From: a virus
Taxonomy: Duplodnaviria; Heunggongvirae; Uroviricota; Caudoviricetes
Strand: one strand, 5' to 3'
Length of the DNA: 64,000 nucleotides
Virus record (IMG/VR): IMGVR_UViG_3300044712_000123
In this document: positions 1 to 64,000 of the stretch, piece after piece
How positions within the stretch are numbered: position 1 is the stretch's first letter
How the letters are laid out: each line of letters begins with the position of its first letter
Translations under genes and position numbers: made by a program
Notes under the pieces: generated by a model
What the model saw: only the letters and a program-made list of their open reading frames with translations
The model's database searches: none
Told to the model about the DNA's origin: nothing

Positions 1-1731
1 TTTGGACAAGATTTGATTGCATTAGGTAAAGTAATTGATTTAGGTAACCTAGAATCATTTGGATTGCCGTCAGTGTTGCTGCGAACTATTAAAAAATATA
101 ACGCTATAACTCAATCATTGAGTTTGGCATTATTGGCTAGTGAACTACAAGTAAGTGAGATCGAAAAGATCATAGCAGGTTCAGTTCCTTCTAAGTTACA
201 AGAGCAAAAAATCTACAGCGCATTCTTGTTAATAGTGGGTGTTGATTTGGTTGATGTGCTTATTCCTTTGAATTGTAAAACTGAGGGTTTGAATAGTCTT
301 GCTGACTTATTAAACCCAATGAAACTGTTCCCTAGTAGTTATATGTCATTGACTGTACCAGTATACAATCTATCACCCGGTCCGACTAATAGCAAAACTT
401 ACTATCCAATATACAACGGTAGTGGTGTTAATACTACTCTTAACTCTGATGCTATCGGACAATACTTTGGATTGTATCTTGAAGGTATTCTTCCTACTGA
501 TGTTGCGATTGCGTGTGGTGCATTTGGCGTTGCAATGCGTCAGATTAAAAAGATTAAAGGCGCCCCGATCGAAAAGTTTGCACAAGTTGTTGCTAATTTA
601 GAAACTACTAAAAACTTGAATCTAGTGGGTGGTACAGATATCCCAGTTGATGCTACAGCCGCATCGGCAGCCGCAGCCTCTCTTGGCCAAGGTAGTGGAC
701 CTAACGGCACATATACAATGAGTGATTTCTTTGGATGCATGTCTGGTCTTCCGTATGCTTGGAAAGATATCCAAAATTTGATATTACAATTACAAACATC
801 AGGGTTAGTAACAACATACACTAACTTGTATAATACTATTGCTGCAGGCCCCGCATCATCTGATCCGGGTGATATCACTGCGTACAATAGCGCAATTCAA
901 ACATTAATCAATACAGCTAACTCGCAAATAACTGCGATCAATAATGCTAATCCGATTGCAGCCAATGCATTGAATACTTTGTACAATAATATTGGTACTC
1001 AGTTGACGATTGAGCAGACTGCACGAAACAATGCATTAACTCCTGTTCCCTATCCAGGAAGAGATCCTAATCTAAGTCAATACCCAGGTACAATTTATAG
1101 CTTTATTGATACTGTGCCCATCTACGCAGAAGATACCTTACCGCATATGACGGCTCAAACTATTGAGGCAATCGCAGATTGGAGTACCCTTGGTGGTCAG
1201 AGTCTTGTGGGCATGATGAGAGAATCACGAAACAAAACAAGACTTGCTTCTATTGGCATTCCGTTAGACGACACTGTATCAGAAGAACCTTCAGAAGCAA
1301 CTACCAATGCATTGATTGCAAATGGTACCGCACCTACTAATAGAAGCGGTATTACTACTAGTGCAGGAATAACATATACTATTCCTAGCATACCAAATAT
1401 TGATTCACCACCTGAACCTTCTGGCTTCTATGATGGTGTATACAAAGTTAGCTCAGTACGAGCTAACACAACTAGCTTAGGTCAATTGTTAGATAACGTT
1501 GTCCCAGCTATTCCGCAAGTCGGTCCCGTCGTAGTTTTGGGTTCCGGCACTACTTTAGACACAGGACAAGCCGTAGAGCCTGGCAGTTTTGCTGGGTCAC
1601 CTTATCGCGACCTAGTACCGCCTAATTTAGATACAGTGTATACGTCTAAAGTATTATCCCCCGCAGTGTTATCTGTTCCGGAAGCAATTGACCAAGTGAT
1701 TACTTGCAATTGTGACTGCTGGGTGAACTGA
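1..1731 (+). CDS. Large hypothetical protein, probably virion-associated; 5'-truncated by window edge
   Basis: Frame open from position 1; 572+ aa rich in A/N/T/P/G; no recognisable motif. Confidence 0.6.
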   Translation, partial: FGQDLIALGKVIDLGNLESFGLPSVLLRTIKKYNAITQSLSLALLASELQVSEIEKIIAGSVPSKLQEQKIYSAFLLIVGVDLVDVLIPLNCKTEGLNSLADLLNPMKLFPSSYMSLTVPVYNLSPGPTNSKTYYPIYNGSGVNTTLNSDAIGQYFGLYLEGILPTDVAIACGAFGVAMRQIKKIKGAPIEKFAQVVANLETTKNLNLVGGTDIPVDATAASAAAASLGQGSGPNGTYTMSDFFGCMSGLPYAWKDIQNLILQLQTSGLVTTYTNLYNTIAAGPASSDPGDITAYNSAIQTLINTANSQITAINNANPIAANALNTLYNNIGTQLTIEQTARNNALTPVPYPGRDPNLSQYPGTIYSFIDTVPIYAEDTLPHMTAQTIEAIADWSTLGGQSLVGMMRESRNKTRLASIGIPLDDTVSEEPSEATTNALIANGTAPTNRSGITTSAGITYTIPSIPNIDSPPEPSGFYDGVYKVSSVRANTTSLGQLLDNVVPAIPQVGPVVVLGSGTTLDTGQAVEPGSFAGSPYRDLVPPNLDTVYTSKVLSPAVLSVPEAIDQVITCNCDCWVN

Positions 1732-1790
1732 TACCAAAACATTTGGTATTAAAACCATTCTGTGATACACTCACAGTGAAAGGAAAACTT

Positions 1791-2318
1791 ATGAGTTTAG
1801 TTAACCTACCTAAGATATTCTTAGGCATGTTGATTCTAATGTTTGGGCTTACTATCGCCCCGTCATCTAACATGGAATCTATTAATTTTATCAAGCCAGT
1901 GCAAGTCAACGTTGACATGAAGCAACTAAAATGCATGGCAAACAATATTTACTTTGAGGCAGGCCACGAAGGTTTGCTTGGTATGGCTGCGGTTGCACGA
2001 GTGGTCATGAATCGAGTATCACATGGCTTTAGTAGCACGCCATGCGGAGTAATCAACCAATCAACGATATCTAACGACAAGAAGATGTGTCAATTTAGTT
2101 GGGTATGTGAGGGTAAGTCAACTCCTACGGTACGAAACCACAGATATCGTCAAGCTGAACAAGTTGCATATGACGTTTTGGTCAACAACAGATACACTGA
2201 TGTTTTACCCAAGACTGCATTGTTCTTCCACAATACGACTATAGATCCACTATGGCCATATAAGAAAGTTGCACAGATTGGCAATCATATCTTCTACTCT
2301 AAATCTAAGCGGATTTAA
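1791..2318 (+). CDS. Cell wall hydrolase, SleB/Hydrolase_2 family
   Basis: CMANNIYFEAGHEG..AVARVVMNRV..CQFSW..ALFFH..IGNHIFY motifs; N-terminal hydrophobic segment. Confidence 0.9.
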   Translation: MSLVNLPKIFLGMLILMFGLTIAPSSNMESINFIKPVQVNVDMKQLKCMANNIYFEAGHEGLLGMAAVARVVMNRVSHGFSSTPCGVINQSTISNDKKMCQFSWVCEGKSTPTVRNHRYRQAEQVAYDVLVNNRYTDVLPKTALFFHNTTIDPLWPYKKVAQIGNHIFYSKSKRI

Positions 2319-2364
2319 TTCTCTTAGTGTTAGTGACGTTAAATATCAGTCATAGAGGAAAACA

Positions 2365-3465
2365 ATGAGTTATTTATTTACAAGTGAGTCAGTGTCCGAA
2401 GGACATCCAGACAAAGTAGCTGATGCAATCAGTGACGCCATTCTCGATTTAGTAATGGCAAAAGAAGACAAGTCACTACGCTGTGCATGTGAAACGTTGG
2501 TAACAACTAATATGGTAACAGTTGCAGGAGAATACAAAGGTATCTTGCACAAAGAGGAAGTAGAATCTACTATCCGTAAGACTATTAAAAATATAGGTTA
2601 CGAGCAACAAGGGTTCGACTGGCGCACAGTAAAGATTTACAATGAGTTACATGGTCAGAGTGCAGACATTGCATTAGGTACCGACGACTTTGGTGCAGGA
2701 GATCAGGGCTTGATGTTTGGTTACGCATGTAATGAAACTCAAAACTATATGCCATCAGCGATCTATTGGTCACATCGTATCGTTGAAGAACTAACACGCC
2801 TACGTAAGAATGGTACAATGACTTGCTTGGGCCCTGATGCTAAGAGCCAAGTAACATTTGAATATAATGACGATGGTACACCTAAGCGTATTGCTAAAGT
2901 TGTTTGTTCGACTCAGCACACTGATGACATTGATATCAACTCATTGCGTTTGGCAGTCAAAGAAGTGATTCGTGCTATCTTACCCAGAGAGTACTTAGAT
3001 CATGACACTGAATATTTTATTAACCCTACTGGACGGTTTGTTATTGGTGGTCCTGATGGTGATACTGGTCTTACTGGTCGTAAAATCATCGTTGATACTT
3101 ATGGTGGCTATAGTCCTCACGGCGGGGGAGCCTTCAGTGGCAAAGACCCTACTAAGGTTGATAGAAGTGCTGCCTATATGATGCGCTACATTGCTAAGAA
3201 CATCGTAGCAAGTGGTAAGGCAGATTGGGCAACATGTCAAGTTAGCTATGCAATTGGATTGAAAGACCCTATGAGTTTCTACATTGAAACTGCTGATGCC
3301 AAACAAGGTCGTGATTTGACTAAGTGGGTACAAGACAATGTTGACTTGACACCTAAAGGAATCATCGAGCGTTTTGACTTGTTCAGACCAATCTATAGTA
3401 AAACAACCAACTATGGACACTTCGGCAAAGCTGGTTTGCCCTGGGAAAAAATTGACTTGTTCTAA
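2365..3465 (+). CDS. metK: S-adenosylmethionine synthetase
   Basis: FTSESVSEGHPDK, GAGDQG, GGPDGDTGLTGRKIIVDTYGG, GGGAFSGKDPTKVDRS signatures. Confidence 0.98.
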   Translation: MSYLFTSESVSEGHPDKVADAISDAILDLVMAKEDKSLRCACETLVTTNMVTVAGEYKGILHKEEVESTIRKTIKNIGYEQQGFDWRTVKIYNELHGQSADIALGTDDFGAGDQGLMFGYACNETQNYMPSAIYWSHRIVEELTRLRKNGTMTCLGPDAKSQVTFEYNDDGTPKRIAKVVCSTQHTDDIDINSLRLAVKEVIRAILPREYLDHDTEYFINPTGRFVIGGPDGDTGLTGRKIIVDTYGGYSPHGGGAFSGKDPTKVDRSAAYMMRYIAKNIVASGKADWATCQVSYAIGLKDPMSFYIETADAKQGRDLTKWVQDNVDLTPKGIIERFDLFRPIYSKTTNYGHFGKAGLPWEKIDLF

Positions 3466-3944
3466 TGTCTGACGACAAACTAAATTCAGCGAACGGTAGA
3501 AGTAGCTACGACTCAACTTCTAGTGGTTCGCTGATCCACTTCTTCAATCGCAATGTAACACCATATGCGACCGAAAGTTCTGGGCCCAAGTTTGACCTAG
3601 TGCCCGTTGAAAAGCATAAGGATATTATGCTTAACGTTGCGAGGTTGCACGCCAAGCAAGAGTATGATAGAATCATGGAACTAGTTAACGTTTTGCAGAA
3701 GCAAGCTGAACAGATTAAGCACAGACTCGATTTGACTGATATGGTTCATGCTGCCAAGTACGACTTTCAGTTATCAAACGGTAACATATACTGGTTATTG
3801 TATGACCATAGAAAACAGTTTACTAGACTCAGTATCAGTGGCCCCAATGATTGGTCGAGCAGTGCGCCCGAAGAATACGAATATCTAGCAAGAGTTAAAT
3901 GGTTAGGCGATCACACTTGGATAGAGGTAGAAGATGATAAGTAA
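3465..3944 (+). CDS. DUF2452-like protein
   Basis: Coupled ORF; coiled region then YWLLY..LSISGPNDW pattern resembling DUF2452. Confidence 0.55.
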   Translation: MSDDKLNSANGRSSYDSTSSGSLIHFFNRNVTPYATESSGPKFDLVPVEKHKDIMLNVARLHAKQEYDRIMELVNVLQKQAEQIKHRLDLTDMVHAAKYDFQLSNGNIYWLLYDHRKQFTRLSISGPNDWSSSAPEEYEYLARVKWLGDHTWIEVEDDK

Positions 3945-4494
3945 AAGTCCAGATAGAGGAATGTTTCAAATACAAGGACAATTGAAACAGGTCGAAGAAG
4001 GTAACAAGACACCTGAGCAAGCTCAAGAAATGATTGACTTTTACCGCACTTGGCAACAGACCCGAGAAGAACTGGAAGCAACTGTTGAATGGCAAACAGA
4101 TAACATGGAGTACGATTTGCGAAGTACTCAATGGATCATCGACAAAGTAAAAAGTGACGATGTGTATGCCCAGCACCTATATGCTGCCATGTGTAATAAT
4201 GAATTTACTAAGAATGATGTTATGCCCATCCTTACTGAAAAACGTTGGAGTTGTAGTTGGCGCAGTGCAGGCGGCATCATCGCTAACATGCAAGAGAAAG
4301 GTGACTACATTGATTGGTATTGCAGTGGCATCAGATACGTTGAAGATGAGGTAGAAGAATTTGACCTTACCGTCGAGCAGAAAGAACATCGATTAAAGGT
4401 AAACTCCTACGTCAGTGAAAGCGTAGTTACTGACGAGATTCGTAGTGATTTATTAAAATTAGGCTGGTTAGTAGCCCACGAAATAAATAGCTAA
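3934..4494 (+). CDS. Hypothetical protein (WSCSWRSAGGIIA..YIDWYCSG)
   Basis: 186 aa ORF overlapping previous stop. Confidence 0.8.
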   Translation: MISKSPDRGMFQIQGQLKQVEEGNKTPEQAQEMIDFYRTWQQTREELEATVEWQTDNMEYDLRSTQWIIDKVKSDDVYAQHLYAAMCNNEFTKNDVMPILTEKRWSCSWRSAGGIIANMQEKGDYIDWYCSGIRYVEDEVEEFDLTVEQKEHRLKVNSYVSESVVTDEIRSDLLKLGWLVAHEINS

Positions 4495-4508
4495 AGGAGA
4501 TACTGTCA

Positions 4509-4673
4509 ATGGCAAATTTAAGAAATATAGGTACAGGACGCAAAATGATTGAAAAAGTGATGGCACAGCAAAAATCAGGACCTGTCAAGTCTACAAAGCA
4601 ACCAGACTTAAAACCCACACCTGCACACACTGGATCAAAAACACCCCGTTCAAAATTTACTGCTAGAACCTAA
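4509..4673 (+). CDS. Small basic hypothetical protein (54 aa)
   Basis: AAGGAGA RBS, ATG 4509, MANLRNIGTGRK... Confidence 0.6.
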   Translation: MANLRNIGTGRKMIEKVMAQQKSGPVKSTKQPDLKPTPAHTGSKTPRSKFTART

Positions 4674-4683
4674 AGGAAATAAA

Positions 4684-4992
4684 ATGGCAAATGAACTCGC
4701 AAAGTATATCAATTCTCGCCGTCGATTCAAAGATGAGACTGCAATTGCAAAACAAATTAAGATTGCAAAAGCACATGGTCTAGGATTTCATGATAAAGCG
4801 ATTAAAGAACCACATCGTATGGCTAAACATCATGCTATGGATTGTGGTCAACCCGGTTGTATGATGTGCGGTAATCCTCGCAAAACTCACAAAGACAAAT
4901 TGACAGCGCAAGAGAAACGCCTGTTTCAAGAGGTAGAGAAATCTACAGACAAACACAGTAATGGATTGCTGCCTAATTCAACTGACGAGTAA
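4684..4992 (+). CDS. Hypothetical protein with H/C cluster (HHAMDCGQPGCMMCGNPR)
   Basis: AAGGA RBS; possible Zn-binding motif. Confidence 0.8.
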   Translation: MANELAKYINSRRRFKDETAIAKQIKIAKAHGLGFHDKAIKEPHRMAKHHAMDCGQPGCMMCGNPRKTHKDKLTAQEKRLFQEVEKSTDKHSNGLLPNSTDE

Positions 4993-5010
4993 TCAAGTTA
5001 AGATTTTTAA

Positions 5011-5952
5011 TTAAACGAGCCTGGACCAAGTTCCAGGTTCACCGCCGATAACGTCGGCTGTTTTTTGTCCCCATGATATACTAAGTCTGTTATCTCCAAA
5101 CAGTTTCAATAGGTATTCTCTATAATAAAGTCTATCAAATATTTTAGGATTGATAGTCTCCCAACCAAAACTTTTATTTCTTGGTTCTAGGATGTGTGAA
5201 CCTAAGTTTTCGTACAAGTGCTTCTTTAAGTATATTATTCTATGATCGCTACCATACTGCTGATTAACATCGTTTGATATCATTTTAACATGCTGTCTCA
5301 TGCACATTAGATTAGTTTCAAGGCTAGAATTCGTAAAACTTCCTAATCCATCTATGTTATTATCATCCATGAATCTCTTGTAACAACTGTATGCGTGACG
5401 AGCCGGACTTACTGCAATGTGTCCGGTACCATGCCATGGCCAATTATAGTCGCCTCCCATAACGGGATACCCACTGCATTGTTCAATCAACCATAAATGA
5501 GTTGACGCATGTGGGATAATAAGTCGATACGGTTCTAAGTATTTTAGAAAATCTCCGTTTTCAAAGAAATCTTTAATGTTCAAATCAACTATTTTTTGAA
5601 CTACTCCGCGTTCTCTGCAAAATTTATCACTGTAGTACAAATCTTGTACATTCATTATAATACCATCAACATGTATTTTCATTGTGATTGCTTGAACTGG
5701 AATTTTATTTCGCAAACACACATCTACTGCAACCTCACTGTCTAAACCACCGCTATACAACACCTCAACTGTTTTTGTTTTTTTCATGCGAATAGCATCA
5801 GCGAGTGCGTCATAGAAAGGTCTAGGAGGAGGTATCTCAACGTCACGAATCTCTGTGTGGAAGTGATTCATCTTTTTTTCGGGGTCTGGGGTATAGGTAT
5901 ACTTGTAATAATCATTAACTCCCTCATACCAAACTTGAGTGCCGTCTGTCAT
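5011..5952 (-). CDS. PP-loop (adenine nucleotide alpha hydrolase) fold protein
   Basis: VLYSGGLDSE motif near N-terminus. Confidence 0.6.
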   Translation of the reverse strand: MTDGTQVWYEGVNDYYKYTYTPDPEKKMNHFHTEIRDVEIPPPRPFYDALADAIRMKKTKTVEVLYSGGLDSEVAVDVCLRNKIPVQAITMKIHVDGIIMNVQDLYYSDKFCRERGVVQKIVDLNIKDFFENGDFLKYLEPYRLIIPHASTHLWLIEQCSGYPVMGGDYNWPWHGTGHIAVSPARHAYSCYKRFMDDNNIDGLGSFTNSSLETNLMCMRQHVKMISNDVNQQYGSDHRIIYLKKHLYENLGSHILEPRNKSFGWETINPKIFDRLYYREYLLKLFGDNRLSISWGQKTADVIGGEPGTWSRLV

Positions 5953-6506
5953 GTCAATCCTATAATCATGTATCTGTCGTAACCCCAGTCACCGTACTGT
6001 ATTCGCTTAGTTCCACTGAATAATGTATGCGTTACTGGATATAGTTTCACGAAGCTATCAAAGTCAGGTGTGGGTTGAGTTATGAACCATGGACTATCAG
6101 GATCAGTTACATTAGTAGATTGAATACAAACTAGTGTATTTTTTGGTAGTTTAGTGAGCCAATCATTGGAGGTAAAGTGTTCTGAGCTACAATTGACGAT
6201 CACGGTGTGCTCATTAGTGTCACATTTGTATGTGTTTGCGTCCTCACAAAGGTTCTTAATTCCTCGCTCACTCCATAACCAACTGTTGGTAAACTTATCT
6301 GCTATCTGTATTGCATCATTGTCTAAGTCTACCCCGGTGATAGAATTGATAGATGAACGATCCCTGACCATCAGCATAAAACCCAACACATTGTACCAGC
6401 ATCCTAGGATGTGTATATCAGCATTCGGTGGCAAGTGCTTTTCAAGCTCCTCGCACAGCCAAATCTTACTGTGTATCTGTCCATGGCTCAGGCTGTCATA
6501 GTTCAT
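5949..6506 (-). CDS. Class I SAM-dependent methyltransferase-like protein
   Basis: IHILGCWYNVLG..ITGVDLD..CEDAN..IVNCSSEH Rossmann pattern. Confidence 0.7.
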   Translation of the reverse strand: MNYDSLSHGQIHSKIWLCEELEKHLPPNADIHILGCWYNVLGFMLMVRDRSSINSITGVDLDNDAIQIADKFTNSWLWSERGIKNLCEDANTYKCDTNEHTVIVNCSSEHFTSNDWLTKLPKNTLVCIQSTNVTDPDSPWFITQPTPDFDSFVKLYPVTHTLFSGTKRIQYGDWGYDRYMIIGLT

Positions 6507-6571
6507 ATCAACGATATTTATCAAATATTTTTTTACAAAAGATAAATAAAGTATCAATTGGAGAATTTTAA

Positions 6572-6928
6572 ATGGCATATCATATCAAAGCTGTAGTACG
6601 TAACGGACCAAAATGGGATCCGGCAGTGCATCCAACAATTTTTGAGTTTCTTACTACCTTCCCCGAACATGATGTAGCTCGCCTTAACGAAATTAACGAT
6701 TTCTTAACTACTCTAGTGGGAATTTTTGCAGTCAACAGACCAGCTGATCCTGCGTTAGGAGATGACGATACGGTATCTTGGGTCCATGAATTTGAGGTGC
6801 AAGAGCATTATTCAGTGCCCATAGAAGAAACGGTCGCATTGTTGCTAGCTCACTTAGAGTCAAGAAAAGATGGTCCGATCGTCAAGGCTCACGGATACAC
6901 TATAGACATAACTTCGACTCAAATTTAA
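6572..6928 (+). CDS. Hypothetical protein
   Basis: GGAG RBS; TAAATA late-type motif upstream. Confidence 0.7.
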   Translation: MAYHIKAVVRNGPKWDPAVHPTIFEFLTTFPEHDVARLNEINDFLTTLVGIFAVNRPADPALGDDDTVSWVHEFEVQEHYSVPIEETVALLLAHLESRKDGPIVKAHGYTIDITSTQI

Positions 6929-7047
6929 CTTTTGGGCAACTACGAGGTTGACGATAAAAGCATAACTTGCTATACTACACACATGTTCTGAAAAATTCAG
7001 GACGAAAAACAAGTTGTGAAGTTTGGGCAAGTTAGTGAAAAAAGTTG

Positions 7048-7076
7048 TTGACAACAAATCACTAAGGTGCTACAAT
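7048..7076 (+). promoter_or_regulatory. sigma70-type promoter
   Basis: TTGACA-17-TACAAT. Confidence 0.7.
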
Positions 7077-7153
7077 TCATACATGAATTAACAAAAGGCA
7101 TGAAAAACAGCCTTAAAAAGACGAAATTTTTAACCAGGACTAAATATCTTACT

Positions 7154-7321
7154 ATGAAAAACATTGCATGTCAAACTGCTAAACATTCCGGACTATGGTC
7201 AATTGCACCGCAGCAACCAGTGTTGGCTACGTTTGAGGGAACAATGTTACCTAGTATTCGCGGCTCATATAATGATGCGAGAATGCCAGGGAGTTTCATA
7301 GAAGGAGCAGGTTACGCTTAA
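7154..7321 (+). CDS. Putative 55-aa leader peptide of an attenuator
   Basis: Contains all 20 amino acids and 40 different codons; its 3' part is complementary to the downstream terminator arm. Confidence 0.65.
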   Translation: MKNIACQTAKHSGLWSIAPQQPVLATFEGTMLPSIRGSYNDARMPGSFIEGAGYA

Positions 7322-7386
7322 AGTAACTACTCTAACAAGATTATGAAACCCCTGGGAAACTAAAAAGTCTCAGGGGTTTTTCTTTG
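7286..7386 (+). terminator. Intrinsic terminator with overlapping antiterminator
   Basis: AAACCCCTGGGA (7346-57) / TCTCAGGGGTTT (7368-79) + T tract; CCAGGGAGTTTCATA (7286-7300) can pair with TATGAAACCCCTGG (7342-55). Confidence 0.85.
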
Positions 7387-7423
7387 TGTCGTAATAAAAC
7401 AACAGAAAGAAAATTGACAGTAA

Positions 7424-7588
7424 ATGGAAGATGTGATAGAATACAAAACTTCTTCTGATGACAAGAGTGATTGGTTAGCTAATCACACATTGTCAAAAGA
7501 ACAAGTTGCACAATTGATCCGTAACAAGATTGAACGTGCAAGACTCTATCAGCGCAAGGAGGACGAAAAATTCTTCTTTGATGACTGA
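7424..7588 (+). CDS. Small hypothetical protein (54 aa)
   Basis: Open frame MEDVIEYK...FFFDD. Confidence 0.5.
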   Translation: MEDVIEYKTSSDDKSDWLANHTLSKEQVAQLIRNKIERARLYQRKEDEKFFFDD

Positions 7589-7754
7589 TAGAAAAGTGTT
7601 GAATAAGTGCGTAAAGCCCAGGGAACGAGGCCCTGAAAGAACACTATAATAATCTTTAAACGGGCGGACAGTAGGATGAAGTCTGTGGCGTTAACGCAGA
7701 TTGTAAAATCACTGGGTAGGGTATTGACCCTATCATGTCGTGTAGAAATACACG

Positions 7755-7837
7755 GCATTCTAAAACATACTAAACTCATATGCAGCCTAGTGCATTGTGT
7801 CCGTGGCGTAGCAGGTTATAAGTGTGTTTTAGAATGC
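7755..7837 (+). repeat. Stem-bounded element, copy 1 of CATTCTAAAACA..AGTGTGTTTYAGAAT family
   Basis: Terminal inverted repeat similar to those at 20963 and 21269. Confidence 0.6.
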
Positions 7838-7898
7838 TTACTACAGGTGAACATTACATAAGCACTGTGAATGCTTATGCTGTAGTGACAGTTTTTAT

Positions 7899-7976
7899 TC
7901 CGTGAGAGCAAGCAAGGTGTGGGCGTCTGACTGTTAATCAGAAATGAGCCTGGTTCGATCCCAGGTCACGGAGCCA
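7899..7976 (+). tRNA. tRNA-Asn(GTT)
   Basis: Cloverleaf, TCTGA ctGTTaa TCAGA, CCA. Confidence 0.9.
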
Positions 7977-7984
7977 AGTTAAAT

Positions 7985-8059
7985 GGTCTTGTCATATAGT
8001 GGTTATTATACCGGCCTGTCTAGTCGGATATCGGGGTTCGATTCCCCGCAGGATCGCCA
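7985..8059 (+). tRNA. tRNA-Asp(GTC)
   Basis: CCGGC ctGTCta GTCGG, CCA. Confidence 0.9.
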
Positions 8060-8069
8060 AGTATTTTGT

Positions 8070-8147
8070 TGGGGTATAGCTTAGTCTGGCCTAAAGCACT
8101 GGTCTTTGAAATCAGTATCATTGGTTCGAATCCAATTACCTCTGCCA
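8070..8147 (+). tRNA. tRNA-Gln(TTG)
   Basis: CTGGT ctTTGaa ATCAG, CCA. Confidence 0.9.
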
Positions 8148-8154
8148 ATTTTAT

Positions 8155-8228
8155 CTCCGAGAGATGTTACGGTAGCATCCCTGGCCTGGAACCAGGAAGC
8201 GGCAGTTCGACTCTGCCCTCGGTGACCA
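8155..8228 (+). tRNA. tRNA-Pro(TGG)
   Basis: CCTGG ccTGGaa CCAGG, CCA. Confidence 0.85.
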
Positions 8229-8233
8229 ATTAT

Positions 8234-8308
8234 ACTCAGTTCGTCTATCGGTAAGGACGACAGCCTTTCAAGTTGTAAAGACGGGTTCGATTCCCGTACT
8301 GAGTACCA
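8234..8308 (+). tRNA. tRNA-Glu(TTC)
   Basis: ACAGC ctTTCaa GTTGT, CCA. Confidence 0.9.
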
Positions 8309-8311
8309 AGT

Positions 8312-8397
8312 TTTGTAGTGACGCCACAGTCGTAAGAGCCAGCTGGAACGAGAAGACAAAAAGCCTAAGTGTGCAGATGGGCTCGCACAGCTACAAA
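8312..8397 (+). ncRNA. Stem-closed small RNA of unknown type
   Basis: TTTGTAG/CTACAAA closing stem, internal TGTGC..GCACA hairpin. Confidence 0.4.
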
Positions 8398-8406
8398 TTA
8401 ATTAAT

Positions 8407-8493
8407 GCGTTGTGTTCCCTGTCGCCGGCTGTAACCCGGTGGTCATATTAAGCAGGGTGGCGGCAAGAGGTTCGATTCCTTCACAACGCACCA
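8407..8493 (+). tRNA. Atypical tRNA-Tyr(GTA)-like RNA lacking a canonical D-arm
   Basis: GCGTTGT/ACAACGC-A-CCA, GCCGG ctGTAac CCGGT, GGTTCGATTCC; only about 10 nt between acceptor and anticodon stems. Confidence 0.6.
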
Positions 8494-8498
8494 ATCAT

Positions 8499-8573
8499 GG
8501 GGGCAGCAGAGGGCTGCGGAGATGCCTTGCAAGTATCTTGTCTAGAGGGGTTCGATACCCCCGGCCTCCACCA
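8499..8573 (+). tRNA. tRNA-Ala(TGC), reduced D-arm
   Basis: G3.U70, GATGC ctTGCaa GTATC, CCA. Confidence 0.75.
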
Positions 8574-8579
8574 AACAAT

Positions 8580-8654
8580 GGGCTGTTAGTGATAATGGGA
8601 GCACGGGGGCTTTGCACGTCCTAGGTAAGAGTTCGATTCTCTTACGGTCCACCA
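8580..8654 (+). tRNA. tRNA-Ala(TGC)
   Basis: G3.U70, GGGGC ttTGCac GTCCT, CCA. Confidence 0.88.
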
Positions 8655-8659
8655 GTTTT

Positions 8660-8724
8660 AGGATAGTAACAGCAACATTTATACTCTGAACTTTTAATTC
8701 AACCAGTAAAAATTCTATCCTGTT
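8660..8724 (+). ncRNA. CAGCAA-module RNA carrying a Lys(TTT) anticodon stem-loop
   Basis: AGGATAG-TAACAGCAA ... TGAA ctTTTaa TTCA ... CTATCCT-GTT. Confidence 0.7.
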
Positions 8725-8730
8725 TTATAT

Positions 8731-8805
8731 ACCCTCTTCGCCAAGTGGTAAGGCCCCGGATTTTGATTCCGGTATTCGGTGGTTCGAATCCATCAGGGGG
8801 TGCCA
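8731..8805 (+). tRNA. tRNA-Gln(TTG)
   Basis: CCGGA ttTTGat TCCGG, CCA. Confidence 0.9.
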
Positions 8806-8944
8806 AGTTGTGTTGCAACTGATTTGAGGAACTTGCGTTTAAACCTCAACGAGAATAACAAAAACACGCAGCCAAATTTATGCCGCCGTAACTCAGTAAA
8901 TTATAGTCCCAGAGCTAAATATATTATGCTAAGAGGTCTATGAC

Positions 8945-9376
8945 ATGAAAAAACTAACATACAACTGTGTTAACTGCGGTAAAGAAAATAAATGGGGTGA
9001 CAGTAAAGTAAACAAGTATTGTGATAATGCTTGTCATGCCCAACATCGTAGAAAGATAATCCTTGAAGATTGGTTATCAGGAACTTACTTCAATAAAAAA
9101 GGTGTTCCACCTGAGGTAGCTAAAGAGTGGATTAGTGAACAACAGAATCACTCTTGTCTATTGTGCGGTATTACTGAATGGAATGGAAGTTCTATTGTCT
9201 TTCAGTTTGACCATATTGACGGTGATCCTGACCACAACACTAAAGAAAACATTAGAATGTTGTGTCCAAACTGTCATTCTCAAACAGAGACATACGGTGT
9301 AAAGAATAAAAAAGCGTCAGAAAGTAGACGGAATGTTTACAGACGAGAAAATTATAAAGATAAAAAGTCTCCGTAA
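8945..9376 (+). CDS. Freestanding HNH homing endonuclease
   Basis: CxxC, CLLCG..FQFDHIDGDPDHNTKENIRMLCPNCHSQT; stop codon lies inside tRNA-Arg. Confidence 0.9.
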   Translation: MKKLTYNCVNCGKENKWGDSKVNKYCDNACHAQHRRKIILEDWLSGTYFNKKGVPPEVAKEWISEQQNHSCLLCGITEWNGSSIVFQFDHIDGDPDHNTKENIRMLCPNCHSQTETYGVKNKKASESRRNVYRRENYKDKKSP

Positions 9377-9443
9377 CTCAGTGGATTAGAGTACTTGCCT
9401 ACGAAGTAAGGAGTCGGGAGTTCGAATCTCTCCGGAGACGCCA
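9367..9443 (+). tRNA. tRNA-Arg(ACG)
   Basis: CTTGC ctACGaa GTAAG, GTCTCCG/CGGAGAC, CCA. Confidence 0.92.
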
Positions 9444-9450
9444 AGATTAT

Positions 9451-9527
9451 CCTTGAGTTAAGCGGGGCCGCGTTACGGCCTTGCAAATAGTTAGTAATGT
9501 GTACTGCAACTTACACCTCAAGGTCCA
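9451..9527 (+). ncRNA. CCA-terminated non-cloverleaf RNA
   Basis: CCTTGAG/CTCAAGG-T-CCA; GGCCG/CGGCC and TTGCA/TGCAA hairpins; no TTCG loop. Confidence 0.55.
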
Positions 9528-9535
9528 GTTTTAAT

Positions 9536-9612
9536 GCGTGGTTAGCTCAGTTTGGTAGAGCAGTAGGTTGCCAACTTACAGGTCGCAGGTTCGAACCCTG
9601 TACCCCGCACCA
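9536..9612 (+). tRNA. tRNA-Gly(GCC)
   Basis: GTAGG ttGCCaa CTTAC, CCA. Confidence 0.92.
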
Positions 9613-9617
9613 GTTTT

Positions 9618-9678
9618 AGGATCGGTTCAGCAACTCAAAAGCTAACTTTGGATGTCTAGCGACAAAAACGATCCTGTT
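9618..9678 (+). ncRNA. CAGCAA-module RNA (short; possible Gln TTG loop)
   Basis: AGGATCG-GTTCAGCAA ... AAAAA-CGATCCT-GTT. Confidence 0.7.
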
Positions 9679-9703
9679 TTATTTTCTCTAAGTTTACTTA
9701 GGT

Positions 9704-9774
9704 GTGGCCATGTTGTAATGGTAGCAACCTAGACTGTGACTCTGGTAGTTCGGGTTCGAGCCCCGATGGTCACC
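9704..9774 (+). tRNA. tRNA-His(GTG), no encoded CCA, acceptor extended by a 10-bp flanking stem
   Basis: CTAGA ctGTGac TCTGG; TTTACTTAGG (9693-9702) / CCTAAGTAAA (9775-84). Confidence 0.8.
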
Positions 9775-9787
9775 CCTAAGTAAATTT

Positions 9788-9861
9788 GCTCTTATAGTTC
9801 AATGGTAGAACACATTCTTGGTACGAATGAAATCTAAGTTCGATTCTTAGTTTGAGCACCA
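9788..9861 (+). tRNA. tRNA-Thr(GGT)
   Basis: CATTC ttGGTac GAATG, CCA. Confidence 0.9.
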
Positions 9862-9869
9862 AATTTTAT

Positions 9870-9946
9870 GCATGGATGACAGAGTGGCCTAATGTGACTG
9901 ATTGCAAACCAGTTTTTCGTGAGTTCGAATCTCACTCCATGTTCCA
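9870..9946 (+). tRNA. tRNA-Cys(GCA)
   Basis: ACTGA ttGCAaa CCAGT, U73, CCA. Confidence 0.88.
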
Positions 9947-9954
9947 ATTTTAAT

Positions 9955-10028
9955 GCGTGGTTAGTTTAATGGTAAAATAGGACGTTGCCAACGTCTTGTC
10001 AAGAGTTCGATTCTCTTACCCCGCACCA
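9955..10028 (+). tRNA. tRNA-Gly(GCC)
   Basis: GGACG ttGCCaa CGTCT, CCA. Confidence 0.9.
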
Positions 10029-10034
10029 ATCAAT

Positions 10035-10154
10035 GCCGCTGTCGTCTAATTGGCTAGGACGCTTAAAAAGGTGACTCTGACAAGAGTACATACAGCAACA
10101 TAAAAATTCCATTCTAAGGAAGTTATGGAGGTTCGAATCCTTCCGGCGGCACCA
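10035..10154 (+). tRNA. tRNA-Arg(TCT) interrupted by a 44-nt CAGCAA-module insertion
   Basis: Removing 10063-10106 gives a 76-nt cloverleaf (CTTCC atTCTaa GGAAG, GCCGCTG/CGGCGGC-A-CCA). Confidence 0.75.
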
Positions 10155-10159
10155 GTTTT

Positions 10160-10282
10160 AGGATACATTCAGCAACTAATACTTACGTCAACTAGCGTGT
10201 TGAGAGTTCGAACCTCTCCTTCGTTCTTATGGACGATGTAGCTCAATTGGTAGAGCAGCCAGCAAGTAAAAAGTATCCTGTC
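10160..10282 (+). ncRNA. CAGCAA-module RNA carrying a circularly permuted tRNA (T-arm, looped acceptor, D-arm)
   Basis: AGGATAC..GAGAG ttcgaac CTCTC-CTTCGTT/GACGATG-TAGCTC aattggta GAGC..GTATCCT. Confidence 0.75.
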
Positions 10283-10289
10283 TTATTAT

Positions 10290-10364
10290 GCTCCATTAGT
10301 TCACGTGGTAGAATAACGGTTTTGTAGTCCGTAGAAGGCAGTTCAAGTCTGTCATGGAGCACCA
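10290..10364 (+). tRNA. tRNA-Thr(TGT)
   Basis: ACGG-t ttTGTag t-CCGT, CCA. Confidence 0.85.
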
Positions 10365-11047
10365 ATTATGTTCAGTAAGTTGTCGGCAAATTGTTTATTG
10401 TTGCCCACACCAGAATGCATTAAATCTCTTGCCGCATCCTTTATTGGATCGTTGTCAACTTCCTTTGCAATAATAAATTTTGATTTTATCTTATTGCACA
10501 ATAATTCTATAGCACCGAGATTTTTCTCCTCATTGAGAATATGATTATATTCACATGAGAACCATTCTTTGTAGTTTGCAACTGACATAGATGAATGAGG
10601 ATTATGTGCTATAGGTCTAGTACTATAGTTAAACATTTCAAATCTAGCCGGATCAGGTGGCCGTATGACTACGATCTTTGGTTTTAGCCGATCGATGTAG
10701 TAGCTAGCTAAACGATACGCAGTATCACTAGAGCAGCCTCCCTGACCTAAGTTAACGCACTTCAGTTTTAATGCTTTTGCTGTTTGGTATGCCCAAGTAG
10801 CTTCAAGCGGCAGACCCACACCTAATGTATGACTACAACCTAAAAACATAATAGAGTCATCATCGGTAAATTCGTCACATCTAAACCCGTGACTATTAAA
10901 TTTATATGTGAAGGATGCATCTATCCAACCGTTAGATTGTAATCCTTCATAGTTGTTTTTTAGATTATCTAAGTATTGTGTTTTACTGTCAGTGCCCAGC
11001 CATTGGGACTCTTTAAAACTGTAAAACGAAAATGATCTGAAATTCAT
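10352..11047 (-). CDS. Hypothetical protein, SGNH/GDSL-hydrolase-like
   Basis: FNSHGFRCDEF..FLGCSHTLGVGL..NLGQGGCS..DLMHSG; stop overlaps tRNA-Thr antisense. Confidence 0.65.
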   Translation of the reverse strand: MNFRSFSFYSFKESQWLGTDSKTQYLDNLKNNYEGLQSNGWIDASFTYKFNSHGFRCDEFTDDDSIMFLGCSHTLGVGLPLEATWAYQTAKALKLKCVNLGQGGCSSDTAYRLASYYIDRLKPKIVVIRPPDPARFEMFNYSTRPIAHNPHSSMSVANYKEWFSCEYNHILNEEKNLGAIELLCNKIKSKFIIAKEVDNDPIKDAARDLMHSGVGNNKQFADNLLNIIGAP

Positions 11048-11061
11048 TGTGTATTTATTAT

Positions 11062-11136
11062 GGAAGTATAGCACAGCGGTAGTGCATCTCCTTCATACGG
11101 AGCAGGTCAGTAGTTCGAATCTACTTACTTCCACCA
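11062..11136 (+). tRNA. tRNA(CAT): elongator Met or Ile2
   Basis: CTCC ttCATac GGAG, G1-C72, CCA. Confidence 0.85.
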
Positions 11137-11305
11137 ATCAGTTGAGACAACGTATCAGGCACAAATGGTGTCTTTTGTTTGTTATCAAACAATGGAACAA
11201 AAGTTTTTACAGTAGTGTAACTCTTTGAGTTTACATACTTGTATTGGCGGGCAACTTCGAATAGTTCGTTTATGCCATGATTAACTTTTTCCATACAATA
11301 TTTAT

Positions 11306-11379
11306 GCCCGGGTAGTTAAATGGAATAACACACCCCTGATAAGGGTGAGTAGCAAGTTCAATTCTTGCTCTGGGTACCA
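11306..11379 (+). tRNA. tRNA-Ile(GAT)
   Basis: CACCC ctGATaa GGGTG, CCA. Confidence 0.9.
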
Positions 11380-11386
11380 AGATTTC

Positions 11387-11463
11387 GCCTCAATAGCTCA
11401 GTTGGTTAGAGCAATGTGTTGATAACGCATAGGTCCCTGGTTCGAGTCCAGGTTGCGGCACCA
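11387..11463 (+). tRNA. tRNA-Ile(GAT)
   Basis: ATGTG ttGATaa CGCAT, CCA. Confidence 0.9.
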
Positions 11464-11467
11464 AGTT

Positions 11468-11569
11468 TTGTCATAGTGTAATGAGAATGCACGGGATCGC
11501 CACATAAATCTTTTTAAGTAAAGCGGTGGAACAAGGTTCAGGTACGGTAAAAACCCGTAGCGACAATCA
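11468..11569 (+). ncRNA. Degenerate tRNA-like RNA with enlarged central arm
   Basis: TTGTC/GACAA stem, D-like TAGTGTAATG..GCAC, TACGG taaaaac CCGTA in T position. Confidence 0.35.
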
Positions 11570-11572
11570 AAT

Positions 11573-11693
11573 TTCGTGATAGACGGTGGGCTTGAGTCCC
11601 AAGTAGCAGGCGTTTAAGTACGCATTGGTTTGACTGTGAAGTATGGTTTGTTAAAACTCGCTCATTCGAGACAACACCGAAAGGTGTCACGAA
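11573..11693 (+). ncRNA. Stem-closed structured RNA of unknown type
   Basis: TTCGTGA/TCACGAA closure; ACACC gaaa GGTGT and TGGG..CCCA hairpins. Confidence 0.4.
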
Positions 11694-11703
11694 AATCTAT
11701 AAT

Positions 11704-11779
11704 GCACCTTTAGCTGATATGGTTATAGCGGCGGTCTGAAAAATCGTAGAAGTTGGTTCGATTCCAACAGGGTGCACCA
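11704..11779 (+). tRNA. tRNA-Phe(GAA)
   Basis: GCGGT ctGAAaa ATCGT, CCA. Confidence 0.88.
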
Positions 11780-11786
11780 AACAAAT

Positions 11787-11878
11787 GGAAAGTAATGCAG
11801 CGGGGATGGTCCTGCGACTGGCCTTGAAAACCAGGTTCTCTTAACGGGGATGGGGTTCGACTCCTCTGCTTTCCGCCA
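11787..11878 (+). tRNA. tRNA-Ser(TGA)
   Basis: CTGG ctTGAaa CCAG, long variable arm, G73, CCA. Confidence 0.85.
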
Positions 11879-11884
11879 AACAAT

Positions 11885-11977
11885 GGGGTGTCTGGAGACG
11901 ATCAGGTTCGATTCCTGTTTAAGGTGGTCCAAGTCAGCGCGCGGCACGTTAGGGTTCGATTCCCTCTCACTCCACCA
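11885..11977 (+). ncRNA. Anticodon-less Ala-identity tRNA-like RNA with two T-loops
   Basis: GGGGTG/CACTCC-A-CCA with G3.U70; CAGG ttcgatt CCTG and AGGG ttcgatt CCCT. Confidence 0.6.
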
Positions 11978-11983
11978 AGTTAC

Positions 11984-12040
11984 GGGACAAAAAAATAGAT
12001 GCTGACAAGTATCTTAACTGCAATCAAAACTGTCCCGCCA
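11984..12040 (+). ncRNA. CCA minihelix carrying a permuted CAGCAA-like module
   Basis: GGGACA..AAAAAAT-AGATGCT gaca AGTATCT-TAACTGCAA-TCAAAAC..TGTCCC-G-CCA. Confidence 0.65.
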
Positions 12041-12048
12041 AACAATAT

Positions 12049-12125
12049 CTCTGTGTAGCTCAGATTGGTAGAGCGCAAGTTCGGGGAACTTGAGGCCGCA
12101 GGTTCAAGCCCTGTCACGGAGACCA
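12049..12125 (+). tRNA. tRNA-Pro(GGG)
   Basis: CAAGT tcGGGga ACTTG, C1-G72 A73, CCA. Confidence 0.85.
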
Positions 12126-12131
12126 AATTAT

Positions 12132-12206
12132 GGATGATTATTTCAGCGGTAGAATACTTCGTTGACATCGAAGAGGTCAGTGGTTCGATCCCACTATCAT
12201 CCACCA
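12132..12206 (+). tRNA. tRNA-Val(GAC)
   Basis: CTTCG ttGACat CGAAG, CCA. Confidence 0.9.
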
Positions 12207-12213
12207 AGCATAT

Positions 12214-12290
12214 GCCCCTGTGATGGAATTGGTATACATACTAGTTTGAGAGACTAGGTTCTGCAGGTTCAAGTCCTGTCTCGGGCACCA
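12214..12290 (+). tRNA. tRNA-Leu(GAG), short variable loop
   Basis: CTAGT ttGAGag ACTAG, Leu-type D-loop, CCA. Confidence 0.85.
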
Positions 12291-12304
12291 ATAAGGAGAA
12301 GAAG

Positions 12305-12478
12305 ATGAAAACAATTTACTTTGAAAACGTAAGAAACAAAGAAAAGTTCTTCTGCAAAAATCTGAAGGACATTCAAAAGATTGACGGCGTAGATTATCTA
12401 CGTGTGTTCAAGATGGGAACTCAGCGTGATTGTCTAGTTAAATTAGATAGTCTCAGAAAGATTCCAGAAACAAAATAA
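12305..12478 (+). CDS. Small hypothetical protein (57 aa)
   Basis: AGGAG RBS; MKTIYFENVRNKEKFFC...; stop abuts tRNA-Phe. Confidence 0.7.
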   Translation: MKTIYFENVRNKEKFFCKNLKDIQKIDGVDYLRVFKMGTQRDCLVKLDSLRKIPETK

Positions 12479-12554
12479 GCCGATGTAGCTCAGTTGGTAG
12501 AGCAGCGGATTGAAAATCCGTGTCTCACTGGTTCAAACCCGGTCTTCGGCACCA
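12479..12554 (+). tRNA. tRNA-Phe(GAA)
   Basis: GCGGA ttGAAaa TCCGT, CCA. Confidence 0.92.
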
Positions 12555-12562
12555 AATCAAAT

Positions 12563-12640
12563 GCCCACGTGGACAAATTGGAAAAGTCACTTCTCTCAAA
12601 AGGAAGAGTTCTCTCGGTTCGACTCCGAGCGTGGGTACCA
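12563..12640 (+). tRNA. tRNA-Leu(CAA), short variable loop
   Basis: CTTCT ctCAAaa GGAAG, CCA. Confidence 0.85.
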
Positions 12641-12678
12641 ATATTCGATGTATTGTAGATTGGTTGATAAATAATTGT

Positions 12679-13224
12679 ATGTTGAATTACAAGATTTTAC
12701 CAGACTTTGTTTATAACTTTGCGGTAATGCCGCAAAGTACATACGATGCATTATCACGCCTTACGTTTCACTCGTGGGTAATTTTGCCTACTGTAGATCA
12801 CATGACTCCAGAAGGTATCGAGTACTTTAAAAGCAAAGATGTAATTTTTACAAACAATGTCACTTGCTGGAAATGTAGTTCAAACACCATTGGCCCTACT
12901 CATATAGATGCGATAGCACAGATGGGTTTTAATTTTGTGGTAAAGGGCAGTGGAAGAATGGAATGGATGCACTCGTCTGTTCCTCCGATCATGGGTGAAA
13001 ACAAGTTAACAACTGGTCAAACTGTCTACGCACCTACATTCCCAAATCAAGATGCACTAACTGTATTGGATACGTGGAATAGCACTGCAGGTGAATGTGC
13101 AGTAGTCAGGACACACACCCCACATAGGGTAGTTGCGACAGATGAACCTAGATACTGCTTGAGTTTCAGATTACATGCGGATCATAGTTCTGAAACATTT
13201 GACCAAATAGTTGAACGTTTCTGA
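12679..13224 (+). CDS. Hypothetical protein, cupin/2OG-oxygenase-like
   Basis: PTHID..VVRTHTPHRV..RYCLSFR; TAAATA upstream. Confidence 0.6.
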   Translation: MLNYKILPDFVYNFAVMPQSTYDALSRLTFHSWVILPTVDHMTPEGIEYFKSKDVIFTNNVTCWKCSSNTIGPTHIDAIAQMGFNFVVKGSGRMEWMHSSVPPIMGENKLTTGQTVYAPTFPNQDALTVLDTWNSTAGECAVVRTHTPHRVVATDEPRYCLSFRLHADHSSETFDQIVERF

Positions 13225-13302
13225 TTCAACACAATCGGTGAGAATCGCAAGATTCCTCAATAAATTTGACAAATAATGGTATTTGTCTTATAATCATAAC
13301 AT

Positions 13303-13377
13303 GGGTCGTTAACTCAGTGGAAGAGTTCTGGTCTTCGAAACCAGCAGTCACAAGTTCGAATCTTGTACGACCCTCCA
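13303..13377 (+). tRNA. tRNA-Arg(TCG)
   Basis: CTGGT ctTCGaa ACCAG, CCA; own TTGACA-17-TATAAT promoter at 13266. Confidence 0.9.
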
Positions 13378-13422
13378 AAGGAACATTAAATAAATGTAGA
13401 CAGTAACACAAGGAGTAATAGC

Positions 13423-13983
13423 ATGGCTGTTCTAGCACTAGATATTTCGGGAACTCCCCGGCAATGGATCTCATACGATGACGCAATCGCCTACCACGCA
13501 ACTGATTCAGTAGCATGGTCAATGGGCGAAATTGTTGCTAAGTATCATGGTGGCGTCCAAAAGGACGGATCACTGAGTTACCTAGAAACACCTAGCATCA
13601 TCGCTATTAAGGGACACGGGTACAACCCACATCGACACGCAAATGTAGCATTGACTAACCGAACCTTGTTCGGTCGAGACAGAAACGTTTGTGCATACTG
13701 TGGTGAACACTTCGCTAACTACAATCATCTAAGCCGCGACCATATCGTTCCACGATTCCATGGTGGCGAAAACACTTGGATGAACTGTGTTACTGCTTGC
13801 AAAGAATGTAACTCTAAAAAGGGTCACAAGACTTTGAAGGAAGCACGTATGGAACTGTTGTACGCTCCTTATGCGCCTAATCACTATGAAAACATGATTC
13901 TACAACATCGCACGATCCTCGCAGATCAGATGGAATACTTGATGGCAGGTGTGCCCAAGCATTCAAGAATCTTGCTTTCTTAG
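13423..13983 (+). CDS. HNH endonuclease
   Basis: RDRNVCAYCG..SRDHIVPRFHGGENTWMNCVTACKECNSKKG. Confidence 0.92.
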   Translation: MAVLALDISGTPRQWISYDDAIAYHATDSVAWSMGEIVAKYHGGVQKDGSLSYLETPSIIAIKGHGYNPHRHANVALTNRTLFGRDRNVCAYCGEHFANYNHLSRDHIVPRFHGGENTWMNCVTACKECNSKKGHKTLKEARMELLYAPYAPNHYENMILQHRTILADQMEYLMAGVPKHSRILLS

Positions 13984-14087
13984 GAAGAAATTATCACTGC
14001 GAGGCTTGACAAAAAAATCTCGCAGTGATATACTACATATAAATAAAAACGTGCAGTGAGTAACGACACTGCATTTCATCAACAAAT

Positions 14088-14164
14088 GCCGTTTTAGCTC
14101 AGTTGGCCAGAGCACTCGCCTTGTAAGCGATAGGTCCCCAGTTCGAATCCGGGAAGCGGCACCA
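14088..14164 (+). tRNA. tRNA-Thr(TGT)
   Basis: TCGC ctTGTaa GCGA, CCA. Confidence 0.92.
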
Positions 14165-14170
14165 ATTTAT

Positions 14171-14246
14171 TCTCCTATAGCTCAGTCGGTAGAGCGTTTG
14201 ACTGTTAATCAAAATGTCCGTGGTTCGAGCCCACGTAGGGGAGCCA
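14171..14246 (+). tRNA. tRNA-Asn(GTT)
   Basis: TTTGA ctGTTaa TCAAA, CCA. Confidence 0.92.
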
Positions 14247-14261
14247 AACAAAAATCAATCT

Positions 14262-14336
14262 CTGGCGTTCGTTCAACGGATAGGACATCATTCTTCTAAA
14301 GTGATTATAGGGGTTCGATTCCCTTACGCCGGACCA
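14262..14336 (+). tRNA. tRNA-Arg(TCT)
   Basis: TCATT ctTCTaa AGTGA, CCA. Confidence 0.9.
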
Positions 14337-14342
14337 AACAAC

Positions 14343-15419
14343 ATGTTCTTTTATGCAGGCACACACTGTGAGTTGTTAAACAAAGCCGACGAAGGCTTGT
14401 TTCTTGACAATGGCTGGATAAGACAAGATAACGTCTGGTTCAAAGGCTACAGCACAGAATGCGACATAAGTAAGAACGTTCAAGATATCATTGAAGGCTA
14501 TCAGCCACGAGGTATCTGGGCACTCATTCACAAGTCTGAAAATAGTTATACTGTACATCACAGTGAACTAAGAGGCTTTCCTCTTTTCAGAAACAAAGAC
14601 AACGAAACAACTAACATACCTAACTTGAATGGCTTTGAGTTAGAATATTGCCAAATAGACTGGTCAACCGACTTCACCGAACTTTCACTTGAGGAAGTTG
14701 TTGATAGAGTTAGATCAATACTAGTGGAAAACGTTGAAGGTGTTATCAAGTATAACACCATAGATAGAATGACTGTATTAGTCACGGGTGGATTAGATTC
14801 TACCTTAGCATGGGCAACGATTGATTCAATTAGTGATTATGATTTGGTAAAGTCTCCTACACAAAATCGTAGAGACTATACCTCACCACTGACTCAGTAC
14901 ATGAACACTAATCATTGGGCACATGCTATTGTGAACCTTTCAAACAAGGTCACATGGAATTTAACTGGGTTCAGTGCAGAAGCAATGACGGTCAGAAGAC
15001 CAGACATGTTTAACACGATTTGTAGATTCAATAACACTACGGTGTATGATTCTATATCGAGTAAAGATTACATGTATTATTTTTTGCATCGACCTAGTTG
15101 GAAGAAAATCTTTGAGGAACAAGATCACGTGGTCACAAACCTACGTGAAACATTACTCAAGCAAATTGATGTGGACTACTACATGTGGCACATTGATAAC
15201 AATTTTCACGTGAGTCCTTTCTATGACAAGCGCATCGCCGAAACGTGTGTACGATTGAAGATGGAAGACTTGATTGAAAATTGCAAGAACGGTACAGTCG
15301 AGCGATTGGTTTTGCAAAAGATCAAACCCCAGTACCTAGCTCTTGTAAGCGATTACAAGAATTACGGTAACGTGATGAAGAACTTTAGTACTCATTTTGA
15401 AATGGCTACTAAAGGTTGA
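14343..15419 (+). CDS. Asparagine-synthetase-like / PP-loop protein
   Basis: N-terminal WFKGY..RGFPL amidotransferase-like region; VLVTGGLDST; SPFYD. Confidence 0.6.
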   Translation: MFFYAGTHCELLNKADEGLFLDNGWIRQDNVWFKGYSTECDISKNVQDIIEGYQPRGIWALIHKSENSYTVHHSELRGFPLFRNKDNETTNIPNLNGFELEYCQIDWSTDFTELSLEEVVDRVRSILVENVEGVIKYNTIDRMTVLVTGGLDSTLAWATIDSISDYDLVKSPTQNRRDYTSPLTQYMNTNHWAHAIVNLSNKVTWNLTGFSAEAMTVRRPDMFNTICRFNNTTVYDSISSKDYMYYFLHRPSWKKIFEEQDHVVTNLRETLLKQIDVDYYMWHIDNNFHVSPFYDKRIAETCVRLKMEDLIENCKNGTVERLVLQKIKPQYLALVSDYKNYGNVMKNFSTHFEMATKG

Positions 15420-15486
15420 CAGTAAATATGATCGGTGATACAATCATAGCATGAGTTGAGAAATCAACAACGTTCTTTAAAAATTT
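15416..15486 (+). promoter_or_regulatory. sigma70 promoter followed by boxB-like hairpin and boxA-like sequence
   Basis: TTGACA-17-TACAAT; GTTGA gaaa TCAAC; CGTTCTTTAAAAATTT. Confidence 0.65.
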
Positions 15487-15692
15487 GTAGTGTAGTTTAG
15501 GCTGATGGACGGCAATCTGTTCGCAGTCTGATACTTGACTTCCTGAGACAGTAGCTTTGCCGAGCGAATCACAGGGAAGTTCGATATGGTGGAATTGGCA
15601 AACACAGGTGCTTTTGAAGGCGTCTGAGGTTAAACTCTTGTAGGTTCGAATCCTACTATCGATTTATCAAGCGTCAGCCTAAACTACATTAC
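15487..15692 (+). ncRNA. Long stem-bounded RNA containing a Leu-type tRNA body (15581-15662) with aberrant anticodon loop and no CCA
   Basis: GTAGTGTAGTTTAGGCTGATG / CGTCAGCCTAAACTACATTAC; GGTGGAATTGGCAAACAC; GTAGG ttcgaat CCTAC. Confidence 0.6.
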
Positions 15693-15700
15693 AAAGTACT

Positions 15701-15837
15701 CAAACTATTTCTAAGTGTCTTATCGTCTAGAGGCTTAGGACGCAAGGGCCCACACAGTGAAGTCATAGTAACTGTATGGTGGGAATCGCCAGTGAAACGA
15801 TGGTTCGAATCCATCTAAAATACTTAAAAATAGTTTG
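15701..15837 (+). ncRNA. Stem-bounded tRNA-like RNA with anticodon arm replaced by a long hairpin
   Basis: CAAACTATTT/AAATAGTTTG; D-arm CGTCT..AGGACG; GATGG ttcgaat CCATC. Confidence 0.55.
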
Positions 15838-15882
15838 ACAATAAATCGGTGCTATGATACAATCATAGCATGAGTTGAGAAA
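15835..15882 (+). promoter_or_regulatory. sigma70 promoter, repeat copy 2
   Basis: TTGACAATAAAT..TGATACAATCATAGCATGAGTTGAGAAA; last 28 nt identical to copies at 15436 and 16003. Confidence 0.65.
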
Positions 15883-15982
15883 TCTGTTTAAAAACAGTGT
15901 GACGTAGGTTGATGCTACTCTAGGGTAGACTGATACAGAGTAACAAGCTAGTGGAAATCACACATTAAACTAGCTAAACAGG

Positions 15983-16066
15983 TTGACAATAAATACATGG
16001 TGTGATACAATCATAGCATGAGTTGAGAAAGTCATCGAACTTCTTGACAACGATCTTTAAAAATTT
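15983..16066 (+). promoter_or_regulatory. sigma70 promoter, repeat copy 3, with hairpin and boxA-like sequence
   Basis: TTGACA-17-TACAAT; GTCA..TGAC; CGATCTTTAAAAATTT. Confidence 0.65.
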
Positions 16067-16388
16067 ATAGAATATGATGTCCTCGCAAGACAACACAACG
16101 CACGATAACGCTGCCGAGTGATAACAGTCCGTAATCTTGTGAAAGAACACGTAGCGAGGAATCATATAAAAACGCATATTAGTTTGAACGTCCAGCTAAG
16201 TTACGCAATCGGCAGTTTTTAACAAGTCCGAGAGAGGCGGTGAATTGCAGGTTAGTATTGCTTTTATGTGTTTCTATATGATAGAGAGTCAATGTTAAAA
16301 GTGGGTACTAAGAATATTCGCCAGTCAGTTGCAAATGCTGTTCAGCCTAGATGGACTGTAATAAAAACATAGACTCGTCATTATTTTT

Positions 16389-16470
16389 GATACACTAGTT
16401 GACCGAGCGTAAAACTCGTGCAAAACTAATATGAATTCTGGGTTCAAATCCCGGGGTCGGCTAGGGTGTC
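16389..16470 (+). ncRNA. Stem-bounded RNA with an isolated T-arm
   Basis: GATACACTAGTTGACC / GGTCGGCTAGGGTGTC; CTGGG ttcaaat CCCGG. Confidence 0.45.
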
Positions 16471-16499
16471 GTTTTGAATAAAAACAAAAACAAATTCAT

Positions 16500-16575
16500 G
16501 CTCCGTTCGTCTATCGGTTTAGGACACCAGCCTTTCACGTTGGTAAGATGGGTTCGATTCCCATACGGAGTACCA
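16500..16575 (+). tRNA. tRNA-Glu(TTC)
   Basis: CCAGC ctTTCac GTTGG, CCA. Confidence 0.92.
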
Positions 16576-16582
16576 AGTTTAT

Positions 16583-16719
16583 GCGGTTAGTCTAGGGACA
16601 ACTCTGTGCCCGTATGTGAGTAGGAAGTAATTATCCGAGGGGCATACGGCGGTGGGAAGTGATATCACCCATTGTAAAATGACAAGACTAGTTGAGTTCG
16701 AATCTCAATGGCTGCACCA
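16583..16719 (+). ncRNA. 137-nt tRNA-like RNA: acceptor + T-arm + CCA around a non-tRNA core
   Basis: GCGGTTA/TGGCTGC-A-CCA; TTGAG ttcgaat CTCAA; CCGTATG/CATACGG hairpin. Confidence 0.6.
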
Positions 16720-16726
16720 AGATATT

Positions 16727-16803
16727 GCCCTTGTGATGGAATTGGTATACGTGCTTGACTCAAAATCAAGATTTTGCGGGTTCGAGTCCCGCTGGGGGCA
16801 CCA
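16727..16803 (+). tRNA. tRNA-Leu(CAA), short variable loop
   Basis: CTTGA ctCAAaa TCAAG, CCA. Confidence 0.88.
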
Positions 16804-16880
16804 AGTTTTGAAAGTTCGAAGAAACGCTATAAGGAAGTTACAGGTAGAACCTATCCTTGGTAAGTAACGAATTTTCTAAT

Positions 16881-16965
16881 GGAGATGAAGCATCAATGGT
16901 GATGCAGTGGACTGTAAATCCGCCGCTTTATAGCACGACTGGTTCGATCCCAGTAATCTCCACCA
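16881..16965 (+). tRNA. tRNA-Tyr(GTA)
   Basis: GTGGA ctGTAaa TCCGC, variable arm, CCA. Confidence 0.9.
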
Positions 16966-17079
16966 AGATCAACAATGAAGGATGTTTAAGACGGCTTGTA
17001 AACTTCATTGGATTCAGGAACAGATTGCCGTTAATTACTGAATCAAATTTATACTAAGACATTGTTTAGTAGTATGAGT

Positions 17080-17275
17080 AGATGGAAACCGACCCGGGAG
17101 AGACTTCCCGGGCTTCAATCAAGTGTGCATTGGTAGTTCAAGCAGATGCGATTGACGAACGATAAGCAAAGTCGGTCCAGTAGGGGTATGAAAAACATTG
17201 TCAGCGGGGACGCTGTTACCAGTCAGAAGTTAAAACTAGCGTAGGCTAGGGATAACGCCGTGTAATCTGGATCAA
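17080..17275 (+). ncRNA. Structured non-coding segment of unknown type
   Basis: ACCGAC/GTCGGT, CCCGGGA/TCCCGGG, CAGC gggga CGCTG hairpins; no credible ORF. Confidence 0.35.
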
Positions 17276-17280
17276 ATTTC

Positions 17281-17357
17281 GCTTCGTTAGCTCAGTTGGT
17301 TAGATCGCCACACTGTCACTGTGGAGGCCAGGGGTTCGAGTCCCCTACGAGGCGCCA
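17281..17357 (+). tRNA. tRNA-Asp(GTC)
   Basis: CCACA ctGTCac TGTGG, CCA. Confidence 0.9.
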
Positions 17358-17408
17358 AACACGCATTATCATGTGAGTGTCACATGATATGTAAGTCTAA
17401 TCTAATAT

Positions 17409-17483
17409 GGTCGGGTGGCAGAGCGATTATGCGGCGGATTGCAAATCCGTCTTAGGTAGGTTTGACTCCTATCTCGACCTCCA
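17409..17483 (+). tRNA. tRNA-Cys(GCA)
   Basis: GCGGA ttGCAaa TCCGT, U73, CCA. Confidence 0.88.
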
Positions 17484-17567
17484 AGGCAAATAGATATCTT
17501 GTTTTGATGCATGGTATCTCAACGGTTGTAAGTGACGATGGGTGCTATCGGAACTTACGCAAATTTT

Positions 17568-17639
17568 GAAGTGAGTAGATGCTAGTTCGATTCTAGCCCT
17601 GCGTAAGAGTAGCATAATTTGGCAATGCAACTTACTTCA
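17568..17639 (+). ncRNA. YrlA-like permuted tRNA mimic (stem, T-arm, short capped acceptor, D-arm, stem)
   Basis: GAAGTGAGT/ACTTACTTC; GCTAG ttcgatt CTAGC; GCAT aatttggca ATGC. Confidence 0.55.
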
Positions 17640-17649
17640 TCACGATTAT

Positions 17650-17737
17650 GGAGCATTGGCCGACCGGTTAAGGCAACAGATTGCTAATCTGTCATTCAGC
17701 AATGGGTGAGTAGGTTCGATTCCTACATGCTCCGCCA
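17650..17737 (+). tRNA. tRNA-Ser(GCT)
   Basis: ACAGA ttGCTaa TCTGT, long arm, CCA. Confidence 0.92.
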
Positions 17738-17886
17738 AAAACAGTCAAACATTCACTCTGACTTTAAACGTGTGATAATTTAAAAAGGAAAAATTGACAT
17801 GAAACGTTCAGGTAAACGATAGTGTCAACTACTGACCCCCATGTATGGTCGTAGTTGGCACGTAAAAGACAATCTAATACGTACAA

Positions 17887-17961
17887 CCCAGGGAAACTTT
17901 GATGGTGAAGTCCGGCCTCTTAAGCCGAGAGAACTGAGTTCGAATCTCAGCACTGGGACCA
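17887..17961 (+). tRNA. tRNA-Lys(CTT)
   Basis: CGGC ctCTTaa GCCG, CCA; atypical D-arm. Confidence 0.8.
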
Positions 17962-17966
17962 TATAT

Positions 17967-18041
17967 GGGGGTATAATTCAACGGCTAGAATATCCGGCTT
18001 TTAACCGGTCTATCAGAGTTCGATTCTCTGTGCCCCTACCA
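17967..18041 (+). tRNA. tRNA-Lys(TTT)
   Basis: CCGG ctTTTaa CCGG, CCA. Confidence 0.9.
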
Positions 18042-18167
18042 TATATATAAACATTTTTGACGGCCAGACCTCGCAATTGAAGCGAGTAATCTCGTCGGTG
18101 ACCTGGCAGTTGCGAAAGGTTCTTTGTGCCAGCATTGAACTGAAATCGAAAATGTTTTTATATATGG
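18039..18167 (+). ncRNA. Stem-bounded cassette
   Basis: CCATATATATAAACATTTTTGA / TCGAAAATGTTTTTATATATGG near-perfect inverted repeat. Confidence 0.45.
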
Positions 18168-18182
18168 TATAAATAATTTTAT

Positions 18183-18272
18183 GGAAACGTGGTCGAGTGG
18201 TCTATGGCTCCGGTCTTGAAAACCGGCGGACGTGAAAGCGTCCCGTGAGTTCGAATCTCACCGTTTCCGCCA
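18183..18272 (+). tRNA. tRNA-Ser(TGA)
   Basis: CCGGT ctTGAaa ACCGG, long arm, CCA. Confidence 0.93.
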
Positions 18273-18279
18273 ACAACAT

Positions 18280-18353
18280 ATCTCTTTGGTGTAATGGCAG
18301 CACTGCGGTCTCCAAAACCGTAAGTGGGGGTTCGAGTCCCTCAGGGGATGCCA
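18280..18353 (+). tRNA. tRNA-Trp(CCA)
   Basis: GCGGT ctCCAaa ACCGT, CCA end. Confidence 0.9.
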
Positions 18354-18360
18354 ATTTTTA

Positions 18361-18452
18361 GCCTCTATAGTTTAACGGTAAAACGGCGGATTTATATCCC
18401 GTAAGCAACAGATAATTGGTTCATCTGGGTTCGATTCCCGGTGGAGGCACCA
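18361..18452 (+). tRNA. tRNA-Ile(TAT) with long extra region
   Basis: GCGG-a ttTATat c-CCGT; about 22-nt variable region; CCA. Confidence 0.7.
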
Positions 18453-18459
18453 GAACGTT

Positions 18460-18537
18460 GCGCCCTTAGCTCATGCTGGTTAGAGCAGTGGACTCATAAT
18501 CCATTGGTGCTGTGTTCGACTCACAGAGGGCGCACCA
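18460..18537 (+). tRNA. tRNA(CAT): Ile2 or elongator Met
   Basis: GTGGA ctCATaa TCCAT, G1-C72, CCA. Confidence 0.88.
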
Positions 18538-18540
18538 TAA

Positions 18541-18683
18541 ATTAGTGTACTCAAAATTAATTTAGAGTATAATTTGCCAGACTCCGGTCTATCTATTGGT
18601 GCACACATTAGATGGGCTATGATACTATTTTAATTATAGAATCAATAGTATCTCTTTACAGTCTGCCAGCCGAGTACACTAAT
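18541..18683 (+). ncRNA. Stem-bounded cassette
   Basis: ATTAGTGTACTC/GAGTACACTAAT perfect 12-bp inverted repeat; inner CAGACT/AGTCTG and GATACTATT/AATAGTATC. Confidence 0.45.
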
Positions 18684-18692
18684 TTATGGTAG

Positions 18693-18806
18693 TTACAATG
18701 AATGTATGAAAGACAACGCAGATTCCATGTCAGTGAAAAATTTCAAGACTGTGGACACTGTGTACATATCATGCACGAGGATGTAACATGTATTGTCGTT
18801 AGACAT
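18693..18806 (-). CDS. Possible small hypothetical protein (37 aa)
   Basis: MSNDNTCYILVHDMY.. open frame. Confidence 0.3.
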   Translation of the reverse strand: MSNDNTCYILVHDMYTVSTVLKFFTDMESALSFIHSL

Positions 18807-18878
18807 TGACAGATGGATGTGTAATCCACTTTTAGTGATTGCGTCATATGTGTGCATCAAGTATTTATAAATATTCAC

Positions 18879-19673
18879 ATGAGTAAAATTCTGATTACAA
18901 GTGGATGTAGTTTTAGCGTTAATAACCTTAGAATTCCGGCAACATGGTCTACACACCTCGGTAATACGTTGTATCAATTAGATTATCATGCACACCGTAA
19001 CTCTGCTAGATCAAGTCAGGGTAATGGCTTGATAAGCAGAAGTACGATGTATAATGTTATTAGCGCATTGGAAACATACAAGCCCGAAGATATCTTAGTG
19101 GGTGTCATGTGGTCAGGAGCAAGTCGCCATGATTATAGATGCACTGATAGTAAAGACCTGCAGTTTGTTCAAGCTAATATAAACAACGGTTGGATTAAGA
19201 ATCCAAATCAGTTTGTTAAAAATGCTCCTGACAATTGGGTCATGCTTACGGCAGCTTGGGCTGATGGTAGCTACGGTTCCGTAGTCAAAGAAGCTGAACT
19301 GTACTACAGACATTTTTACGATGAGATTGGTAGCTCAATTCAATCAATTGAGCATATACTGCGTTTGCAACTGTTTTTAGAATCAAAGAAAATTCCATAC
19401 TTCTTTACTAACTACAGCGATCAAAACATAGTAAGAGACTATCTAAAGGAAAATATCGAGATAAAATATTTGTACGATCAAATAGATTTTTCAAAGTATC
19501 TTCCAGTTAGTAGTGAATTTAGATGGTGTTACGATAACTCTAAGTTCACACATTTGTGGCCAGAGAATTGGAGAGATCAGATATCTCTTCATCCAAAACC
19601 AGAAATGCACAAAGAATTTGTTGACCAAGTTATAATGCCTTGGTTACAAGAAAAATACGCGGGGTTGGTATAG
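18879..19673 (+). CDS. Hypothetical protein, SGNH-like
   Basis: LITSGCSFS..SQGNGLI..GVMWSG..SLHP; TATAAATA at 18866; stop inside tRNA-Gly. Confidence 0.7.
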   Translation: MSKILITSGCSFSVNNLRIPATWSTHLGNTLYQLDYHAHRNSARSSQGNGLISRSTMYNVISALETYKPEDILVGVMWSGASRHDYRCTDSKDLQFVQANINNGWIKNPNQFVKNAPDNWVMLTAAWADGSYGSVVKEAELYYRHFYDEIGSSIQSIEHILRLQLFLESKKIPYFFTNYSDQNIVRDYLKENIEIKYLYDQIDFSKYLPVSSEFRWCYDNSKFTHLWPENWRDQISLHPKPEMHKEFVDQVIMPWLQEKYAGLV

Positions 19674-19732
19674 TGGCTGTGCTCTAGCCTTCCAAGCTAG
19701 TAAGACGAGTTCGATCCTCGTACCCCGCTCCA
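19659..19732 (+). tRNA. tRNA-Gly(TCC)
   Basis: CTAGC ctTCCaa GCTAG, CCA. Confidence 0.9.
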
Positions 19733-19737
19733 CTTTT

Positions 19738-19847
19738 AGGATGTTTACAGCAAACAATCGTTTAAGGTTCAACTCCTTATTTTGCCACCAAACGCTCGAA
19801 AGGGCATCGGCAGAGTCGCGCAATGGGCGCAATCTACACATCCTGTT
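19738..19847 (+). ncRNA. CAGCAA-module RNA carrying a permuted tRNA with internal ACCA
   Basis: AGGATGT-TTACAGCAA..TAAGG ttcaact CCTTA-TTTTGCC-ACCA..GGCAGAG-TC-GCGC aatgg GCGC..ACATCCT-GTT. Confidence 0.7.
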
Positions 19848-19880
19848 ATATTTTGGTCAACGACTTGAAAATAGTTGTTG

Positions 19881-19950
19881 ACAATAAATCAAAGAACTGA
19901 TACAATACATGTATTGACACTGAGAAATCGGTGATGTTCTTTAAAAATTT
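19881..19950 (+). promoter_or_regulatory. sigma70 promoter + boxB-like hairpin + boxA-like sequence
   Basis: TTGACA-17-TACAAT; CACTGA gaaa TCGGTG; TGTTCTTTAAAAATTT. Confidence 0.65.
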
Positions 19951-19963
19951 AAGCTAAGAATTT

Positions 19964-20085
19964 TCTTAGCATTGTTGAGTATACTAACTTACAGCACAGC
20001 CGAATCTGTGTGTAACTCCTAGTCGTAACTTATTGTGAGAAATAAGGGAGTGTATGTCTCACTAGTGTATTCAACAATGTTAAGA
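19964..20085 (+). ncRNA. Stem-bounded cassette
   Basis: TCTTAGCATTGTTGAGTATACT / AGTGTATTCAACAATGTTAAGA. Confidence 0.5.
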
Positions 20086-20098
20086 TTTTAAAAGATAT

Positions 20099-20963
20099 GG
20101 GGGCTTAGCCTCATTAGAATAAGCATAGTGATATGCCCAAAGCGGTCGTCTCCTACAGACCCGCGCTAGAAATAGTTCATCTAAGCAAGCCTGCTTACAC
20201 CCGTGAGGGTGCGATCACTGATAAGACCGGTGGTTGTAACTGTAAAGCAAGTGTGTTGGAAAGAATGTCTGTTTATGTTCCCGTGAGGGTAAGACAGGCG
20301 GACAGAGAGTAACAGGTGGTGCTGACCTCAACACAAAACCAACTTGTCAACAGGTATAAGAAAAGGTAGTGTATTGATTCGAGGGGTTGCACCCAAGAGT
20401 TCGTATGCAGTTTGAGTGGTTAGTGGATATGTATGGTAACAGGCATATACACCGATCGTGAAAGACGACTGAGTAGTTCGCAAGACAAAAGGTACGTGGC
20501 GTGTTGTATTTTGTAGTCCAAAAGATTATGAAGCAACTGAGACAGCACATCACAGTAGGTTGTTATAGATCATTGGTAGATCAATTCTCTGTTAAAGAAT
20601 AGGCAGCAGGTTCAATTCCCGCTAACAAATAAAAAAGCAAAGTCTGTCTCGGTTGTATGTGAAAAGCATCTAATACTGGAGCCGCAAGGTAATTCAGTCA
20701 GACGTAACTCGCAAGGTGAAATCTGTTTATGCAGGAAGTTTCGTAAGTTGTTAGCGCAACTGAATGGCTCGCAAGGTCAGCGGAGTAGAAAGCGTAGAAT
20801 AGCATACAATGTCAAGTCTAATGCCTGACTTAAAACGGCGATGTTGGTAACAGACTAGGATACTCAGCAATGAGGCTTAGTGGAAATCAGAAGAAAGCAG
20901 TCTCGCAAGGATTGTAATAATGTCTGAGGTGTTACTCGGTAAGGATGTATTCTCAGTCCTCCA
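20099..20963 (+). ncRNA. GOLLD-like giant structured RNA (about 865 nt)
   Basis: ORF-free; many GNRA hairpins; GGGGGCT/AGTCCTCC end pairing; ACTGAGACAG/CTGTCTCGGT long-range pairing; located in a tRNA cluster and carrying an internal tRNA. Confidence 0.65.
20559..20629 (+). tRNA. tRNA-Asn(GTT)-like domain embedded in the giant RNA; no CCA
   Basis: GATC attggta GATC; ATTCT ctGTTaa AGAAT; GCAGG ttcaatt CCCGC; TTGTTA/TAACAA. Confidence 0.7.
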
Positions 20964-21036
20964 CTATTCTAAAGCACATTAAAGTAGCGACTATTGCTGG
21001 AGGCGGTAGCACGTAATTAGTGTGTTTCAGAATAGT
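20963..21036 (+). repeat. Stem-bounded element, copy 2 of the ATTCTAAA..TGTGTTTCAGAAT family
   Basis: ACTATTCTAAAGCACATT / AGTGTGTTTCAGAATAGT. Confidence 0.6.
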
Positions 21037-21268
21037 AAATTACTGGCTCCAAAGGCAAAGTGATACTATACGGTGTGTTCAGCATCGTGAGAGCAAAAGT
21101 TAGATACAAGATTGCAAAGCGAAGTTAATTAACGCAGTTCGGTCGCTACAGAATATCGGGTTACTCCCGACGGTGGGACTGTATTATTAACCAGCAAAGA
21201 ACGATTGGATAGGATTTGATCACCTTGAATGTCGTAAGCATCAAGTTGAAACGCTAACAACTGGACAC

Positions 21269-21335
21269 CATTCTAAAACACATTTCGAGTCCATGTCTCT
21301 TCCGTAATTAAGGAAGGATAGTGTGTTTCAGTATG
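21269..21335 (+). repeat. Stem-bounded element, copy 3 of the same family
   Basis: CATTCTAAAACACATT / AGTGTGTTTCAGTATG. Confidence 0.6.
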
Positions 21336-21418
21336 AGTAATTACATGAACAACTCAGATCACTCGCTTATCCCATAGATAAGAAAGAGGGTCGTAGTTAC
21401 TCGTATAAATAGTTTTAT

Positions 21419-21495
21419 GCACCGGTGATGGAATTGGTATACGTGTTGGTCTTAGAAGCCAAATTTTGTGGGTTCGAGTCCCACCCGGTGCACCA
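21419..21495 (+). tRNA. tRNA-Leu(TAG), short variable loop
   Basis: TTGGT ctTAGaa GCCAA, CCA. Confidence 0.9.
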
Positions 21496-21660
21496 TACTA
21501 TAGTATACTCTTGTCATATTGGGGGACATAGCTTGCCCGTATAGTTAGGGGAATCCGTTCGCTCTAACGAGTGCTATATCTCAGATGTTCGAAAGTCTGG
21601 TTTAAGGTATACTACGAAGTTACAGTGCTTGACACGCATTGGGAGTGTATTATAGTATGG
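21493..21660 (+). ncRNA. Stem-bounded cassette
   Basis: CCATACTATAGTATACTCT / GGAGTGTATTATAGTATGG. Confidence 0.45.
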
Positions 21661-21667
21661 TAAATTT

Positions 21668-21751
21668 GCGACTGTGGTGTAATTGGTAGCCACAGCAGAC
21701 TTAAAATCTGCCGCCTAGTGCGTACCGGTTCGAGTCCGGTCAGTCGCACCA
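21668..21751 (+). tRNA. tRNA-Leu(TAA)
   Basis: GCAGA ctTAAaa TCTGC, variable arm, CCA. Confidence 0.93.
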
Positions 21752-21808
21752 AAGAACTCTCCCTTACATACGGAGTACAATGAGACAAGTAGTATGTAAC
21801 GAATAATT

Positions 21809-21884
21809 GGGGGTGTAGCTCAACTGGGAGAGCGTCTGATTTGCATTCAGAAGGTCGCGGGTTCGATCCCTGTCACCTCCACCA
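21809..21884 (+). tRNA. tRNA-Ala(TGC)
   Basis: TCTGA ttTGCat TCAGA, G3.U70, CCA. Confidence 0.93.
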
Positions 21885-21894
21885 AGTATCATGT

Positions 21895-21968
21895 TGCGGG
21901 CGAGTGTGATGGTAGCACGTTGGGCTCATAACCCAGAGGGCCGGTTCGATTCCGAGGCTACGCAACCA
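21895..21968 (+). tRNA. tRNA-fMet(CAT)-like, irregular acceptor
   Basis: TTGGG ctCATaa CCCAG (3 G-C pairs), CCA. Confidence 0.7.
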
Positions 21969-21975
21969 AATTTAT

Positions 21976-22049
21976 AGCGGGTAGGGCGGTCACCACTTCA
22001 GTCTCATAAGCTCGGAGCATCGGCAGTTCGAATCTGTCACCCGCATCCA
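21976..22049 (+). tRNA. Degenerate tRNA-Met(CAT)-like
   Basis: ctCATaa loop, A1:A72 mismatch, weak D and anticodon stems, T-arm and CCA intact. Confidence 0.5.
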
Positions 22050-22060
22050 AATTGACCTTT

Positions 22061-22179
22061 AGGTTCATTTCAGCAATCAAAATAATCTTTCTGTAAAAAA
22101 GAGGGACTGGGTTCGAATCCCAGCAGTGAGTTGGTCTTCACTGTGGTGTAATGGTAGCACGAAAAAAGTTGAACCTGTT
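22061..22179 (+). ncRNA. CAGCAA-module RNA carrying a complete circularly permuted tRNA-Tyr(GTA)
   Basis: AGGTTCA-TTTCAGCAA..TCTTT ctGTAaa AAAGA..CTGGG ttcgaat CCCAG-CAGTGAG/TTCACTG-TG-GTGT aatggt AGCAC..TGAACCT-GTT. Confidence 0.8.
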
Positions 22180-22197
22180 AACGCAAATAAATACAGC

Positions 22198-22839
22198 ATG
22201 AAGAAATCGGCTGATGATATTTTATTTGCAAGTGTAAATCTTCCAATCTTAGACAAAAAACTAGCCGCTAAAGAAATTTTAGCACTAGGTGATGAAGTGT
22301 CTTATTGGAATGATTATCGATACACAAAGATGATTCCATTAATGACAAAAGGTGGCGCCGGTCAACGAATTGGCGCTGACAATAGTAGACCTGGAGATTT
22401 TGATTGGACATCTTATGCTCCTAATGTCATTGTCGATTGGTTCGAAGAACATGTTTTTCCCTGGCTAGGTGGACGTTATCGTGTTATGGCATTGATAACA
22501 CAGCCCGGAGTAGCAAATCATGAACACATCGATTGTAACCCTGACGAACTAAATACACTTCAACATAAGTTTAGAATTGTATTACAGGGTAAGACAAGTA
22601 CATTGTATTGGTTAACGGACAACGGCAACGTTTATGTACCTGATACAGAGAAAGCATTTATCATGGATGGCGGTTGGCCTCATGGTATGACAAATACAAC
22701 TGACGAGATTAAAGTAACATTGGCATTGGGTGCCCCCTGGGTAGGCAATGAAAGTTACGGTGATGATATCACTATCTTGCAGAGAAGACAAGATTATAGA
22801 ATGCCAGAGAAGATAGATCATCTTTGGCAAAAGAGTTAA
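22198..22839 (+). CDS. Aspartyl/asparaginyl beta-hydroxylase-like 2OG-Fe(II) oxygenase
   Basis: NHEHID..HKFRIVL..MDGGWPHGMTN. Confidence 0.75.
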   Translation: MKKSADDILFASVNLPILDKKLAAKEILALGDEVSYWNDYRYTKMIPLMTKGGAGQRIGADNSRPGDFDWTSYAPNVIVDWFEEHVFPWLGGRYRVMALITQPGVANHEHIDCNPDELNTLQHKFRIVLQGKTSTLYWLTDNGNVYVPDTEKAFIMDGGWPHGMTNTTDEIKVTLALGAPWVGNESYGDDITILQRRQDYRMPEKIDHLWQKS

Positions 22840-22843
22840 TATT

Positions 22844-22921
22844 CGGAGTGTAGCGCAGTCTGGTTAGCGCACCTGCTTTGGGAGCAGGGGGTCCAAGGTT
22901 CGAATCCTTGTACTCCGACCA
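22844..22921 (+). tRNA. tRNA-Pro(TGG)
   Basis: CCTGC ttTGGga GCAGG, CCA. Confidence 0.95.
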
Positions 22922-22926
22922 ATCAT

Positions 22927-23001
22927 GCATCGTTAGTTCAGCGGTAGAACTCCATCCTTACACGGTGGCTGTCGGCGGTTCGATCCCGTCACGATGTACC
23001 A
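22927..23001 (+). tRNA. tRNA-Val(TAC)
   Basis: CCATC ctTACac GGTGG, CCA. Confidence 0.92.
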
Positions 23002-23010
23002 AATAAGACT

Positions 23011-23038
23011 AATAGGTTGTTGTAAGAAACAACCTATT
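23011..23038. terminator. Hairpin closing the main tRNA array
   Basis: AATAGGTTGTT/AACAACCTATT. Confidence 0.5.
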
Positions 23039-23091
23039 GCCACATCCGTCCTGGAAATTTGTTATGATGTTATTTCTAAATAAATATCTAG

Positions 23092-23679
23092 ATGAAATCT
23101 CTTAATATAGAACTACCAGACTTTCACTGTGACCTAACTGAGCAAGACTTATTAGATATGCATGACATTATTCAAGTAGGGAAACTTGCTTGGAGTCCTT
23201 CGGAGAAAAAAGTAGTAGATTACTCCGATGTTCCGGTATTTAGATTATACACGACTTATGATCCAAACGTAACTAGTAATGTAAATCCTGCATTAAATCA
23301 TGCTAGATGGTTCCCCTTACAACCTGCGTTTTATCGAGTTTGTGCAGGAACCGGAAATACAAAACTCATTGATTTATTTGGACAACTAGTGAATGAAGCT
23401 ATCCGACTTTATGATAAGCCGTTTTCGACAGTAAGTTGTATACTATGTGATGAAACCATCAGTAAGCACATTCACTCAGTAGACCCTAGTAAGAATGTAG
23501 TTACTACTACTTTTTATTGGTGTTTGACTGAGAATACACTTGACGCAGATTTTTTTATCGAAGATGAAGTTTATCCTGTGTTTCGTCAGGGAATGTGGGA
23601 ATTCGACCCAGCAACACCACACGGCTTAATCAGTAAAGATAAAAATATGAGATTTTATGTGTTGATTGATAATCTATGA
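23092..23679 (+). CDS. Cupin/2OG-oxygenase-like protein
   Basis: SKHIHS..FDPATPHGL. Confidence 0.55.
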   Translation: MKSLNIELPDFHCDLTEQDLLDMHDIIQVGKLAWSPSEKKVVDYSDVPVFRLYTTYDPNVTSNVNPALNHARWFPLQPAFYRVCAGTGNTKLIDLFGQLVNEAIRLYDKPFSTVSCILCDETISKHIHSVDPSKNVVTTTFYWCLTENTLDADFFIEDEVYPVFRQGMWEFDPATPHGLISKDKNMRFYVLIDNL

Positions 23680-24362
23680 ACATTAATAAAGATAGGGATA
23701 TGATAATCATAGGCCATCCAAGAAGCGGTAGCTTTTGGTTGCAAAGTTGTATGCCTCACTTTAATTGTCGGGAACTTTTCAATACAGTTAACTTCGACAT
23801 TGTTGGTAAAAATGAAAAACAATTACTAATCAGTTCATATAAAAGTGTGCTACTTGATGAACAGCATGAAGATGAAGAAATTAGAAAACGCATTGAATTA
23901 TTGAGTACCATCAACGTTCCTAAGGTTACAAAAATACTTACATTTCAATTTCAGTACGCACATAGAACAAAATGGAATAGTACTATTTTTGATTGGGTCA
24001 ATTCACAAGATGCGGATGTAGTATGGATAAAAAGAAAAGATAAGTTAGCAAGTTTCAAGTCTTTACTAGTAGCTGACTCTTTGGGAAAATATATAGGTCC
24101 CATAGGTGCATCGGAATGCACAGTTGATATACAACGATTACCTTGGTTGATAGATAGTTTAAGTTACGATAAGGATACTTATATCAGAGAACAACTGAAC
24201 AAGGATATACATGATGTATGGTATGAAGAATTGCTAGACGATTCTTCCTTTAAAAACACATCATCAATGGTAGTTCAAAAATCAAGCGAAGTAACTATTA
24301 CTAACTGGCAAGAAGTAGTTAATAGTTTACCTTCAGAGGTAAAGCATGATATCGGACTTTGA
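23676..24362 (+). CDS. Sulfotransferase-like P-loop protein
   Basis: IIIGHPRSGSFWL; IKRKD..S; WYEEL. Confidence 0.6.
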   Translation: MNINKDRDMIIIGHPRSGSFWLQSCMPHFNCRELFNTVNFDIVGKNEKQLLISSYKSVLLDEQHEDEEIRKRIELLSTINVPKVTKILTFQFQYAHRTKWNSTIFDWVNSQDADVVWIKRKDKLASFKSLLVADSLGKYIGPIGASECTVDIQRLPWLIDSLSYDKDTYIREQLNKDIHDVWYEELLDDSSFKNTSSMVVQKSSEVTITNWQEVVNSLPSEVKHDIGL

Positions 24363-24948
24363 GATTCTGCATCAACCTGTTCCTGATTTTACTAGTCATA
24401 TCGCCTGTTTGGATCGACTAATCAGTGTAGGTAGCACAGCATATAATCCCGAGACTAACACGATTAATGGTAGTTTTATTAATGATGGTGTTGGATTATT
24501 CATCATACATTCTAGTGTGTTTTGTCAATACTTTACTATCACTAAATCACCCTACCCTATGTTCCCTACATTGAATAGGGGTATTGCAAATAATGTAAGC
24601 AGATATGTGTATGACGGGATAAAAGAGTTGTATCTGATGTGTAAGTCGATGGTAAAGATTGATTACAACACTGTTAACTTCAACTTAGCACGAACATCGG
24701 TATACAAACACACTCATAAGTTTGCATCACCAAACGATACTTCGATTGATACTCAAGTATTTCAGTTTAAGTTAACCAACTTAGGACCAAGAAACAGTAC
24801 GTTTAAACTTTATAGTTCTGAATATGTTGAATTACCGATGACTGATAATTGCACCTTTAGATTTAACGGTATGTTAGAACATGAAGTAGCTAGTGCAGAA
24901 GATCCTAATTACTATGGATACTTCGTATTTGAAAAGTGGCCAGAATGA
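24346..24948 (+). CDS. Cupin/2OG-oxygenase-like protein
   Basis: YKHTH..FNGMLEHEV. Confidence 0.5.
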   Translation: MISDFEILHQPVPDFTSHIACLDRLISVGSTAYNPETNTINGSFINDGVGLFIIHSSVFCQYFTITKSPYPMFPTLNRGIANNVSRYVYDGIKELYLMCKSMVKIDYNTVNFNLARTSVYKHTHKFASPNDTSIDTQVFQFKLTNLGPRNSTFKLYSSEYVELPMTDNCTFRFNGMLEHEVASAEDPNYYGYFVFEKWPE

Positions 24949-25508
24949 TTTGCTTTAGAGAAATTGAAATAGAAAACTACGAACAATGCAATACTGAACT
25001 AACGGAAATGTTTAATAGGCAATATGTGAATCCTACTGCCATCGAACGCTTTTGGAACTTTCCGAACGAAACAGATTTCTTTGCGATGTGTCCCGCGGTA
25101 ATCAATAGTCTCGGTAAGTTAGGGTTGACTGTTAATCACGTGTATATGATATCAATATCAAATAATCATCCCGAATCGATTCACATTGACTATAAAGCTA
25201 ATCCAGTTAGGCTACATTGGCCAATCTACAATGTAGGTTCTGCGTTGACTAAATGGTACGAGTATGACGGATCGTATGATGAAGCGGATCTAAAAAACAT
25301 TGATGGTAATGGACCTCTGTACGCAGAGTTTGATAAAAATAAATGTTCAGTAATCAGCGAACTTATTATGGTTAAACCTACAATGTTTAGAGTTGATATA
25401 CCACACAGTGCAGGTATAATATCTTCTATGCCTCAACCTAGAGTAGCTTTCAGCTTTAGTTTTAAAGAGCAAGATAGAACAGAGGTAATTTTAAATGAAG
25501 GCTTATAA
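24945..25508 (+). CDS. Cupin/2OG-oxygenase-like protein
   Basis: IHIDY..FRVDIPHSA..RVAFSF. Confidence 0.6.
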   Translation: MICFREIEIENYEQCNTELTEMFNRQYVNPTAIERFWNFPNETDFFAMCPAVINSLGKLGLTVNHVYMISISNNHPESIHIDYKANPVRLHWPIYNVGSALTKWYEYDGSYDEADLKNIDGNGPLYAEFDKNKCSVISELIMVKPTMFRVDIPHSAGIISSMPQPRVAFSFSFKEQDRTEVILNEGL

Positions 25509-26043
25509 AGTAGAACAGTTTACTAAAATGACCCCTGAGTTAGAGGAGTTCATGAAAATAACCAAAGATAGAGGTCTAGTCAATAACTCAAGTCTTGATA
25601 TGCTATATAGTTATCGCAACGAGAAGGACCATGCACTATTCACCTTGTGGTACAATGATATAATCGTAGGAACGTTCGGGGCGCATTCAATGGATTTTCT
25701 ACCCAACTCATATAGAATATGTGCAAGAATGTGCATATTAACAGACTTGACAGATTACCCCTCAGTGAGAACGTTAAATCAGATAAAGACAAACAAGCAT
25801 TTGACTGCATTATATGCTATTCCCAAATGCATTGAGTGGGTACGTAGTGTAAATGAATCAGGGGATATGTTCATCACTAGTCACCCTTCGGACGTTGGTA
25901 CTCAAAGACTGGTTCATAATATATATTGTCCAGCTATGGAGAAACTTTCAGTATTGAAAAATGAAGGGGAGTACTTTTACCGAGGTGCCGTCCAGACATT
26001 TTGGAAATTAAACCCTGAAAAATTTTATGAAACAATTCAGTGA
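25495..26043 (+). CDS. Hypothetical protein, possibly GNAT-like
   Basis: IIVGTFGAHS..YRICARMC; coupled ORF. Confidence 0.55.
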   Translation: MKAYKVEQFTKMTPELEEFMKITKDRGLVNNSSLDMLYSYRNEKDHALFTLWYNDIIVGTFGAHSMDFLPNSYRICARMCILTDLTDYPSVRTLNQIKTNKHLTALYAIPKCIEWVRSVNESGDMFITSHPSDVGTQRLVHNIYCPAMEKLSVLKNEGEYFYRGAVQTFWKLNPEKFYETIQ

Positions 26044-26608
26044 CACATTTTTCTTTCGCTTAGGCGCGATGAAGTTTTCAGAATCATTTGACGGGTTAAC
26101 TAAGCTAACTGACGTTTGCACATACGATGCAACAATGTATGCAACAAACGAACCCAAGTACTGCATGATTCGTAAACAAGAAACCACATTCAGACCTCAT
26201 TTAGTGAGGCACTTGAACCTATTAGATGATGAAATGCGAAACTATATTCAACGGATGTGGGATGCATCAAATACATTTGTGCAATCTATTGGAATCGAAC
26301 CGTATCAATGCTTCTTGGTAATTTCTAGTAATCGTTATAGTGTTCCGGATCACACGCACGGCGACCACATGGGAGATACTATTACAGTAGTGTCATCATT
26401 AGGTAACAGTGTTTCAGATACATATCTTTGCTTAGGTGACAATACTAGATTGAAATACCCTGAACCGAATGAAGGCAACTATGCAGTTTGCTTTGATGGC
26501 AACATTGTCCATAGTATGGATGCACACGATGACAATTACTATTTTCATTTTGTGTATGATTTAACTACTAGTGTAGATTTTCCAAAGAACATCTGGATTA
26601 AGTTATGA
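26027..26608 (+). CDS. Cupin/2OG-oxygenase-like protein
   Basis: PDHTHGD..FDGNIVHSM. Confidence 0.6.
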   Translation: MKQFSDTFFFRLGAMKFSESFDGLTKLTDVCTYDATMYATNEPKYCMIRKQETTFRPHLVRHLNLLDDEMRNYIQRMWDASNTFVQSIGIEPYQCFLVISSNRYSVPDHTHGDHMGDTITVVSSLGNSVSDTYLCLGDNTRLKYPEPNEGNYAVCFDGNIVHSMDAHDDNYYFHFVYDLTTSVDFPKNIWIKL

Positions 26609-27219
26609 ACAAAGTAGAAGAGGCAGTACTTGAGTGGATAGAACGTAACAATCTTTCATATGAAAAGACTGATTGGGGTTTTATTACATCTGCCTTCAAT
26701 ATCAAATGCATACCGAACAATCAATCGTTTCCTATATACAAAGAAAAGAATGATAGAATAGTTGCAGAGTGGGCACTAGCGCAACATATCGTTCGCCTTG
26801 ATGATTGGATCAACAAGAGACCAACTCTACGTATTGAGAAATTATCCATCAATGTCGAAACAACAGAAGATAAGATTCTAGTAACCGCTAAACGTGACGA
26901 TACATTGATTGCCGAGTCAGAATTATGGATTGAGGACACTTGCATATATTGGCACGACACACGTTATCATGGTTACCATGTTCCCGGTTGGCTATCTAAA
27001 ACACTACGAACTGTGTTAAGATTGAATTTAAATTTGCCTATTGAGACTATTACCAATTCAATCGATAGTTCGTATCATCGTATTGGATTTAGAACAGTAG
27101 AAAAATTTGATGTACGTGATTATGTGAGACGGTCTAAACTCCCTAGTAAGATTCCATTCACAAATCCAGAAAACATCATAATGTGGAGATTAGTTTATGA
27201 TAGTATCAGCACCGTATAG
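26605..27219 (+). CDS. Hypothetical protein
   Basis: 204 aa coupled ORF. Confidence 0.7.
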   Translation: MNKVEEAVLEWIERNNLSYEKTDWGFITSAFNIKCIPNNQSFPIYKEKNDRIVAEWALAQHIVRLDDWINKRPTLRIEKLSINVETTEDKILVTAKRDDTLIAESELWIEDTCIYWHDTRYHGYHVPGWLSKTLRTVLRLNLNLPIETITNSIDSSYHRIGFRTVEKFDVRDYVRRSKLPSKIPFTNPENIIMWRLVYDSISTV

Positions 27220-27730
27220 ATCAGGTGGCACCTCATTATGCACAATATTAGCATCTGAACATAACCTAAGGTTTGCCGGACAGATTGATAACAATGCAGT
27301 ACCCTTCACACGAATGGAAGACAAGAACTTCATTCACGAACATCAGAATCAACCAGATCATACTATCAACTCAATCACTAAGTTGTTGATTGACGATAGT
27401 AATGATATTATTCTAAACAACTCAAACCCTGCTCTATTCTCTAGAAGTGATTATTTCATCATGCGTAGTGATATGAGTCAGGTATATTCATCTATGTATT
27501 GGATGATGACTAAGTTGTATCCTAATATGGGTAAGCATCCAATTGAAATGATGTTCAAACGCATTACATTCTACAACGCATTGTTCCTGGATTACTTGAA
27601 AGAAACTAATACAGAGCCATTGATTCTGGAAGAACAACCATGGTATGTTCCTAAAGATAATCATATAGTACCTAAGGAGATACAGGACATGATTCCAACA
27701 TACACAGTATATTTGGAGGCATTTAAATGA
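27197..27730 (+). CDS. Sulfotransferase-like P-loop protein
   Basis: IVSAPYRSGGTSL. Confidence 0.5.
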   Translation: MIVSAPYRSGGTSLCTILASEHNLRFAGQIDNNAVPFTRMEDKNFIHEHQNQPDHTINSITKLLIDDSNDIILNNSNPALFSRSDYFIMRSDMSQVYSSMYWMMTKLYPNMGKHPIEMMFKRITFYNALFLDYLKETNTEPLILEEQPWYVPKDNHIVPKEIQDMIPTYTVYLEAFK

Positions 27731-28335
27731 AAAGAGTTTTGATAGTAGGAGCTGATAGTGGTATCGGTGAAGCATTGTTCAACAGAATCGAAGGAAGTAT
27801 AGGCACCTCACGCCGCTCAGATAGTAAACACATTCTATTGGATGTATTATCCCCTGAGACTTATCCAACTTTTGAAGAAAAGTTTGATGAGATATACTTC
27901 TGTACTGGGTTAGGTGGCAAGATGGGAACAACTGAGCAAGTTATTGAAGTCAATGCTACAAAAGCAATTGAATGCCTACATCATTTAGCATCCTACGTTG
28001 TCGAAGGTGGTTCTATAAGAGTTATGTCTAGTATCACTGCATCATTATCATTTGCGGTGAATACCCCAATGTCATCGATACCTACATCTTACCGAATGAG
28101 TAAAGTCGCATTGAATATGGGGGTAATTAAATTACACCACGCTTTTCCAGAGATTAATTGGCAGTTAGTTCATCCTGGATTAGTGAGAACAAAGATGACA
28201 GAAGATATATTAATAACTGACAGTAAGTACAAAATGATTTCTCCGGAGGAATCAGCACAAAGGATCCTTGCTACATCAGTAGACAAGCGATTAAGTTTTG
28301 TTAACGTAATCTCGGGACATGACATTCCTTGGTAA
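27727..28335 (+). CDS. Short-chain dehydrogenase/reductase
   Basis: VGADSGIG, YRMSK (YxxxK), HPGLVRTKM. Confidence 0.88.
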   Translation: MKRVLIVGADSGIGEALFNRIEGSIGTSRRSDSKHILLDVLSPETYPTFEEKFDEIYFCTGLGGKMGTTEQVIEVNATKAIECLHHLASYVVEGGSIRVMSSITASLSFAVNTPMSSIPTSYRMSKVALNMGVIKLHHAFPEINWQLVHPGLVRTKMTEDILITDSKYKMISPEESAQRILATSVDKRLSFVNVISGHDIPW

Positions 28336-28406
28336 TACTATGAACATTATATTGTGCACCACTCTGGGTAGATAAATATTGTCACTGTTTATATCTAGGA
28401 GAATAT

Positions 28407-29138
28407 ATGGATGATACGAAAATTTTCTGGCGCAGACATGAGCTACCTGTTGCAGAGTACTTAATGTCACATCAAGCTGGGTTGCGTGATGATTTCATGA
28501 GAGGTTTTGCAACCTTAGAGGAAGCAGCAAAAGCCCAAACTGAGGGTATTATGGCTAAAGAATGGCGCTTAAAGGATCGTATTAGACGCGGATTCTCAAA
28601 GGAAGATACAGAAAATTGTGTCACCACCGGTGATTCTGCAAATCTTGAGGGATGGAGAGCTATGCCCCTTCGTTACGAAAGACATGACGACATTAATATT
28701 AGTTATACAGCACCTGAGTCCTTTAAGGAAAGGTATCCAACTGCATATAAACTAATAACAGAATACGGGGATGACTGCCCAATCTCAAATTATACAGTTC
28801 TCGCTCCCAACACTGTATTGCATAGACATACTGGTGTTGAAAATCGCACAGGTGAATACATCCGTATCCACATCCCATTGATAATCCCTGAGGGTGATGT
28901 ATTCTTTGAAGCGAACAACGAAGAAATAGATTGGTCTGACATTTGGGGATTTCATAATCAGTTTGCACACTCTGCACACAACTATACAAACGAATGGCGT
29001 TTAGTATACCTAATAGACCTTCGCAGAACTTCTATCGGTCTGCCACCAGGAATGCCATATGATCCAAAATATGAATCAACAAACATGGCTCCGTTCGTAA
29101 GAAAAAATAAACCAAATCAGTTACCCAAAACTGTTTGA
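28407..29138 (+). CDS. Aspartyl/asparaginyl beta-hydroxylase-like oxygenase
   Basis: LHRHTG..RIHIPLIIP..FHNQFAHSAHN..RLVYLID. Confidence 0.85.
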   Translation: MDDTKIFWRRHELPVAEYLMSHQAGLRDDFMRGFATLEEAAKAQTEGIMAKEWRLKDRIRRGFSKEDTENCVTTGDSANLEGWRAMPLRYERHDDINISYTAPESFKERYPTAYKLITEYGDDCPISNYTVLAPNTVLHRHTGVENRTGEYIRIHIPLIIPEGDVFFEANNEEIDWSDIWGFHNQFAHSAHNYTNEWRLVYLIDLRRTSIGLPPGMPYDPKYESTNMAPFVRKNKPNQLPKTV

Positions 29139-29163
29139 CAACAACACTAAATTGTTATACAAT
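29135..29163 (+). promoter_or_regulatory. sigma70 promoter of ncRNA cluster
   Basis: TTGACA-17-TACAAT. Confidence 0.7.
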
Positions 29164-29184
29164 ACTTGTATTGAATGATTCAAA

Positions 29185-29440
29185 GGGATGATTTCAGAAT
29201 TTAAAAACATACTTAACTAATTACCATAGAAGGTGGTCGTAGGACACAGTAGCAATACTGTTCTAGGAAACTAGACTCGAAGGAATGGATGACAGAATGG
29301 AAAGACATTCTATGATGTTTGTACAGACACAATACAAACTAGTCAACATGAATTGTTGATATGGTTGAGGAACGTAAGTCCTTTATAGGTGAGTTAGACT
29401 CAACCAGACAATAAAATAAACTACGTTCAGACATCCCGTT
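29185..29440 (+). ncRNA. Long variant CAGCAA-module RNA with multi-hairpin cargo
   Basis: GGGATG-ATTTCAGAA..CATCCC-GTT; hairpins ACAGTA gcaa TACTGT, CTAG gaaa CTAG, GTTTGTA/TACAAAC, TCAACA/TGTTGA, TGGTTGAG/CTCAACCA. Confidence 0.6.
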
Positions 29441-29449
29441 TAATTTTTT

Positions 29450-29600
29450 AGGATCGGTACAGCAATAATTTACTTTATTGGAACTGATGGATCGCATGGT
29501 AGCTATTGGAGTCTACGGACGTTGAAGGTAGTTATTGAAATGCATCTATCGCAATAGGAGTGATGGCCCTATTCAAAAAGCAGTCAACAACGATCCTGTT
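29450..29600 (+). ncRNA. CAGCAA-module RNA with about 115-nt cargo
   Basis: AGGATCG-GTACAGCAA ... CGATCCT-GTT; inner ACTG/CAGT, GATGGAT/ATCTATC, AATAGG/CCTATT. Confidence 0.7.
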
Positions 29601-29626
29601 ATTTTTCGTATCATTGCAAAAAAGTG

Positions 29627-29655
29627 TTGACAAATAACACAAACAATGATACAAT
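29627..29655 (+). promoter_or_regulatory. sigma70 promoter; predicted start at the module RNA 29663
   Basis: TTGACA-17-TACAAT. Confidence 0.7.
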
Positions 29656-29662
29656 ACATTTT

Positions 29663-29719
29663 AGGATGCATTCAGCAACTTTAATCTTTTTCATAATAAG
29701 AGCAAAAGCGCATCCTGTT
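29663..29719 (+). ncRNA. CAGCAA-module RNA carrying a Met(CAT) anticodon stem-loop
   Basis: AGGATGC-ATTCAGCAA..TCTT-t ttCATaa t-AAGA..GCATCCT-GTT. Confidence 0.72.
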
Positions 29720-29744
29720 GCAAAATTCATAGAAAGGAACTATA

Positions 29745-31169
29745 ATGCAATTCGCAGAAGCAATCAAAAACCAAGAAGTTCGTACTACTAATGGTATGAA
29801 GGCACGTAAGTCAAGCGCAAACGCTTGTGTAGACTTGTTCTACAACCTAGGTGCAAGCCGAGGTAAAAACGTTATCCCAGCATTCACTGCGGCTTATGTC
29901 GAGAACAGTGATCTGGCACTGCGTATTGCACAGTGGGCACGTGATGCCCGCGGTGGTTCCGGTGAACGCCAAGTGTTCCGAGATATTCTTGTTCACTTGG
30001 AAAAGACTAACCCAGAAGACGCTATGCGTTTGATGGCGAAGATCCCAGAAATCGGTCGTTATGACGACTTGCTAGTGTTTAAGACTCAGCCTGTGAAGGC
30101 TAAGGCATACACTATGCTTGGCGATGCACTTCGTGCCCGTAACGGTCTCGCGGCTAAGTGGACTCCTCGTAAGGGTGAAGTCGCACGTGAAATCCGCGAA
30201 TTCTTCGGAATGACTCCTAAGCAATACCGTAAGAGCCTTGTTGCACTTACTAACGTTGTGGAAACACAAATGTGTGCTAAGGATTGGGATAACATCAACT
30301 TCTCGCATGTTCCTTCAGTGGCACATGCACGTTACAAGAAGGCGTTTGGCCGTAATGGCACAACTTACGCTGAATACGTAACTAAGTTGGTTAAGGGCGA
30401 AGCAGGTGTCAAAATCAACGCTGGTGCAGTTTTCCCTTACGATGTGTTGAAGGGTGCTATCAACCGATACAGCCGTTCAGCTATGTCTAAGACTGAGTTG
30501 GATGCATTGCAAGCCCAATGGGACGCATTGCCTAACTACGTCGGTGACGCTAACGTGTTGCCTATGGTTGACTCGTCAGGTTCGATGACTTGCGCGGCAG
30601 GTGGTTACAACTCTAAGTCAGGCTTGTCTTGCTTGGATGTTGCACTGTCTTTGGGCTTGTACTTCGCTGACAAGAACAAGGGTAAGTTCAAGGATACGTT
30701 CTTGACTTTCTCTAACACACCAAAGTTGGTTAACTTGAAGGGTAACATCAATCAAAAGATTGACCAAATGAACACAGGCGAAGTTGCTAACACCAACTTG
30801 AATGCGGCGTTCAACTTGATCCTCAAGACAGCGTTGGACAACAATGTTCCTCAAGCAGAAATGCCAGAAACATTGGTGATCTTCTCTGACATGCAGTTCG
30901 ACCAAGGCGTTAAGCACGATGACAGCGCAATCGAAATGATTGCACGTAAGTATGAAGCCGCAGGCTACGCGATCCCTAAGGTCGTGTTCTGGAACTTGAA
31001 TGCCGCTTATGGCAACACCCCTGTCAAGTTCGATAAGAGTGGTACCGCTCTTGTCTCTGGTTTCAGCCCAGCTGTTGCAACTTCTGTATTGTCAGGAGAC
31101 TTGGAAGACTTCACACCAGAAGCTATCATGTTGAAGACAGTTATGAAGGATCGTTACGACTTGTCGTAA
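29745..31169 (+). CDS. DUF2828-family TROVE-like/vWA protein (Ro60-like architecture)
   Basis: N-terminal TTNG..VDLF..RDARGGSGERQVF..GRYDDL..AKWTPR helical region; vWA MIDAS VDSSGSM..T..SDMQFD..VFWNL..VSGFS. Confidence 0.8.
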   Translation: MQFAEAIKNQEVRTTNGMKARKSSANACVDLFYNLGASRGKNVIPAFTAAYVENSDLALRIAQWARDARGGSGERQVFRDILVHLEKTNPEDAMRLMAKIPEIGRYDDLLVFKTQPVKAKAYTMLGDALRARNGLAAKWTPRKGEVAREIREFFGMTPKQYRKSLVALTNVVETQMCAKDWDNINFSHVPSVAHARYKKAFGRNGTTYAEYVTKLVKGEAGVKINAGAVFPYDVLKGAINRYSRSAMSKTELDALQAQWDALPNYVGDANVLPMVDSSGSMTCAAGGYNSKSGLSCLDVALSLGLYFADKNKGKFKDTFLTFSNTPKLVNLKGNINQKIDQMNTGEVANTNLNAAFNLILKTALDNNVPQAEMPETLVIFSDMQFDQGVKHDDSAIEMIARKYEAAGYAIPKVVFWNLNAAYGNTPVKFDKSGTALVSGFSPAVATSVLSGDLEDFTPEAIMLKTVMKDRYDLS

Positions 31170-31372
31170 TTGAAACACCCGGCTACACTTCTCCGTTAAA
31201 GAAGTGCGTTATTGTCTGACGATACATGACGATGTGCATAAGGTCTACAGCAAGGCTCCTTTAGAGCGACTTGGCAAATCCTTAGGTGGACGACAGCCTA
31301 ACCAGAAGAGGCAACGTGAGACAGTGTAAACAACTAAGACCGGGGCTCTTGTGGTGAGAGTATCCGGTCAAC

Positions 31373-31942
31373 CTATTTGAAGCGAGGGCCCCAAGCGTGT
31401 CCAACAAGACTAAAGCGTGTGCCCCTTGTAATCTCGGTTACTGAATGAATGTAATGACTAGGAAAGAATATTCCTGTTCCTTGTTTTCTATTGCAGTTAT
31501 AAGAACCGATCATCAAGTCGCCGCCTTCATATTCTTGTTCATCTGACAGTTGTACAATCAGGTTCATTTTTCTTTCAATTCCCCGTTCAGTGTTGATTAG
31601 GATGTCACTGTGAGGTCCGAACACATCACCTTCGATATATGATTTGATTTCATATGGTTCAAGGAAATCTATCGATGGATTTTCAATATCACAAAACTGT
31701 TCCCATGCTGAATCTAAAATGTCGTATATACGATGATTGTGTTGAAACACCAAGCAGGTGTAAAAAGAGGCAAAACAATCTTCTGACTTGCTACCTCGAC
31801 GGTGCAATCCTGATAGGTCCTTGTCTAACGCAAACTCACGTAATTCTTCTGCTACTTCTTTGGTTACTAAATTGGGTATCTCGGTTACCAAACTTTTGAA
31901 GCTCGCAATTGCTAGTGGTTTGTTTTGAACGGGTAAGAACAT
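31373..31942 (-). CDS. 2OG-Fe(II) oxygenase, PKHD/P4Hc type
   Basis: FGPHSD..RKMNLIVQLSD..YEGGDL..FFPSHYIHSVT..RFSLVG. Confidence 0.92.
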   Translation of the reverse strand: MFLPVQNKPLAIASFKSLVTEIPNLVTKEVAEELREFALDKDLSGLHRRGSKSEDCFASFYTCLVFQHNHRIYDILDSAWEQFCDIENPSIDFLEPYEIKSYIEGDVFGPHSDILINTERGIERKMNLIVQLSDEQEYEGGDLMIGSYNCNRKQGTGIFFPSHYIHSVTEITRGTRFSLVGHAWGPRFK

Positions 31943-32027
31943 GAAAGTATTTATTGCAAATAATAGTGAAGTGTGATAAAATAGAGTCTTCTCAGCACTA
32001 GAGTAAATAATTAACTAAGAGGATATT

Positions 32028-32195
32028 ATGAGTTGTAGAGGTTATTCCCCAAAAGCAGTTAGTCTGCCAAAATCAGTTAAACGTGCCGCGGCACGTATTC
32101 AAGATGCACATACACGTGGAGCATTCATCAAGAGTTATGTAACGATTCTTGAAAGTGAATCACGCTCATTTGGAGGCAAAGGAGATAAGAAATGA
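32028..32195 (+). CDS. Small hypothetical protein (55 aa)
   Basis: GAGGA RBS; MSCRGYSPKAVSLPKSVKR.. Confidence 0.6.
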   Translation: MSCRGYSPKAVSLPKSVKRAAARIQDAHTRGAFIKSYVTILESESRSFGGKGDKK

Positions 32196-32380
32196 GTAAG
32201 GGTTCTCGACCTCGCCCATTCAGTGTAAGTCCAAGTGAGTTCAACGAAAACATGGACAGAATCTTTGGTGCTAAGCCAAAGCGTGAACAATATGTTCCAC
32301 CTCCCCTTCCTGATATGAGCGAAGAAAAGAAAACAATTGACTGGGGTACAGAAAATAAAACCCCCGATCAAGGAAGCTAA
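32192..32380 (+). CDS. Small conserved phage protein (MSKGSRPRPFSV)
   Basis: GGAGA RBS; motif I recall from large myophages. Confidence 0.7.
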   Translation: MSKGSRPRPFSVSPSEFNENMDRIFGAKPKREQYVPPPLPDMSEEKKTIDWGTENKTPDQGS

Positions 32381-32393
32381 ATAAAATATCAAC

Positions 32394-32468
32394 GCCTCGT
32401 TAACTCAGTGGTAGAGTGTCTCCTTTACACGGAGAAGGTCGGCAGTTCGAAACTGTCACGAGGTACCA
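32394..32468 (+). tRNA. tRNA-Val(TAC)
   Basis: TCTCC ttTACac GGAGA, CCA. Confidence 0.93.
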
Positions 32469-32475
32469 ATCAAAT

Positions 32476-32551
32476 GCGGGTATAGCTCAGTTGGTAGAGC
32501 ACTTCCTTGCCAAGGAAGATGTCGAGAGTTCGAGTCTCTTTGCCCGCTCCA
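32476..32551 (+). tRNA. tRNA-Gly(GCC)
   Basis: CTTCC ttGCCaa GGAAG, CCA. Confidence 0.95.
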
Positions 32552-32578
32552 AGTTTATTAACTAAACGAAAGCAAAAA

Positions 32579-32794
32579 ATGACAACAGAAAGCAGAGCAC
32601 GGTATACTAGTGAAGAAGCCGCAATCGCAGTGGGTAATCGATATGATTTGGTTCTAATTGCATCTGCAAGAGTTCGTGAATTGAAACGAGGTCACATGCC
32701 CAAGGTTACTACTACCGCAGGAACAACAGTAACTGCCCTTCAAGAAATCGAAAAGGGCCTAGTAGGTCGCGAATACTTGAAACGTGTCAAGTGA
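32579..32794 (+). CDS. rpoZ: RNA polymerase omega subunit homolog
   Basis: AR.T.E.A...VGNRYDLVLIASARVREL..G..P....TVTALQEIEKG. Confidence 0.88.
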   Translation: MTTESRARYTSEEAAIAVGNRYDLVLIASARVRELKRGHMPKVTTTAGTTVTALQEIEKGLVGREYLKRVK

Positions 32795-33455
32795 TATTGT
32801 AGGTATCATCGGTCCCGGTGGAGAAGGTGGGACGTTCTTAGATTGGACGTTACACTATCTCGCCGGTCAGACCTATATGAGATATATTATTGTAGACAGA
32901 ATCTCAAATAAAATAATAAACTCAGCGGCGCAGTTAATCTCAACTAATCCAATAACTAGTTCTGGCAACGCACATAAACATAAGAAAACACATCCCACTG
33001 AGGCATTAGTTAAACCATGCATAGACTTGTACCGAAAAGTTACTGATTCTAAAATCAAGCTATTGACGATGTACATTGTAGCATCAAGTGAATCATATGC
33101 TAATGGTGAGTCTTATTCAGAATTAGCAAGGCGAATCTGTAGGCAGAATGCCGAAATGCCTATCATTCATTTTTATCATCCTGATAACATGAGTGATAAA
33201 CTTGCACATAGAATTCATCTACATATCCCTGAATTGTCTCAAACTATTACTGAGATTAAAAATAGTGTTCTGGCTTCATGCAATGAACCAGATAAAATAA
33301 TCATTGATCCTAACGTTTATCCTCTAAACATAGAGACAATGTTTTCAGACCTCGATACTGAAATACATAAAATATTTGCTTGGTTAAATTTACCAATAGA
33401 CGAAGCAAGATACACTGCTTGGTTACCTGTCTACCGAGCATGGCAACAAGCCTAA
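32784..33455 (+). CDS. Hypothetical protein, possibly P-loop/sulfotransferase-like
   Basis: GIIGPGGEGGTFLDW. Confidence 0.6.
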   Translation: MSSDIVGIIGPGGEGGTFLDWTLHYLAGQTYMRYIIVDRISNKIINSAAQLISTNPITSSGNAHKHKKTHPTEALVKPCIDLYRKVTDSKIKLLTMYIVASSESYANGESYSELARRICRQNAEMPIIHFYHPDNMSDKLAHRIHLHIPELSQTITEIKNSVLASCNEPDKIIIDPNVYPLNIETMFSDLDTEIHKIFAWLNLPIDEARYTAWLPVYRAWQQA

Positions 33456-33534
33456 ACTTACTACTTTTGTAGTACTTGACTTTAATACCCAAACACTGTA
33501 TAATGTAGAAATACAAAAGAAAGAGTGTATCCAA

Positions 33535-33708
33535 ATGAAACAAGTCGTTTACAAAGGTTCAGTGTTAGCTAAAGGTAGTACTGCACTTGAACTGTGGGAA
33601 AACTGGCAAAAAGAAAAGAAAGATCGGAACGCCGCTCAAAAGAAGCTGGACGTCCATATGAAAGAAGTCGAACAGCGTCACCGAGACTTGCTGGATCGAT
33701 ACAAATAA
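33535..33708 (+). CDS. Small hypothetical protein (57 aa)
   Basis: Downstream of TTGACT-17-TATAAT at 33476. Confidence 0.6.
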   Translation: MKQVVYKGSVLAKGSTALELWENWQKEKKDRNAAQKKLDVHMKEVEQRHRDLLDRYK

Positions 33709-33722
33709 GAAAAGAGAATAAT

Positions 33723-34190
33723 ATGCCTTGGATTGAAAATTGTGCGGCTGATGATATCCCAAAGAGATTTCACCACGAAGCCGGTGAGAATAGTATGCTG
33801 ATTAGCATTACAGACCCAGCAAGTTGGAGACCAACTCCTGCTCACAAGTTCAAAGAGATTCACAATTTTGAATTCTTGGATATTGAAAAAGACGATTTTG
33901 CATTGGACGAGGCAATGCGTTGTAGTCAAGAGCAAGCAAACGAATTAGTCCGATTGTTGCAACATGCAAAGGAAAATCGAATGAACGTTGTGGTTCATTG
34001 CTTTGCAGGTATCTGTCGCAGTGGTGCAGTGTGTGAGGTTGGTGTCATGATGGGTTTTGAAGACACTGGCAGATTTCGCAGTCCTAACTTGCTTGTCAAG
34101 CATCGCATGATGCGCGCCCTCGGCTGGACCTACGATGAGGATGAGAAACCGAATGTCGATGACTGGAGAACTTTTAGGAACGACAATTAA
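33723..34190 (+). CDS. Protein-tyrosine/dual-specificity phosphatase-like protein
   Basis: VVVHCFAGICRSG (CX5R). Confidence 0.85.
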   Translation: MPWIENCAADDIPKRFHHEAGENSMLISITDPASWRPTPAHKFKEIHNFEFLDIEKDDFALDEAMRCSQEQANELVRLLQHAKENRMNVVVHCFAGICRSGAVCEVGVMMGFEDTGRFRSPNLLVKHRMMRALGWTYDEDEKPNVDDWRTFRNDN

Positions 34191-34235
34191 TGATAAAAGT
34201 GCTTGGTTGGGATAAATAAGTATATAGGAGAAATC

Positions 34236-34886
34236 ATGAATACTTATCCAACTAAAGCAAAACCGTATGTTTATCGCTGTACTAACAAAATCACTGGTCA
34301 TTTTTATATAGGATATCGTGAGGCGAATGTTAAACTGAATAGGATACCAGAAATTGATTTTCCGTTATATAAGAGTTCTTCAAAAGCAGTTAAGGACAAC
34401 TTTGACAATTTTGAATGGACTATCGTAGCAGAATTTGAGACTGGTAAAGATGCGTATTCATTTGAGCAAAAATTGATTCATGAGCACTGGAATGAACCAT
34501 TACTCTTGAACGAACATTGCTGTCACAATGAACAACAATTCAGAAGATCGGCACCACCGTGGAATAAAGGAAGAACAGGGTTATATAGCAGAACTGATGA
34601 TACCAGGCAGAAAATAAAACAAAAACGAGCACTTCAAGTTATGGGAGAATCTCCTTTAAAGGGAAAGTCATATAATGATATTCACGGGGAAGATGCAGTA
34701 TCTTTGAAGAAGAAAATTTCTGAAAAAATGTTAAGCGCAGGTATAAAAAGAACCGAAGAGTTTAAAGAAAATTTGAGAAAACCAAAAGAGAAAATCACTT
34801 GCCCACATTGCGGTAAAACAGGGGGTGGTGGTTCAATGATTCAATGGCACTTTGATAAATGTAAAAATAGGAATTTAGATGTTTAA
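34236..34886 (+). CDS. GIY-YIG homing endonuclease with NUMOD3-like repeats
   Basis: YVYRCTNKITGHFYIGYR; PWNKG; TRQKIK; C-terminal CPHCGK..WHFDKC. Confidence 0.8.
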   Translation: MNTYPTKAKPYVYRCTNKITGHFYIGYREANVKLNRIPEIDFPLYKSSSKAVKDNFDNFEWTIVAEFETGKDAYSFEQKLIHEHWNEPLLLNEHCCHNEQQFRRSAPPWNKGRTGLYSRTDDTRQKIKQKRALQVMGESPLKGKSYNDIHGEDAVSLKKKISEKMLSAGIKRTEEFKENLRKPKEKITCPHCGKTGGGGSMIQWHFDKCKNRNLDV

Positions 34887-35109
34887 AGTAATAGGCAAAG
34901 ATGTAGAATATGAAGTTCATTCACTGGATGACGCCATGTTCTTGGCAAAAAAGATGAACGAATTCGTGACCATACGTGGTCAAGATGGAATGGAATTTGT
35001 AGGCAAGTTTGGTGTTGATTCAGTGAAAGATGGTAAGTGCCCTGACGGTGTCGCTTACGACTGGAACAAGGCATCACGCATCGGTGCTCCAAAACGAGTC
35101 AGAGTTTAA
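34879..35109 (+). CDS. Hypothetical protein
   Basis: 76 aa coupled ORF. Confidence 0.7.
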   Translation: MFKVIGKDVEYEVHSLDDAMFLAKKMNEFVTIRGQDGMEFVGKFGVDSVKDGKCPDGVAYDWNKASRIGAPKRVRV

Positions 35110-35112
35110 TAC

Positions 35113-35141
35113 TTGACAATAAATCGGTTTGGGCATATAAT
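35113..35141 (+). promoter_or_regulatory. Early sigma70 promoter; family copies at 36389, 40561, 41022, 42356, 42783, 43067, 49888, 50304, 63873
   Basis: TTGACAATAAAT or TTGACTTTAAT, 17-bp spacer, TATAAT/TACAAT/TATACT. Confidence 0.85.
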
Positions 35142-35168
35142 CAATCTATTGAATGAAAGGAGCATAGT

Positions 35169-35360
35169 ATGGGTTACAATACAAAACACTTTGACCATGA
35201 AGCACACTATGCTTCCAAGTCAACAAAAGAACTTGAGGCACTGTTAAAACAGGCTGAAAAGTTTGTACAGGATCATCCTAAGTTTGAATTCAGTTGGCAC
35301 AATGAGTATCGCCATAAATTGAAACTGTTGATTGCAGAAAGAATTGGAAAAAGAAAATGA
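35169..35360 (+). CDS. Hypothetical protein
   Basis: AGGAG RBS, 63 aa. Confidence 0.7.
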   Translation: MGYNTKHFDHEAHYASKSTKELEALLKQAEKFVQDHPKFEFSWHNEYRHKLKLLIAERIGKRK

Positions 35361-35899
35361 CAAAATGGATTACAAGTGACCTGCATTTCGGTCACGCAAA
35401 TATTATGAAGTTCTGCCCAGTAACACGGGCAGGCTTCACTGACACCGATCACATGCGTGAGCAAATGATCTCCGAGTGGAACCGTGACGTTAAGCCAGAA
35501 GATGAAACATTCATTCTGGGTGACTTTGCATTCTTGCCGGCTAAGGATGCAGTCGCAATCTTGCGCCGATTGAACGGTACAAAGATTTTGATTGAAGGTA
35601 ATCACGACCGCAAACTGTTGAACGACCCTAGTTTCCGTAATGAGTTCAAAGAAGTTCACCAGTACTTGCGTTATGTGCATGAAGGCACTACTGTGATTAT
35701 GTTGCACTATCCTATCTTGGAATGGGACCAGATGCATCGTGGAGCAGTTCATTTCTATGGACACGTTCATGGTGCAAAGACTGGTATGGAAAAGTATCGT
35801 TGTCGTGACGTAGCGTTTGACGCTACTGGTCGAGTTGTTAGCAACTTGGACATGATGATTAAAGACGCATTGAAAGGTGAGATTAAGTCTCACCACTAA
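35357..35899 (+). CDS. Calcineurin-like metallophosphoesterase
   Basis: SDLHFGH, LGDF, GNHD, HY, GHVH. Confidence 0.92.
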   Translation: MTKWITSDLHFGHANIMKFCPVTRAGFTDTDHMREQMISEWNRDVKPEDETFILGDFAFLPAKDAVAILRRLNGTKILIEGNHDRKLLNDPSFRNEFKEVHQYLRYVHEGTTVIMLHYPILEWDQMHRGAVHFYGHVHGAKTGMEKYRCRDVAFDATGRVVSNLDMMIKDALKGEIKSHH

Positions 35900-35908
35900 G
35901 GAGAAAGT

Positions 35909-36370
35909 ATGCCAAAGTGTTATCAACTGATTGGAGTGCCTGGCGCAGGCAAGAGTACTTGGATTAAGAACCAAGAGTGGGCTAACGATTGTGTGGTTGT
36001 TTCTACTGACGAGTTCGTAGAAGATTACGCAAAAGAAGTAGGCTCAACATACAGTGATGTATTTGACGACTACATGCCTACTGCTGTCAAGTTGATGGCT
36101 GATAAGGTTGTTCGTGCCCGTAATGCAGGTAAAGATATTATCTGGGACCAAACATCTACTAGCGAAGGCTCACGTAGAAAGAAGTTCAATATGTTACCTG
36201 ACTATGAACACATTGCGGTGGTGTTTAAGACTCCTGAAATGGATGAATTGAAGCGCCGTCTTGCATCGCGCCCAGGCAAGAATATCCCATCGCACGTGAT
36301 GGTTCAAATGATTCGCAGTTTTGTAATGCCCACACTAGATGAAGGCTTCACTGAAATTCGAGTAGTATAA
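35909..36370 (+). CDS. AAA_33 polynucleotide-kinase-like protein
   Basis: GVPGAGKST, STD, WDQT..R, RR..R. Confidence 0.88.
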   Translation: MPKCYQLIGVPGAGKSTWIKNQEWANDCVVVSTDEFVEDYAKEVGSTYSDVFDDYMPTAVKLMADKVVRARNAGKDIIWDQTSTSEGSRRKKFNMLPDYEHIAVVFKTPEMDELKRRLASRPGKNIPSHVMVQMIRSFVMPTLDEGFTEIRVV

Positions 36371-36447
36371 AGTATTACTTTTCAGTGGTTGACTTTAATT
36401 CAGTTTGGGCATATAATAGATACTTAGATTGATTAAAGGAGTGAGCA

Positions 36448-36984
36448 ATGGAAGGTTTTACATTTGAATTGTCGGGTATGGACATTGTCCAAAAGGCCCA
36501 GGTCTACGCCATTGCTGCTCACTCGGCTGTTCAGCAAAAGCGTAAGTACACTGGCGAACCCTACTTTGTTCACCCTGCAGAGGTTGCACAAATCGTAGCC
36601 AGTGTTCCAGGTTCTACTCCTGACATGGTTGCGGCAGCTTGGTTGCATGATGTTGTAGAAGACACTGGCTGCACATTCACTGACATTCACATGGCTTTCG
36701 GTATCGATATCGCTGTGTTGGTTCAGTGGTTGACTGACGTTTCTAAGCCCGAAGATGGCAATCGTGCTACTCGCAAGGCAATGGATCGTGAGCATACTGC
36801 ACAAGCACCTGCTGAGGCACAGACCATCAAGTTGGCAGATTTGATCTCCAACAGCAAGAGTATCATGGCACACGACCCTGACTTTGCCAAGACTTACTTG
36901 GAAGAAAAAAGATTGTTGTTGGCTGTGATGACTAAGGGTGATCGCGGCTTGCACGCCGAAGCTAGTAAGTACGTTGGAGTTTAA
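36448..36984 (+). CDS. RelA/SpoT-type HD hydrolase (Mesh1-like)
   Basis: AH..Q.RKYTGEPYFVHP.EVA..LHDVVEDT..KLADLISN. Confidence 0.88.
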   Translation: MEGFTFELSGMDIVQKAQVYAIAAHSAVQQKRKYTGEPYFVHPAEVAQIVASVPGSTPDMVAAAWLHDVVEDTGCTFTDIHMAFGIDIAVLVQWLTDVSKPEDGNRATRKAMDREHTAQAPAEAQTIKLADLISNSKSIMAHDPDFAKTYLEEKRLLLAVMTKGDRGLHAEASKYVGV

Positions 36985-36986
36985 GA

Positions 36987-37175
36987 ATGACTAATCCTGT
37001 AACCAAAGACAATTTAGTTCGAGGTGGTAAGTATAACTGGAAGTGGCAACCTGAACGACTAGTATACTTGCGTCAGGTTGGTGCATGGTATCAGTTTGCA
37101 TTGACTTCCAACCCTGAGAAGATTTGGTGCGAAGTTCTTGCAGAAGACTTGGAAATGTTTGAGGAAACAAAATGA
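36987..37175 (+). CDS. Hypothetical protein
   Basis: 62 aa ORF. Confidence 0.7.
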   Translation: MTNPVTKDNLVRGGKYNWKWQPERLVYLRQVGAWYQFALTSNPEKIWCEVLAEDLEMFEETK

Positions 37176-37438
37176 ACAAACAAATCAAAGAACTTGCTGA
37201 ACAGGCTGGACTCAGAATTGAGTATCAGATGATTAACCCGCCCAAGCCTTTTCAGATTCTTGGTAGTACTGAACAGTTTGAAAAGTTCGCCGAGTTGATT
37301 ATCAATGACTGTGCTAGTCTATGTGAGATTGAAAGCCGATCATACACTTATTCTTTCACACCAGCAAAGGCACGATTAGCAGAATCTACTGCAAAGAATT
37401 GCGGTACAATAATCAAACGACATTTTGGAGTCGAATAA
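37172..37438 (+). CDS. Small paralogous protein (IKELA.QA..EKFAELI..HFGVE family)
   Basis: Similar to 38963 and 51334. Confidence 0.75.
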   Translation: MNKQIKELAEQAGLRIEYQMINPPKPFQILGSTEQFEKFAELIINDCASLCEIESRSYTYSFTPAKARLAESTAKNCGTIIKRHFGVE

Positions 37439-38340
37439 TGTTTAAAGAAGAATTGAAAAAGTACGTAGAGACTTCGGGCCTAGTGAACATGAAAGAGGCT
37501 GGCGCCGGCATCTTCATCTTGAAGTATAAGAAGAAGGTGTTCTACGATAACCTGTGGAACGAGTACATCGCTGAATGCCGTGGATCAGTGATTGATAAGG
37601 ATTTCAACCTAGTTGCTTATCCCTTCACAAAAATCTACAACTATGGCATTGAGAAAGAAGCACCCGTGCTTTCTGACGACACTCAAGTAACTGCTTTCCG
37701 TAAGGTTAATGGTTTCATGGTTGCAGTTTCGTATCACAACGGTGACGTTTTTGTATCTACTACAGGTTCTACTTTGGGTGACTATGTTGGCTATGCTAAG
37801 GATATGATGCTAAAGCACATGCCCTGGAGTGACTGGCAAATGGCACTAGCAGCCGATGACTGCCGAGACATGACCTTCATGTTTGAGTGCGTACATCCCA
37901 ACGATCCTCATATCGTGGTTGAAAAGCCAGGTATGTACATCTTGGGTTATCGTGAAAAGACTTGGGGGTCTAAGGTAGGTCATGATGTTTTCATGCTACA
38001 AGAACTTGGTCATGTGTTCAACTGTTTTGTACCAGAAAGCGTAACAACTAACCTGGCACAACTAAAGATCATGGTCAAGGAATGTAAGCACGAAGGCTTT
38101 GTGTTCTATACACAGGACGGAGTTAGCTCTAAGATCAAGAGTCCATACTACTTGACTTCAAAGTGGGTAGCACGTAACCCTCGTACAGACAAGCTAGTTG
38201 ACCTGAACAAGGACATCAAGCAAAATCTGGACGAAGAATACTACCCACTAGTGGATGCAATTCGTGCTAACATCGTTGAATACACTAGTATGGACGAGCA
38301 AGCTCGCCTAGCATGGGTTCGTAATTTTGTGAGTGCGTGA
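37438..38340 (+). CDS. T4 Rnl1-like RNA ligase
   Basis: ECRG....PFTKIYN; motif I KVNG; TFMFE; EGFV; KIKS..Y. Confidence 0.85.
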   Translation: MFKEELKKYVETSGLVNMKEAGAGIFILKYKKKVFYDNLWNEYIAECRGSVIDKDFNLVAYPFTKIYNYGIEKEAPVLSDDTQVTAFRKVNGFMVAVSYHNGDVFVSTTGSTLGDYVGYAKDMMLKHMPWSDWQMALAADDCRDMTFMFECVHPNDPHIVVEKPGMYILGYREKTWGSKVGHDVFMLQELGHVFNCFVPESVTTNLAQLKIMVKECKHEGFVFYTQDGVSSKIKSPYYLTSKWVARNPRTDKLVDLNKDIKQNLDEEYYPLVDAIRANIVEYTSMDEQARLAWVRNFVSA

Positions 38341-38551
38341 TATGGAAGAGTTTGAATATACTCACGGTGCGTTGAGCCCCAATGATCCTAGTCAGGTTCC
38401 CATGAAGTATTATACCAAAGAGGAAGCAGAGGCACATGCTAATAACATGAATCGTCTGATTGACTCTTGGGAAGAAAATAAAGATGGGTTCTGGAACAAA
38501 GATCATTGGAAAGTTAAACCCGAGCCGTGGATTGTTAAGGAACTAAAGTGA
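38333..38551 (+). CDS. Hypothetical protein
   Basis: ORF in early-gene run. Confidence 0.65.
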   Translation: MRDMEEFEYTHGALSPNDPSQVPMKYYTKEEAEAHANNMNRLIDSWEENKDGFWNKDHWKVKPEPWIVKELK

Positions 38552-38859
38552 TGGCTATCAAACCCAACGATTGTGTAATCAAAATCGAGGACCTGGTCGT
38601 TGGGTCTGATACTGTCAGAGACTGGGATGGTCGCCCAAAAACAGTTCCAGTGTATGAATCATACTGGACAAACTTTTTACAACACGTAAAGGACTCTACT
38701 GATTGGAAGGCGGGTGGCTGGAATGCATACGATAAAAACTTTGAACAACAACTAGCAAAGTTCAATGCAATCTACAAACAAACCAAGAAGTATGACGAAC
38801 GTTATGTCAAATTCAAGTCACACCAAGACTTAACATTTTTTGTATTGAGGTGGGCATAA
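38548..38859 (+). CDS. Hypothetical protein, C-terminal F..xxD..F.LRW family
   Basis: Ends KFKSHQDLTFFVLRWA. Confidence 0.7.
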   Translation: MMAIKPNDCVIKIEDLVVGSDTVRDWDGRPKTVPVYESYWTNFLQHVKDSTDWKAGGWNAYDKNFEQQLAKFNAIYKQTKKYDERYVKFKSHQDLTFFVLRWA

Positions 38860-38962
38860 TGTACATTACAAACAAATACGATTCAATTAGACTGCCCTAT
38901 AGTGAAGAACTATTAGAGTGGCTGATTGAAACATATCCTTTCTCAAAATATGTGGTGATAGA

Positions 38963-39178
38963 ATGAACGAACGAATTAAAGAACTTAGTAAGCAGGCTGA
39001 AATCTATGCTCTTACTTTAGTGGGTCGTGAGGACGATTATGTTGACGTATTTGAACAAAAGTTCGCCGAGTTGATTGTGAAGGAATGTGCCAAAGAAGCA
39101 GCATACTGGTGGCCAGCGGACTATTACGGAGCGAAAACCGTTGAAGATCGAATACTGCAACATTTCGGAGTCGAATAA
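38963..39178 (+). CDS. Small paralogous protein (KFAELI..HFGVE family)
   Basis: Paralog of 37172. Confidence 0.7.
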   Translation: MNERIKELSKQAEIYALTLVGREDDYVDVFEQKFAELIVKECAKEAAYWWPADYYGAKTVEDRILQHFGVE

Positions 39179-39465
39179 TGGCATTACGTAGTGCATGGGC
39201 TGTAGTTGAAACCGACTACACAAATAAGATATTTGTAATCGAAGACATTGCCAACAAGACTGGCGGCACAACTATTACTAACGATGCTGAAAATGTGCTA
39301 AGATATGTTTTTGACCATTTTGACAGGAGTTGGAGAACAGTCTACAAAGACACCGATAACGAATGGTGGGAAATATATATGCAAGCAGACGGCTTATGGC
39401 AGAGTGATTTTAAAGTAGGGTTCAAACCTTGGAATGGCCTTGCTTGGGATATTTTACAGAGGTAA
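39178..39465 (+). CDS. Hypothetical protein
   Basis: TITNDAENV..YKDTDNEW. Confidence 0.7.
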   Translation: MALRSAWAVVETDYTNKIFVIEDIANKTGGTTITNDAENVLRYVFDHFDRSWRTVYKDTDNEWWEIYMQADGLWQSDFKVGFKPWNGLAWDILQR

Positions 39466-39467
39466 AT

Positions 39468-39815
39468 ATGAGATTAATGTTAGGTACAAAAGACAATCCA
39501 AGTCTATTGGTCGATGTTCGACAAGAGTTTTCACCAACTCATTTTGACTTTTGGGTAGTCAACGGTTGCTGGGAAGGTACGTACACAAACGGACATGTCA
39601 CTGTATGGGACTGCCCTTCGGGTGACTTTTCTAGTCTTGACCAAGTTGAAATTCTAACAGACAATCAGGATCGGTTGCGGACTACTGGCTGGTATAGTGA
39701 TGTAGATAGAGGGTACCAAGCGGTGTTTGATAACTTCCACAACCCCAACTATATTGCACCTAAGCCTGAGAAGGTTGATCTACCCGCAGACTGGGATGAT
39801 GACATTGCGTTTTAA
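39468..39815 (+). CDS. Hypothetical protein
   Basis: GAGG RBS. Confidence 0.7.
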   Translation: MRLMLGTKDNPSLLVDVRQEFSPTHFDFWVVNGCWEGTYTNGHVTVWDCPSGDFSSLDQVEILTDNQDRLRTTGWYSDVDRGYQAVFDNFHNPNYIAPKPEKVDLPADWDDDIAF

Positions 39816-39823
39816 GGATTAAT

Positions 39824-40030
39824 ATGAAAGATGAATCACACTTGCCAGTGAGTGAACAAAGCCTAGTCTTCCGTCTCAGGAAGCGAGCCGAAATTCGCAG
39901 ACAAATTCCAGGCCGATTGGCAGTAACAGAAGGTAAGCCAGACAAGATAGCAAACTTGTTAGACGAAGCTGCTAGCGAGATTGAACGACTACGACATGTA
40001 CTATCCCATCTAGAAGACGATGGGAAATAA
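39824..40030 (+). CDS. Hypothetical protein
   Basis: LVFRLRKRAEIRRQI. Confidence 0.7.
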   Translation: MKDESHLPVSEQSLVFRLRKRAEIRRQIPGRLAVTEGKPDKIANLLDEAASEIERLRHVLSHLEDDGK

Positions 40031-40055
40031 TAGGGACTCACGTCCCTATTTTTTT
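40029..40055 (+). terminator. Intrinsic terminator
   Basis: AATAGGGAC tcac GTCCCTATT + T run. Confidence 0.85.
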
Positions 40056-40099
40056 GGCTAAAAGTTAGAAATTATTATATACGTATAAATAGCAGTATC

Positions 40100-40564
40100 A
40101 TGTTACACTTCATCAGAGACCTCACAGACAAACTTTTAGACTTCATCAAGGACGATCCTGTACGTCCTGAAATACCTACAGACTTCCGCGTAAGCGATGG
40201 TCGAATGGTCGCCGCACTTGTTAGTGAGGATAAACCTGATGCAATGGTATGTGTAAGTTTTCACGACTTTGTTCCTGCTGATACGAATGACTTGAAGACA
40301 ACAGCACAAGTGCCAACAACGGCAGTGTTCTATACAATCTGGAGTTATAAAGCTGGCAAAGGACAAGAGTTGTTATTTCAAGCTGTGAAGGGCATCCAAG
40401 AACAGTACCCAAGCGTGACTCGATTTGTGACACTCAGTCCAAAGACAAACATGGCAAGACGTTTTCACTTGAAGAATGGAGCTATCATTTTCAGAGAAAA
40501 CGGAGAGACTGTGAATTACGAATACCCATCAAAACTCGAAACAGTAGAAGAATCCCAATCTTGA
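40100..40564 (+). CDS. GNAT-like conserved phage protein
   Basis: KDDPVRP..AVFYTIWSY..GKGQELL..TLSPKT..FHLKNGA; TATAAATA at 40084. Confidence 0.65.
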   Translation: MLHFIRDLTDKLLDFIKDDPVRPEIPTDFRVSDGRMVAALVSEDKPDAMVCVSFHDFVPADTNDLKTTAQVPTTAVFYTIWSYKAGKGQELLFQAVKGIQEQYPSVTRFVTLSPKTNMARRFHLKNGAIIFRENGETVNYEYPSKLETVEESQS

Positions 40565-40695
40565 CAATAAATCAATTTCGTGCTATACTGACAGCATGAA
40601 ATTCATTAAAGAACTACTCCAAGCGACCGTCATAGCATTGCTATTTGGCGGTCCCGTTTTTTACTACTTACTGTTTCAAATGAAGGCTTGAGAAA

Positions 40696-40902
40696 ATGTA
40701 TACTTTAATCTTCGTTTCTAACTTTCTGTTTCTTGGTACCTATGCTGACTTATATTCTTGTCAGAATGCTATCAGTGAAATCTACACTCAAAAAGCAAAC
40801 CCTCCCGGTATGCGCTTGCCTGAACTGGAAGAAGGCATTAACATCACGATCAAAACGCAAAAGCAATTGCTTTGCATCCCTGTGAAAAAGAGCAAAGACT
40901 GA
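40696..40902 (+). CDS. Hypothetical protein
   Basis: 68 aa ORF. Confidence 0.55.
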   Translation: MYTLIFVSNFLFLGTYADLYSCQNAISEIYTQKANPPGMRLPELEEGINITIKTQKQLLCIPVKKSKD

Positions 40903-41056
40903 GTACTTTAGTACTACAGTTTTTTGAAACAAAAGTATTCATTTTTGTTGTTCAGGGACGCTAGGACCGATTCTTTGTTCAGGACTAGCTACTGACTCAC
41001 AAGAAAAGAATTGCCCAAAATTTGACAATAAATGGGTTTGGTTGTATAATTCATGT

Positions 41057-41386
41057 ATGAACTCAAGAAAACGCCGCTCAGATCGTAACCAAGTGATTTA
41101 CTTCATCCAAGATGTTGTAACACTTGAGTACTACATTGGTCTGACTGCTATGGAATTCAATGGCAACGTTTTCAAGACTCTTCGCCGTCGTATGCAAAAG
41201 CACATGCAACGAGCCCTCACTGAAAACAAAGACTGGGGTCTGAGTGTTGCATTGCGTACACGTGGTGCCGAGCGTTTCGTTTTCGGTAAGTTGGAAGTTG
41301 TGCGTGGCAAGAAAGAAGCTCACGCACGTGAGACACAATTGATTAACACATTGCAACCAGCATTGAACACATTTGGAGTCAAATAA
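41057..41386 (+). CDS. GIY-YIG-like nuclease
   Basis: VIYFI....YYIGLT..R..H..E..LI. Confidence 0.65.
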   Translation: MNSRKRRSDRNQVIYFIQDVVTLEYYIGLTAMEFNGNVFKTLRRRMQKHMQRALTENKDWGLSVALRTRGAERFVFGKLEVVRGKKEAHARETQLINTLQPALNTFGVK

Positions 41387-41528
41387 TGACAACTTACCTA
41401 GTGGTCTACAAGTCTTATCAAAAGCCCGGATTAGAACATTTTGAGGTTCTTGCTGAAAACAAATATGATGCAAGAATGAAATTTCTAAAATCAAATATCA
41501 AATACGATTACATCATCAAGGTGATTCT

Positions 41529-41726
41529 ATGACCAAATTCGTACACATCGTCCAAGTCCACCCCGTATACAACGGTATTCTACAAACTCACAAGATCAAG
41601 CACGAAGTAGAATACGATACAAAAAAAGATGCTGATGCGTATATTGAAACATTTAATGCTCAGTATACTGACCTGAGAGCAGTCTACTACGGCTGTGTCA
41701 ACGATGAAACCGGAGAACTGGTATGA
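41529..41726 (+). CDS. Hypothetical protein
   Basis: 65 aa ORF. Confidence 0.6.
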   Translation: MTKFVHIVQVHPVYNGILQTHKIKHEVEYDTKKDADAYIETFNAQYTDLRAVYYGCVNDETGELV

Positions 41727-41874
41727 TGAAACAACTATTAGACCTGCTGTACAAAAAGCAGAGTGAGATTTATGCTGACCCTGATGGCCGAGACGAGTTT
41801 GATTGCCTAGTGGGTTTAATTGAAGACGGCACAATCGACTCCTTTGAAGAACTTGCCAAATACGGAGTTGAAGA

Positions 41875-42114
41875 ATGAAAGATTTTCTAGGGCGTGAACT
41901 TGAACTCGGGGACAGTGTGATTGTTGTCGCTCCTGGTTATCGTCATTTTGTTCTTGCTAGAGTAATTCACTTTACTCCTAAACAAGTTCGTGTGTCGTTT
42001 ATGAACACTTGGAACCACAGTGGTGACGGTTACTACACTGAACTATTGCAAGGTCCCTCGCAACTTACAAAAGTTGACGGCCCTGATCTAACTATGTACC
42101 TTTTGAAAAAATGA
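41875..42114 (+). CDS. Small SH3/KOW-like protein, paralog of 49631
   Basis: D.LGRE...D.V...FTPKQVRV..GPDLTMYLLK. Confidence 0.65.
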   Translation: MKDFLGRELELGDSVIVVAPGYRHFVLARVIHFTPKQVRVSFMNTWNHSGDGYYTELLQGPSQLTKVDGPDLTMYLLKK

Positions 42115-42359
42115 AAATCAATCCCAAACTACAACTGAATATCGCCTTTTGGGCAGTCACTCTTCCGGTAGTTCCATTTGTGGTAATTATATTACTACTG
42201 TCAGTCGTCATCGGCACTATACCAGGCATCGGAAACAAAGTCTTGGACAAAGTAGAGCGACTAATAACAAAGTTCGCAGTTTGGCGTAACAACATTCCCT
42301 TCATCAAAAACGCCTACGATAAGGTACATTTGTTCGATTACATCAAAAATTCCAATTGA
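42111..42359 (+). CDS. Small membrane protein
   Basis: One hydrophobic helix. Confidence 0.65.
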   Translation: MKINPKLQLNIAFWAVTLPVVPFVVIILLLSVVIGTIPGIGNKVLDKVERLITKFAVWRNNIPFIKNAYDKVHLFDYIKNSN

Positions 42360-42414
42360 CAATAAATCGTTTTGGGCATATAATACATGTATAGATTGAT
42401 TAAAGGACAAGTAC

Positions 42415-42786
42415 ATGGCAAGTCTATTCGTTATCCGTGAAAAGAACACTGGCACATTCTGTACCAGTAGCAAGTTCAAACACTTCGAAGCAGACCTGCA
42501 GAAGGCTGCTATGTTCAATCAGCGTAAGAACGCAGAGACTGCCGCCCGTAAGATGTTTGCAGGTGCTGACAAAGGTCAAGTCAATCCCTACGGTGGCTGG
42601 TGCTGGAGAGTCTATAATGAAGATGAAAGTATTCAAGATTTTCACCATGCACTACTGAATGAGTACATCGAGTTCCTCAAAGCCCACAGCGGCAACCATG
42701 CTGACTCGATACAGTATCTGCAAACAAAAGTACGCGAACAACGATGCGAAATGGAAGTTGTTGAGGTAAAGTTGACTTTGGCTTGA
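42415..42786 (+). CDS. Hypothetical protein
   Basis: After promoter 42356, AAGGA RBS. Confidence 0.75.
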   Translation: MASLFVIREKNTGTFCTSSKFKHFEADLQKAAMFNQRKNAETAARKMFAGADKGQVNPYGGWCWRVYNEDESIQDFHHALLNEYIEFLKAHSGNHADSIQYLQTKVREQRCEMEVVEVKLTLA

Positions 42787-42842
42787 CAATAAATCACTTT
42801 GGGCATATAATACATGTATAGATTGAAACAAAGGTCAATGAC

Positions 42843-43070
42843 ATGGAATATCAGTGCTTTTATTTGAACCCAGACTTCAAACTGGCTCATGATGATGACG
42901 CGGAAGTCTTGTTTGAAACTGACAACCTGGCCGAGGCGTGTACTTTCGTTTACAATCTGTTCAAACAAGAAAAGCGTGATATCGCAGTCTATCAGCCACG
43001 TAGTCAGGGCTATCGTGAAATCTATCAAAACAAACTCCGTGACAGTAAGGGTCGATTCGTTAAAGGTTGA
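42843..43070 (+). CDS. Hypothetical protein
   Basis: After promoter 42783. Confidence 0.7.
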   Translation: MEYQCFYLNPDFKLAHDDDAEVLFETDNLAEACTFVYNLFKQEKRDIAVYQPRSQGYREIYQNKLRDSKGRFVKG

Positions 43071-43127
43071 CTTTAATTCAGTTTGGGCATATAATAGATT
43101 CATAGACAGTAAAGAACAGGACTTGAA

Positions 43128-43331
43128 ATGAAACCCGAAACAATGTATTACATCGCATTTGGTACAGTCGTTGATTGGTTTGCCATCAGTGATTCCTACA
43201 AAGTGTATGCTGATACAGCGGATGGCGAGGCAGAACGATGCCGTGCTAACCGTAAGTCGCTCAAGTACAAGGCAAAGGCTATTGTTGGGCTTGATCGTGA
43301 AATGGATCGCTTGGTAAAGGAATACAAATGA
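43128..43331 (+). CDS. Hypothetical protein
   Basis: After promoter 43067. Confidence 0.65.
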   Translation: MKPETMYYIAFGTVVDWFAISDSYKVYADTADGEAERCRANRKSLKYKAKAIVGLDREMDRLVKEYK

Positions 43332-43627
43332 ACATCCAAACCGTAGCAGAAAATCTGCGTAACACAATCGCCGGCAAGGAAGCATTGCTGGAAGAATACA
43401 AGAAGGCAAGTTTGATTGCCGTTCGCAACGATACTCCTGACCGAGTAACTATCGGAGCAATGGCAGGATTCTTGTCTACCAACATTGACGAACTCAAGCG
43501 TATTCTCAAGGATGTGGAACAGTGTGCCAAGCAAGCATCCGATGACAGCTGGATCACTAACCCAGATCGCATGGGCGGTGGCGGTTGGACACAAGATGAA
43601 CTTGATCCTAACAGAGGTTGGAAATAA
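43328..43627 (+). CDS. Hypothetical protein
   Basis: SWITNPDRMGG. Confidence 0.7.
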   Translation: MNIQTVAENLRNTIAGKEALLEEYKKASLIAVRNDTPDRVTIGAMAGFLSTNIDELKRILKDVEQCAKQASDDSWITNPDRMGGGGWTQDELDPNRGWK

Positions 43628-43638
43628 GGAGAAACAAA

Positions 43639-43935
43639 ATGCCCTGCATGAGTTATGATGATCGTCCCGACTACAGTGACCGGGAGTGGAAAAACAAAAC
43701 TGACAAACTGGCTCGCATCGCCTGCAAGGCTATGACTGAGTTGGTTGAGCAAGGTAAAGCAGACTTTTTGATTCTCCGTGATGATGAAGTCCGTGACTGG
43801 TGGGAGGCTCACCAAGAAGCTGATCGCAAAGCACGTGAGGCACGTGAACGTAAAGCACATGATGCACAAGTTCGCAAAGAAGCACTGGCTAAACTGACAC
43901 CAGAAGAAAAGAAAATTCTTGGGATTAAAAAATGA
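43639..43935 (+). CDS. Hypothetical protein
   Basis: AGGAG RBS; MPCMSY..ALAKLTPEEKKILG. Confidence 0.75.
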   Translation: MPCMSYDDRPDYSDREWKNKTDKLARIACKAMTELVEQGKADFLILRDDEVRDWWEAHQEADRKAREARERKAHDAQVRKEALAKLTPEEKKILGIKK

Positions 43936-44276
43936 TTAACGCAAAAGAAGCCCGTGAGTTAGTTGAGCAAAGTGATACTGTCCTGAAAAACCGATTGGAC
44001 TCCATCGAAGTATTGATTCAATCAGCAGCCTCTTTGGGCAAGCGTGAGGTATTACTGAAGGAATATCTCTATCATGCAGACTGGATGAAGGTTGAAAAGC
44101 AACCATTCTACGAACCTGAGTTTACGCCTACACAGCGACTTGTCAAGGTTGAACTTGAGAAGTTGGGATTCACTGTAGATATTCACGGATACCCGATCAC
44201 TATCGGTGGCGGGCTTGGTAGCATGGACGAAGAGCCTCGTGAAGGAACTAGCTATGCTATCAGGGTGAGGTGGTAA
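43932..44276 (+). CDS. Hypothetical protein
   Basis: Coupled ORF. Confidence 0.7.
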   Translation: MINAKEARELVEQSDTVLKNRLDSIEVLIQSAASLGKREVLLKEYLYHADWMKVEKQPFYEPEFTPTQRLVKVELEKLGFTVDIHGYPITIGGGLGSMDEEPREGTSYAIRVRW

Positions 44277-44277
44277 T

Positions 44278-44601
44278 ATGGAATATAAACACATTGGTTG
44301 GTGTAAAGACGAAAAGACAAACAGCGATAAAGTCTGGGGTGTTATTCTACTAGCAGAAGATGTCGCCATCAGCGATGCTTGGCATTTTAAATCAAATAAG
44401 TATGTAACATTCTGGGGCCGTCGCGGTGCCAAACTACAGACAAAACTGTGGAATGGTACTGACTGGGATGCTCGGGAAATGTTTATGAAAAAACAAAACA
44501 AAGGCTACAATTCAGTTGAGAAAAATGAATTGGATGAAGTCTATCCTGAGTTTCAACAAGACTTAGAGAAGACTGCATTCTGGGCTACATTTAAGATTTA
44601 A
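44278..44601 (+). CDS. WGR-domain protein
   Basis: NSDKVW..VTFWGRRG..K.NKGY. Confidence 0.7.
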   Translation: MEYKHIGWCKDEKTNSDKVWGVILLAEDVAISDAWHFKSNKYVTFWGRRGAKLQTKLWNGTDWDAREMFMKKQNKGYNSVEKNELDEVYPEFQQDLEKTAFWATFKI

Positions 44602-44602
44602 T

Positions 44603-44809
44603 ATGCCTAGAGTTTTGAACAAAAGTATTTGGCCCTATCAGGTCTTCATTGAGAGGGGCGATATAAAAGAATTTGGCAAAAGGGTCCAGTGGTTGAAAGA
44701 TAACTTGTATCACGGCGGCTACTATGAACCAAAGTGGTATGTCAACGGAGACACTTATTGTTTTCAAGACGAAAAAGAATACCTACATTTTTTATTGGTG
44801 TGGCAGTGA
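44603..44809 (+). CDS. F..EKD..F.L.W family protein
   Basis: Ends YCFQDEKEYLHFLLVWQ. Confidence 0.7.
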   Translation: MPRVLNKSIWPYQVFIERGDIKEFGKRVQWLKDNLYHGGYYEPKWYVNGDTYCFQDEKEYLHFLLVWQ

Positions 44810-44815
44810 TAGACA

Positions 44816-45013
44816 ATGAACGAAAAAATTAATACATGGAGAGCACTACAAGACTTGCCACCAGCAGTGTCAAGTTTTTGGTGCCGCTTTAACTGGCACA
44901 CTTGGACTAAGTGGAGTGATCCTGTATCTAGTAGTTATTCATCATTCACCCGGCAAGATCGTTACTGCATCCATTGCAATAGCGTAGAAACAAAAAAGTG
45001 GCGATCATCATGA
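44816..45013 (+). CDS. Small Cys/His protein
   Basis: CRFNWHTW..CIHC. Confidence 0.65.
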   Translation: MNEKINTWRALQDLPPAVSSFWCRFNWHTWTKWSDPVSSSYSSFTRQDRYCIHCNSVETKKWRSS

Positions 45014-45240
45014 ATAGTTCACAAAGACGCAAAAGCAAAAGAGAATTCCCTCATGTGATTAAATTGTTACCAGACGCAGGAATGCGTTACTTTGAGCATG
45101 ATGACAAGGTGATGACTGCACGTAATTGGTGCAGTCGTAATTGCCGCAGTGGCTTTAGAGTTGACAGTAGCTGGGACCATGCTGAATTCAAATTCGCAAC
45201 AGAAAAGGATGCGGTAATTTTCGCATTGAAGTGGCTATGA
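45010..45240 (+). CDS. F..EKD..F.L.W family protein
   Basis: Ends FKFATEKDAVIFALKWL. Confidence 0.7.
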   Translation: MNSSQRRKSKREFPHVIKLLPDAGMRYFEHDDKVMTARNWCSRNCRSGFRVDSSWDHAEFKFATEKDAVIFALKWL

Positions 45241-45515
45241 GTCTATTAAGTTTAGATGTAAATTCGATGTACCCACATCAAGTCAATGTCAATTTAACAG
45301 TGAAACCCTACACGTTATTGTGTTCTAGTTCAGACAGTTTTGGTACAATGTGGTATGAAATTGAAGTCTGTGTAAATAGCTTACGGCGTTGGATTGAAGA
45401 TCAACCAGAAGACTTGTGGTGTGATGGTACATATACATGGGGTCGTAAAACATCGGGTATACCTTACTTGGTACACGAATCACTATACACGTTCATAACA
45501 TTGAGGTGGGAATAA
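45237..45515 (+). CDS. Hypothetical protein, related C-terminus
   Basis: Ends YTFITLRWE. Confidence 0.65.
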   Translation: MSLLSLDVNSMYPHQVNVNLTVKPYTLLCSSSDSFGTMWYEIEVCVNSLRRWIEDQPEDLWCDGTYTWGRKTSGIPYLVHESLYTFITLRWE

Positions 45516-45988
45516 TGGGTATTATTAGAAACACAACAGATGGTATCTACCCTTACCAACAAGCTATGTATAATAAAATATCACAGGGTGGATTTAAAAC
45601 GGGCGCAATGCAGATTATATCTTCTGGTCGACAGTCTGGCAAGAGTATGCTGAATGCTATTTACAATAATAACCTTTGCAAGGAGATTACATTGTCAGGT
45701 CAAGAGTATCTCCATTTAGTAGAACTGAAAATGGGTTTTGCTAATCTAGCCACAGACAGAATCAAACAGAGAAAAAAAGTGAAGCAATATAAATTTAGTC
45801 GTGCCAAATGGTATGAGGGCAAATTTAACTGGCGCAAGTATGAAGAGGTACATAACTGGTGTGAGCAACACTTTGGCAAGCATCCCAAGAGACCTGATGC
45901 TTGGTCGCGCTGGAACCATATGTATGAAGATATGATTCTTTTCCGTGACGAAAAAGATTACATGTTGTTCGTGCTGAGGTGGTCATGA
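45515..45988 (+). CDS. P-loop-like fragment fused to F..EKD..F.LRW domain
   Basis: SGRQSGKS; ends FRDEKDYMLFVLRWS. Confidence 0.65.
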   Translation: MGIIRNTTDGIYPYQQAMYNKISQGGFKTGAMQIISSGRQSGKSMLNAIYNNNLCKEITLSGQEYLHLVELKMGFANLATDRIKQRKKVKQYKFSRAKWYEGKFNWRKYEEVHNWCEQHFGKHPKRPDAWSRWNHMYEDMILFRDEKDYMLFVLRWS

Positions 45989-46233
45989 AGTATTGGAACA
46001 AACAACACAAACTACGAGAAAGGTGGTACAAGGTTGAATTACCCAAGACACTTCTTATAAATAGTGTGTTTCCATCCATCGATGGATGGTGGACCTGGTC
46101 CAAGTTCGACTCTCTTAAAAGAGAGTTGCAAATGATTGATAGTCCTGGAAAGTTTTATATGAGTGTCATGCACCGAGATGTTTATTTTGAGCGTCAACAA
46201 GACGCAGTTTATTTTAGTTTGAGGTATCTATGA
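45985..46233 (+). CDS. F..EKD family protein
   Basis: Ends YFERQQDAVYFSLRYL. Confidence 0.65.
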   Translation: MKYWNKQHKLRERWYKVELPKTLLINSVFPSIDGWWTWSKFDSLKRELQMIDSPGKFYMSVMHRDVYFERQQDAVYFSLRYL

Positions 46234-46508
46234 CAGTTTATTACAAAATCAGATATAAAGACGATCCTGAAAAGTACATTAAAGGTACGCCCTACTACCA
46301 GAGTTATGACAAGACTGGTAGAATCTTTCAGACTCTTGGTCAACTACGTACCTTCTTGACTGGTGTGATGAATGCTGATGGGCGCAGTGATGGTAGAAAT
46401 CGAGTCAGTGAATGGGAAATCGTTGAACTTGAAATGGTAGTGAAGGAAGTCAAAGGTGTTCATGAAGTCATCACTGCCAAGAAACTTAAAGAAATGATAA
46501 TGAAATGA
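46230..46508 (+). CDS. Hypothetical protein
   Basis: 92 aa coupled ORF. Confidence 0.7.
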   Translation: MTVYYKIRYKDDPEKYIKGTPYYQSYDKTGRIFQTLGQLRTFLTGVMNADGRSDGRNRVSEWEIVELEMVVKEVKGVHEVITAKKLKEMIMK

Positions 46509-46750
46509 GTTACTTTGAACAAGTATACGGAAAGTCTGGAGTAAGACTTGAATATAAACCTATGTACTTACCTTGCGGTGGAGTAGCATATTTTGATGAT
46601 GGTTCAGGATATGGTTATCGATGTGAATGTGGTTCTGTCGTGGGCTCGATCGGGCAACCACAACAGTGTAAAGATGAAGCACAAAAGTATGATAACTGGC
46701 AAACACTTGGTGGCAAGGGTTGGGATTATGATAAAGGATGTCCAAAATGA
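46505..46750 (+). CDS. Small Cys-containing protein
   Basis: LPCGG..YRCECGSVVGS. Confidence 0.7.
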   Translation: MSYFEQVYGKSGVRLEYKPMYLPCGGVAYFDDGSGYGYRCECGSVVGSIGQPQQCKDEAQKYDNWQTLGGKGWDYDKGCPK

Positions 46751-47028
46751 ATAAAGAAGAAATAATCTATAACATGTGCATGACGTACAGACACGATTAT
46801 GGATTGCGCAAAGAACAAAGTGATCCAAGTTGGACAGCAGGCATGACTGAGCAGGATGCCATAATGCTGTACAAAACAATGGAACAGATATATAATAACA
46901 ACATCGAACCGTTACTCAAAGAGTTTAACGACTTACGAGAAGGTAAGAGTGTTCAAGTTCCACAGAGCAAAGAACATGCGGCACTCATGTTAAAATTGGC
47001 ACAAATGTATTTAGGAATAGACAAATGA
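46747..47028 (+). CDS. Hypothetical protein
   Basis: MCMTYRHDYGL. Confidence 0.7.
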   Translation: MNKEEIIYNMCMTYRHDYGLRKEQSDPSWTAGMTEQDAIMLYKTMEQIYNNNIEPLLKEFNDLREGKSVQVPQSKEHAALMLKLAQMYLGIDK

Positions 47029-47543
47029 AACTAGCACAAGTAAACGAAGCACTCGACCACAAGATCACTAGTGGCTCAGAATATCAATGGAATTGTTATG
47101 GTCCCGATGCACGTTACTTGGACTATGAAAGTGATTATGCAAGTGTAAGCGTAATCTACGATACGACCAATCAAGTGGTTTATCAAGCTGAGGTATCTGT
47201 CAAAGGTGATGCGTGGTCAGAAGATTCACGACCATATCGTTGGTTGTATCCCTACACCAAAGATGCATTCATCAATGAATCTAAGGATCGAAAGGTTGAT
47301 CCTGATCAGGCATGGGATGATGTCAAGTGGATTGACTTGGAAACAGAAGAAGACTTCCTAGAAAAAGCAGTCGCTATGTTCAACGGTGATGAATGGGATA
47401 CTCGTGTTCAGGTTCCATTAGATTTAGACGATAATCTTTTGATGCATCTTGCAATGGAAGCACACAAGCGAGATATCACACTAAATAAGATGGTTGAGAT
47501 TGTTTTGCAAGAAGCAATCGACCGTCATAAGGAAACAGTTTGA
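47025..47543 (+). CDS. Hypothetical protein, possible C-terminal ribbon-helix-helix/HicB-like segment
   Basis: VPLDL....LAMEAHKRDITLNKMV. Confidence 0.65.
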   Translation: MKLAQVNEALDHKITSGSEYQWNCYGPDARYLDYESDYASVSVIYDTTNQVVYQAEVSVKGDAWSEDSRPYRWLYPYTKDAFINESKDRKVDPDQAWDDVKWIDLETEEDFLEKAVAMFNGDEWDTRVQVPLDLDDNLLMHLAMEAHKRDITLNKMVEIVLQEAIDRHKETV

Positions 47544-47830
47544 CTGACTTACTTTTTAACATCATAGTCTGGATCAGAGAGGATTGGCGAAGTAATCCTC
47601 TCCGCTGTTTCTTAGAAATCTTAGCATGGTTCATGAGTATCGGTTGCTCGGTCACTATGATGTTGACTGTGCCCACTCCCCCTTTCTTAATTCTTTATCC
47701 ACTGTTTATTGCCCAATGTGCAATCTTTGCATGGGCAGCATGGACACGTAAGAGTTTAGGTATGTTAGCAAACTATATGCTGTTGGTAAGTATTGACAGC
47801 GTAGCACTTTTTAGAATGGCAGTATTATGA
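47540..47830 (+). CDS. Membrane protein
   Basis: Three hydrophobic helices. Confidence 0.7.
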   Translation: MTDLLFNIIVWIREDWRSNPLRCFLEILAWFMSIGCSVTMMLTVPTPPFLILYPLFIAQCAIFAWAAWTRKSLGMLANYMLLVSIDSVALFRMAVL

Positions 47831-48141
47831 TTAATTGGACAGACCCCAACAACCTAGTAGTTATTGATGACAACATTGAGCCAGCACTTCACAAGTGGCT
47901 TAAAGATATCATGTCAGTTACAGAAGTAACAGTCACCTTTACAAAGGTAGATGGTACTGAACGTGTAATGAAATGCACATTACAAGCCGACAAGTTGCCT
48001 CCTGTAGTAATCAAAGAAGACGCAAAGCCTCGTAAAGAAACTACAAGCACAAAGGCATTGCGTGTGTTTGACATTGAAAAACAAGAATGGCGTAGCTTCA
48101 CCATTAAAAATATCAAGCGAATCGATCTATCACTGGTATGA
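47827..48141 (+). CDS. WYL-like/SH3-fold phage protein
   Basis: VTFTKVDGTERVMKCTL..VFDIEKQEWRSF. Confidence 0.7.
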   Translation: MINWTDPNNLVVIDDNIEPALHKWLKDIMSVTEVTVTFTKVDGTERVMKCTLQADKLPPVVIKEDAKPRKETTSTKALRVFDIEKQEWRSFTIKNIKRIDLSLV

Positions 48142-49460
48142 CAGATATTGAGTTAAACGAACTATTCAATAAAGGCAATCAGCATTACTTCAACAAAGAG
48201 TTTGTGGAAGCATCACTGTGTTACATGGAACTGTTGAAGTACGTGCCGGATAACCATGTGATTCATCACAATTTGGGATTGGCGTATATTGGGCTAGAGC
48301 AATACGAAAAATCGTTGAATTGTTTTGAATTACCGTTATCAAAAGGATATACTGATAGCTATCTTAGCAGAGGTAGTGCATTGCGTAGTCTAGGTAAGTA
48401 CGAAGGGGCACTTGCTGATTTTTGTAAGTTAGTGACTTTGGATCCTACGTCGGCTGATGCATACTCTAATATCGGTAATACGTTGCGTGAGTTTGGTATG
48501 CCTGTTGCTGCCCTTCCTTTCTTAGAGAAAGCACTTGAGTCTCAACCCGATAATCCTACATTTAAATTGAATGAGAGTGTAGCTCATTTATTGAATGGTG
48601 ACTTGGAAAACGGTTGGAAAAACTATGATGCACGTTGGTACTATCAAAGTGATGTTTCCTTCAAGCCAAATTTGCCAGGAGTTGAGTATGACGGAACTCA
48701 AGACGTTGCTGGTAAGATTGTTCTAGTATATGGTGAACAGGGTTTTGGTGATAACATACAGTTTGTAAGATTCATCAAGATACTTCAAGAACGTGGCGCG
48801 ACAATCACTATGGTTGTAAGACCTCAACTTGTAGGTTTATTTGAATGTAACTTTCCTAACGTGAAGATAAAAACAGATTTTAGTAGTTTGGAATATCACT
48901 ATCATTGTCCAATGATGGAGCTACCTAAATGTTTGGGTATTACTATCAAATCTATTCCATACAACAACCGATACCTTACGGCCCCGTTAACCCCTGATGT
49001 TAAGTTACCTACTACTAAAAAGAAACGTGTTGGTATTCAATGGGGGAGCAACGGTGTTGCATTCATCACCCGCTTTAGAAAGATGGAGCTTGCTACATTG
49101 TTGGGAATAGCACGTGATGATATCGAAATATATTGCTTGGGGTTTGAGCCCAATGAAGAAGAAGTCGAGCTATTAAAAAATTATAAAGTCAAGACACCTG
49201 ACTTGGGAGATTTCTGTAAGACTGCAAGCATAATTTCACAGCTTGATTTGGTCATCACTGTTGACACTGTGACTGCACACTTGGCCGGTGCACTTGGAGT
49301 CGAAACATGGGTCATGCTCAGTCAGTATGGTTGTGATTGGCGATGGTTCTTGAATAGAACTGATAGCCCATTCTATGAAAACATGAGGTTGTTTCGTCAA
49401 ACAGACAACACATGGGATAGTGTCATTGACCAGATAAAATTGGCTCTTGACACTAAATAA
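48138..49460 (+). CDS. TPR-repeat protein with glycosyltransferase family 9-like domain
   Basis: N-terminal TPRs; EQGFGDNIQFVRF; DLVITVDTVTAHLAGALG..W.W. Confidence 0.88.
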   Translation: MTDIELNELFNKGNQHYFNKEFVEASLCYMELLKYVPDNHVIHHNLGLAYIGLEQYEKSLNCFELPLSKGYTDSYLSRGSALRSLGKYEGALADFCKLVTLDPTSADAYSNIGNTLREFGMPVAALPFLEKALESQPDNPTFKLNESVAHLLNGDLENGWKNYDARWYYQSDVSFKPNLPGVEYDGTQDVAGKIVLVYGEQGFGDNIQFVRFIKILQERGATITMVVRPQLVGLFECNFPNVKIKTDFSSLEYHYHCPMMELPKCLGITIKSIPYNNRYLTAPLTPDVKLPTTKKKRVGIQWGSNGVAFITRFRKMELATLLGIARDDIEIYCLGFEPNEEEVELLKNYKVKTPDLGDFCKTASIISQLDLVITVDTVTAHLAGALGVETWVMLSQYGCDWRWFLNRTDSPFYENMRLFRQTDNTWDSVIDQIKLALDTK

Positions 49461-49482
49461 GACTCATGTTATAATATGGGTT

Positions 49483-49641
49483 ATGAAACGAGAAATACTA
49501 TCCTTCAAAATTGAGCCGATGAAACATCGTGCTCACCGAGTGTTGTTTGATGAAAACACACCGTTCAAACCTAAGGTTGTAAAATCTAAAAAAGGTGAGT
49601 ACAACCGTCGACCAAAGCACAGGAACAAAGATGAGTACTAA
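49483..49641 (+). CDS. ArfA-like alternative ribosome-rescue factor
   Basis: LF...PFKPKVVKSKKG.YNRRPKH resembles the ArfA core L..PLFR.RV...KKG..SY.RK.KH. Confidence 0.5.
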   Translation: MKREILSFKIEPMKHRAHRVLFDENTPFKPKVVKSKKGEYNRRPKHRNKDEY

Positions 49642-49882
49642 AGTAGTACACGAAGACCACCGTGATCTACTTGGTCGCGAAGTCAAAGAGGATGATGCTG
49701 TAGCATTCACGCATCACAATACCCTTTATGTGGGTAAGGTTATCAAAATCACGCCCAAGCAGGTCCGTGTGGTACCCATGTTGTCAACTTATCGGAATGA
49801 TACGGGTTATCTAAAGTATACAAATCAATGTGTACTGATAGGTGGCCCTGAACTGACGATGCACCTCTTAAAAAATCTCTAA
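49631..49882 (+). CDS. Paralog of 41875
   Basis: DLLGREV..ITPKQVRV..GPELTMHLLK. Confidence 0.65.
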   Translation: MSTKVVHEDHRDLLGREVKEDDAVAFTHHNTLYVGKVIKITPKQVRVVPMLSTYRNDTGYLKYTNQCVLIGGPELTMHLLKNL

Positions 49883-50080
49883 AAAATTTGACAATAAATC
49901 CATTTCCTGATACAATACATGTATTGAAACGATAAGGAATTGGAAGTATGAAATTCACTCTCATTACAACTAACGGTAAAGTTCTCACTTTCTTCGTCAA
50001 GGCTGTCGCAGAAACGTTTCAACAAGCATACGGTGGCAATCTGTTCACCAATGAAATTCTCAACACAAAGGAAACTCAAA

Positions 50081-50308
50081 ATGTCGCTTAAACAAAAAGC
50101 ATTACTTATTACCCTCAGCGTGATCCTATCTGCTGTAGTCGGAGCAATGGTCGCCGCATTTCTCGTTGCAAACGTAAGTATTCTAACACTGGCTAATATT
50201 GCTATCGTCTTGGTGCTAGGTTGGGCAGTCTATCTGTTGTACGGCGCCACGCTCAACCGACTTGAGTATGAGGAAACACTCAAGAAAATGACCGAAAAAA
50301 AGGATTGA
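50081..50308 (+). CDS. Small membrane protein
   Basis: Two hydrophobic helices. Confidence 0.65.
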   Translation: MSLKQKALLITLSVILSAVVGAMVAAFLVANVSILTLANIAIVLVLGWAVYLLYGATLNRLEYEETLKKMTEKKD

Positions 50309-50365
50309 CAATAAATCATTTCGGGTATATAATAGAATCTTAAACAGTCGAAACAAGGAATCAAA

Positions 50366-50791
50366 ATGTCTACTCGTTCAGCAATCGGTATCATGCATGG
50401 TGACAACTGCAAAGCTATCTACTGTCACAGCGACGGCTACCTTTCTTACGTGGGTAAGGTTCTGTTGAATCACTATGACAGCACCAAAGCTAACTTCTTG
50501 GTTGCTCAGGGTGACTGCTCTATGCTCGGTAAAGAGATTGGTGAGAAGATTGATTTCAACGACCGCATGGTCTATGACACTGACAACATTGCAAAGCAAT
50601 GCCGTTTCTACAAGCGTGACCGTGACGAGACCGGTGTTGATTTCAAAACATTCTTCAATGAACAAGAGTTGTTCGAGGGTATCGATGCCGAATATTTCTA
50701 CGTGATGAAAGACAATGTGTGGTATGTGTCTGAAGGCAGTGAGTGGAAAGTCTTGTCAGAAGCTATTGCAGAAGAAATGGTTGGTGCTTAA
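50366..50791 (+). CDS. Conserved phage hypothetical protein
   Basis: MSTRSAIG..IYCHSDGY..VG..L..HY. Confidence 0.8.
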   Translation: MSTRSAIGIMHGDNCKAIYCHSDGYLSYVGKVLLNHYDSTKANFLVAQGDCSMLGKEIGEKIDFNDRMVYDTDNIAKQCRFYKRDRDETGVDFKTFFNEQELFEGIDAEYFYVMKDNVWYVSEGSEWKVLSEAIAEEMVGA

Positions 50792-51159
50792 TGAAATACT
50801 TTGAAGAGGTCACTGATTGGGGTTCTGCCACAGCACAGAACCATATTTATTACTTGAAAGATGACAAGACTACTATGGTAGGTTACATCAAGCAAGGTAC
50901 TAAAGACCTCTTCAAATTCAAGCAACCCATTACGTTTTACCCTAAGGGTCGCAAGTTCGTAGAGTTGAAACGAAAGGGCGAACCTGATTCAGTATACTTC
51001 ACTAAGTCAGAGGTATTTGCACCCAAGCAAGCTATCGAAGTCGAAGGGTCGAACGGTAAAAAGTATTATCTCACTAAGATCGGTGCTAAGTACTCATGCA
51101 CATGTCCTGGATTTGCATTCAGGCATACATGTAAGCACGTTCAGGAGATGAACAAATGA
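50791..51159 (+). CDS. SWIM zinc-finger protein
   Basis: YSCTCPGFAFRHTCKH. Confidence 0.75.
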   Translation: MKYFEEVTDWGSATAQNHIYYLKDDKTTMVGYIKQGTKDLFKFKQPITFYPKGRKFVELKRKGEPDSVYFTKSEVFAPKQAIEVEGSNGKKYYLTKIGAKYSCTCPGFAFRHTCKHVQEMNK

Positions 51160-51380
51160 AATATATTCCACTGATTATTGTGGTTGGTTTTTTCTGTGTT
51201 GTGGGTTATATCGGCTCAAGTATTGTAGGGTCCTTCACTAGGATTCAAGCTCGATATGATTGTCAGTTAGCAGAAATTTCACCTGACATTCCTGTTAAAG
51301 TAAAACAGGAATGCAGAGAATTAAGGATTAAAAATGAACAAAGAAATATTCAAGGAGATAGCACTACAAGCGGGCGGTAG
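51156..51380 (+). CDS. Small membrane-anchored protein
   Basis: N-terminal TM helix; CQLAEISPD..C. Confidence 0.65.
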   Translation: MKYIPLIIVVGFFCVVGYIGSSIVGSFTRIQARYDCQLAEISPDIPVKVKQECRELRIKNEQRNIQGDSTTSGR

Positions 51381-51630
51381 TCATTACCCGGACGTGGGTG
51401 GAGCAACACTCGAAAAGTTTGCAGAATTGCTACTAGAAAAGGTAATCGAAGTAGTACAGCAAACACCAATTCATTGCGCAAGCACTACCTTTCAGCTAGG
51501 TATTGTTGAATGCACGATTGATAAAAGCGTGGAAGCAATCGAACAAACGTTCGGTATCCCACATAAACACAGGGACACAAATGAAAATCGCACTCGCATC
51601 GGACTTGCATCTAGAGTTTCAGGACATTGA
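51334..51630 (+). CDS. KFAELL family paralog
   Basis: EIALQAGG..EKFAELL. Confidence 0.6.
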   Translation: MNKEIFKEIALQAGGSHYPDVGGATLEKFAELLLEKVIEVVQQTPIHCASTTFQLGIVECTIDKSVEAIEQTFGIPHKHRDTNENRTRIGLASRVSGH

Positions 51631-52429
51631 ACTGAAAAACACTGAGGGTGCAGAAGTCCTCATTCTGTCAGGTGACATTATGATTGCAGATTACTTGCAC
51701 GATCATCCTAGCCCTGACCCATACACCCCAGGTGGTATGAAAGAGTACGGGCACAAATTGCTTATGAGCATTCGCTTCCGTGACTTCCTCAAACGGGTGA
51801 GTTTTGAGTTCCCTCACGTTATTTACGTTGCAGGTAACCACGAGTTCTATCACGGCAAGTGGAAAGGTAGTTTGGATGACTTGCGCTTTCAGTGTGCTCA
51901 GTTGCCTAACGTTTACTTTTTAGAAAACGATATCAAGACAATCGGTGAGCATACGTTCATTGGTTGTACCTTGTGGACTGACTGCAACAACGGTGATCCA
52001 TTGACACTTCACTGTCTCACTGACATGATGAACGACTTTAGGATCATTCGTAACGACACCCTTGGGTACACTAAGTTGCGTCCTGCGCACACACTAAGCC
52101 GTCACGTTCAAAGCAAACAGTACATCAAGAATATCGTTCAAGGTATGCATGATGAAAAGTTTGTGGTAGTAGGACACCATGCACCTAGCAAGTTGAGTAC
52201 GCACGAACGCTATCAACATGCTGTCCATTCTACAATGAACGGTGGCTATAGTAGTGACTTGAGCGAATTCATTATGGATCATCCTCAGATCAAATTGTGG
52301 ACGCATGGACACATGCACGACCCATTTGATTACGTGATTGGTGAGACTAGAATCGTTTGTAACCCTCGTGGTTACGGTGGTCATGATCCTCAGGCTGATG
52401 TGTTTGAGTTGAAGTTTTTGGAGATTTAA
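51581..52429 (+). CDS. Calcineurin-like metallophosphoesterase
   Basis: SDLHLE, SGDI, AGNHE, GHHAP, HGHMH, NPRGY. Confidence 0.93.
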   Translation: MKIALASDLHLEFQDIELKNTEGAEVLILSGDIMIADYLHDHPSPDPYTPGGMKEYGHKLLMSIRFRDFLKRVSFEFPHVIYVAGNHEFYHGKWKGSLDDLRFQCAQLPNVYFLENDIKTIGEHTFIGCTLWTDCNNGDPLTLHCLTDMMNDFRIIRNDTLGYTKLRPAHTLSRHVQSKQYIKNIVQGMHDEKFVVVGHHAPSKLSTHERYQHAVHSTMNGGYSSDLSEFIMDHPQIKLWTHGHMHDPFDYVIGETRIVCNPRGYGGHDPQADVFELKFLEI

Positions 52430-52430
52430 T

Positions 52431-52622
52431 ATGGGACATTGGCAAGAAAAATACGAGTCTATTGAAGTGGGCACTACAGAAGTTGATGGTGAAGTCATTA
52501 AGGTATACGGAATGATTGCAAAGAAGGACCGCTGGATTCCTAACATGATCCGTGATCCTTTGACCAACAGCATGGTCTACGACCTTACTGACAAAGAGCC
52601 ATCGACTGTTCTGGACACATGA
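52431..52622 (+). CDS. Hypothetical protein
   Basis: GGAG RBS, 63 aa. Confidence 0.55.
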   Translation: MGHWQEKYESIEVGTTEVDGEVIKVYGMIAKKDRWIPNMIRDPLTNSMVYDLTDKEPSTVLDT

Positions 52623-52714
52623 GTGATTTTGTTTCACCATATGTCTTGAGAATCTCCTCTGGTTCTGTCATAATACATGTACGTTCTAAGAACGAAACAC
52701 TTAAGGAAAATAAA

Positions 52715-52972
52715 ATGACAGCAACTAAACAGACCCGTGTCCTAGAGGCACTACAAGCCGGTGAACAACTTACAGCAAAACAAATTGGCGCACGTTTCGG
52801 CGTAGCTAATCCAACTGCAACTATCAGCGATATTCGTTTCGCAGGTTATGCAGTTTATGCTAACAAGCACACCGACACTAAAGGTCGTGTCACTACCAAG
52901 TACCGTTTGGGTCGCCCAAGCCGCGAATTGATCGCCGCAGGTTACAAGGCTATGGCACAAGGTCTAGTCTAA
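52715..52972 (+). CDS. Winged-helix DNA-binding protein
   Basis: KQTRVLEAL..LTAKQI..F.V..PTATISDIR..GY..KYRLG. Confidence 0.7.
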   Translation: MTATKQTRVLEALQAGEQLTAKQIGARFGVANPTATISDIRFAGYAVYANKHTDTKGRVTTKYRLGRPSRELIAAGYKAMAQGLV

Positions 52973-52990
52973 TCTCGTGAGAGACTGACA

Positions 52991-53016
52991 AAAAAGGCTC
53001 TTCGGAGCCTTTTTTC
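52991..53016. terminator. Intrinsic terminator, UUCG loop, possibly bidirectional
   Basis: AAAAAGGCTC ttcg GAGCCTTTTTT. Confidence 0.9.
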
Positions 53017-53076
53017 ATTTGCATTTAATTCAAAACTGTGTTACAATAGTACATCGCAAATTATCAGGAGTGTAGT

Positions 53077-53595
53077 ATGAGTTTCTTTCACAAGATTATG
53101 AATAAGCTAGGTCGCTATCGATTGATTCCCGATCGTCAAACTGGTGAAGACTATTTGCATCGGTACTACCTCTTTCTCAAAGATCGCAAATGGTTCCCCT
53201 TCAATGTCACACTGCACAAAATTGTTCGCAGTGATGACCCAATCATGCACGATCACCCCTGGTCATATACCACTATTGTCTTGAAAGGTGGTTACTGGGA
53301 ACACACTCCGGTCTTCACGAAGGATGGTACGAAGTTTGCAGAGTTTCAAACATGGCGTGGTCCCGGCTCTATCATTCATCGTAAAGCAAACGAATATCAC
53401 TGGCTTGAACTTGACGAAAGTGTAGGCCCTGCTACGACACTATTCTTTATGGGTCGTCAACAACGTGACTGGGGCTTTCTCGTACAGACCAAGAAAGGTC
53501 TGCATCGTTGGATCAAGTGGACAGACTACTTGACCGACTGGAAGAACTATCACGCAAAGTATGTGGCAAAGGCTGCAAGCAAAAAGAAAGACTAA
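53077..53595 (+). CDS. Cupin-fold protein
   Basis: LHKI..SD...MHDHPW..LKGGYWE..H.LEL. Confidence 0.75.
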   Translation: MSFFHKIMNKLGRYRLIPDRQTGEDYLHRYYLFLKDRKWFPFNVTLHKIVRSDDPIMHDHPWSYTTIVLKGGYWEHTPVFTKDGTKFAEFQTWRGPGSIIHRKANEYHWLELDESVGPATTLFFMGRQQRDWGFLVQTKKGLHRWIKWTDYLTDWKNYHAKYVAKAASKKKD

Positions 53596-53596
53596 C

Positions 53597-53902
53597 ATGG
53601 ATTACGAACAATTCTCATATTCCCCACAAGACTATGGAACTGAATTGACCGCAAATGCACATCAGGTATTGTATTGGTTAAATCGCAATGGGTATCTTGA
53701 CAGTGATGATACTATAGAACTTGCAAGTCGAATGATCGTGGTGCCAGTGAAAAACAACAAACGGTTTGGTCAGCGTTTGTTGGAACGCTTTTTTAATAAG
53801 AAATCAACTGATACCACTTACGTGTTCCCAATCACATTGCTTGAGGATCATAGTAATAATAGAGTGACAGATGACAAACCAACACTGAAGGTAGTGAAAT
53901 GA
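53597..53902 (+). CDS. Hypothetical protein
   Basis: 101 aa ORF. Confidence 0.65.
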   Translation: MDYEQFSYSPQDYGTELTANAHQVLYWLNRNGYLDSDDTIELASRMIVVPVKNNKRFGQRLLERFFNKKSTDTTYVFPITLLEDHSNNRVTDDKPTLKVVK

Positions 53903-54180
53903 ACGAAGAAACAAGAGAGATTTTAGTTATTCTAGGTGAGGAGGCAAGTGAAGTCTCTAAAGAGATTTTCAAGATCATGCGTTTTGGTCCAGATCAATGC
54001 AAGCCAGACAGTGATGAAACAAACATTCAAGCACTAGAAAAAGAACTCGGTGACTTGATGGCTATGATTGAACTAATCATGGAACAGAATGTGGGAATAA
54101 CGAACAAAGGCTTGAAAGAGGCTAAAAAGGCTAAGTTCGAGAAGCTAAAACAGTGGTCTAACATTACTATCAATAAATAA
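53899..54180 (+). CDS. MazG-like nucleotide pyrophosphohydrolase
   Basis: EEASEV..EI.K..LEKELGDL. Confidence 0.75.
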   Translation: MNEETREILVILGEEASEVSKEIFKIMRFGPDQCKPDSDETNIQALEKELGDLMAMIELIMEQNVGITNKGLKEAKKAKFEKLKQWSNITINK

Positions 54181-54183
54181 CTT

Positions 54184-54543
54184 ATGCTTGAAATTATCAT
54201 TATCGGATTCATTTTTTGGTTGGGGTACCAAGTAGGATGTCATCTTACAGCCTGGCACTTGCGTGAGTTTATCATAGAAGCTGCCAAAAAAGAAGGTATA
54301 GTCATCAAGGATAATAAAGTTGTTGACATGAACGAGACACCAACCGTATACAAACTTGCTATAGAAAAGGTTAAAGATACATTGTATCTGTACGACCATA
54401 AAGATGATTTTGTGTGTCAGGCACTAACAATAGAGGAACTAGCTACATTGGCAAAACAATATAAGAACATCAAATACGCCGCGGTGTTGTATGGAGATGA
54501 AACATATATGTTTGTTGATGGCGAAGTGAAAACAAAACTATGA
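54184..54543 (+). CDS. Membrane-anchored hypothetical protein
   Basis: N-terminal TM helix. Confidence 0.7.
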   Translation: MLEIIIIGFIFWLGYQVGCHLTAWHLREFIIEAAKKEGIVIKDNKVVDMNETPTVYKLAIEKVKDTLYLYDHKDDFVCQALTIEELATLAKQYKNIKYAAVLYGDETYMFVDGEVKTKL

Positions 54544-55079
54544 AAGTAAAACTAGGTAATTACCCTAAAAAGGGTGACCGAAGAAAAGTCAGTGTTGAGA
54601 TCGAAGGCTTTGACACATGGAGCTTTGACCACACACTTGCACATATTATCTATCCGGCACTACTTCAACTCAAAGCTGAGAAGCACGGAGTACCAAGTAA
54701 TATTGTTGATGATGTAGGCGGCGAAGATTGGGCTGCCCAAGAAAGTTTTGACTTCTACAAAGAGACTCATGATGAATCTTGGACTATTGCTAGTAAACGT
54801 TGGGATGAAATACTTGATAAAATGATTTGGTCATTTGAACAATTAATCACAGATGACTATAGTAGCAAATACTTTCACGGTAAAGCAGAATATGATTGGG
54901 TGAAGTCAGACCATACATTCCCTAACCCAATAACAGGTAAAGTAGAAGAAACTTATCAAATGGTTGACAAGAATCCAAACGACCACTGGTACGATAGTGT
55001 AGGACATCAACTACACGAGGAACGAATCCAAGAAGGACTCGATTTGTTTGGTAAATACTATCGGAGCCTCTGGGACTAA
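54540..55079 (+). CDS. Conserved myophage hypothetical protein
   Basis: DTWSFDHTLA.II.P.L..EGL.LFGKYYRSLWD. Confidence 0.8.
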   Translation: MKVKLGNYPKKGDRRKVSVEIEGFDTWSFDHTLAHIIYPALLQLKAEKHGVPSNIVDDVGGEDWAAQESFDFYKETHDESWTIASKRWDEILDKMIWSFEQLITDDYSSKYFHGKAEYDWVKSDHTFPNPITGKVEETYQMVDKNPNDHWYDSVGHQLHEERIQEGLDLFGKYYRSLWD

Positions 55080-55306
55080 TGAACGCATTCAATCACATGG
55101 TGTCGTTTTTAGATACGATGCCTAAAGTAGAGATAAGTAAACAAGATTATGAAGTCTTTTGCAAAGAGTATATCTTTGACCAACTACAAGGTAAAAGGTT
55201 TGGAAGAGCCTTTTGCGAAAGATTCGACATTGAAGACACCGTAGTTAAATGCTTATTTGACGAAGATATCGCCCGAGAAATGATTGAAGAAAATTATATC
55301 CAATGA
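55079..55306 (+). CDS. Hypothetical protein
   Basis: 75 aa ORF. Confidence 0.65.
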
Positions 55307-55632
55307 CACACTTAGTAACAGAAAATTGTATCCAATGTAAGTACACAGATTGCGTACAAGTTTGCCCTGTAGATTGCTTCTACGAAGGCCCCAACTTCCT
55401 AGTAATCAATCCAGATGAATGCATTGACTGTGCAGTTTGTATCCCAGAATGCCCTGCAGGTGCAATCGTATCAGAAGATGATCTACCAGAAGATGAACGC
55501 AAGAAATGGTATGATATCAATGCACGATTGGCAGCAAGTTGGCCAACGATCACAAAACGCAAAGATCCACTACCTGATGCAGATCAGTGGAAAGACGTAC
55601 CTAACAAACTTAGCAGCCTCAAAGAAGAATGA
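55303..55632 (+). CDS. fdxA: 7Fe ferredoxin (FdxA type)
   Basis: [47 protein letters not shown]. Confidence 0.95.
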
Positions 55633-56168
55633 AACAAAAATATATTGACTACTACATGGATGTAGCACAGCGTACTGGTAAACTCAGTCACGCTATTCGT
55701 AGACAAGTTGGAGCAGTCATTGTTAAAGACAATAGAATTCTCAGTTATGGCTATAATGGTATGCCTACTGGCTGGCCCAACGATTGTGAATACAAAGAAT
55801 ACATGAGTCCGGATGCAGGCGGCTGGCTTAATCCCGACGAGATCGAAGAACGCTGGCCGTTTCAAGAGTGGGTGGATAAAGTCTCAGAAACAGGTGAGAC
55901 CTGGGGCTATAATGCTCGTTATCGCTTAGTCACTAAAGACGAAGTACTCCATGCTGAAAGTAACGCAATCGCTAAAGTGTCCGGCTCAACAGAATCTAGC
56001 GAAGATGCTACCATGTTCTGTACGACTGCACCATGCATTCACTGTGCCAAGATGATTTTTCAGTCTGGCATTAAAAACGTTTTCTATCGAGATACCTACC
56101 GCGATAGTAACGGAGTAGACTTCTTGGAAAAGAGTGGGGTTAATGTTACCAAATACGAACAAAGTTGA
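55629..56168 (+). CDS. dCMP deaminase
   Basis: VGAVIV..GYNG, HAESNAI, PCIHC. Confidence 0.93.
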
Positions 56169-56340
56169 AATCAGTTTAGGATACGGTGAGCTTACACCAT
56201 TGATTCGATGGTGTGAGTCAAACTGTTCTAATGAATGGGCTTATGAACAACTGTTCCCTGCAGGCAGGGATGCAGGGTTGTATGAGTTCTATTTTCAAAG
56301 TGAGAAAGACTTGGTAGCTTTTACTATATGGAAAACATAA
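56146..56340 (+). CDS. F..EKD family protein
   Basis: Ends FYFQSEKDLVAFTIWKT. Confidence 0.65.
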   Translation, partial: LPNTNKVEISLGYGELTPLIRWCESNCSNEWAYEQLFPAGRDAGLYEFYFQSEKDLVAFTIWKT

Positions 56341-56343
56341 CAT

Positions 56344-56589
56344 ATGAAATACTTTACATTTAGCCGAGAAGATAACAATTTTGACGATATCCTAAAGGAT
56401 GTCAACTTAAAGAAACGCATCGACTTTAAACTACGCTGGTACCAACATTTGATGATCGGTATGGTTGAAGATGATCGGACTAGCAGCTACATCACATTGA
56501 AGTATGGTGATGAGATGGTTAATGAGATGGTAAAGGACTTTAGTCCTATACCCGGAGTAGACTACACTCCTAAACGAAAGATTGTTTAA
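56344..56589 (+). CDS. Hypothetical protein
   Basis: 81 aa ORF. Confidence 0.65.
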   Translation: MKYFTFSREDNNFDDILKDVNLKKRIDFKLRWYQHLMIGMVEDDRTSSYITLKYGDEMVNEMVKDFSPIPGVDYTPKRKIV

Positions 56590-57323
56590 ATCTTAGCTAA
56601 CAGAATAGCTTCGGGAATACGTGTCTTAGTATTCTTGCTTCCCAACAGGACTACGGTCCTGATTCCATTGATAGTGTTCAGCATCATAACGATGCAACCA
56701 CCACTGCGATTGATAAACCCTGTCTTACTTACTAAAAATGAACGCAAACCTACTGCGGGATTTGTGTTGTGAAAGACTAGATTGTTTTTCTTGACTGGAA
56801 CTTGAACTGATGGTTTATTGCTAGCTTCTACAATTTTAGGATACGTGCTTGCAGACATTACTAATTTGATTAAGTCTTCTGCGGTACTGACGTTCATTAC
56901 GGTCAACCCTGTAGGATCGGCGAATCTTGTATTCATCATATCCAATTCGACTGCCTTACGATTCATTGCTGATATACATGCACTAAACCCACCGGGGTAG
57001 TATTCGCATATCAATCTAGCCGCTTGATTGTCTGACTTGACTATTGCTAGGTCAATCAATGTCTGTCGGTCATGTTCTTTGCCGTACATCTTAACTGGAA
57101 TGACTTCTGTTAATGACTGACCTGCGTCTAGTACGACCATGACTGTCATTAACTTTGAGATACTAGCGATAGAACGGACATCAGTAGTATGAACACCTTC
57201 TAATATATTGCCCTTCTCATCGGCTACTAACCATGCTTTAGCAGTAACCGCAGGAGTAGCACCGCATCCTATTGCAGTGCATAGCACGGATGCTAATAGT
57301 GTTTTACGTAGATACTTAACCAT
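56586..57323 (-). CDS. D-alanyl-D-alanine endo/carboxypeptidase (peptidase S11, PbpG-like)
   Basis: Signal peptide; ASISKLMT (SxxK), SDN, KTG. Confidence 0.9.
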   Translation of the reverse strand: MVKYLRKTLLASVLCTAIGCGATPAVTAKAWLVADEKGNILEGVHTTDVRSIASISKLMTVMVVLDAGQSLTEVIPVKMYGKEHDRQTLIDLAIVKSDNQAARLICEYYPGGFSACISAMNRKAVELDMMNTRFADPTGLTVMNVSTAEDLIKLVMSASTYPKIVEASNKPSVQVPVKKNNLVFHNTNPAVGLRSFLVSKTGFINRSGGCIVMMLNTINGIRTVVLLGSKNTKTRIPEAILLAKI

Positions 57324-57371
57324 AAGTTTAATATAACAGATTAACTGATTTTTAGTCAACTGTTACGGTAC

Positions 57372-57395
57372 AAAAGCCCCTTTCGGGGCTGTTTG
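57372..57395. terminator. Hairpin terminator
   Basis: AGCCCC tttc GGGGCT with AAAA on 5' side. Confidence 0.7.
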
Positions 57396-57396
57396 T

Positions 57397-57933
57397 TTAG
57401 AACCAAAGCCAGAGTGCTTGACTCATCAGTATCATCGCTAACCCACCTACGTATAAACTTGCAGTGTACAATTTGTTGTTTACGGCTAAAATAGATGCTG
57501 ATAATAGAACGATTGCGATTTGGAACAATGATCCAGCAAATGTATACCAAGGACTACGAGTCTTTGCTACGGCACGTTCATCTTCTAGTTTACGTGCTTT
57601 AGCCATCAACTCTTTCTTGCCTTCACCTGTCGCAGGATCACTTTCGTAACGTGCGATTTTCTTCTCTAGTATCTCAGCTTTCTTGGTATCCTTGCGAGAA
57701 ACAGCATCGTCTAATGCCATTTCTGCTAGCGTACCTTTGATGCTCTTAGCTTGATAGAATGCCCATGTGTTGTTAGCTTCAATCGTGTTGTTCAGCACTT
57801 TTGAGCTATTGCCACCGGCCATGTATGTATTGATTGCAAGCAACGCTGCGAAAACGACAATAACCCAGCCGGCTTTGTCTTTGATTAATGCCTCACGTTC
57901 CGAGCGTGATAGAGGTTTCTTTTCTTCTGCCAT
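57397..57933 (-). CDS. DUF4337-like membrane protein
   Basis: TM helix, WAFYQAKSIK, coiled coil, two C-terminal TM helices. Confidence 0.75.
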   Translation of the reverse strand: MAEEKKPLSRSEREALIKDKAGWVIVVFAALLAINTYMAGGNSSKVLNNTIEANNTWAFYQAKSIKGTLAEMALDDAVSRKDTKKAEILEKKIARYESDPATGEGKKELMAKARKLEDERAVAKTRSPWYTFAGSLFQIAIVLLSASILAVNNKLYTASLYVGGLAMILMSQALWLWF

Positions 57934-58054
57934 GTTAACTCCTTTGTTATTATTGTTGGTTTTAATAGCTATAGTATATTTAGCAGTTTATTGATAAATA
58001 TCAATGAGATATCAATCTCCTCTTCCAAATAAAAACAATAACAAAGGAAAGAAG

Positions 58055-59233
58055 ATGAAAAAGACCTTTTTAGCACTGGCTATAGCTGCCAGCTTTGGTG
58101 CGACCGCCCAAACCCTAATCAATCAGGGAACGTATGATAGTACATCTTTGGTTGACACGAACAGTACCAGCAACAGCACCAGTTCGGTTACTACCAATAA
58201 TACTAGCGCAAGTACTAGCACAAATACTAGTACAAGTACGGTAAATTCTAATAGTACTAACACCAACAATAATATTAACAGCGGGACTATCACGTATAAC
58301 AACAATAATAATAACGTGCAAAGTGGTACCGTGACTAATATTAATCAGAATACCAATAGTGGTACGATGACTTATAACAATAACAATGCTATGAGTGGAA
58401 GTGTTACCTACAACAACAATAACGTTCAAAGCGGTATGTTGACTAACAATAACAATAACGTCAACACTTCTACTAGCGTTAACACAAACAACAACGTGAA
58501 TTCAGGTACACAGACGTTTAACAACAATAATGCTAGTACCAGTACTAACACGAATAACAACATCAACAGTGGAACAATGACCTACAACAATAACAATGCC
58601 AGTACGTCAAATAACACTAATACCAACATCAATAGTGGTACAATGACGAATAATAATAACAACGTCAACAATAGCACAAGTGCAAGTACAAACGTGAATA
58701 CCAACAATAACGTCAACACAGGTACCATGACGTATAACAATAACAACGTTAACCAGTCTGCAAGTACTGCTACTAATAATAACAATAACGTTAACCAAAA
58801 CACTAGTACAGCGACAAACGTTAACCAAAACATTCAGTCAGGTTCATTAACTAACAACAATAACAACGTTAGTAGGATTGACCAGACGATCCATCAACCG
58901 CCACCAACAGCTATTGCTCCTGCGATGATGAGCATGGGAACTGACTTGTGCGTTACTGGTGTTAGTGCAGCAACACAGACACAAATTTTCGGTCTAAGTT
59001 TTGGATCTACTATGCGTGATGCAAACTGTGAAAGACTAAAGTTATCTAAGACTTTGTTTGACATGGGCATGAAAGTTGCAGCAGTTGCTACTATGTGTCA
59101 AGACCGTCGTATTTGGGACGCTATGATGCAAGCTGGTACACCGTGCCCATATGAAGGCAAGATCGGTGAAGCTGCCAGAGCAGAATGGGAAGCAAATCCT
59201 AAGAAGATTCCTACAGTTGGTCTAAAGGACTAA
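58055..59233 (+). CDS. Secreted Asn/Thr-repeat protein with conserved Cys-rich C-terminal domain
   Basis: Signal peptide; (N)SGTMTYNNNN repeats; C-terminal C..G.S..CERLKLSKTL..MC..TPCP. Confidence 0.8.
   Translation: MKKTFLALAIAASFGATAQTLINQGTYDSTSLVDTNSTSNSTSSVTTNNTSASTSTNTSTSTVNSNSTNTNNNINSGTITYNNNNNNVQSGTVTNINQNTNSGTMTYNNNNAMSGSVTYNNNNVQSGMLTNNNNNVNTSTSVNTNNNVNSGTQTFNNNNASTSTNTNNNINSGTMTYNNNNASTSNNTNTNINSGTMTNNNNNVNNSTSASTNVNTNNNVNTGTMTYNNNNVNQSASTATNNNNNVNQNTSTATNVNQNIQSGSLTNNNNNVSRIDQTIHQPPPTAIAPAMMSMGTDLCVTGVSAATQTQIFGLSFGSTMRDANCERLKLSKTLFDMGMKVAAVATMCQDRRIWDAMMQAGTPCPYEGKIGEAARAEWEANPKKIPTVGLKD
58200..58870 (+). repeat. Imperfect intragenic repeats (AAC/AAT runs; AGTGGTACAATGAC-like units)
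   Basis: Seen in DNA and protein. Confidence 0.8.
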
Positions 59234-59234
59234 G

Positions 59235-61262
59235 ATGAAGAAGTTTGTATTTCTTGTATTGTCGCTATTGACCACGGTTGTCTTTGCTCAATACATACAA
59301 AACGTGGGTATGATTGATGGTGCTACTGGTAACTTAGTATACACCTCGGTCAATCCACCGCCACCAGGCGCCGATCTAATAACTTGGTCTGGGTTTACAG
59401 GTACAAATTCTAATGGTGGAGGATACAGCGGCGGTTATATACCGGGATATAATTCAAACACAGGTACATTCATGTTTGGTTATACTCAAGGCACCATCGC
59501 CTATTCAACTCCAGTAAACTATGCATTATCTATGGCCGGAACGAATATTCAAGTGAATGGTTTTAAGTATTCTTGGGAATATTTTAACCAAGACTACTCT
59601 CGAGGAACTCTTAGTGGAAATATTAACTTGACTAATAAGAACGGTCAGATAGTAGAGAACTACAATTACAACATGCCACAAACAACAAGTGGCTGGACAA
59701 CGATGAGTGGTATTGAAAATTTCAACACTCAATATTCAGCCTCTACAATAGATCGCCTGAATGTGAGTTTTACAGGTAAAGATGATCGTTGGTGGGCTGG
59801 TTATTACGGTCCGCAAATTAGAGACATTGATGTGAAGTTATTATACAGCGTTGCACCTCCGCCAGTACCGACGGATTTTTCAAAGTGGGTTCCATTGACA
59901 AATGAGAATGGTGACTTCACGCTTACTAAATCTGGTGTAGTTCGCTATGGTGCTAATGATACATACGTTTATCACGAGTTCCAAGCTGGTACATATAGCT
60001 GTAGTAATAGTGCTTGGGGCACCGACCCCATAGGTGGAGTGTATAAGTCTTGTTCACTGGGTACCAATACAACGACAACTACTGTACCAAAAACCACAAC
60101 AACTACAGATACATTTACGGTGTTGCTAGATCCGGTAACTACTGTAGCTTCACCTACATCTACTACTGCGACAACACCTACTACGATTGTAACTGAACCA
60201 GTAACTGGAACTACAACAAGTACAGCACCTGCATCACAACCTAGTGTAGTTGCTTCTGTAGTATCTGCACCTGCACCGACAGCTACAACTAGTTCATCTA
60301 CCGCATCATCTAGTTCATCTACCGCATCATCTAGTTCGCAAACAACTAAAGAAACAAGTGGTTCTAGTGGGAATGTAAGTCTAGCATTAAGTATTATCGG
60401 GAAGAATTCAGAACGTGATGCTGCCGGATCAGCAGTAGCGCAAGCTGCGGTAGCACAGGCACAAGCAACCGCTACTCAAGCACAACAAGATGCAGCAACT
60501 GTTGCAGCCAGTGCTGTAGCAAATAGCATGACTGCAAATGCAGCAACTGGTGGTGGGCAACAAGCTAATGGAAGCGGCACGCGAACAAATCAAAGCACTA
60601 ACAGCACAAACTTTAGCCTACAATCAGGTGTTGCGAGTGTTGCCAGTGTAACAATAGGACCTCAGTCGCCTACACAAATGGTTGGTCAGCAACAATCAAC
60701 TGGTACTGGCATCAATATATTGAACAATCAACCTGTTATTACCAGTACTAATACTCAGCAGTCATTCTATGATTCATCCTCTGCGGTAGCATTGTTGCAG
60801 CCACAATCTGTAGCTATGTTTATTCCAACAGTAGTAGCACCGACTGAGCAACAAACACAAACAATGCAATCAACACAGACTAACACTAACACATCAACAC
60901 AATCTACTGAAACATATGCTTTGGTTACACCAAACATGTTGACCGACAAGACTAACCCACTTACTGATATCATTGAGGCGAAACAGACTATTCCTCAAAC
61001 CAGTACGATAGCAATGTCAGGACCAGTAGTCAATAAAAACACACAGGACAATGACGTTGCCGGTGGAGTTTCTATTGCTAAGATGGCTATTGATCCCGCA
61101 GGATATAATAGCTATTTGAATATAGCATTACGTGACGTAGCATTCTATGCACCAAAAGAGGTTTATAAGAATCAGCGTAACGTTGATAACGCTAGAGCAT
61201 TGCGTCTAATGACCAATGATAGCAGGCATAAAGAGATGATGGAGATGCAGTATGCTAAATGA
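59235..61262 (+). CDS. Secreted or virion-associated Ser/Thr-rich protein
   Basis: Signal peptide; beta-rich N domain; VRYGA..C..AW.DP.GGV.K.C module; S/T linker. Confidence 0.75.
   Translation: MKKFVFLVLSLLTTVVFAQYIQNVGMIDGATGNLVYTSVNPPPPGADLITWSGFTGTNSNGGGYSGGYIPGYNSNTGTFMFGYTQGTIAYSTPVNYALSMAGTNIQVNGFKYSWEYFNQDYSRGTLSGNINLTNKNGQIVENYNYNMPQTTSGWTTMSGIENFNTQYSASTIDRLNVSFTGKDDRWWAGYYGPQIRDIDVKLLYSVAPPPVPTDFSKWVPLTNENGDFTLTKSGVVRYGANDTYVYHEFQAGTYSCSNSAWGTDPIGGVYKSCSLGTNTTTTTVPKTTTTTDTFTVLLDPVTTVASPTSTTATTPTTIVTEPVTGTTTSTAPASQPSVVASVVSAPAPTATTSSSTASSSSSTASSSSQTTKETSGSSGNVSLALSIIGKNSERDAAGSAVAQAAVAQAQATATQAQQDAATVAASAVANSMTANAATGGGQQANGSGTRTNQSTNSTNFSLQSGVASVASVTIGPQSPTQMVGQQQSTGTGINILNNQPVITSTNTQQSFYDSSSAVALLQPQSVAMFIPTVVAPTEQQTQTMQSTQTNTNTSTQSTETYALVTPNMLTDKTNPLTDIIEAKQTIPQTSTIAMSGPVVNKNTQDNDVAGGVSIAKMAIDPAGYNSYLNIALRDVAFYAPKEVYKNQRNVDNARALRLMTNDSRHKEMMEMQYAK
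60289..60337 (+). repeat. 21-bp tandem duplication (2.3 copies)
   Basis: CTAGTTCATCTACCGCATCAT x2 + CTAGTTC. Confidence 0.9.
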
Positions 61263-61392
61263 TATAATTAGTTGGAATACTATGGTAATGATAGTTGTGT
61301 CTGTTTTAGCAACACACGCAGGCATCAAAATCATAAACAAGTTGTTTGAAGGAACAACAAAGAAAAAGAATTCATTGTTTTAAGGAGTGAAT

Positions 61393-61980
61393 ATGACAGA
61401 AGAAATTAAAGACGTTAACGCTAAGATTGACGCAGCCGAAGAAGCAGTTAAGAAGTATGCTAGTAAAGACACCGTGATTAGCATTGGTGGGTATGAATTT
61501 ACTCCAGCCAAACTAATGGTTGCATTCACATTAGCAAGTTCGTTGCTTGGTGGATTGTACGGTTGTTTTGAGGTCTACAAGGACTATCAATCGATGAAGA
61601 AAAAGATTGCCGAATACTCAGCACCTGACTTGAGTGAGTTTGATAAGCGTTTGGCCATCATCGAAGAAACTAATCAGAAGACCGGTGATTACACACGTGA
61701 TATCAAGAACGATTTGAAGAACGATATTCGCCGTAATGAGTCAGTCACTGAGCAAGTTGAACGCAGTGTAAAGACTGCCCAACGTGAGACTGAACAAGAA
61801 ATGCGCCAAGCACGTAAAGATGTCCGAGAAGATTTAGACAAAGCGCGTTCCGAAGTCAACGCAATTCGTAAAGAAATGGCAGACGCTCGTAGAGAAATTT
61901 CACGTGAAGTGGAAGTACTAAAGAGAGAAGTTGACCATAAAATTCAGAAAGCTATTGACAATCCACTTGCAAACAAGTAA
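61393..61980 (+). CDS. Membrane-anchored coiled-coil protein
   Basis: AGGAG RBS, TM helix, long heptad region. Confidence 0.8.
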   Translation: MTEEIKDVNAKIDAAEEAVKKYASKDTVISIGGYEFTPAKLMVAFTLASSLLGGLYGCFEVYKDYQSMKKKIAEYSAPDLSEFDKRLAIIEETNQKTGDYTRDIKNDLKNDIRRNESVTEQVERSVKTAQRETEQEMRQARKDVREDLDKARSEVNAIRKEMADARREISREVEVLKREVDHKIQKAIDNPLANK

Positions 61981-61989
61981 AATGATTGA

Positions 61990-62541
61990 ATGAAAACAGA
62001 CGATTTAAAGAAAATGCCCCATCTGTACTTAGATATGGATGGGGTCCAAGCCGATTTCTTCGGTGCTTGGGCAGACAAACATAATGTCTCACATTGGAAA
62101 GCTATCCAAGACAAAGAAGGTGAGATTGAAGAATTAGCAAACAGTACACCAGAACAAGTGTATGGTTTCTTTCGCAACTTGCGATTACTCAATGGTGGTA
62201 AAGAAATCATCGATTGGATTCAAAAACATAATATTCCCTATACAGTACTATCAGCACCCTTACGTGGACCCTATGCTGACGATAGCAAACGAGGCAAGCG
62301 TGATTGGTTAGATGAACATCACCCTGGTTCCAGTGAATCTGCTATCTTTACTAGTCAAAAGCAGAAGTATGCAGTCACTGATGGTGTTGCAAACGTATTA
62401 GTTGACGACTTCGGTCCATACATTCAAAAATGGATTGATGCCGGTGGCATTCCAGTTAAGCATGAAGATGAATCGGAAGTACCAAATGCTGCCCAAGATA
62501 CGATTGACAAACTAGAAAAGATTTATGCACCGTATCTATGA
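61990..62541 (+). CDS. HAD-family 5'-nucleotidase-like protein
   Basis: LYLDMDGVQADF, LS, K..W, LVDD. Confidence 0.85.
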   Translation: MKTDDLKKMPHLYLDMDGVQADFFGAWADKHNVSHWKAIQDKEGEIEELANSTPEQVYGFFRNLRLLNGGKEIIDWIQKHNIPYTVLSAPLRGPYADDSKRGKRDWLDEHHPGSSESAIFTSQKQKYAVTDGVANVLVDDFGPYIQKWIDAGGIPVKHEDESEVPNAAQDTIDKLEKIYAPYL

Positions 62542-63299
62542 AGAATCTGTATCTGATTAACTTCTTAGGTGGAACCGCTGGAAACTTTATTCAGCAGTTG
62601 TTAATTAGATTGATTACTAAAAGTAGTAGTGATATACAAATGAGCATAAACGGTGGGGCACATGTAGACTGTCTTTCGTTTGATATGCCAATGAAACATT
62701 CTTATCAAAACGTAATTAATATAGAACCTGTATACAGGTATTTTGATATTGATTTGTGTTTTCCATTTGATGATTATATTGCAGTAGATCACGTATCTCC
62801 TGATTGGGATGAACTGTTCATGTTGTACCCAACGTGTAAGAACATTGTAATTACTCTACCAGTGTCGATGGCTTTGAGAGTAGTGGGCAATTTATTCTTC
62901 AAATCAACTTGTATACAAGTCCTGGAACCAGAAAGCAATGTTCCTTGGCAACACATGCGTACTAATAATCCAATGTTGGCGCAATATGTGCGACCAGAAG
63001 ATGTACCAATAGAGCTATTAGAGAATGAATTTAGGGACTTTGCTAGTCAATATGATGATGTCATTATTACACCATATGATAATTCCCCTGTGCCAAACCA
63101 GTACAAAGATCAGATATGCTATATTTCTTACCATGATATAATTCACGACATGGATAAGGTACTTGGTCAATTAAAAGACTTTACTGGACTAGAGCTTCCG
63201 GATGGAATTCGAGATTCCTACCAGATGTACTTAGATGCACAGACAGAGCTAGTAAAAACAAAGATGCCGTGGGTTGACGATAAATATCCGTATGAGTAA
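62538..63299 (+). CDS. Hypothetical protein, possibly sulfotransferase-like
   Basis: INFLGGTAGNF..ISYHDI. Confidence 0.6.
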   Translation: MKNLYLINFLGGTAGNFIQQLLIRLITKSSSDIQMSINGGAHVDCLSFDMPMKHSYQNVINIEPVYRYFDIDLCFPFDDYIAVDHVSPDWDELFMLYPTCKNIVITLPVSMALRVVGNLFFKSTCIQVLEPESNVPWQHMRTNNPMLAQYVRPEDVPIELLENEFRDFASQYDDVIITPYDNSPVPNQYKDQICYISYHDIIHDMDKVLGQLKDFTGLELPDGIRDSYQMYLDAQTELVKTKMPWVDDKYPYE

Positions 63300-63474
63300 A
63301 CCAGGACAGAATAACAATCGCTATGAAGTAATCGTACAAGAAGATCCCGAGACAGGGGACTTGTTGATGCCTATTCCACCCGTCCTATTAAAACAAATGG
63401 GCTGGAAAGAAGGTGATGATATCGAGTTCGTTCTTGACGAAACCGGTAACTACATTTTAAAGAGAAAAGAATGA
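63292..63474 (+). CDS. AbrB/MazE-like protein
   Basis: GDLLMPIP..LLKQMGWKEGDDIEF. Confidence 0.7.
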   Translation: MSKPGQNNNRYEVIVQEDPETGDLLMPIPPVLLKQMGWKEGDDIEFVLDETGNYILKRKE

Positions 63475-63857
63475 GCTATACATACATAAATCCATGGGAT
63501 AACATGTCATCAGACCTGTCTACAGTTGGTACTAGTGTTACTGGCGCTGCTGGTCAAGTATATACTGTTTCTGGAACTAATGGAACGAGTGCTAGCTGGG
63601 CTACAATAGCTGACCCAAACTTATCAGGTGCTTCACTTCAAGTTAAAGGTAACGCTAACTTTGACGGTGACGTAACCATTAAGGGCAAGAGCATTAATGA
63701 TTCACTTGAACGAATTGAAGAACGACTAGCTATCCTTCGACCTAATGAAGAACTAGAAGCTAAATGGGAAAACTTGCGTGGTCTGCGCAAGATGTATATG
63801 GAACTCGAAGCTGAGATTATCGAGAAAGAAAAAGTCTGGGGAATCCTAAAGAAGTAA
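63471..63857 (+). CDS. Hypothetical protein
   Basis: IEERLAILRPN.ELE.KW..L. Confidence 0.75.
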   Translation: MSYTYINPWDNMSSDLSTVGTSVTGAAGQVYTVSGTNGTSASWATIADPNLSGASLQVKGNANFDGDVTIKGKSINDSLERIEERLAILRPNEELEAKWENLRGLRKMYMELEAEIIEKEKVWGILKK

Positions 63858-63934
63858 TACTTTAGTGATACTTGACAAAATATACGGATACATGTACAAT
63901 AGAGACTAAATTGACAACTACGGACAATTATCTA

Positions 63935-64000
63935 TGACCATGCATCTTGCACACCCTTCCCTGTCTATGGGCGGTAAGCGTAAAGGTAAAGTAAAGTTTC
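63935..64000 (+). CDS. 5' part of an ORF cut by window edge
   Basis: ATG after promoter 63873; MTMHLAHPSLSMGGKRK.. Confidence 0.5.

Follow-up and report, generated by a model that had tools for sequence, protein, structure and literature searches.

Why would a phage place a short open reading frame containing every one of the 20 amino acids between a promoter and an intrinsic terminator, at the head of its tRNA genes? The locus that raises this question lies in a 64,000-nucleotide stretch of viral DNA (the window), which is part of an uncultured giant phage from fresh water (lake water). For this locus and its relatives we worked out computationally the anatomy and the bistable RNA fold, followed the covariation of the helices and the synteny of the leader with tRNA arrays across loci, and tested whether selection keeps all 20 amino acids ahead of the first switch strand (region 1). 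These analyses suggest a ribosome-mediated transcription attenuator in which a 'pangram' leader senses the decoding of every amino acid, a reading to which we assign a probability of about 0.7. The features from the upstream promoters to the promoter behind the terminator are as follows.

6948–6976, plus strand: promoter-like site P0, the upstream member of a tandem (TTGACG-17-TATACT with TG, 10 of 12 consensus matches)
7048–7076, plus strand: promoter P1 (TTGACA-17-TACAAT, extended −10, 11 of 12 matches)
7083–7153, plus strand: 5′ UTR of about 70 nt, based on an alignment of 31 distinct UTRs
7154–7321, plus strand: leader ORF (ORF55), with an ATG start, 55 sense codons and TAA
7154–7285, plus strand: sensing zone, leader codons 1–44, containing the full set of 20
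7346–7385, plus strand: intrinsic terminator, a 12-bp stem and 10-nt loop, then TTTTTCTTT
7414–7442, plus strand: promoter P2 (TTGACA-17-TAGAAT, extended −10, 11 of 12 matches)

Promoters were called by a consensus scan of the sigma-70 type (TTGACA/TATAAT). Transcription from P1 would start near 7083, and transcripts from P0 would continue into P1. A P1-type promoter with at least 10 of 12 matches stands 104–107 nt 5′ of the leader ATG in all 23 loci examined. P2, from which transcription would start near 7449, begins 30 nt 3′ of the T-run of the terminator, and a counterpart is found 87–97 nt past the leader stop in 17 of the 23 loci and, in a second set, in 31 of 44. In about 30% of loci (6 of 23 and 13 of 44), the DNA from the terminator to the first tRNA contains no promoter that scores 10 of 12 matches or better.

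The 5′ UTR contains a hairpin (plus strand, AAGGC at 7095–7099 with GCCTT at 7110–7114) followed by two sequence elements, an A/U-rich stretch and a near-invariant motif, AACCAGGACTAAATA, at 7132–7146. The arms of the hairpin vary in a compensating manner among the 31 distinct UTRs (GGC/GCC, GUG/CAC, GCGC/GCG and GCAU/AUGC); as RNAalifold returned no consensus structure for the 31-UTR alignment, the hairpin is described by inspection only. The near-invariant motif carries the sole Shine-Dalgarno-like element of the UTR, an AGGA that ends 14 nt 5′ of the ATG, while 20 of 41 genes of the phage have a well-placed one, and the Shine-Dalgarno is thus as weak as an earlier, sequence-only reading of the locus had described it.

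The same reading had counted 20 amino acids and 40 codons in a 55-codon ORF, and our recount of 7154–7321 agrees, with 20 amino-acid types and 40 distinct codons. The set is completed at Asp41 (7274–7276), and the leader holds a single Trp codon (Trp15) and a single Cys codon (Cys6). Because all 20 amino acids are also present within 8.4% of 55-residue windows taken from the proteins of the same phage, the property is not significant for a single ORF, and its significance, as judged from the sequences, arises only through conservation in relatives. A search of Rfam 15 with 7083–7386 gave as its sole match a minus-strand miRNA model at chance level (24.9 bits, E = 0.75), and no T-box or amino-acid leader family matched. 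The INPHARED phage collection contains no relative of the window by DNA, and matches of the leader peptide there are at chance level only; one large structural protein of the window has a short domain match in INPHARED, to lactococcal phages only. A TATAAT within the ORF (Tyr-Asn codons) was rejected as a promoter, as it has no −35 element and is missing from 'NYD' variants; it appears to belong to a small self-complementary hairpin.

Relatives were collected with back-translated peptide patterns, which retrieved 9 and then 35 IMG/VR loci together with 7 metagenome loci, and with a profile search, which retrieved 159 proteins, 120 of them as matches listed. Two truncated sequences (P0102, P0118) and two with a frameshift or an exchanged 3′ end (P0104, L035) were left out of the statistics, and N-terminal extensions made by the gene caller were trimmed to the conserved start in P0003, P0079, P0103 and P0110. 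Across 138 peptides of 49–59 amino acids every indel preserves the frame, the ATG and stop are conserved, and a C-terminal FIEG motif remains in frame across the length variants. Nucleotide diversity at codon positions 1, 2 and 3 is 0.263, 0.237 and 0.349, respectively. With length changes in frame, a conserved start and the highest diversity at third positions, we conclude that the leader frame is read. The peptide itself appears only weakly constrained, except where synonymous sites are frozen too. These observations bear on one alternative, in which P1 and the terminator delimit a non-coding small RNA of some 300 nt and the open frame is incidental. The strong nucleotide conservation of the UTR and 3′ end and the weak Shine-Dalgarno would suit such an RNA, but length changes that keep the frame in 138 peptides, together with a conserved ATG and stop, would not, and neither would a selected amino-acid set that is readable only by translation; we consider this explanation highly improbable.

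Among the matches listed, 113 of 120 homologues keep all 20 amino acids, and 2 of the 7 failures are truncated. The complete set is present in 132 of 138 distinct full-length peptides, whose identity to the leader of the window falls as low as 42%. In all 132 it sits within the 39–47 residues upstream of region 1 (the Pro-Gly-Ser-Phe codons), and in none of the 138 does the C-terminal tail supply a missing residue. The set is fragile yet kept, as five amino acids (Tyr, Cys, Trp, His and Asp) each occur just once in at least 125 of the 132 leaders. Loss of Trp15 is accompanied by a new Trp elsewhere, in '...PVW...' or '...MSW...', and loss of Cys6 by a new Cys in 'TCAIAP', 'TCIRG' or 'PSCPV'; single-copy His, Val and Tyr are likewise relocated rather than lost.

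To set these counts against chance we used null models in which 773 substitutions were mapped on a maximum-likelihood tree and the target residues re-drawn, with sites and branches kept. Under these models, all 20 amino acids occur in the sensing zone in a mean of 22–30 of 138 tips (sd about 9–10, maximum 82 in 3000 runs) versus 132 observed, and in the whole peptide in a mean of 47–54 of 138 (maximum 105). A stricter model that permutes targets within the same column gives a mean of 27.5 of 138 (maximum 68), this permutation being the sole control for site-specific preferences and the rows sharing ancestry. A smaller initial test on 25 peptides had given P ~6e-4. The comparisons indicate that the complete amino-acid set upstream of region 1 is under selection, and as amino-acid content becomes visible to selection only when the sequence is translated, they argue for a translated leader. 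The diversity of codons, also expected of relatives in the sequence-only reading, is less clear: the count lies slightly above synonymous resampling (1062 versus 1021, sd 10.7), which, the rows being related, is no more than suggestive. Both codon boxes of Ser and Leu occur in 32 of 32 leaders and both Arg boxes in 27 of 32; a universal sensor would probably read both boxes of these three amino acids too.

The end of the leader RNA can fold in two alternative ways, for which the following elements are needed.

7286–7300, plus strand: region 1, the 5′ strand of the antiterminator (codons 45–49, Pro-Gly-Ser-Phe-Ile)
7304–7333, plus strand: stop-codon hairpin (GGAG 7304–7307 with CTCT 7330–7333, and GGTTAC 7310–7315 with GTAACT 7323–7328)
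7342–7357, plus strand: region 2, the shared strand, which pairs with region 1 (antiterminator) or region 3 (terminator)

Codons 45–49 had been described as complementary, with one bulge, to the 5′ arm of a strong intrinsic terminator about 20 nt past the stop codon, and the calculated structure bears this out. Region 1 pairs with 7342–7355, the 5′ flank and 5′ arm of the terminator, through 6 bp, a bulged A7292 and a further 8 bp; the partner starts 21 nt and the terminator stem 25 nt past the leader stop. This best ORF-to-arm duplex has an energy of −21.0 kcal/mol, versus −10.6 kcal/mol (sd 2.2) for the dinucleotide-shuffled ORF, and none of 2000 shuffles reaches the observed value. The terminator is a G+C-rich stem that pairs 7346–7357 with 7368–7379 and is followed by a T-run to 7385 (hairpin energy −17.4 kcal/mol). 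Between the two strands of the antiterminator, the stop-codon hairpin holds the TAA (7319–7321) in its loop and buries a conserved Shine-Dalgarno-like AGGAG. RNA that ends before the 3′ arm of the terminator exists (7277–7358) folds as a rod made up of helix 1:2 and the stop-codon hairpin (−28.6 kcal/mol). On 7277–7386 the two conformers are near-equal, with −28.6 kcal/mol for the antiterminator and −31.9 kcal/mol for the terminator, and when 7277–7333 is masked, as it would be by a ribosome at the end of the ORF, only the terminator is obtained.

This arrangement is conserved, as the sequence-only reading would have it, while the peptide diverges. Helix 1:2 has 93% of its cells paired across 29 loci, with two pairs altered on both sides and a covariation score that 0 of 500 shuffles reach; as region 1 is also coding, this covariation comes down to few independent events. 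The terminator has 98% of cells paired across the same number of loci, and all 5 inner pairs of the stop-codon hairpin are altered on both sides (GATAC/GTATC, AGATTC/GAATCT and GTTCA/TGAAC). In one locus, L020, a single position is altered in regions 1, 2 and 3 together (CCAGGG to CCAGAG, CCCCTGG to CCTCTGG and CAGGGG to CAGAGG), at the cost of a Gly-to-Glu change in the peptide. In three others (L039, L053 and L054) helix 1:2 has C-G in place of a U-A pair, and the terminator absorbs the same change as a G-U pair; in the clade L012–L016 the pairing of helix 1:2 is weakened. The synonymous sites of region 1 are frozen, with a third-position diversity of 0–0.18 in the TTC, ATA, GAA and GGA codons versus 0.65 in the adjacent Pro codon, and Pro codons nearby are saturated. 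Over 67 distinct switches, the duplex between ORF tail and terminator arm averages −18.2 kcal/mol, versus about −8 kcal/mol for shuffles or for the body of the ORF, an average that omits 13 of 80 switches with ACCCTGG-type terminator arms; the mean energy of the terminator hairpin in 67 distinct relatives is −18.6 kcal/mol. Two further candidates were rejected at this stage. A pairing of a CCAGG in the UTR with region 2 is altered on both sides in L020, but does not covary, as the UTR relative L055 has an altered UTR and an unaltered terminator; and a 6-codon mini-ORF within the terminator arm is not conserved in relatives.

It is conceivable that ORF55 encodes a working micro-protein, such as an early anti-host factor, and that the pairing serves mRNA stability or 3′-end formation. 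The conserved peptide motifs (MKN, PSIR, YND and FIEG) and the excess of third-position substitutions are in keeping with this, and a promoter, a small ORF and a terminator form a common layout of phage early genes. However, an ordinary protein function fixes residues, whereas here Trp, Cys, His, Tyr and Val move and the set of 20 is kept. The peptide motifs with the highest conservation coincide with the frozen synonymous sites, which points to constraint at the RNA level, and L020 tolerates its Gly-to-Glu change to preserve pairing. Furthermore, the pairing excludes the terminator hairpin and so cannot stabilize it, and searches of Pfam and PHROG found no family match for ORF55. We judge the micro-protein improbable.

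An attenuator that reads the position of a ribosome provides a different account. The host sigma-70 RNA polymerase would initiate at P1, followed by a ribosome translating the 55-codon leader. As long as decoding proceeds smoothly, this ribosome would cover codons 45–55 (region 1 and the stop hairpin) during synthesis of 7342–7385; with region 1 covered, region 2 could pair only with region 3, the terminator would form, and the P1 transcript would end at about 7385. A ribosome held at any of codons 1–44, or absent altogether, would leave region 1 free, and the 70-nt antiterminator rod of helix 1:2 and the stop hairpin would then form before region 3 is made. Transcription would read through into ORF54, the small gene behind the terminator, adding to the P2-driven transcription of the first tRNA genes. 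The attenuator thus presupposes translation of the ORF in vivo, a rate of read-through that would depend on where the ribosome is, and tRNA levels that would change as a result; any aminoacyl-tRNA that is short or cleaved would lead to more phage tRNA, closing a feedback loop.

The spacing of the leader fits this scheme. The codon that completes the set, usually Asp or Glu, lies 3–6 codons before region 1 in 132 of 132 leaders and never nearer. A bacterial ribosome covers about 11–12 nt past the first base of its A-site codon, and given this coverage and the distance of 3–6 codons, a ribosome paused at the completing codon would leave region 1 wholly or nearly free. Without any translation the attenuator would predict read-through, with the terminator idle unless initiation is efficient; a possible long-range pairing in the full-length fold, between the start-codon region and region 1, might change the behavior predicted for untranslated RNA.

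The genes that such a switch could control are a conserved small ORF and the tRNA genes that follow it.

7424–7588, plus strand: ORF54, a small conserved protein of 54 codons
7899–12640, plus strand: first tRNA block (ARAGORN), with a provisional downstream limit

The ATG of ORF54 lies 4 nt past the −35 hexamer of P2, upstream of the transcription start expected for P2, and because of this position ORF54 would be translatable only from RNA that reads through from P1. The same arrangement, with the ORF54 start 4–5 nt past the −35 hexamer, is present in 23 of 31 P2-bearing loci, and homologs of ORF54 lie directly 3′ of the terminator in all loci examined except L027 and L028. ORF54 has one weak PHROG match, to a family of unknown function; it has no Pfam match, and a search of the ESM Atlas gave no lead. 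Metatranscriptome contigs bridge the terminator (7289–7539 and 7310–7464), although these are assembled contigs that may derive from DNA and carry no information on RNA ends or levels.

The tRNA genes follow. ARAGORN counts 49, close to the 50 or so estimated previously, with 47 from 7899 to 23001 and two near 32400. Wherever the downstream DNA is long enough (26 loci of 26), the leader stands at the start of a tRNA array on its own strand; in these loci the first tRNA lies 336–1262 nt past the leader stop, and none is found in the 3–5 kb upstream. The sequence-only reading had proposed an attenuator that switches on all of these tRNA genes. Its core is supported by the selection on all 20 amino acids, the covariation of three helices and the tRNA arrays of the 26 loci, and its scope was overstated: the consensus scan places at least 8 further near-consensus promoters within the tRNA island of the window, and with these and P2 the roughly 50 tRNA genes cannot hinge on the switch alone. 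The next near-consensus promoter is at 13266, with terminator-like sites at 11157 and 12760, and the first tRNA block is a probable further target of read-through. Read-through therefore probably controls ORF54 and boosts the first tRNA block, such that slow decoding of any one leader codon would probably let transcription continue into ORF54 and the first tRNAs.

The same downstream layout raises the question of whether a real switch might instead read ribosome availability, or the coupling of transcription to translation, with ORF54 rather than the tRNA genes as its product. The weak Shine-Dalgarno and the conserved UTR motif could serve such a purpose, ORF54 depends on read-through (its start being upstream of the P2 transcription start in the 23 of 31 loci), and the tRNA genes would be served by P2 and the internal promoters. 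What this leaves unexplained is why selection keeps a copy of every one of the 20 amino acids upstream of region 1, why singletons reappear when lost, and why, in about 30% of loci, the first tRNA follows the terminator with no promoter in between, and we hold it to be unlikely. Judged on the alignments, neither this explanation nor the non-coding RNA nor the micro-protein explains the relocation of singletons combined with the three-way covariation. As for how far the preferred attenuator reaches, we lean, by a little, towards a universal sensor of decoding capacity, in which any failure, be it starvation, host shut-off or a tRNA-cleaving nuclease, would bring about stress-only expression of ORF54 and extra tRNAs.

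Several known systems resemble the phage leader in part. Classical attenuators (trpL, hisL, pheL, leuL and thrL, the multivalent ilvL, and pheST) have leaders of 14–32 codons, in which one to three amino acids form runs, together with a four-segment fold, and in the untranslated state they terminate. In common with these, the phage locus would have a leader that is translated and an intrinsic terminator, and the position of the ribosome would select between mutually exclusive helices, with stalling leading to the antiterminator. It differs in having 55 codons, in which a rare amino acid is mostly represented by a single codon, and a fold of three segments with a stop hairpin added; it also predicts read-through when untranslated and has tRNA genes, not biosynthetic genes, downstream. 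A run of codons, or an enrichment, for the sensed amino acid is a classical trait that is absent here, and the leader departs from classical leader-peptide attenuators in that a complete set of 20 replaces the codon run. T-box riboswitches likewise tie tRNA charging to terminator read-through via an antiterminator. Each of them recognizes a single uncharged tRNA by direct binding, independently of translation, and is specific for one amino acid, whereas the phage leader would need a ribosome and would cover all amino acids.

The closest described system is the uORF attenuator of whiB7 (wblC) in mycobacteria and other Actinobacteria, which is activated by many amino-acid shortages, read-through being caused by ribosomes that stall at codons of many different kinds (PMC10274678). 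The whiB7 uORF of M. smegmatis contains 19 of the 20 amino acids, with a single Trp codon that is necessary for the response to Trp, and it has been shown experimentally that single codons can act as sensors in a switch of this type (PMC10274678). Loss of the uORF start codon results in constitutive read-through, and the uORF varies widely between species, being enriched in Ala and, in M. tuberculosis, missing several amino acids (PMC10274678). Both systems have a long uORF of mixed composition, an intrinsic terminator and a competing antiterminator, and they would share a logic in which the default is 'go' and a ribosome at the end of the uORF means 'stop'. There is no sequence relation between them, however, and a complete set, which is a conserved trait of the phage leaders, is not reported as conserved in whiB7. 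The output of whiB7 is a drug-resistance transcription factor, and that of the phage leader would be ORF54 and tRNA genes. By analogy, the phage leader would work like a whiB7 attenuator without being a member of that class, as the genes behind its terminator are ORF54 and tRNA genes, not a WhiB7/WblC gene, and its promoters are of the sigma-70 type.

Phage tRNA genes are now seen partly as a counter-measure to host defenses that cleave tRNAs, and to our knowledge their regulation is largely unknown. We know of no tRNA gene controlled by leader-peptide attenuation, and a search of the published literature turned up neither an all-20 leader nor attenuation of tRNA genes. If the proposed mechanism is correct, the locus would be the first known case of attenuation governing tRNA genes, and its leader the first such peptide in which a complete amino-acid set is the selected trait. 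Such a leader would show that selection can target what a peptide is composed of and not the order of its residues, and with it a phage could probe the entire decoding apparatus by means of a single ribosome. If functional, the 350-nt cassette would also be a compact natural biosensor for any translation stress.

The family to which this leader belongs is large, comprising hundreds of lake-water phage contigs, and used as a lone query the conserved UTR motif retrieves at least 119 further IMG/VR stretches. A sister subfamily with leaders of 44–47 codons has the same UTR and terminator, builds its competing helix from different letters with the stop codon inside the helix, and mostly keeps all 20 amino acids as well.

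The first ORF past the terminator, ORF54 (window 7424-7588, plus strand), encodes a small, conserved protein, and its beginning shares DNA with the promoter P2 (7414-7442, plus strand). The opening codons of ORF54 run through P2's spacer and -10 element, so that the N-terminus of the protein and the promoter make use of the same bases. Comparison across loci reveals a further conserved element downstream:

7595-7780, plus strand: strongly conserved stretch between ORF54 and the first tRNA

Conservation here is so strong that even a spurious reading frame ('MKSVAITQIVKSLGRV...') is preserved across loci. The stretch is probably a structured non-coding RNA. Positions 7616-7672 are represented in metatranscriptome run X1 by a 57-nt contig with a depth of ~1758, which is an assembled contig and could be of DNA origin.

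Related loci vary in both the leader and what follows it. In a sister subfamily (L061-L135; e.g., L072, L067 and L130), the leaders are 44-47 codons long and start with 'MMNKTC...', and the UTR motif and the terminator are the same as in the window's own leader family. Most of these shorter leaders contain all 20 amino acids, and in this subfamily the stop codon itself forms part of the antiterminator strand. A second type of locus, found in L027, L028, L065 and their relatives, lacks ORF54, has a broken T-run in its terminator (…GGGGTTTCCAATT), and carries its first tRNA ~335 nt on. This type of locus may represent a derived, leaky or disabled form of the switch.

The tRNA island also holds a protein gene, a GOLLD RNA, weak matches to a further RNA family, and a tRNA call with unusual features:

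8945-9376, plus strand: HNH endonuclease gene amid the tRNA genes (PHROG 10822, E 5e-26)
10178-10280 and 17556-17655, plus strand: weak matches to the Rfam model of YrlA, a Y RNA-like RNA
15579-15665, plus strand: long-armed tRNA called by ARAGORN, its anticodon given as four letters (ttga)
20496-20959, plus strand: full-length GOLLD RNA (Rfam RF02032)

At 215.7 bits (E 3e-60), the GOLLD match exceeds its gathering score of 150, and a tRNA-Asn (20558-20631) is embedded within this RNA. The tRNA with the four-letter anticodon scores 35.8 bits with the Rfam tRNA model; it may read quadruplets or be odd in some other way. Both YrlA matches, at 34.2 bits (10178-10280) and 24.5 bits (17556-17655), fall below the gathering score of 69.

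The loop of the UTR hairpin carries an in-frame ATG (7100-7102) that is unique to the window among the leader loci compared. Because of this ATG, gene callers report a 73-residue product (database protein P0003) rather than the conserved 55-residue leader.

What the first reader, a model, noticed from the sequence alone, without database searches (positions are those of the whole stretch)
8660..8724. Module RNAs displaying bare anticodon stem-loops: possible anticodon-nuclease decoys
Seen: the cargo at 8660 is TGAA-ctTTTaa-TTCA (Lys UUU loop) and at 29663 TCTT-t-ttCATaa-t-AAGA (Met CAU loop); 9618 has a ctTTGga (Gln-like) loop with weaker pairing. Established: tRNA-Lys(UUU) is the target of PrrC and the PARIS nuclease, tRNA-fMet of enteric VapC, and tRNA-Tyr of colicin E5 and retron PtuAB. 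Inference: these 57-65 nt RNAs present anticodon loops on a protected scaffold to titrate or inhibit host anticodon nucleases or tRNA-sensing defence.
Basis: partly seen in the sequence, partly recalled or inferred. Interest (0 to 1): 0.85.

Follow-up and report, generated by a model that had tools for sequence, protein, structure and literature searches.

The report
Phage Y-like RNAs displaying anticodon arms
A giant phage's tRNA operon encodes small RNAs that hold out a look-alike of a tRNA anticodon arm on a conserved handle, which most likely docks to a phage Ro60-like protein; they could be baits or decoys for host enzymes that cut tRNA anticodons, but that function is untested.

Summary
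The RNA at 8655-8730 is a real member of a widespread phage RNA family. It has a covarying handle helix (AGNNNNN/NNNNNCU-G) and an unpaired CAGCAA box. Its cargo is an anticodon-arm mimic with loop CUUUUAA.

Of 137 distinct short cargos, 63 carry a Y-U-NNN-R-N 7-nt hairpin loop, against 6.0±2.3 in shuffles. The triplets are natural anticodons: UUU, UGU, UCU, UGA, GUU and others. A34 and A35 are almost absent, and position 36 is U or A. The triplet varies far more between orthologous scaffolds than the rest of the cargo.

The 29663 RNA is the promoter-proximal leader of a DUF2828 gene whose model folds like Ro60. Its CAU loop belongs to a conserved YAUA class. The 9618 "Gln-like" loop is not supported.

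It also fits the targets of the PARIS nuclease AriB (Lys, Thr, Asn; U36AAU) and a nearby Rnl1-like ligase. It remains unproven; I put it at about 0.35. Rivals are generic Y-RNA tethering, targeting of A37-modification enzymes, and a cis leader role.

This scan has reported the same family on other DNA several times, anticodon-arm cargos included. I found no publication or Rfam family.

The parts
8655..8730 (+). Whole anticodon-arm RNA: the complete spacer between tRNA-Ala (8580-8654) and tRNA-Gln (8731-8805)
   Evidence: There is no promoter of its own, so its ends would be set by tRNA processing. In the family, 35/63 have a tRNA ending within 12 nt upstream and 33/63 a tRNA starting within 20 nt downstream.
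8660..8666 (+). Handle helix, 5' strand AGGAUAG (pairs with 8715-8721)
   Evidence: 217/239 AGGAU-type and 98/157 other 5' halves have an exact closing strand, against 0.5 expected.
8670..8675 (+). Unpaired CAGCAA box, invariant in the family
   Evidence: invariant columns C11-A15, A16 at least 90%
8686..8702 (+). Anticodon-arm mimic CUGAA-CUUUUAA-UUCAA; the triplet UUU is at 8693-8695
8715..8722 (+). Handle helix, 3' strand CUAUCCU plus conserved G
9618..9676 (+). Second handle RNA. Its cargo is not an anticodon arm; a UGUC-UAGC-GACA hairpin is conserved.
29627..29655 (+). Sigma-70-like promoter (TTGACA-17-TACAAT, with a TG extension) placed to start transcription at the 29663 RNA
29663..29717 (+). 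Handle RNA 28 nt upstream of the DUF2828 start codon; hairpin 29685-29701 with loop UUUCAUAAU (CAU at 29692-29694)
   Evidence: In about 47 loci a short handle RNA ends 20-41 nt before the homologous gene.
29745..31169 (+). DUF2828/DUF7788 protein with a Ro60-like fold (helical ring plus vWA); presumed partner of the handle
22061..22177 (+). Handle RNA whose cargo is a complete circularly permuted tRNA look-alike with anticodon arm UCUUU-CUGUAAA-AAAGA (GUA). It links the bare arms to tRNA.
10160..10280 (+). Handle RNA with a T arm, closed acceptor and D arm (YrlA-like), without an anticodon arm
   Evidence: (RF02553 34 bits, below the cut-off of 69)
10063..10106 (+). Rotated copy of the handle inserted between the D arm and anticodon arm of a tRNA-Arg(UCU)-like gene (10035-10154)
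   Evidence: (read by eye), note e1-5387673
19738..19845 (+). Handle RNA (CAGCAA) whose cargo includes a T arm followed by CCA
29450..29598 (+). Handle RNA with a conserved large cargo (~125 nt), directly upstream of the 29663 RNA
29184..29440 (+). Variant handle RNA (GGGAUG/CAUCCC, box CAGAAU) with a large cargo, behind a second promoter (29135-29163)
   Evidence: pairing read by eye
17967..18041 (+). The phage's real tRNA-Lys(UUU); its anticodon arm UCCGG-CUUUUAA-CCGGU (C39, GC-rich) differs from the mimic
37399..38340 (+). T4 Rnl1-like RNA ligase (context: tRNA repair)
   Evidence: PF09511, E 4e-10

Best explanation
SHOWN OR STRONGLY SUPPORTED (about 0.9). The 8655-8730 RNA belongs to a large phage family of Y-RNA-like small RNAs. 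A constant handle closes the RNA: a 7-bp helix beginning AG and ending CU-G, an unpaired CAGCAA box and an A-rich 3' linker. The handle most likely docks to the phage's Ro60-like DUF2828 protein, whose gene sits beside these RNAs. The variable cargo is made of tRNA parts: a whole permuted tRNA, the T/acceptor/D 'top half', or only an anticodon arm, as here. The RNA is transcribed within the tRNA operon and would be released by the tRNA-processing cuts on either side.

INFERRED (about 0.35; this is the confidence given for the explanation as a whole). The bare arm offers a canonical anticodon loop (C32-U33-NNN-A37-A38 on a generic AU-rich 5-bp stem) to a protein that reads anticodon loops. The best candidate is a host anticodon nuclease of the PARIS-AriB, PrrC or colicin type. 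The Ro-like particle would keep the RNA stable and abundant. The RNA would then act as a competitive pseudo-substrate, or as a bait that ties the nuclease or the damage signal to the Ro-like protein and the phage's Rnl1-type repair genes. The triplet would be retuned as host nucleases change.
For: FAMILY AND HANDLE
- The 5' motif alone found at least 120 IMG/VR loci, and 116/134 matches have the complementary closing strand.
- A descriptor finds 358 modules in 1.14 Mb, against 11 in reversed sequence and roughly 25 chance hits (38 descriptor hits, about a dozen of them genuine Felix-type modules) in 1.03 Mb of mostly unrelated viral DNA.
- Closing strands are found for 217/239 and 98/157 5' halves, against 0.5 expected, with stem variants AGGAU, AGAAU, AGGUU, AGACC and others.
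- The family also occurs in cultured phages SUSP2, KVP40, Cronobacter S13 and Citrobacter Ci1.

PROTEIN LINK
- 64/122 loci fetched by the RNA motif alone hold a DUF2828 homolog, usually with a handle RNA 20-41 nt upstream of it.
- The 13 best PDB matches of the DUF2828 model are all Ro60.

ANTICODON-ARM CARGO
- 104/137 short cargos have a 7-nt hairpin loop (shuffles 48.5±5.3). 63 are Y-U-NNN-R-N (6.0±2.3) and 58 are Y-U-NNN-A-A (3.2±1.8). The mirror pattern occurs 3 times.
- The stem is 5 bp in 49/63. Position 37 is A in 62/63 and position 32 is C in 57/63.
- All 5 stem pairs covary.
- Position 34 is U in 43, G in 17, C in 2 and A in 1, although the cargo is 50% A (P=4e-18; 2e-10 on the 37 distinct arms).
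- The 22061 RNA carries the same kind of arm inside a complete permuted tRNA.

THE TRIPLET MATTERS
- In near-identical scaffolds there are 0.264 differences per site in the triplet, against 0.092 elsewhere. 23 of 33 differences within the arm lie at positions 34-36.
- L018 and L036 differ only by UGA versus GUA.
- Orthologs of the 22061 RNA carry GUA, ACG, UAG or GGA on one scaffold.
- S13 and Ci1 carry UAA and CAA respectively.

NUCLEASE LINK
- The commonest mimics are UUU (15), UGU (11) and UCU and UGA (7 each); GUU has 5.
- AriB of PARIS cleaves tRNA-Lys(UUU), then Thr(UGU), then Asn(GUU), which share U36AAU. Phage T5 answers with resistant tRNAs (PMC12409363).
- All U36 mimics have A31-U39. 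The phages' own tRNA-Lys mostly have C39; the window's has UCCGG/CCGGU.
- An Rnl1-like ligase and phosphatases lie within 8 kb of the DUF2828 gene.
Against: - No binding, cleavage or phenotype data exist.
- Mimic stems are generic and AU-rich (GC 0.18-0.30, against 0.53-0.70 in real arms). One stem carries many different triplets, and none equals a real arm with the same anticodon. The RNAs therefore copy the loop, not a particular tRNA. A nuclease that reads or cuts the stem, such as AriB at 40|41, may not accept them; only some carry UAAUCA.
- Anticodons ending in C or G are 45% of the phages' own tRNAs and include known nuclease targets (Glu, Gln, His, Asp). They are almost absent among the mimics: 2/63.
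- The host is unknown.
- Hypervariability of positions 34-35 could reflect relaxed constraint rather than an arms race. The comparison rests on 29 non-independent pairs.
- The sequences are related, so shuffle statistics overstate independence; there are 37 distinct arms.
- Evidence of expression is weak: metatranscriptome contigs of relatives only.
Confidence: 0.35

Rival explanations
1. Generic Y-RNA role. The RNA gates or tethers the Ro60-like protein, for example to host PNPase, as in Deinococcus and Thermus phage phiLo. The anticodon-arm shape is a remnant of the family's tRNA ancestry, and the triplet has no specific reader.
For: The Ro60-like fold and gene linkage. Known Y RNAs tether Ro60 to PNPase, and phage phiLo Ro60 with its Yrl RNAs binds host PNPase (PMC4201824, PMC12135203). 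Many family members have cargos that are not anticodon arms. The generic AU-rich stems and fast-changing positions 34-35 fit weak constraint.
Against: Positions 32, 33, 37 and 38 and the 5-bp/7-nt geometry are tightly kept. The variable triplet avoids A at 34 and 35 in a 50%-A RNA and stays within natural anticodons. Drift would not produce that.
Confidence: 0.25
2. The arm is aimed at enzymes other than nucleases that read anticodon loops, above all the A37-hypermodification machinery (t6A for U36-A37, i6A for A36-A37-A38). It would either become modified itself, or recruit or sequester those enzymes at the Ro-like particle.
For: 61/63 mimics have U36 or A36 followed by A37, and 58/63 have A38. 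By my own knowledge of tRNA modification, these are the determinants of the two hypermodified-A37 classes. C36/G36 anticodons are missing (P=1e-7 against the phages' own tRNAs). Bacterial YrlA is a substrate of tRNA-modifying enzymes (PMC4201824).
Against: No known benefit to a phage has been described, and the idea is untested. AT-rich composition explains part of the U/A preference at position 36. Aminoacyl-tRNA synthetases are unlikely readers, because Ser and Leu mimics occur and, from my knowledge, SerRS and LeuRS ignore the anticodon.
Confidence: 0.2
3. Cis-acting element. The RNAs are processing spacers of the tRNA operon or, for 29663, an autoregulatory 5' leader of the DUF2828 mRNA. 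They would not be trans-acting mimics.
For: The 29663 RNA starts at a strong promoter and ends 28 nt before the start codon. This arrangement recurs in about 47 loci. The 8660 RNA exactly fills an inter-tRNA spacer.
Against: The same handle occurs far from the gene, inside tRNA-like RNAs and as a rotated insert in a tRNA. The ribosome-binding site at 29730-29740 is not sequestered. A processing spacer needs neither a covarying anticodon arm nor natural triplets.
Confidence: 0.1
4. Chance hairpins in AT-rich spacers, or a miniature mobile element whose inverted ends mimic a helix.
For: The single-sequence fold is not exceptional (z -1.5). The handle strands are inverted repeats flanked by GTTTT in two copies.
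Against: Compensatory changes occur at variable handle and arm positions. The family-wide enrichment over shuffles is large. The flanks are conserved rather than insertion-specific, and the strand always matches the tRNAs and DUF2828.
Confidence: 0.02

Closest known systems
YrlA-type Y RNAs with Ro60/Rsr (Rfam RF02553; Chen et al. 2014, PMC4201824)
   Same: Small RNAs encoded beside a Ro60-type protein gene on the same strand. The 5' and 3' ends form a closing stem with a conserved motif on the 5' strand. The cargo mimics tRNA. They occur in phages as well (mycobacteriophage 'Ro-like' proteins match this DUF2828 at 32-33% identity).
   Different: The handle motif is CAGCAA, not GNCGAA. The protein is DUF2828, with no sequence-level PDB match. 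Only the tRNA-like member reaches 34 bits against a cut-off of 69. YrlA lacks an anticodon arm, whereas here the arm can be the entire cargo and its triplet varies.
Thermus phage phiLo Ro60 with Yrl1/Yrl2 (PMC12135203; PDB 9KOP, 9L5Y)
   Same: It is the best structural match of the DUF2828 model (E 4e-8, TM 0.54). It is a phage Ro60 with phage-encoded partner RNAs upstream of its gene.
   Different: Its Yrl RNAs were picked by the CGAA motif and are proposed to recruit host PNPase. No anticodon-arm cargo is described.
Nuclease-resistant phage tRNAs (T5 tRNA-Lys/Thr/Asn against PARIS AriB; PMC11464382, PMC12409363)
   Same: Both would be counter-measures encoded in phage tRNA clusters against anticodon-arm nucleases, and the same anticodons dominate (UUU, UGU, GUU).
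   Different: Those are functional replacement tRNAs that escape cleavage. The RNAs here cannot be charged and would work, if at all, as pseudo-substrates or baits.
Pseudo-substrate RNA inhibitors of ribonuclease defences (ToxI, and phage pseudo-ToxI against ToxN; own knowledge, not checked here)
   Same: An RNA that occupies a defence RNase as a decoy, and that phages can encode.
   Different: Unrelated sequence and fold, and no protein scaffold. This is an analogy of mechanism only.

Membership tests
Y RNA / YrlA (partners of Ro60) | Encoded next to a Ro60-type protein gene, on the same strand | tested here: met
   29663 lies 28 nt upstream of the gene; 64/122 loci fetched by the RNA motif hold the gene; the protein model matches Ro60 structures.
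Y RNA / YrlA (partners of Ro60) | The 5' and 3' ends pair into a closing stem | tested here: met
   compensatory changes; 97-100% of cells paired in the handle helices.
Y RNA / YrlA (partners of Ro60) | Conserved Ro-binding motif GNCGAAN0-1G / GGUCCGA on the 5' strand | tested here: not met
   The invariant motif here is CAGCAA; the published motif is quoted.
Y RNA / YrlA (partners of Ro60) | Reaches the Rfam RF02553 gathering score | tested here: not met
   the only hits are 10178-10280 (34.2 bits) and 17556-17655 (24.5 bits), against a cut-off of 69. There are none at 8660, 9618 or 29663.
Y RNA / YrlA (partners of Ro60) | tRNA-like T and D arms (the YrlA subfamily) | tested here: not met
   Absent from 8660, 9618 and 29663. 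Present in the sister RNAs at 10160 and 22061.
Y RNA / YrlA (partners of Ro60) | Physically bound by the Ro60-type protein | not testable with these tools
   Needs EMSA or co-purification.
tRNA anticodon arm (structural mimicry, not tRNA membership) | 5-bp stem, 7-nt loop, U33, purine 37 | tested here: met
   the stem is 5 bp in 49/63 and A37 is present in 62/63; U33 was required by the selection pattern. The window copy has 4 bp plus a C.A.
tRNA anticodon arm (structural mimicry, not tRNA membership) | Triplet drawn from the natural anticodon repertoire | tested here: met
   14 of 15 distinct triplets are natural; A34 occurs in 1/63.
Functional tRNA | Acceptor stem with a free CCA end, plus D and T arms | tested here: not met
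   ARAGORN does not call it, and no acceptor, D or T arm is present in 8655-8730.
Anticodon-nuclease decoy (no established family) | Cleaved by, or inhibits, an anticodon nuclease; rescues phage growth | not testable with these tools
   Circumstantial only: overlap with AriB targets and the U36AAU39 motif.

The most novel reading that the evidence does not exclude
Phages run a programmable 'anticodon display' particle. A Ro60-like ring protein holds a set of handle RNAs whose exposed anticodon loops act as pseudo-substrates or baits for host anticodon nucleases (PARIS AriB, PrrC and others). The triplet is swapped between Lys, Thr, Arg, Asn, Ser, Tyr and other identities as host nucleases change. 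This would be an RNA-based anti-defence layer alongside replacement tRNAs and RNA ligase repair.
Probability: 0.3. Interest if true: 0.9.

Novelty: new variant of a known kind. Interest (0 to 1): 0.75.

Why it matters
tRNA anticodon arms are now known to be a main target of bacterial anti-phage immunity (PARIS, PrrC, retron/Septu PtuAB, Cas13, Schlafens). The known phage answers are replacement tRNAs and RNA repair.

A widespread, uncatalogued RNA family shows only an anticodon arm on a Ro60-type handle, with a fast-changing but always natural triplet. It points to a third answer: decoy, bait or recruitment. It would also give the long-unexplained tRNA mimicry of Y RNAs a concrete, testable purpose.

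The family occurs in cultured phages, so the hypothesis can be tested directly with existing AriB and PrrC assays. The carriers seen here are SUSP2 on E. coli MG1655, KVP40, Cronobacter S13 and Citrobacter Ci1. Even if the decoy idea fails, the handle and its Ro60-like partner define a new kind of viral ribonucleoprotein.

Tried and rejected
- Rfam: no family covers the handle RNAs. The only hits are weak YrlA matches on tRNA-like members and one chance match (Dictyostelium class I RNA) at 29664.
- PDB by sequence for DUF2828: nothing. The fold search was needed.
- Literature: searches for DUF2828 with Y RNA, TROVE/RtcB/phage, and anticodon/decoy/phage gave no description of this family or of anticodon-arm decoys.
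- No whole genome is held for this window. The closest cultured phage has only 47% protein identity, so the host tRNAs and host nucleases could not be compared.
- A megablast of the tRNA island found only tRNA-sized matches.
- A second IMG/VR scan with the Felix-type handle (14 specified bases) returned mostly chance matches and served only as a negative control.
- Metatranscriptome contigs contain tRNA-plus-handle pieces from relatives. They cannot show ends, abundance or cleavage.
- MFE folding of single modules misplaces the hairpin in AT-rich cargo, so I replaced it with explicit hairpin enumeration.

Considered and dropped:
- A pseudoknot between the loop and the A-rich linker. The apparent link between a UGU loop and a GC outer stem is lineage covariation of the outer stem.
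- A MITE-like element (see rivals).
- Mimicry of the phage's own tRNAs. No identical arms were found.
- Aminoacyl-tRNA synthetases as readers.

Full report
WHAT IS THERE

The window is part of a large uncultured phage with 49 tRNA genes on the + strand. The flagged stretch is the complete spacer between tRNA-Ala (8580-8654) and tRNA-Gln (8731-8805). It reads:
- handle 5' strand AGGAUAG
- three bases, then CAGCAA
- outer stem UAC
- CUGAA-CUUUUAA-UUCAA
- CCA, then GUA closing the outer stem
- an A-rich linker
- handle 3' strand CUAUCCU-G

Seven RNAs in the window share the full frame: 8660, 9618, 10160, 19738, 22061, 29450 and 29663. There is also a variant at 29184 and a rotated copy inserted in a tRNA-Arg-like gene at 10063-10106. 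No promoter lies in front of 8660, so it would be cut out of the tRNA polycistron.

THE HANDLE IS A REAL RNA HELIX AND DEFINES A LARGE FAMILY

- The 5' motif alone (TTTAGGATNNNNNCAGCAAC) found at least 120 IMG/VR loci. In 116 of 134 matches the variable bases are complemented by a closing strand downstream.
- A general descriptor (AG+N5, 2-5 nt, CAGCA/CAGAA, cargo, complement+CU+G) finds 358 modules (322 distinct) in 1.14 Mb. It finds 11 in reversed sequence and roughly 25 chance hits (38 descriptor hits, about a dozen of them genuine Felix-type modules) in 1.03 Mb of mostly unrelated viral DNA.
- Starting from 5' halves only, 217/239 AGGAU-type and 98/157 other handles have an exact closing strand, against 0.5 expected. 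Stem variants include AGGAU, AGAAU, AGGUU, AGAGU and AGACC.
- The same family is present in cultured phages: E. coli phage SUSP2, Vibrio phage KVP40, Cronobacter S13 and Citrobacter Ci1.
- Rfam 15 has no model for it.

THE PARTNER PROTEIN

- ORF 29745-31169 is DUF2828/DUF7788 and PHROG 850, 'RNA-binding protein'. It has homologs in 702 phage records.
- It has no sequence-level PDB match. A model built from 26 homologs (pLDDT 76.7) has Ro60 proteins as its 13 best PDB matches, led by Thermus phage phiLo Ro60 (E 4e-8, TM 0.54).
- Of 122 loci fetched only by the RNA motif, 64 contain a homolog. In about 47 of them a short handle RNA ends 20-41 nt upstream of the start codon on the same strand.
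- In the window a near-consensus promoter (29627-29655) is placed to start transcription at the 29663 RNA.
- An Rnl1-like RNA ligase (37399-38340) and several phosphatases lie nearby.

Among 137 distinct short cargos (50 nt or less):

| Feature | Observed | Dinucleotide shuffles |
|---|---|---|
| Hairpin of at least 4 bp closing a 7-nt loop | 104 | 48.5±5.3 |
| Loop Y-U-NNN-R-N | 63 | 6.0±2.3 (max 13 in 300) |
| Loop Y-U-NNN-A-A | 58 | 3.2±1.8 |
| Mirror-image pattern | 3 | 6.4±2.3 |

(All.)

- In the 63, the stem is 5 bp in 49, position 32 is C in 57, position 37 is A in 62 and position 38 is A in 58.
- In a 63-sequence alignment all five arm pairs change on both sides. 90% of cells pair, against 71% in shuffles and 22-41% when partners are slid. 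The rows were chosen for having such a hairpin, so the covariation is the informative part, not the percentage paired.
- The triplets are UUU 15, UGU 11, UCU 7, UGA 7, GUU 5, GGA 3, GUA 3, GCA 2, UAU 2, CUU 2 and GCU 2, with GAU, GGU, UUG and one doubtful ACC once each.
- Position 34 is U 43, G 17, C 2, A 1, which is the wobble pattern of real tRNAs. Position 35 has only 3 A. The surrounding cargo is 50% A (P=4e-18 and 3e-15; 2e-10 and 5e-8 on the 37 distinct arms).
- Position 36 is U (46) or A (15). In the phages' own 848 distinct tRNA arms, 45% have C or G there.

The link to tRNA is direct. The 22061 RNA carries the same kind of arm (UCUUU-CUGUAAA-AAAGA) followed by a variable region, a T arm, a loop-closed acceptor and a D arm. 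23 of 115 mid-sized cargos have an arm in front of a T arm.

THE THREE NAMED EXAMPLES

- 8660 holds. Its closest homologs keep the arm through changes such as CUGAA/UUCAA to CUAGA/UCUAA or UUGAA/UUCAA.
- 29663 is the DUF2828-proximal class. Loops are 7-9 nt with a YAUA core: UUUCAUAAU, ACUCAUAUA, AAGCAUAUC, ACUAUAAUC. U33 is often missing. 'CAU' is there, but this looks like a conserved motif in a leader RNA and not a free anticodon.
- 9618 fails. There is no stem around CUUUGGA. Four homologs differ in length at that point and share a UGUC-UAGC-GACA hairpin.

FEATURES THAT BEAR ON FUNCTION

(a) The triplet is the fastest-changing part.
- In 29 pairs of near-identical scaffolds there are 0.264 differences per site in the triplet, against 0.092 elsewhere.
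- Within the arm, 23 of 33 differences lie at positions 34-36 and only 2 at positions 32, 33, 37 and 38.
- L018 and L036 differ only by UGA versus GUA.
- Orthologs of the 22061 RNA carry GUA, ACG, UAG or GGA. S13 and Ci1 carry UAA and CAA.

(b) The stems are generic.
- A few AU-rich stems (UUUGA/UCAAA, UUCAA/UUGAA, UUAGA/UCUAA, UUUCA/UGAAA) each carry several triplets.
- GC content is 0.18-0.30, against 0.53-0.70 in real arms.
- No mimic equals a real arm with the same anticodon.

(c) All U36 mimics have A31-U39, so they read A-C-U-N-N-U-A-A-U.
- The PARIS nuclease AriB cleaves E. coli tRNA-Lys(UUU), Thr(UGU) and, less well, Asn(GUU) at 40|41. These share U36AAU (UAAUC|A in Lys and Thr).
- T5 escapes with variant tRNAs (PMC12409363).
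- Some mimics (UUUGA-CUUUUAA-UCAAA) carry exactly UAAUCA; others do not.
- The window's own tRNA-Lys(UUU) has a GC-rich arm with C39, as do 12 of 20 distinct phage tRNA-Lys arms.

INTERPRETATION

Identity is well supported: a Y-RNA-like handle RNA of a Ro60-like phage protein, carrying an anticodon-arm mimic.

For function I rank the readings as follows:
1. Display to an anticodon nuclease, as decoy or bait: about 0.35. It fits the conserved loop geometry, the natural but fast-changing triplets, the U36AAU39 motif, the repair-gene context and the known arms race over tRNA arms.
2. A generic Y-RNA tether with a vestigial arm: 0.25.
3. Aiming at A37-hypermodification enzymes: 0.2. This is the simplest reading of the strict U36/A36-A37-A38 rule.
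4. A cis leader or spacer role: 0.1, mainly for 29663.

None of these can be settled without experiments.

RELATION TO EARLIER WORK

The closest described systems are YrlA/Y RNAs with Ro60 (PMC4201824) and phage phiLo Ro60 with its Yrl RNAs (PMC12135203). They differ from the RNAs here in handle motif, protein family and cargo.

Other agents of this scan have reported the same handle family on other DNA, including anticodon-arm cargos. I treated those notes as leads only.

New here:
- the quantitative tabulation
- the natural-anticodon and U36/A36 rules
- the triplet hypervariability
- the contrast with the phages' own tRNA arms

Noticed in passing
window 20496-20959: A full-length GOLLD RNA (Rfam RF02032, 215.7 bits, E 5e-60) sits inside the tRNA island, with a tRNA-Asn (20558-20631) embedded in it.
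   Followed up: no
window 15579-15665: ARAGORN calls an 87-nt tRNA with a four-base anticodon (UUGA). It may be a frameshift-suppressor-like tRNA or a tRNA mimic. Rfam scores it only 35.8 bits as tRNA.
   Followed up: no
window 18361-18452: tRNA-Ile(UAU) is 92 nt long, much longer than a class I tRNA. It may carry an insertion like the handle insert in the tRNA-Arg-like gene at 10035-10154.
   Followed up: no
window 8406-8490, 11787-11874, 16881-16962, 21896-21964: Further tRNA-like stretches that ARAGORN does not call. They give weak Rfam tRNA or tRNA-Sec hits of 26-36 bits and are possible additional tRNA mimics or degenerate tRNAs.
   Followed up: no
window 33594-34190, 35357-35899, 37399-38340, 51503-52429: A dual-specificity-phosphatase-like protein, two metallophosphoesterases and a T4 Rnl1-like RNA ligase lie downstream of the DUF2828 gene. 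Together they look like an RNA end-healing and sealing set.
   Followed up: partly
window 8945-9376, 13423-13983, 34203-34886: HNH and GIY-YIG homing-endonuclease-like ORFs are interspersed in and next to the tRNA island.
   Followed up: no
L123 21872-22114 (Cronobacter phage S13); L124 21988-22101 (Citrobacter phage Ci1); L125 11731-11844 (Aeromonas phage Ahp1): Records annotate 113-121-nt 'tRNA-Ser', 'tRNA-OTHER' or 'tRNA-Pseudo' features downstream of the DUF2828 gene. In S13 these overlap handle-bearing tRNA-like RNAs (descriptor hits at 21923 and 22130), so they are probably misannotated Y-like RNAs.
   Followed up: partly
L121 7876-7933; L184; L195; L227 (Felix O1-type phages): One short handle RNA of Felix-type phages keeps a GCGGA / AUCGGAA loop across relatives. 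This is a third conserved loop class that is neither a variable anticodon nor YAUA.
   Followed up: no
window 29450-29598 and about 40 loci (e.g. L004, L020, L030): A ~125-140-nt cargo with conserved blocks (GGUAG..CUGGAG..GUUGAAGG..GAGUGAUGGCC..AAAGCAGUCAACAA) recurs directly upstream of the DUF2828-proximal short RNA. It has no Rfam match and its fold is unknown.
   Followed up: no
window 14171-14246: The phage's real tRNA-Asn(GUU) has the anticodon stem UUUGA/UCAAA. The same AU-rich stem is used by many mimics with other triplets, so it is a possible source of the generic mimic stem.
   Followed up: no

Follow-up and report, generated by a model that had tools for sequence, protein, structure and literature searches.

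The virus recorded as IMGVR_UViG_3300044712_000123 (Caudoviricetes) carries, at positions 10035-10154, what reads as a tRNA-Arg(UCU) gene broken within its anticodon stem by an insert of 44 nt. The question raised by this locus is whether the insert is removed from the RNA, stays in it as a functional part, or marks a gene that no longer has any function. Coordinates given here refer to the window, i.e. the whole stretch of 64,000 nt of DNA that was analysed.

The locus is part of a tRNA island with 49 tRNAs called by ARAGORN and a GOLLD RNA (20496-20959; Rfam 215.7 bits), the latter having a tRNA-Asn(gtt) embedded at 20558-20631. A class II tRNA-Tyr(gta) at 16881-16965 escaped ARAGORN with default settings and appeared once the threshold was lowered; counting this gene, the island has tRNAs for all 20 amino acids. 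Several further sequences in the window resemble tRNAs. Two of them (8407-8493 and 8499-8573) possess an acceptor stem, a T arm and ACCA together with aberrant GC-rich middles and are called by neither ARAGORN nor Rfam, another two end in CCA and were likewise missed by the finders (11787-11878 and 11885-11977, the second with two T-arm-like GGTTCGATTCC elements), and one (15579-15665; tRNA-??? according to ARAGORN, 35.8 bits in Rfam) has an 8-nt anticodon loop (ttga). ORFs for HNH endonucleases occur among the tRNA genes (8945-9376 and 13423-13983), and nine consecutive, tightly packed ORFs on one strand (23092-28335; 177-228 aa, eight of them without a Pfam match) may represent an array of paralogues.

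The interrupted gene and the module inserted in it

Deletion of 10063-10106 (44 nt) restores, as the initial annotation had it, a 76-nt tRNA-Arg(tct) with an encoded CCA. ARAGORN recognises in the deleted form a 7-bp acceptor stem and the D, anticodon and T arms, and the cloverleaf marks U8, G18G19, U33, R37, the T-loop TTCGAAT and CCA are all present. No tRNA is returned for the native sequence 10035-10154 by either ARAGORN or the Rfam tRNA model; with its length of 120 nt and its discontinuous anticodon stem, the gene departs from a canonical tRNA (5-bp stem, 73-93 nt, recognised by a finder). The tRNA-Trp(cca) with a 40-nt 'intron' at 32/33 that ARAGORN proposes in its intron mode has a mismatched stem and was discarded as spurious. 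The register of the deletion is ambiguous by 2 nt, with TT on both sides. The pairs 27:43 and 28:42 covary across the insert in 32 homologues (see below), and the insert is thus placed between tRNA nucleotides 28 and 29, i.e. at 10064-10107. It consists of the linker TAAAAAG, a hairpin with one bulged G, the sequence ATA-CAGCAA and an A-rich linker, so that the whole locus is laid out as follows (A2 denotes the alignment of the homologues).

10035-10063, plus strand: 5' part of the tRNA, comprising the acceptor 5' strand (10035-10041), the D arm (10044-10060), nt 26 and nt 27-28 (CT, 10062-10063); recognised by ARAGORN after the deletion, with helices, including pairs 27:43 and 28:42, that covary in A2
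10064-10070, plus strand: 5' linker of the handle, TAAAAAG; A-rich, ending in AAAG in 32 of 32 homologues and matching the AAAAA(G) linker that precedes the 3' stem strand of open modules
10071-10089, plus strand: handle stem P1 and GACA loop, GTGACTCT / GACA / AGAGTAC; 7 bp with one bulged nucleotide, recovered by RNAalifold, with 99% of cells paired and two pairs changing on both sides; equals the AGGATNN/NNATCCT stem of open modules
10090-10098, plus strand: ATA and the single-stranded motif CAGCAA; CAGCA is invariant in A2 (partly set by the search pattern)
10099-10107, plus strand: 3' linker of the handle, CATAAAAAT; A/U-rich, varying in length among the homologues in A2
10108-10154, plus strand: 3' part of the tRNA, with nt 29-31 (TCC), the loop ATTCTAA (anticodon UCU), GGAAG, the variable loop, the T arm, the acceptor 3' strand, discriminator A and CCA

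Folding of the single sequence brings a modest gain over shuffled sequences (z = -2.1), and the structural support comes from comparative data rather than from this fold. The nearest intact tRNA of the window is identical to the interrupted gene at no more than 54 of 76 positions, and the gene is no recent copy of any of them. An intact tRNA-Arg(TCT) does exist at 14262-14336, in agreement with the initial annotation.

The same annotation described the insert as the 3' half, a GACA loop and the 5' half of a module found elsewhere in the window, and this is indeed its order: the module is closed at its stem and opened at its cargo. In their usual, open form, located at 8660, 9618, 10160, 19738, 22061, 29450 and 29663, the modules start with AGGATNN, three bases and CAGCAA, continue with a linker, a variable cargo and an A-rich linker, and end with NNATCCT. 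Their core pattern, AGGATNNNNNCAGCAA, occurs six times in the window against an expectation of 0.06, and the last two stem pairs vary between the open copies, each time with compensation. The cargo in the window may be a bare anticodon-type hairpin, a unit of T arm, closed acceptor stem and D arm, a complete permuted tRNA, or a longer domain. The open-handle RNAs most relevant here are the following.

10160-10279, plus strand: open-handle RNA adjacent to the interrupted gene, a YrlA-like permuted tRNA in which the acceptor stem is closed and both T and D arms are present; stem AGGATAC/GTATCCT
22061-22176, plus strand: open-handle RNA with a complete circularly permuted tRNA bearing a GUA anticodon loop; break at 26/27, atypical short variable loop
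29450-29716, plus strand: pair of open-handle RNAs, 29450-29597 and 29663-29716, immediately preceding the gene for a Ro60-like protein

The Rfam YrlA model (RF02553) scores 34.2 bits on 10178-10280 (E 3.3e-5), which is below its gathering score of 69. The break in the 22061 RNA, previously equated with the site of the insert, is close to it but not identical (26/27 versus 28/29). The permuted tRNA in this RNA is redundant, as a normal class II tRNA-Tyr(GTA) exists at 16881-16965; the idea that it is the sole tRNA-Tyr of the phage, which would favour processing, was ruled out by the same gene.

A scan of 2.9 million viral contigs found the open form in at least 119 of them. With loci fetched later included, 214 distinct open modules with a closing stem are available, and their cargo is short in 108, tRNA-like in 67 and long in 39; bare U33/R37 anticodon-type hairpins make up 72 of the 108 short modules, the commonest anticodon being UUU. 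Bare acceptor minihelices that end in GCCA (window 11984-12040 and the fetched loci L024 and L046) contain closed handles as well. The one in the window is a 57-nt minihelix (GGGACA...TGTCCC plus GCCA) that contains nothing but a closed handle, with GACA as its loop and CTGCAA as a variant of the motif. The CAGCAA motif also follows stems of other sequence in Felixounavirus, in KVP40 and in Cronobacter phage S13. In Escherichia phage Andreotti (Felixounavirus; L162 8716-9931) and Vibrio phage KVP40 (L163 616-3832), unannotated open-handle RNAs lie between annotated tRNAs, with stems AGACCNN/NNGGTCT or AGACANN and an unchanged CAGCAA. Since the stems differ in these phages and CAGCAA is the same, CAGCAA is the constant element and the stem is structural. 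The family is defined by a covarying 7-bp stem, 3 nt, CAGCA(A/T/C), A-rich linkers and co-occurrence with DUF2828 proteins. Rfam, searched at gathering scores and with E up to 10, assigned neither the insert nor the short modules to a family, and with E up to 10 nothing credible besides tRNA and YrlA was detected in 8600-10400. A K-turn in the internal loop of the handle was considered and rejected, as the non-bulged strand has AAG, not GA, beside the stem.

Conservation of the interrupted tRNAs

A pattern scan for the closed form revealed this design in 45 viral contigs, adding 31 distinct sequences to that of the window, and all but one of the 45 are tRNAs interrupted at the same place. Early finders of closed hairpins (exact stems; RNAfold filter) missed true cases with bulges and returned mostly chance matches, and a bulge-tolerant finder was used; because the search pattern fixed most handle positions, CAGCA included, the apparent invariance of the handle is partly circular. 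In alignment A2, which comprises 32 distinct interrupted-tRNA sequences, 98.7% of cells pair and both sides change in 17 of the 28 pairs. These measures were reached by none of 500 shuffles, and slid registers also remained far below them. RNAalifold, run without guidance, recovered four tRNA helices (acceptor, D, lower anticodon and T) together with the bulged hairpin of the handle, and all tRNA helices covary among the 32 homologues. The two pairs split by the insert deserve particular attention: 27:43 is CG in 26 sequences, AU in five and UA in one, and 28:42 is UA in 17, GC in nine, CG in five and UG in one. The anticodon stem thus forms across the insert. The linkers flanking the handle differ in both length and sequence.

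The search for related viruses having the tRNA with or without the insert, proposed in the initial annotation, yielded the 45 contigs with it, and insert-less copies of the two commonest insert-bearing scaffolds were absent from all 2.9 million contigs; the insert is therefore unlike a mobile intron with presence/absence polymorphism. When 9500-10400 was compared as DNA with the GenBank phage collection, ordinary tRNAs were the only matches.

While the scaffold is maintained, the anticodon is not: among the interrupted tRNAs of A2 we counted GUC 18 times, UCU four times, UAC twice and UCG, GAC and UCC once each, and anticodons switch on near-identical scaffolds (L145 versus L152; L125 versus L148). 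Among the 32 homologues, the discriminator base does not change in step with the anticodon. CCA is kept and the loop is a canonical 7-nt U33/R37 loop in most copies, with an 8-nt loop in five of 32.

The insert is also present in contigs from metatranscriptome libraries (X25, X19, X16, X17 and X27). Contig X25 (152 nt) covers 10034-10161 with two differences, and X19 is a fragment over 10055-10132 that runs into adapter. A 44-nt skip corresponding to a spliced junction was absent from the assembled contigs of eight RNA runs, in which DNA may have been carried over, rare spliced forms may have been dropped and transcript ends and strands are invisible. Standard RNA-seq libraries capture mature tRNAs poorly. 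Metatranscriptome contigs of relatives in run X27, with loose ends at 10097-10105, lead from the handle into the anticodon loops ATGTCAA (GUC) and ATTTCAA (UUC), which adds a Glu-type loop to those listed above.

The Ro60-like protein and the possible role of the RNA

Ro60 proteins and their Y RNAs are conserved from bacteria to humans. The window encodes a protein of potential relevance in this respect.

29745-31169, plus strand: 474-aa Ro60-like protein, presumed partner of the handle; Pfam DUF2828 and DUF7788, with a helical repeat domain and a vWA domain

The open-handle RNAs upstream of this ORF end 29 nt before it. Neither a PDB search with the single 474-aa sequence nor the Pfam TROVE model gave a match, and a sequence profile search ranked TROVE proteins first, with weak matches. 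An AF2 model built from 110 diverse homologues (pLDDT 93) found, with Foldseek against the PDB, Ro60/TROVE structures in all of its top 13 matches (E 1e-8 to 4e-6, TM 0.38-0.64), coming from frog, human, Deinococcus and the Thermus phage phiLo; they are followed by generic vWA domains only, so that nothing but Ro60/TROVE structures is matched by the model over the whole protein. The residues of the MIDAS motif DxSxS of the vWA domain (D276, S278 and S280) are invariant. The product of 29745-31169 is, as predicted by this model, a protein of the Ro60/TROVE fold, with a helical-repeat ring and a C-terminal vWA domain. The DUF2828-type family to which it belongs is very large and mostly viral, with 702 GenBank phage records and carriers that include Felix O1-type coliphages, KVP40, and phages of Listeria and Staphylococcus as well as mycobacteriophages; to mycobacteriophage proteins annotated as 'Ro-like RNA binding protein' the identity is 32-33%.

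Handle modules and the Ro-like gene are repeatedly found together. In 43 fetched loci with a DUF2828 gene, modules and gene share a strand, and the nearest open handle ends no more than 400 nt upstream of the gene in about 30 of these loci. All five large phage genomes with an interrupted tRNA (191-383 kb) encode one copy of the Ro-like protein. The interrupted tRNA-Arg of the window itself is on the same strand as the Ro-like gene, 19.6 kb away and inside the tRNA array. In Cronobacter phage S13 the order is Ro-like gene (AVV44_gp245), promoter-like site, two closed-handle tRNAs and an open-handle RNA, the interrupted tRNAs beginning about 500 nt after the Ro-like gene; the RefSeq entry (NC_028773) lists these handle-bearing tRNAs as 'tRNA-Ser' (121 nt; 132703-132823, L161 7872-7992) and 'tRNA-OTHER' (113 nt; 132833-132945, L161 8002-8114). 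In the 121-nt 'tRNA-Ser' the insert appears to lie in or beside the anticodon loop rather than at 28/29. That the handle docks the Ro-like protein is inferred from this gene neighbourhood and from analogy with Y RNAs.

Two readings were originally offered for the insert, a fifth, protein-binding arm and a new tiny intron, and the former is the better supported, by the conserved handle of a family linked to a Ro60-like protein, by the covarying cloverleaf and by the unspliced contigs from RNA libraries. The interrupted tRNA-Arg is most likely a protein-docking tRNA mimic, because its arm is the handle of a family of phage RNAs that occurs together with a Ro60-like protein; more precisely, we think it probable that it is a Y-RNA-like molecule in unpermuted tRNA topology whose arm stays in place and docks the Ro-like protein. 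Such an RNA would be made and trimmed like the neighbouring tRNAs and would retain the arm when mature, having a full cloverleaf, a free acceptor end with CCA, an Arg-UCU loop and a 44-nt side arm between nucleotides 28 and 29. In known Y RNAs, Ro60 is bound by the terminal stem together with a conserved strand in the internal loop, and the handle might bind the Ro-like ring in the same manner. The tRNA body would then be the effector and offer its exposed anticodon loop and its CCA end to some factor that binds tRNAs, possibly a host anticodon nuclease or an enzyme of tRNA repair or modification. The anticodons displayed by handle RNAs (Lys-UUU, Arg-UCU/UCG, Asp-GUC, Tyr-GUA, Met-like CAU and, in a metatranscriptome relative, Glu-UUC) are classic targets of anticodon nucleases, and a role as bait, sponge or repair platform is therefore a reasonable guess, although a guess it is. 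Points that speak against the docking arm are the distance of 19.6 kb to the Ro-like gene, the motif CAGCAA where YrlA has GNCGAA, and the lack of an Rfam YrlA match. Every tRNA feature is moreover maintained by selection, CCA included and, in most copies, the canonical 7-nt loop, as one could equally expect of a tRNA that undergoes splicing or charging.

For the insert to be a new intron, a protein-dependent reaction would have to cut the handle out at both linkers and religate the ends into tRNA-Arg(UCU), the permuted tRNAs being circularised. Precise excision does produce a near-ideal tRNA with the exon pairs 27:43 and 28:42 maintained, and most copies retain CCA and a canonical anticodon loop. 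The element also surrounds complete permuted tRNAs, which parallels the bulge-helix-bulge motif, and some permuted cargos (L009) contain ACCA and a normal inter-tRNA spacer within their acceptor loop. However, most handle RNAs hold cargo unable to become a tRNA (anticodon hairpins, minihelices, 160-250-nt domains), the linkers that would serve as splice sites are variable, 8-nt loops occur in five of 32 copies, intact isoacceptors are available in the window, the insert exhibits no presence/absence polymorphism, and the eight RNA runs lack a spliced junction (as contigs, weak evidence). The 23 ORFs scanned with Pfam in the first 34 kb of the window include no RNA ligase, kinase/phosphatase or splicing endonuclease; identified among them were SAM synthetase, HNH endonucleases, two 2OG-oxygenase-type proteins and a short-chain dehydrogenase. 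The proposal of a new tiny intron type has thus gained no positive support, and we deem it unlikely. As had been anticipated, the insert is neither a group I nor a bulge-helix-bulge intron, given its size, its position and its unpairable junctions: with 44 nt it compares with about 200 nt or more for a P1-P9 core, it is located in the 5' strand of the anticodon stem and not in the loop, it has no Rfam intron match, and TAAAAAG and CATAAAAAT, the linkers of variable length, cannot pair. In a broader version of the splicing idea, the handle would be the signal of a viral RNA cutting-and-joining system, an analogue of the bulge-helix-bulge with the Ro-like ring as its platform, which would splice interrupted tRNAs and circularise permuted ones; we find this rather improbable.

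It is also conceivable that the RNA is a chargeable tRNA-Arg that decodes AGA with the arm attached, the arm serving recruitment or regulation. The tRNA elements and CCA are all intact and the anticodon loop of the window copy is canonical, but the ribosomal P site contacts base pairs 29:41 and 30:40, and decoding is not expected because an arm at 28/29 should clash with the decoding sites of the ribosome. Anticodons, moreover, switch on the same scaffold without changes in identity elements, 8-nt loops occur, and a standard tRNA-Arg(UCU) already exists in the window. As far as can be judged from the sequence, charging of the interrupted tRNA is doubtful, and its use in decoding quite improbable. 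Finally, the gene might be a functionless tRNA pseudogene split by a repeated or mobile sequence, as could be suspected from the repetition of the module in the window and from the failure of ARAGORN and Rfam to call the gene. An unconserved insert had been named as a sign of a simple pseudogene, yet 32 distinct homologues, obtained from many samples, share the insert and show compensatory changes in each helix, also in the one that spans the insert, and the design is kept in cultured phages of another host group. A decaying pseudogene is ruled out by covariation keeping the tRNA helices around the insert, and a lack of function altogether is improbable in the extreme.

Returning to the protein-docking tRNA mimic, its interest extends beyond this locus. 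One and the same handle carries every part of a tRNA: an anticodon hairpin in some RNAs, an acceptor minihelix or a permuted tRNA in others, and in this gene an entire unpermuted tRNA whose CCA end is free. The changing anticodon loops on fixed scaffolds, combined with the anti-defence activity reported for phage Bas63 (see below), make an action on host tRNA-targeting immunity or on tRNA repair testable. Phage tRNA counts and codon-usage arguments are also affected, because handle genes are missed or annotated as odd 113-121-nt tRNAs.

Relation to known systems

The bulge-helix-bulge motif, in which a 4-bp helix at the exon-intron junctions separates two bulges of 3 nt, is associated with tRNA introns and with split and permuted tRNA genes in Archaea and the red alga Cyanidioschyzon merolae. 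The handle resembles it in being one element with two settings: within tRNAs, where its position is non-canonical, and around tRNAs that are circularly permuted. It differs in that its junctions are A-rich and unpairable, no splicing endonuclease is present in the scanned ORFs and most of its carriers are not tRNAs. A further lead is provided by the Class I RNAs of dictyostelids, whose 11-nt motif ends in ACAGCAA. A short stem joins the ends of these RNAs, the conserved motif adjoins the 5' stem strand and the remainder is variable (Kjellin et al. 2021, PMC7919456). They thus share the layout of the handle, but they are eukaryotic and have other known partner proteins, and they serve here as a lead only.

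Close counterparts are also the YrlA-type Y RNAs of bacterial and phage Ro60 (Rsr) proteins (RF02553; Chen et al. 2014, PMC4201824; Wang et al. 2018, bioRxiv 10.1101/312249), and mycobacteriophages with Ro60 orthologs have been reported to carry YrlA-like Y RNAs (PMC4201824). The shared features are a protein-binding stem, a conserved single-stranded motif in the adjoining internal loop, a tRNA-like domain with T and D arms, and location on the same strand as a gene of the Ro60 type; YrlA itself has been described as a circularly permuted tRNA. In YrlA, however, the ends are located in the Ro-binding stem, the acceptor stem is closed, and there is neither CCA nor an anticodon loop. The acceptor ends of the interrupted tRNA-Arg, by contrast, are free and bear CCA, its anticodon arm is complete, and its handle, at 28/29, is capped by a tetraloop. 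As the handle is closed in a gene with its ends in the acceptor stem, the RNA is a circular permutant of the YrlA layout. The motif is CAGCAA here and GNCGAA in YrlA, and the protein belongs to the DUF2828 branch, not to Pfam TROVE. Formally, the interrupted tRNA-Arg is separated from YrlA by three features, namely the Rfam score (RF02553 has no match on 10035-10154), the position of the ends, which YrlA has in the Ro-binding stem, and the motif, GNCGAA in YrlA, while it does have the tRNA-like domain with T and D arms. As regards proximity to the Ro60-type gene (within 4 kb for YrlA), this copy shares the strand of the gene at a distance of 19.6 kb, while handle RNAs elsewhere in the window come as close as 29 nt.

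Two reports concern a phage Ro60-like protein next to small RNAs. The Thermus phage phiLo has a Ro60 with the adjacent small RNAs Yrl1 and Yrl2, which bear a CGAA motif (PMC12135203). In Bas63, a phage of the Felix O1 type, the Ro60-like gp130 adjoins tRNA genes and counters the ppl defence, and the authors suggested that some of these 'tRNA genes' may be Y RNAs (bioRxiv 10.1101/2024.10.10.617714). In another Felixounavirus we observed both the DUF2828 homologue and open handles. The arrangement is alike in both cases, but the CAGCAA handle and the tRNA interrupted by it are described in neither, and our search of the literature on DUF2828, phage Y RNAs and permuted or intron-containing phage tRNAs retrieved no published description of them. 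The interrupted tRNA-Arg is best filed as a new topological variant within a hitherto undescribed handle family of the Ro-like proteins of the DUF2828 branch.
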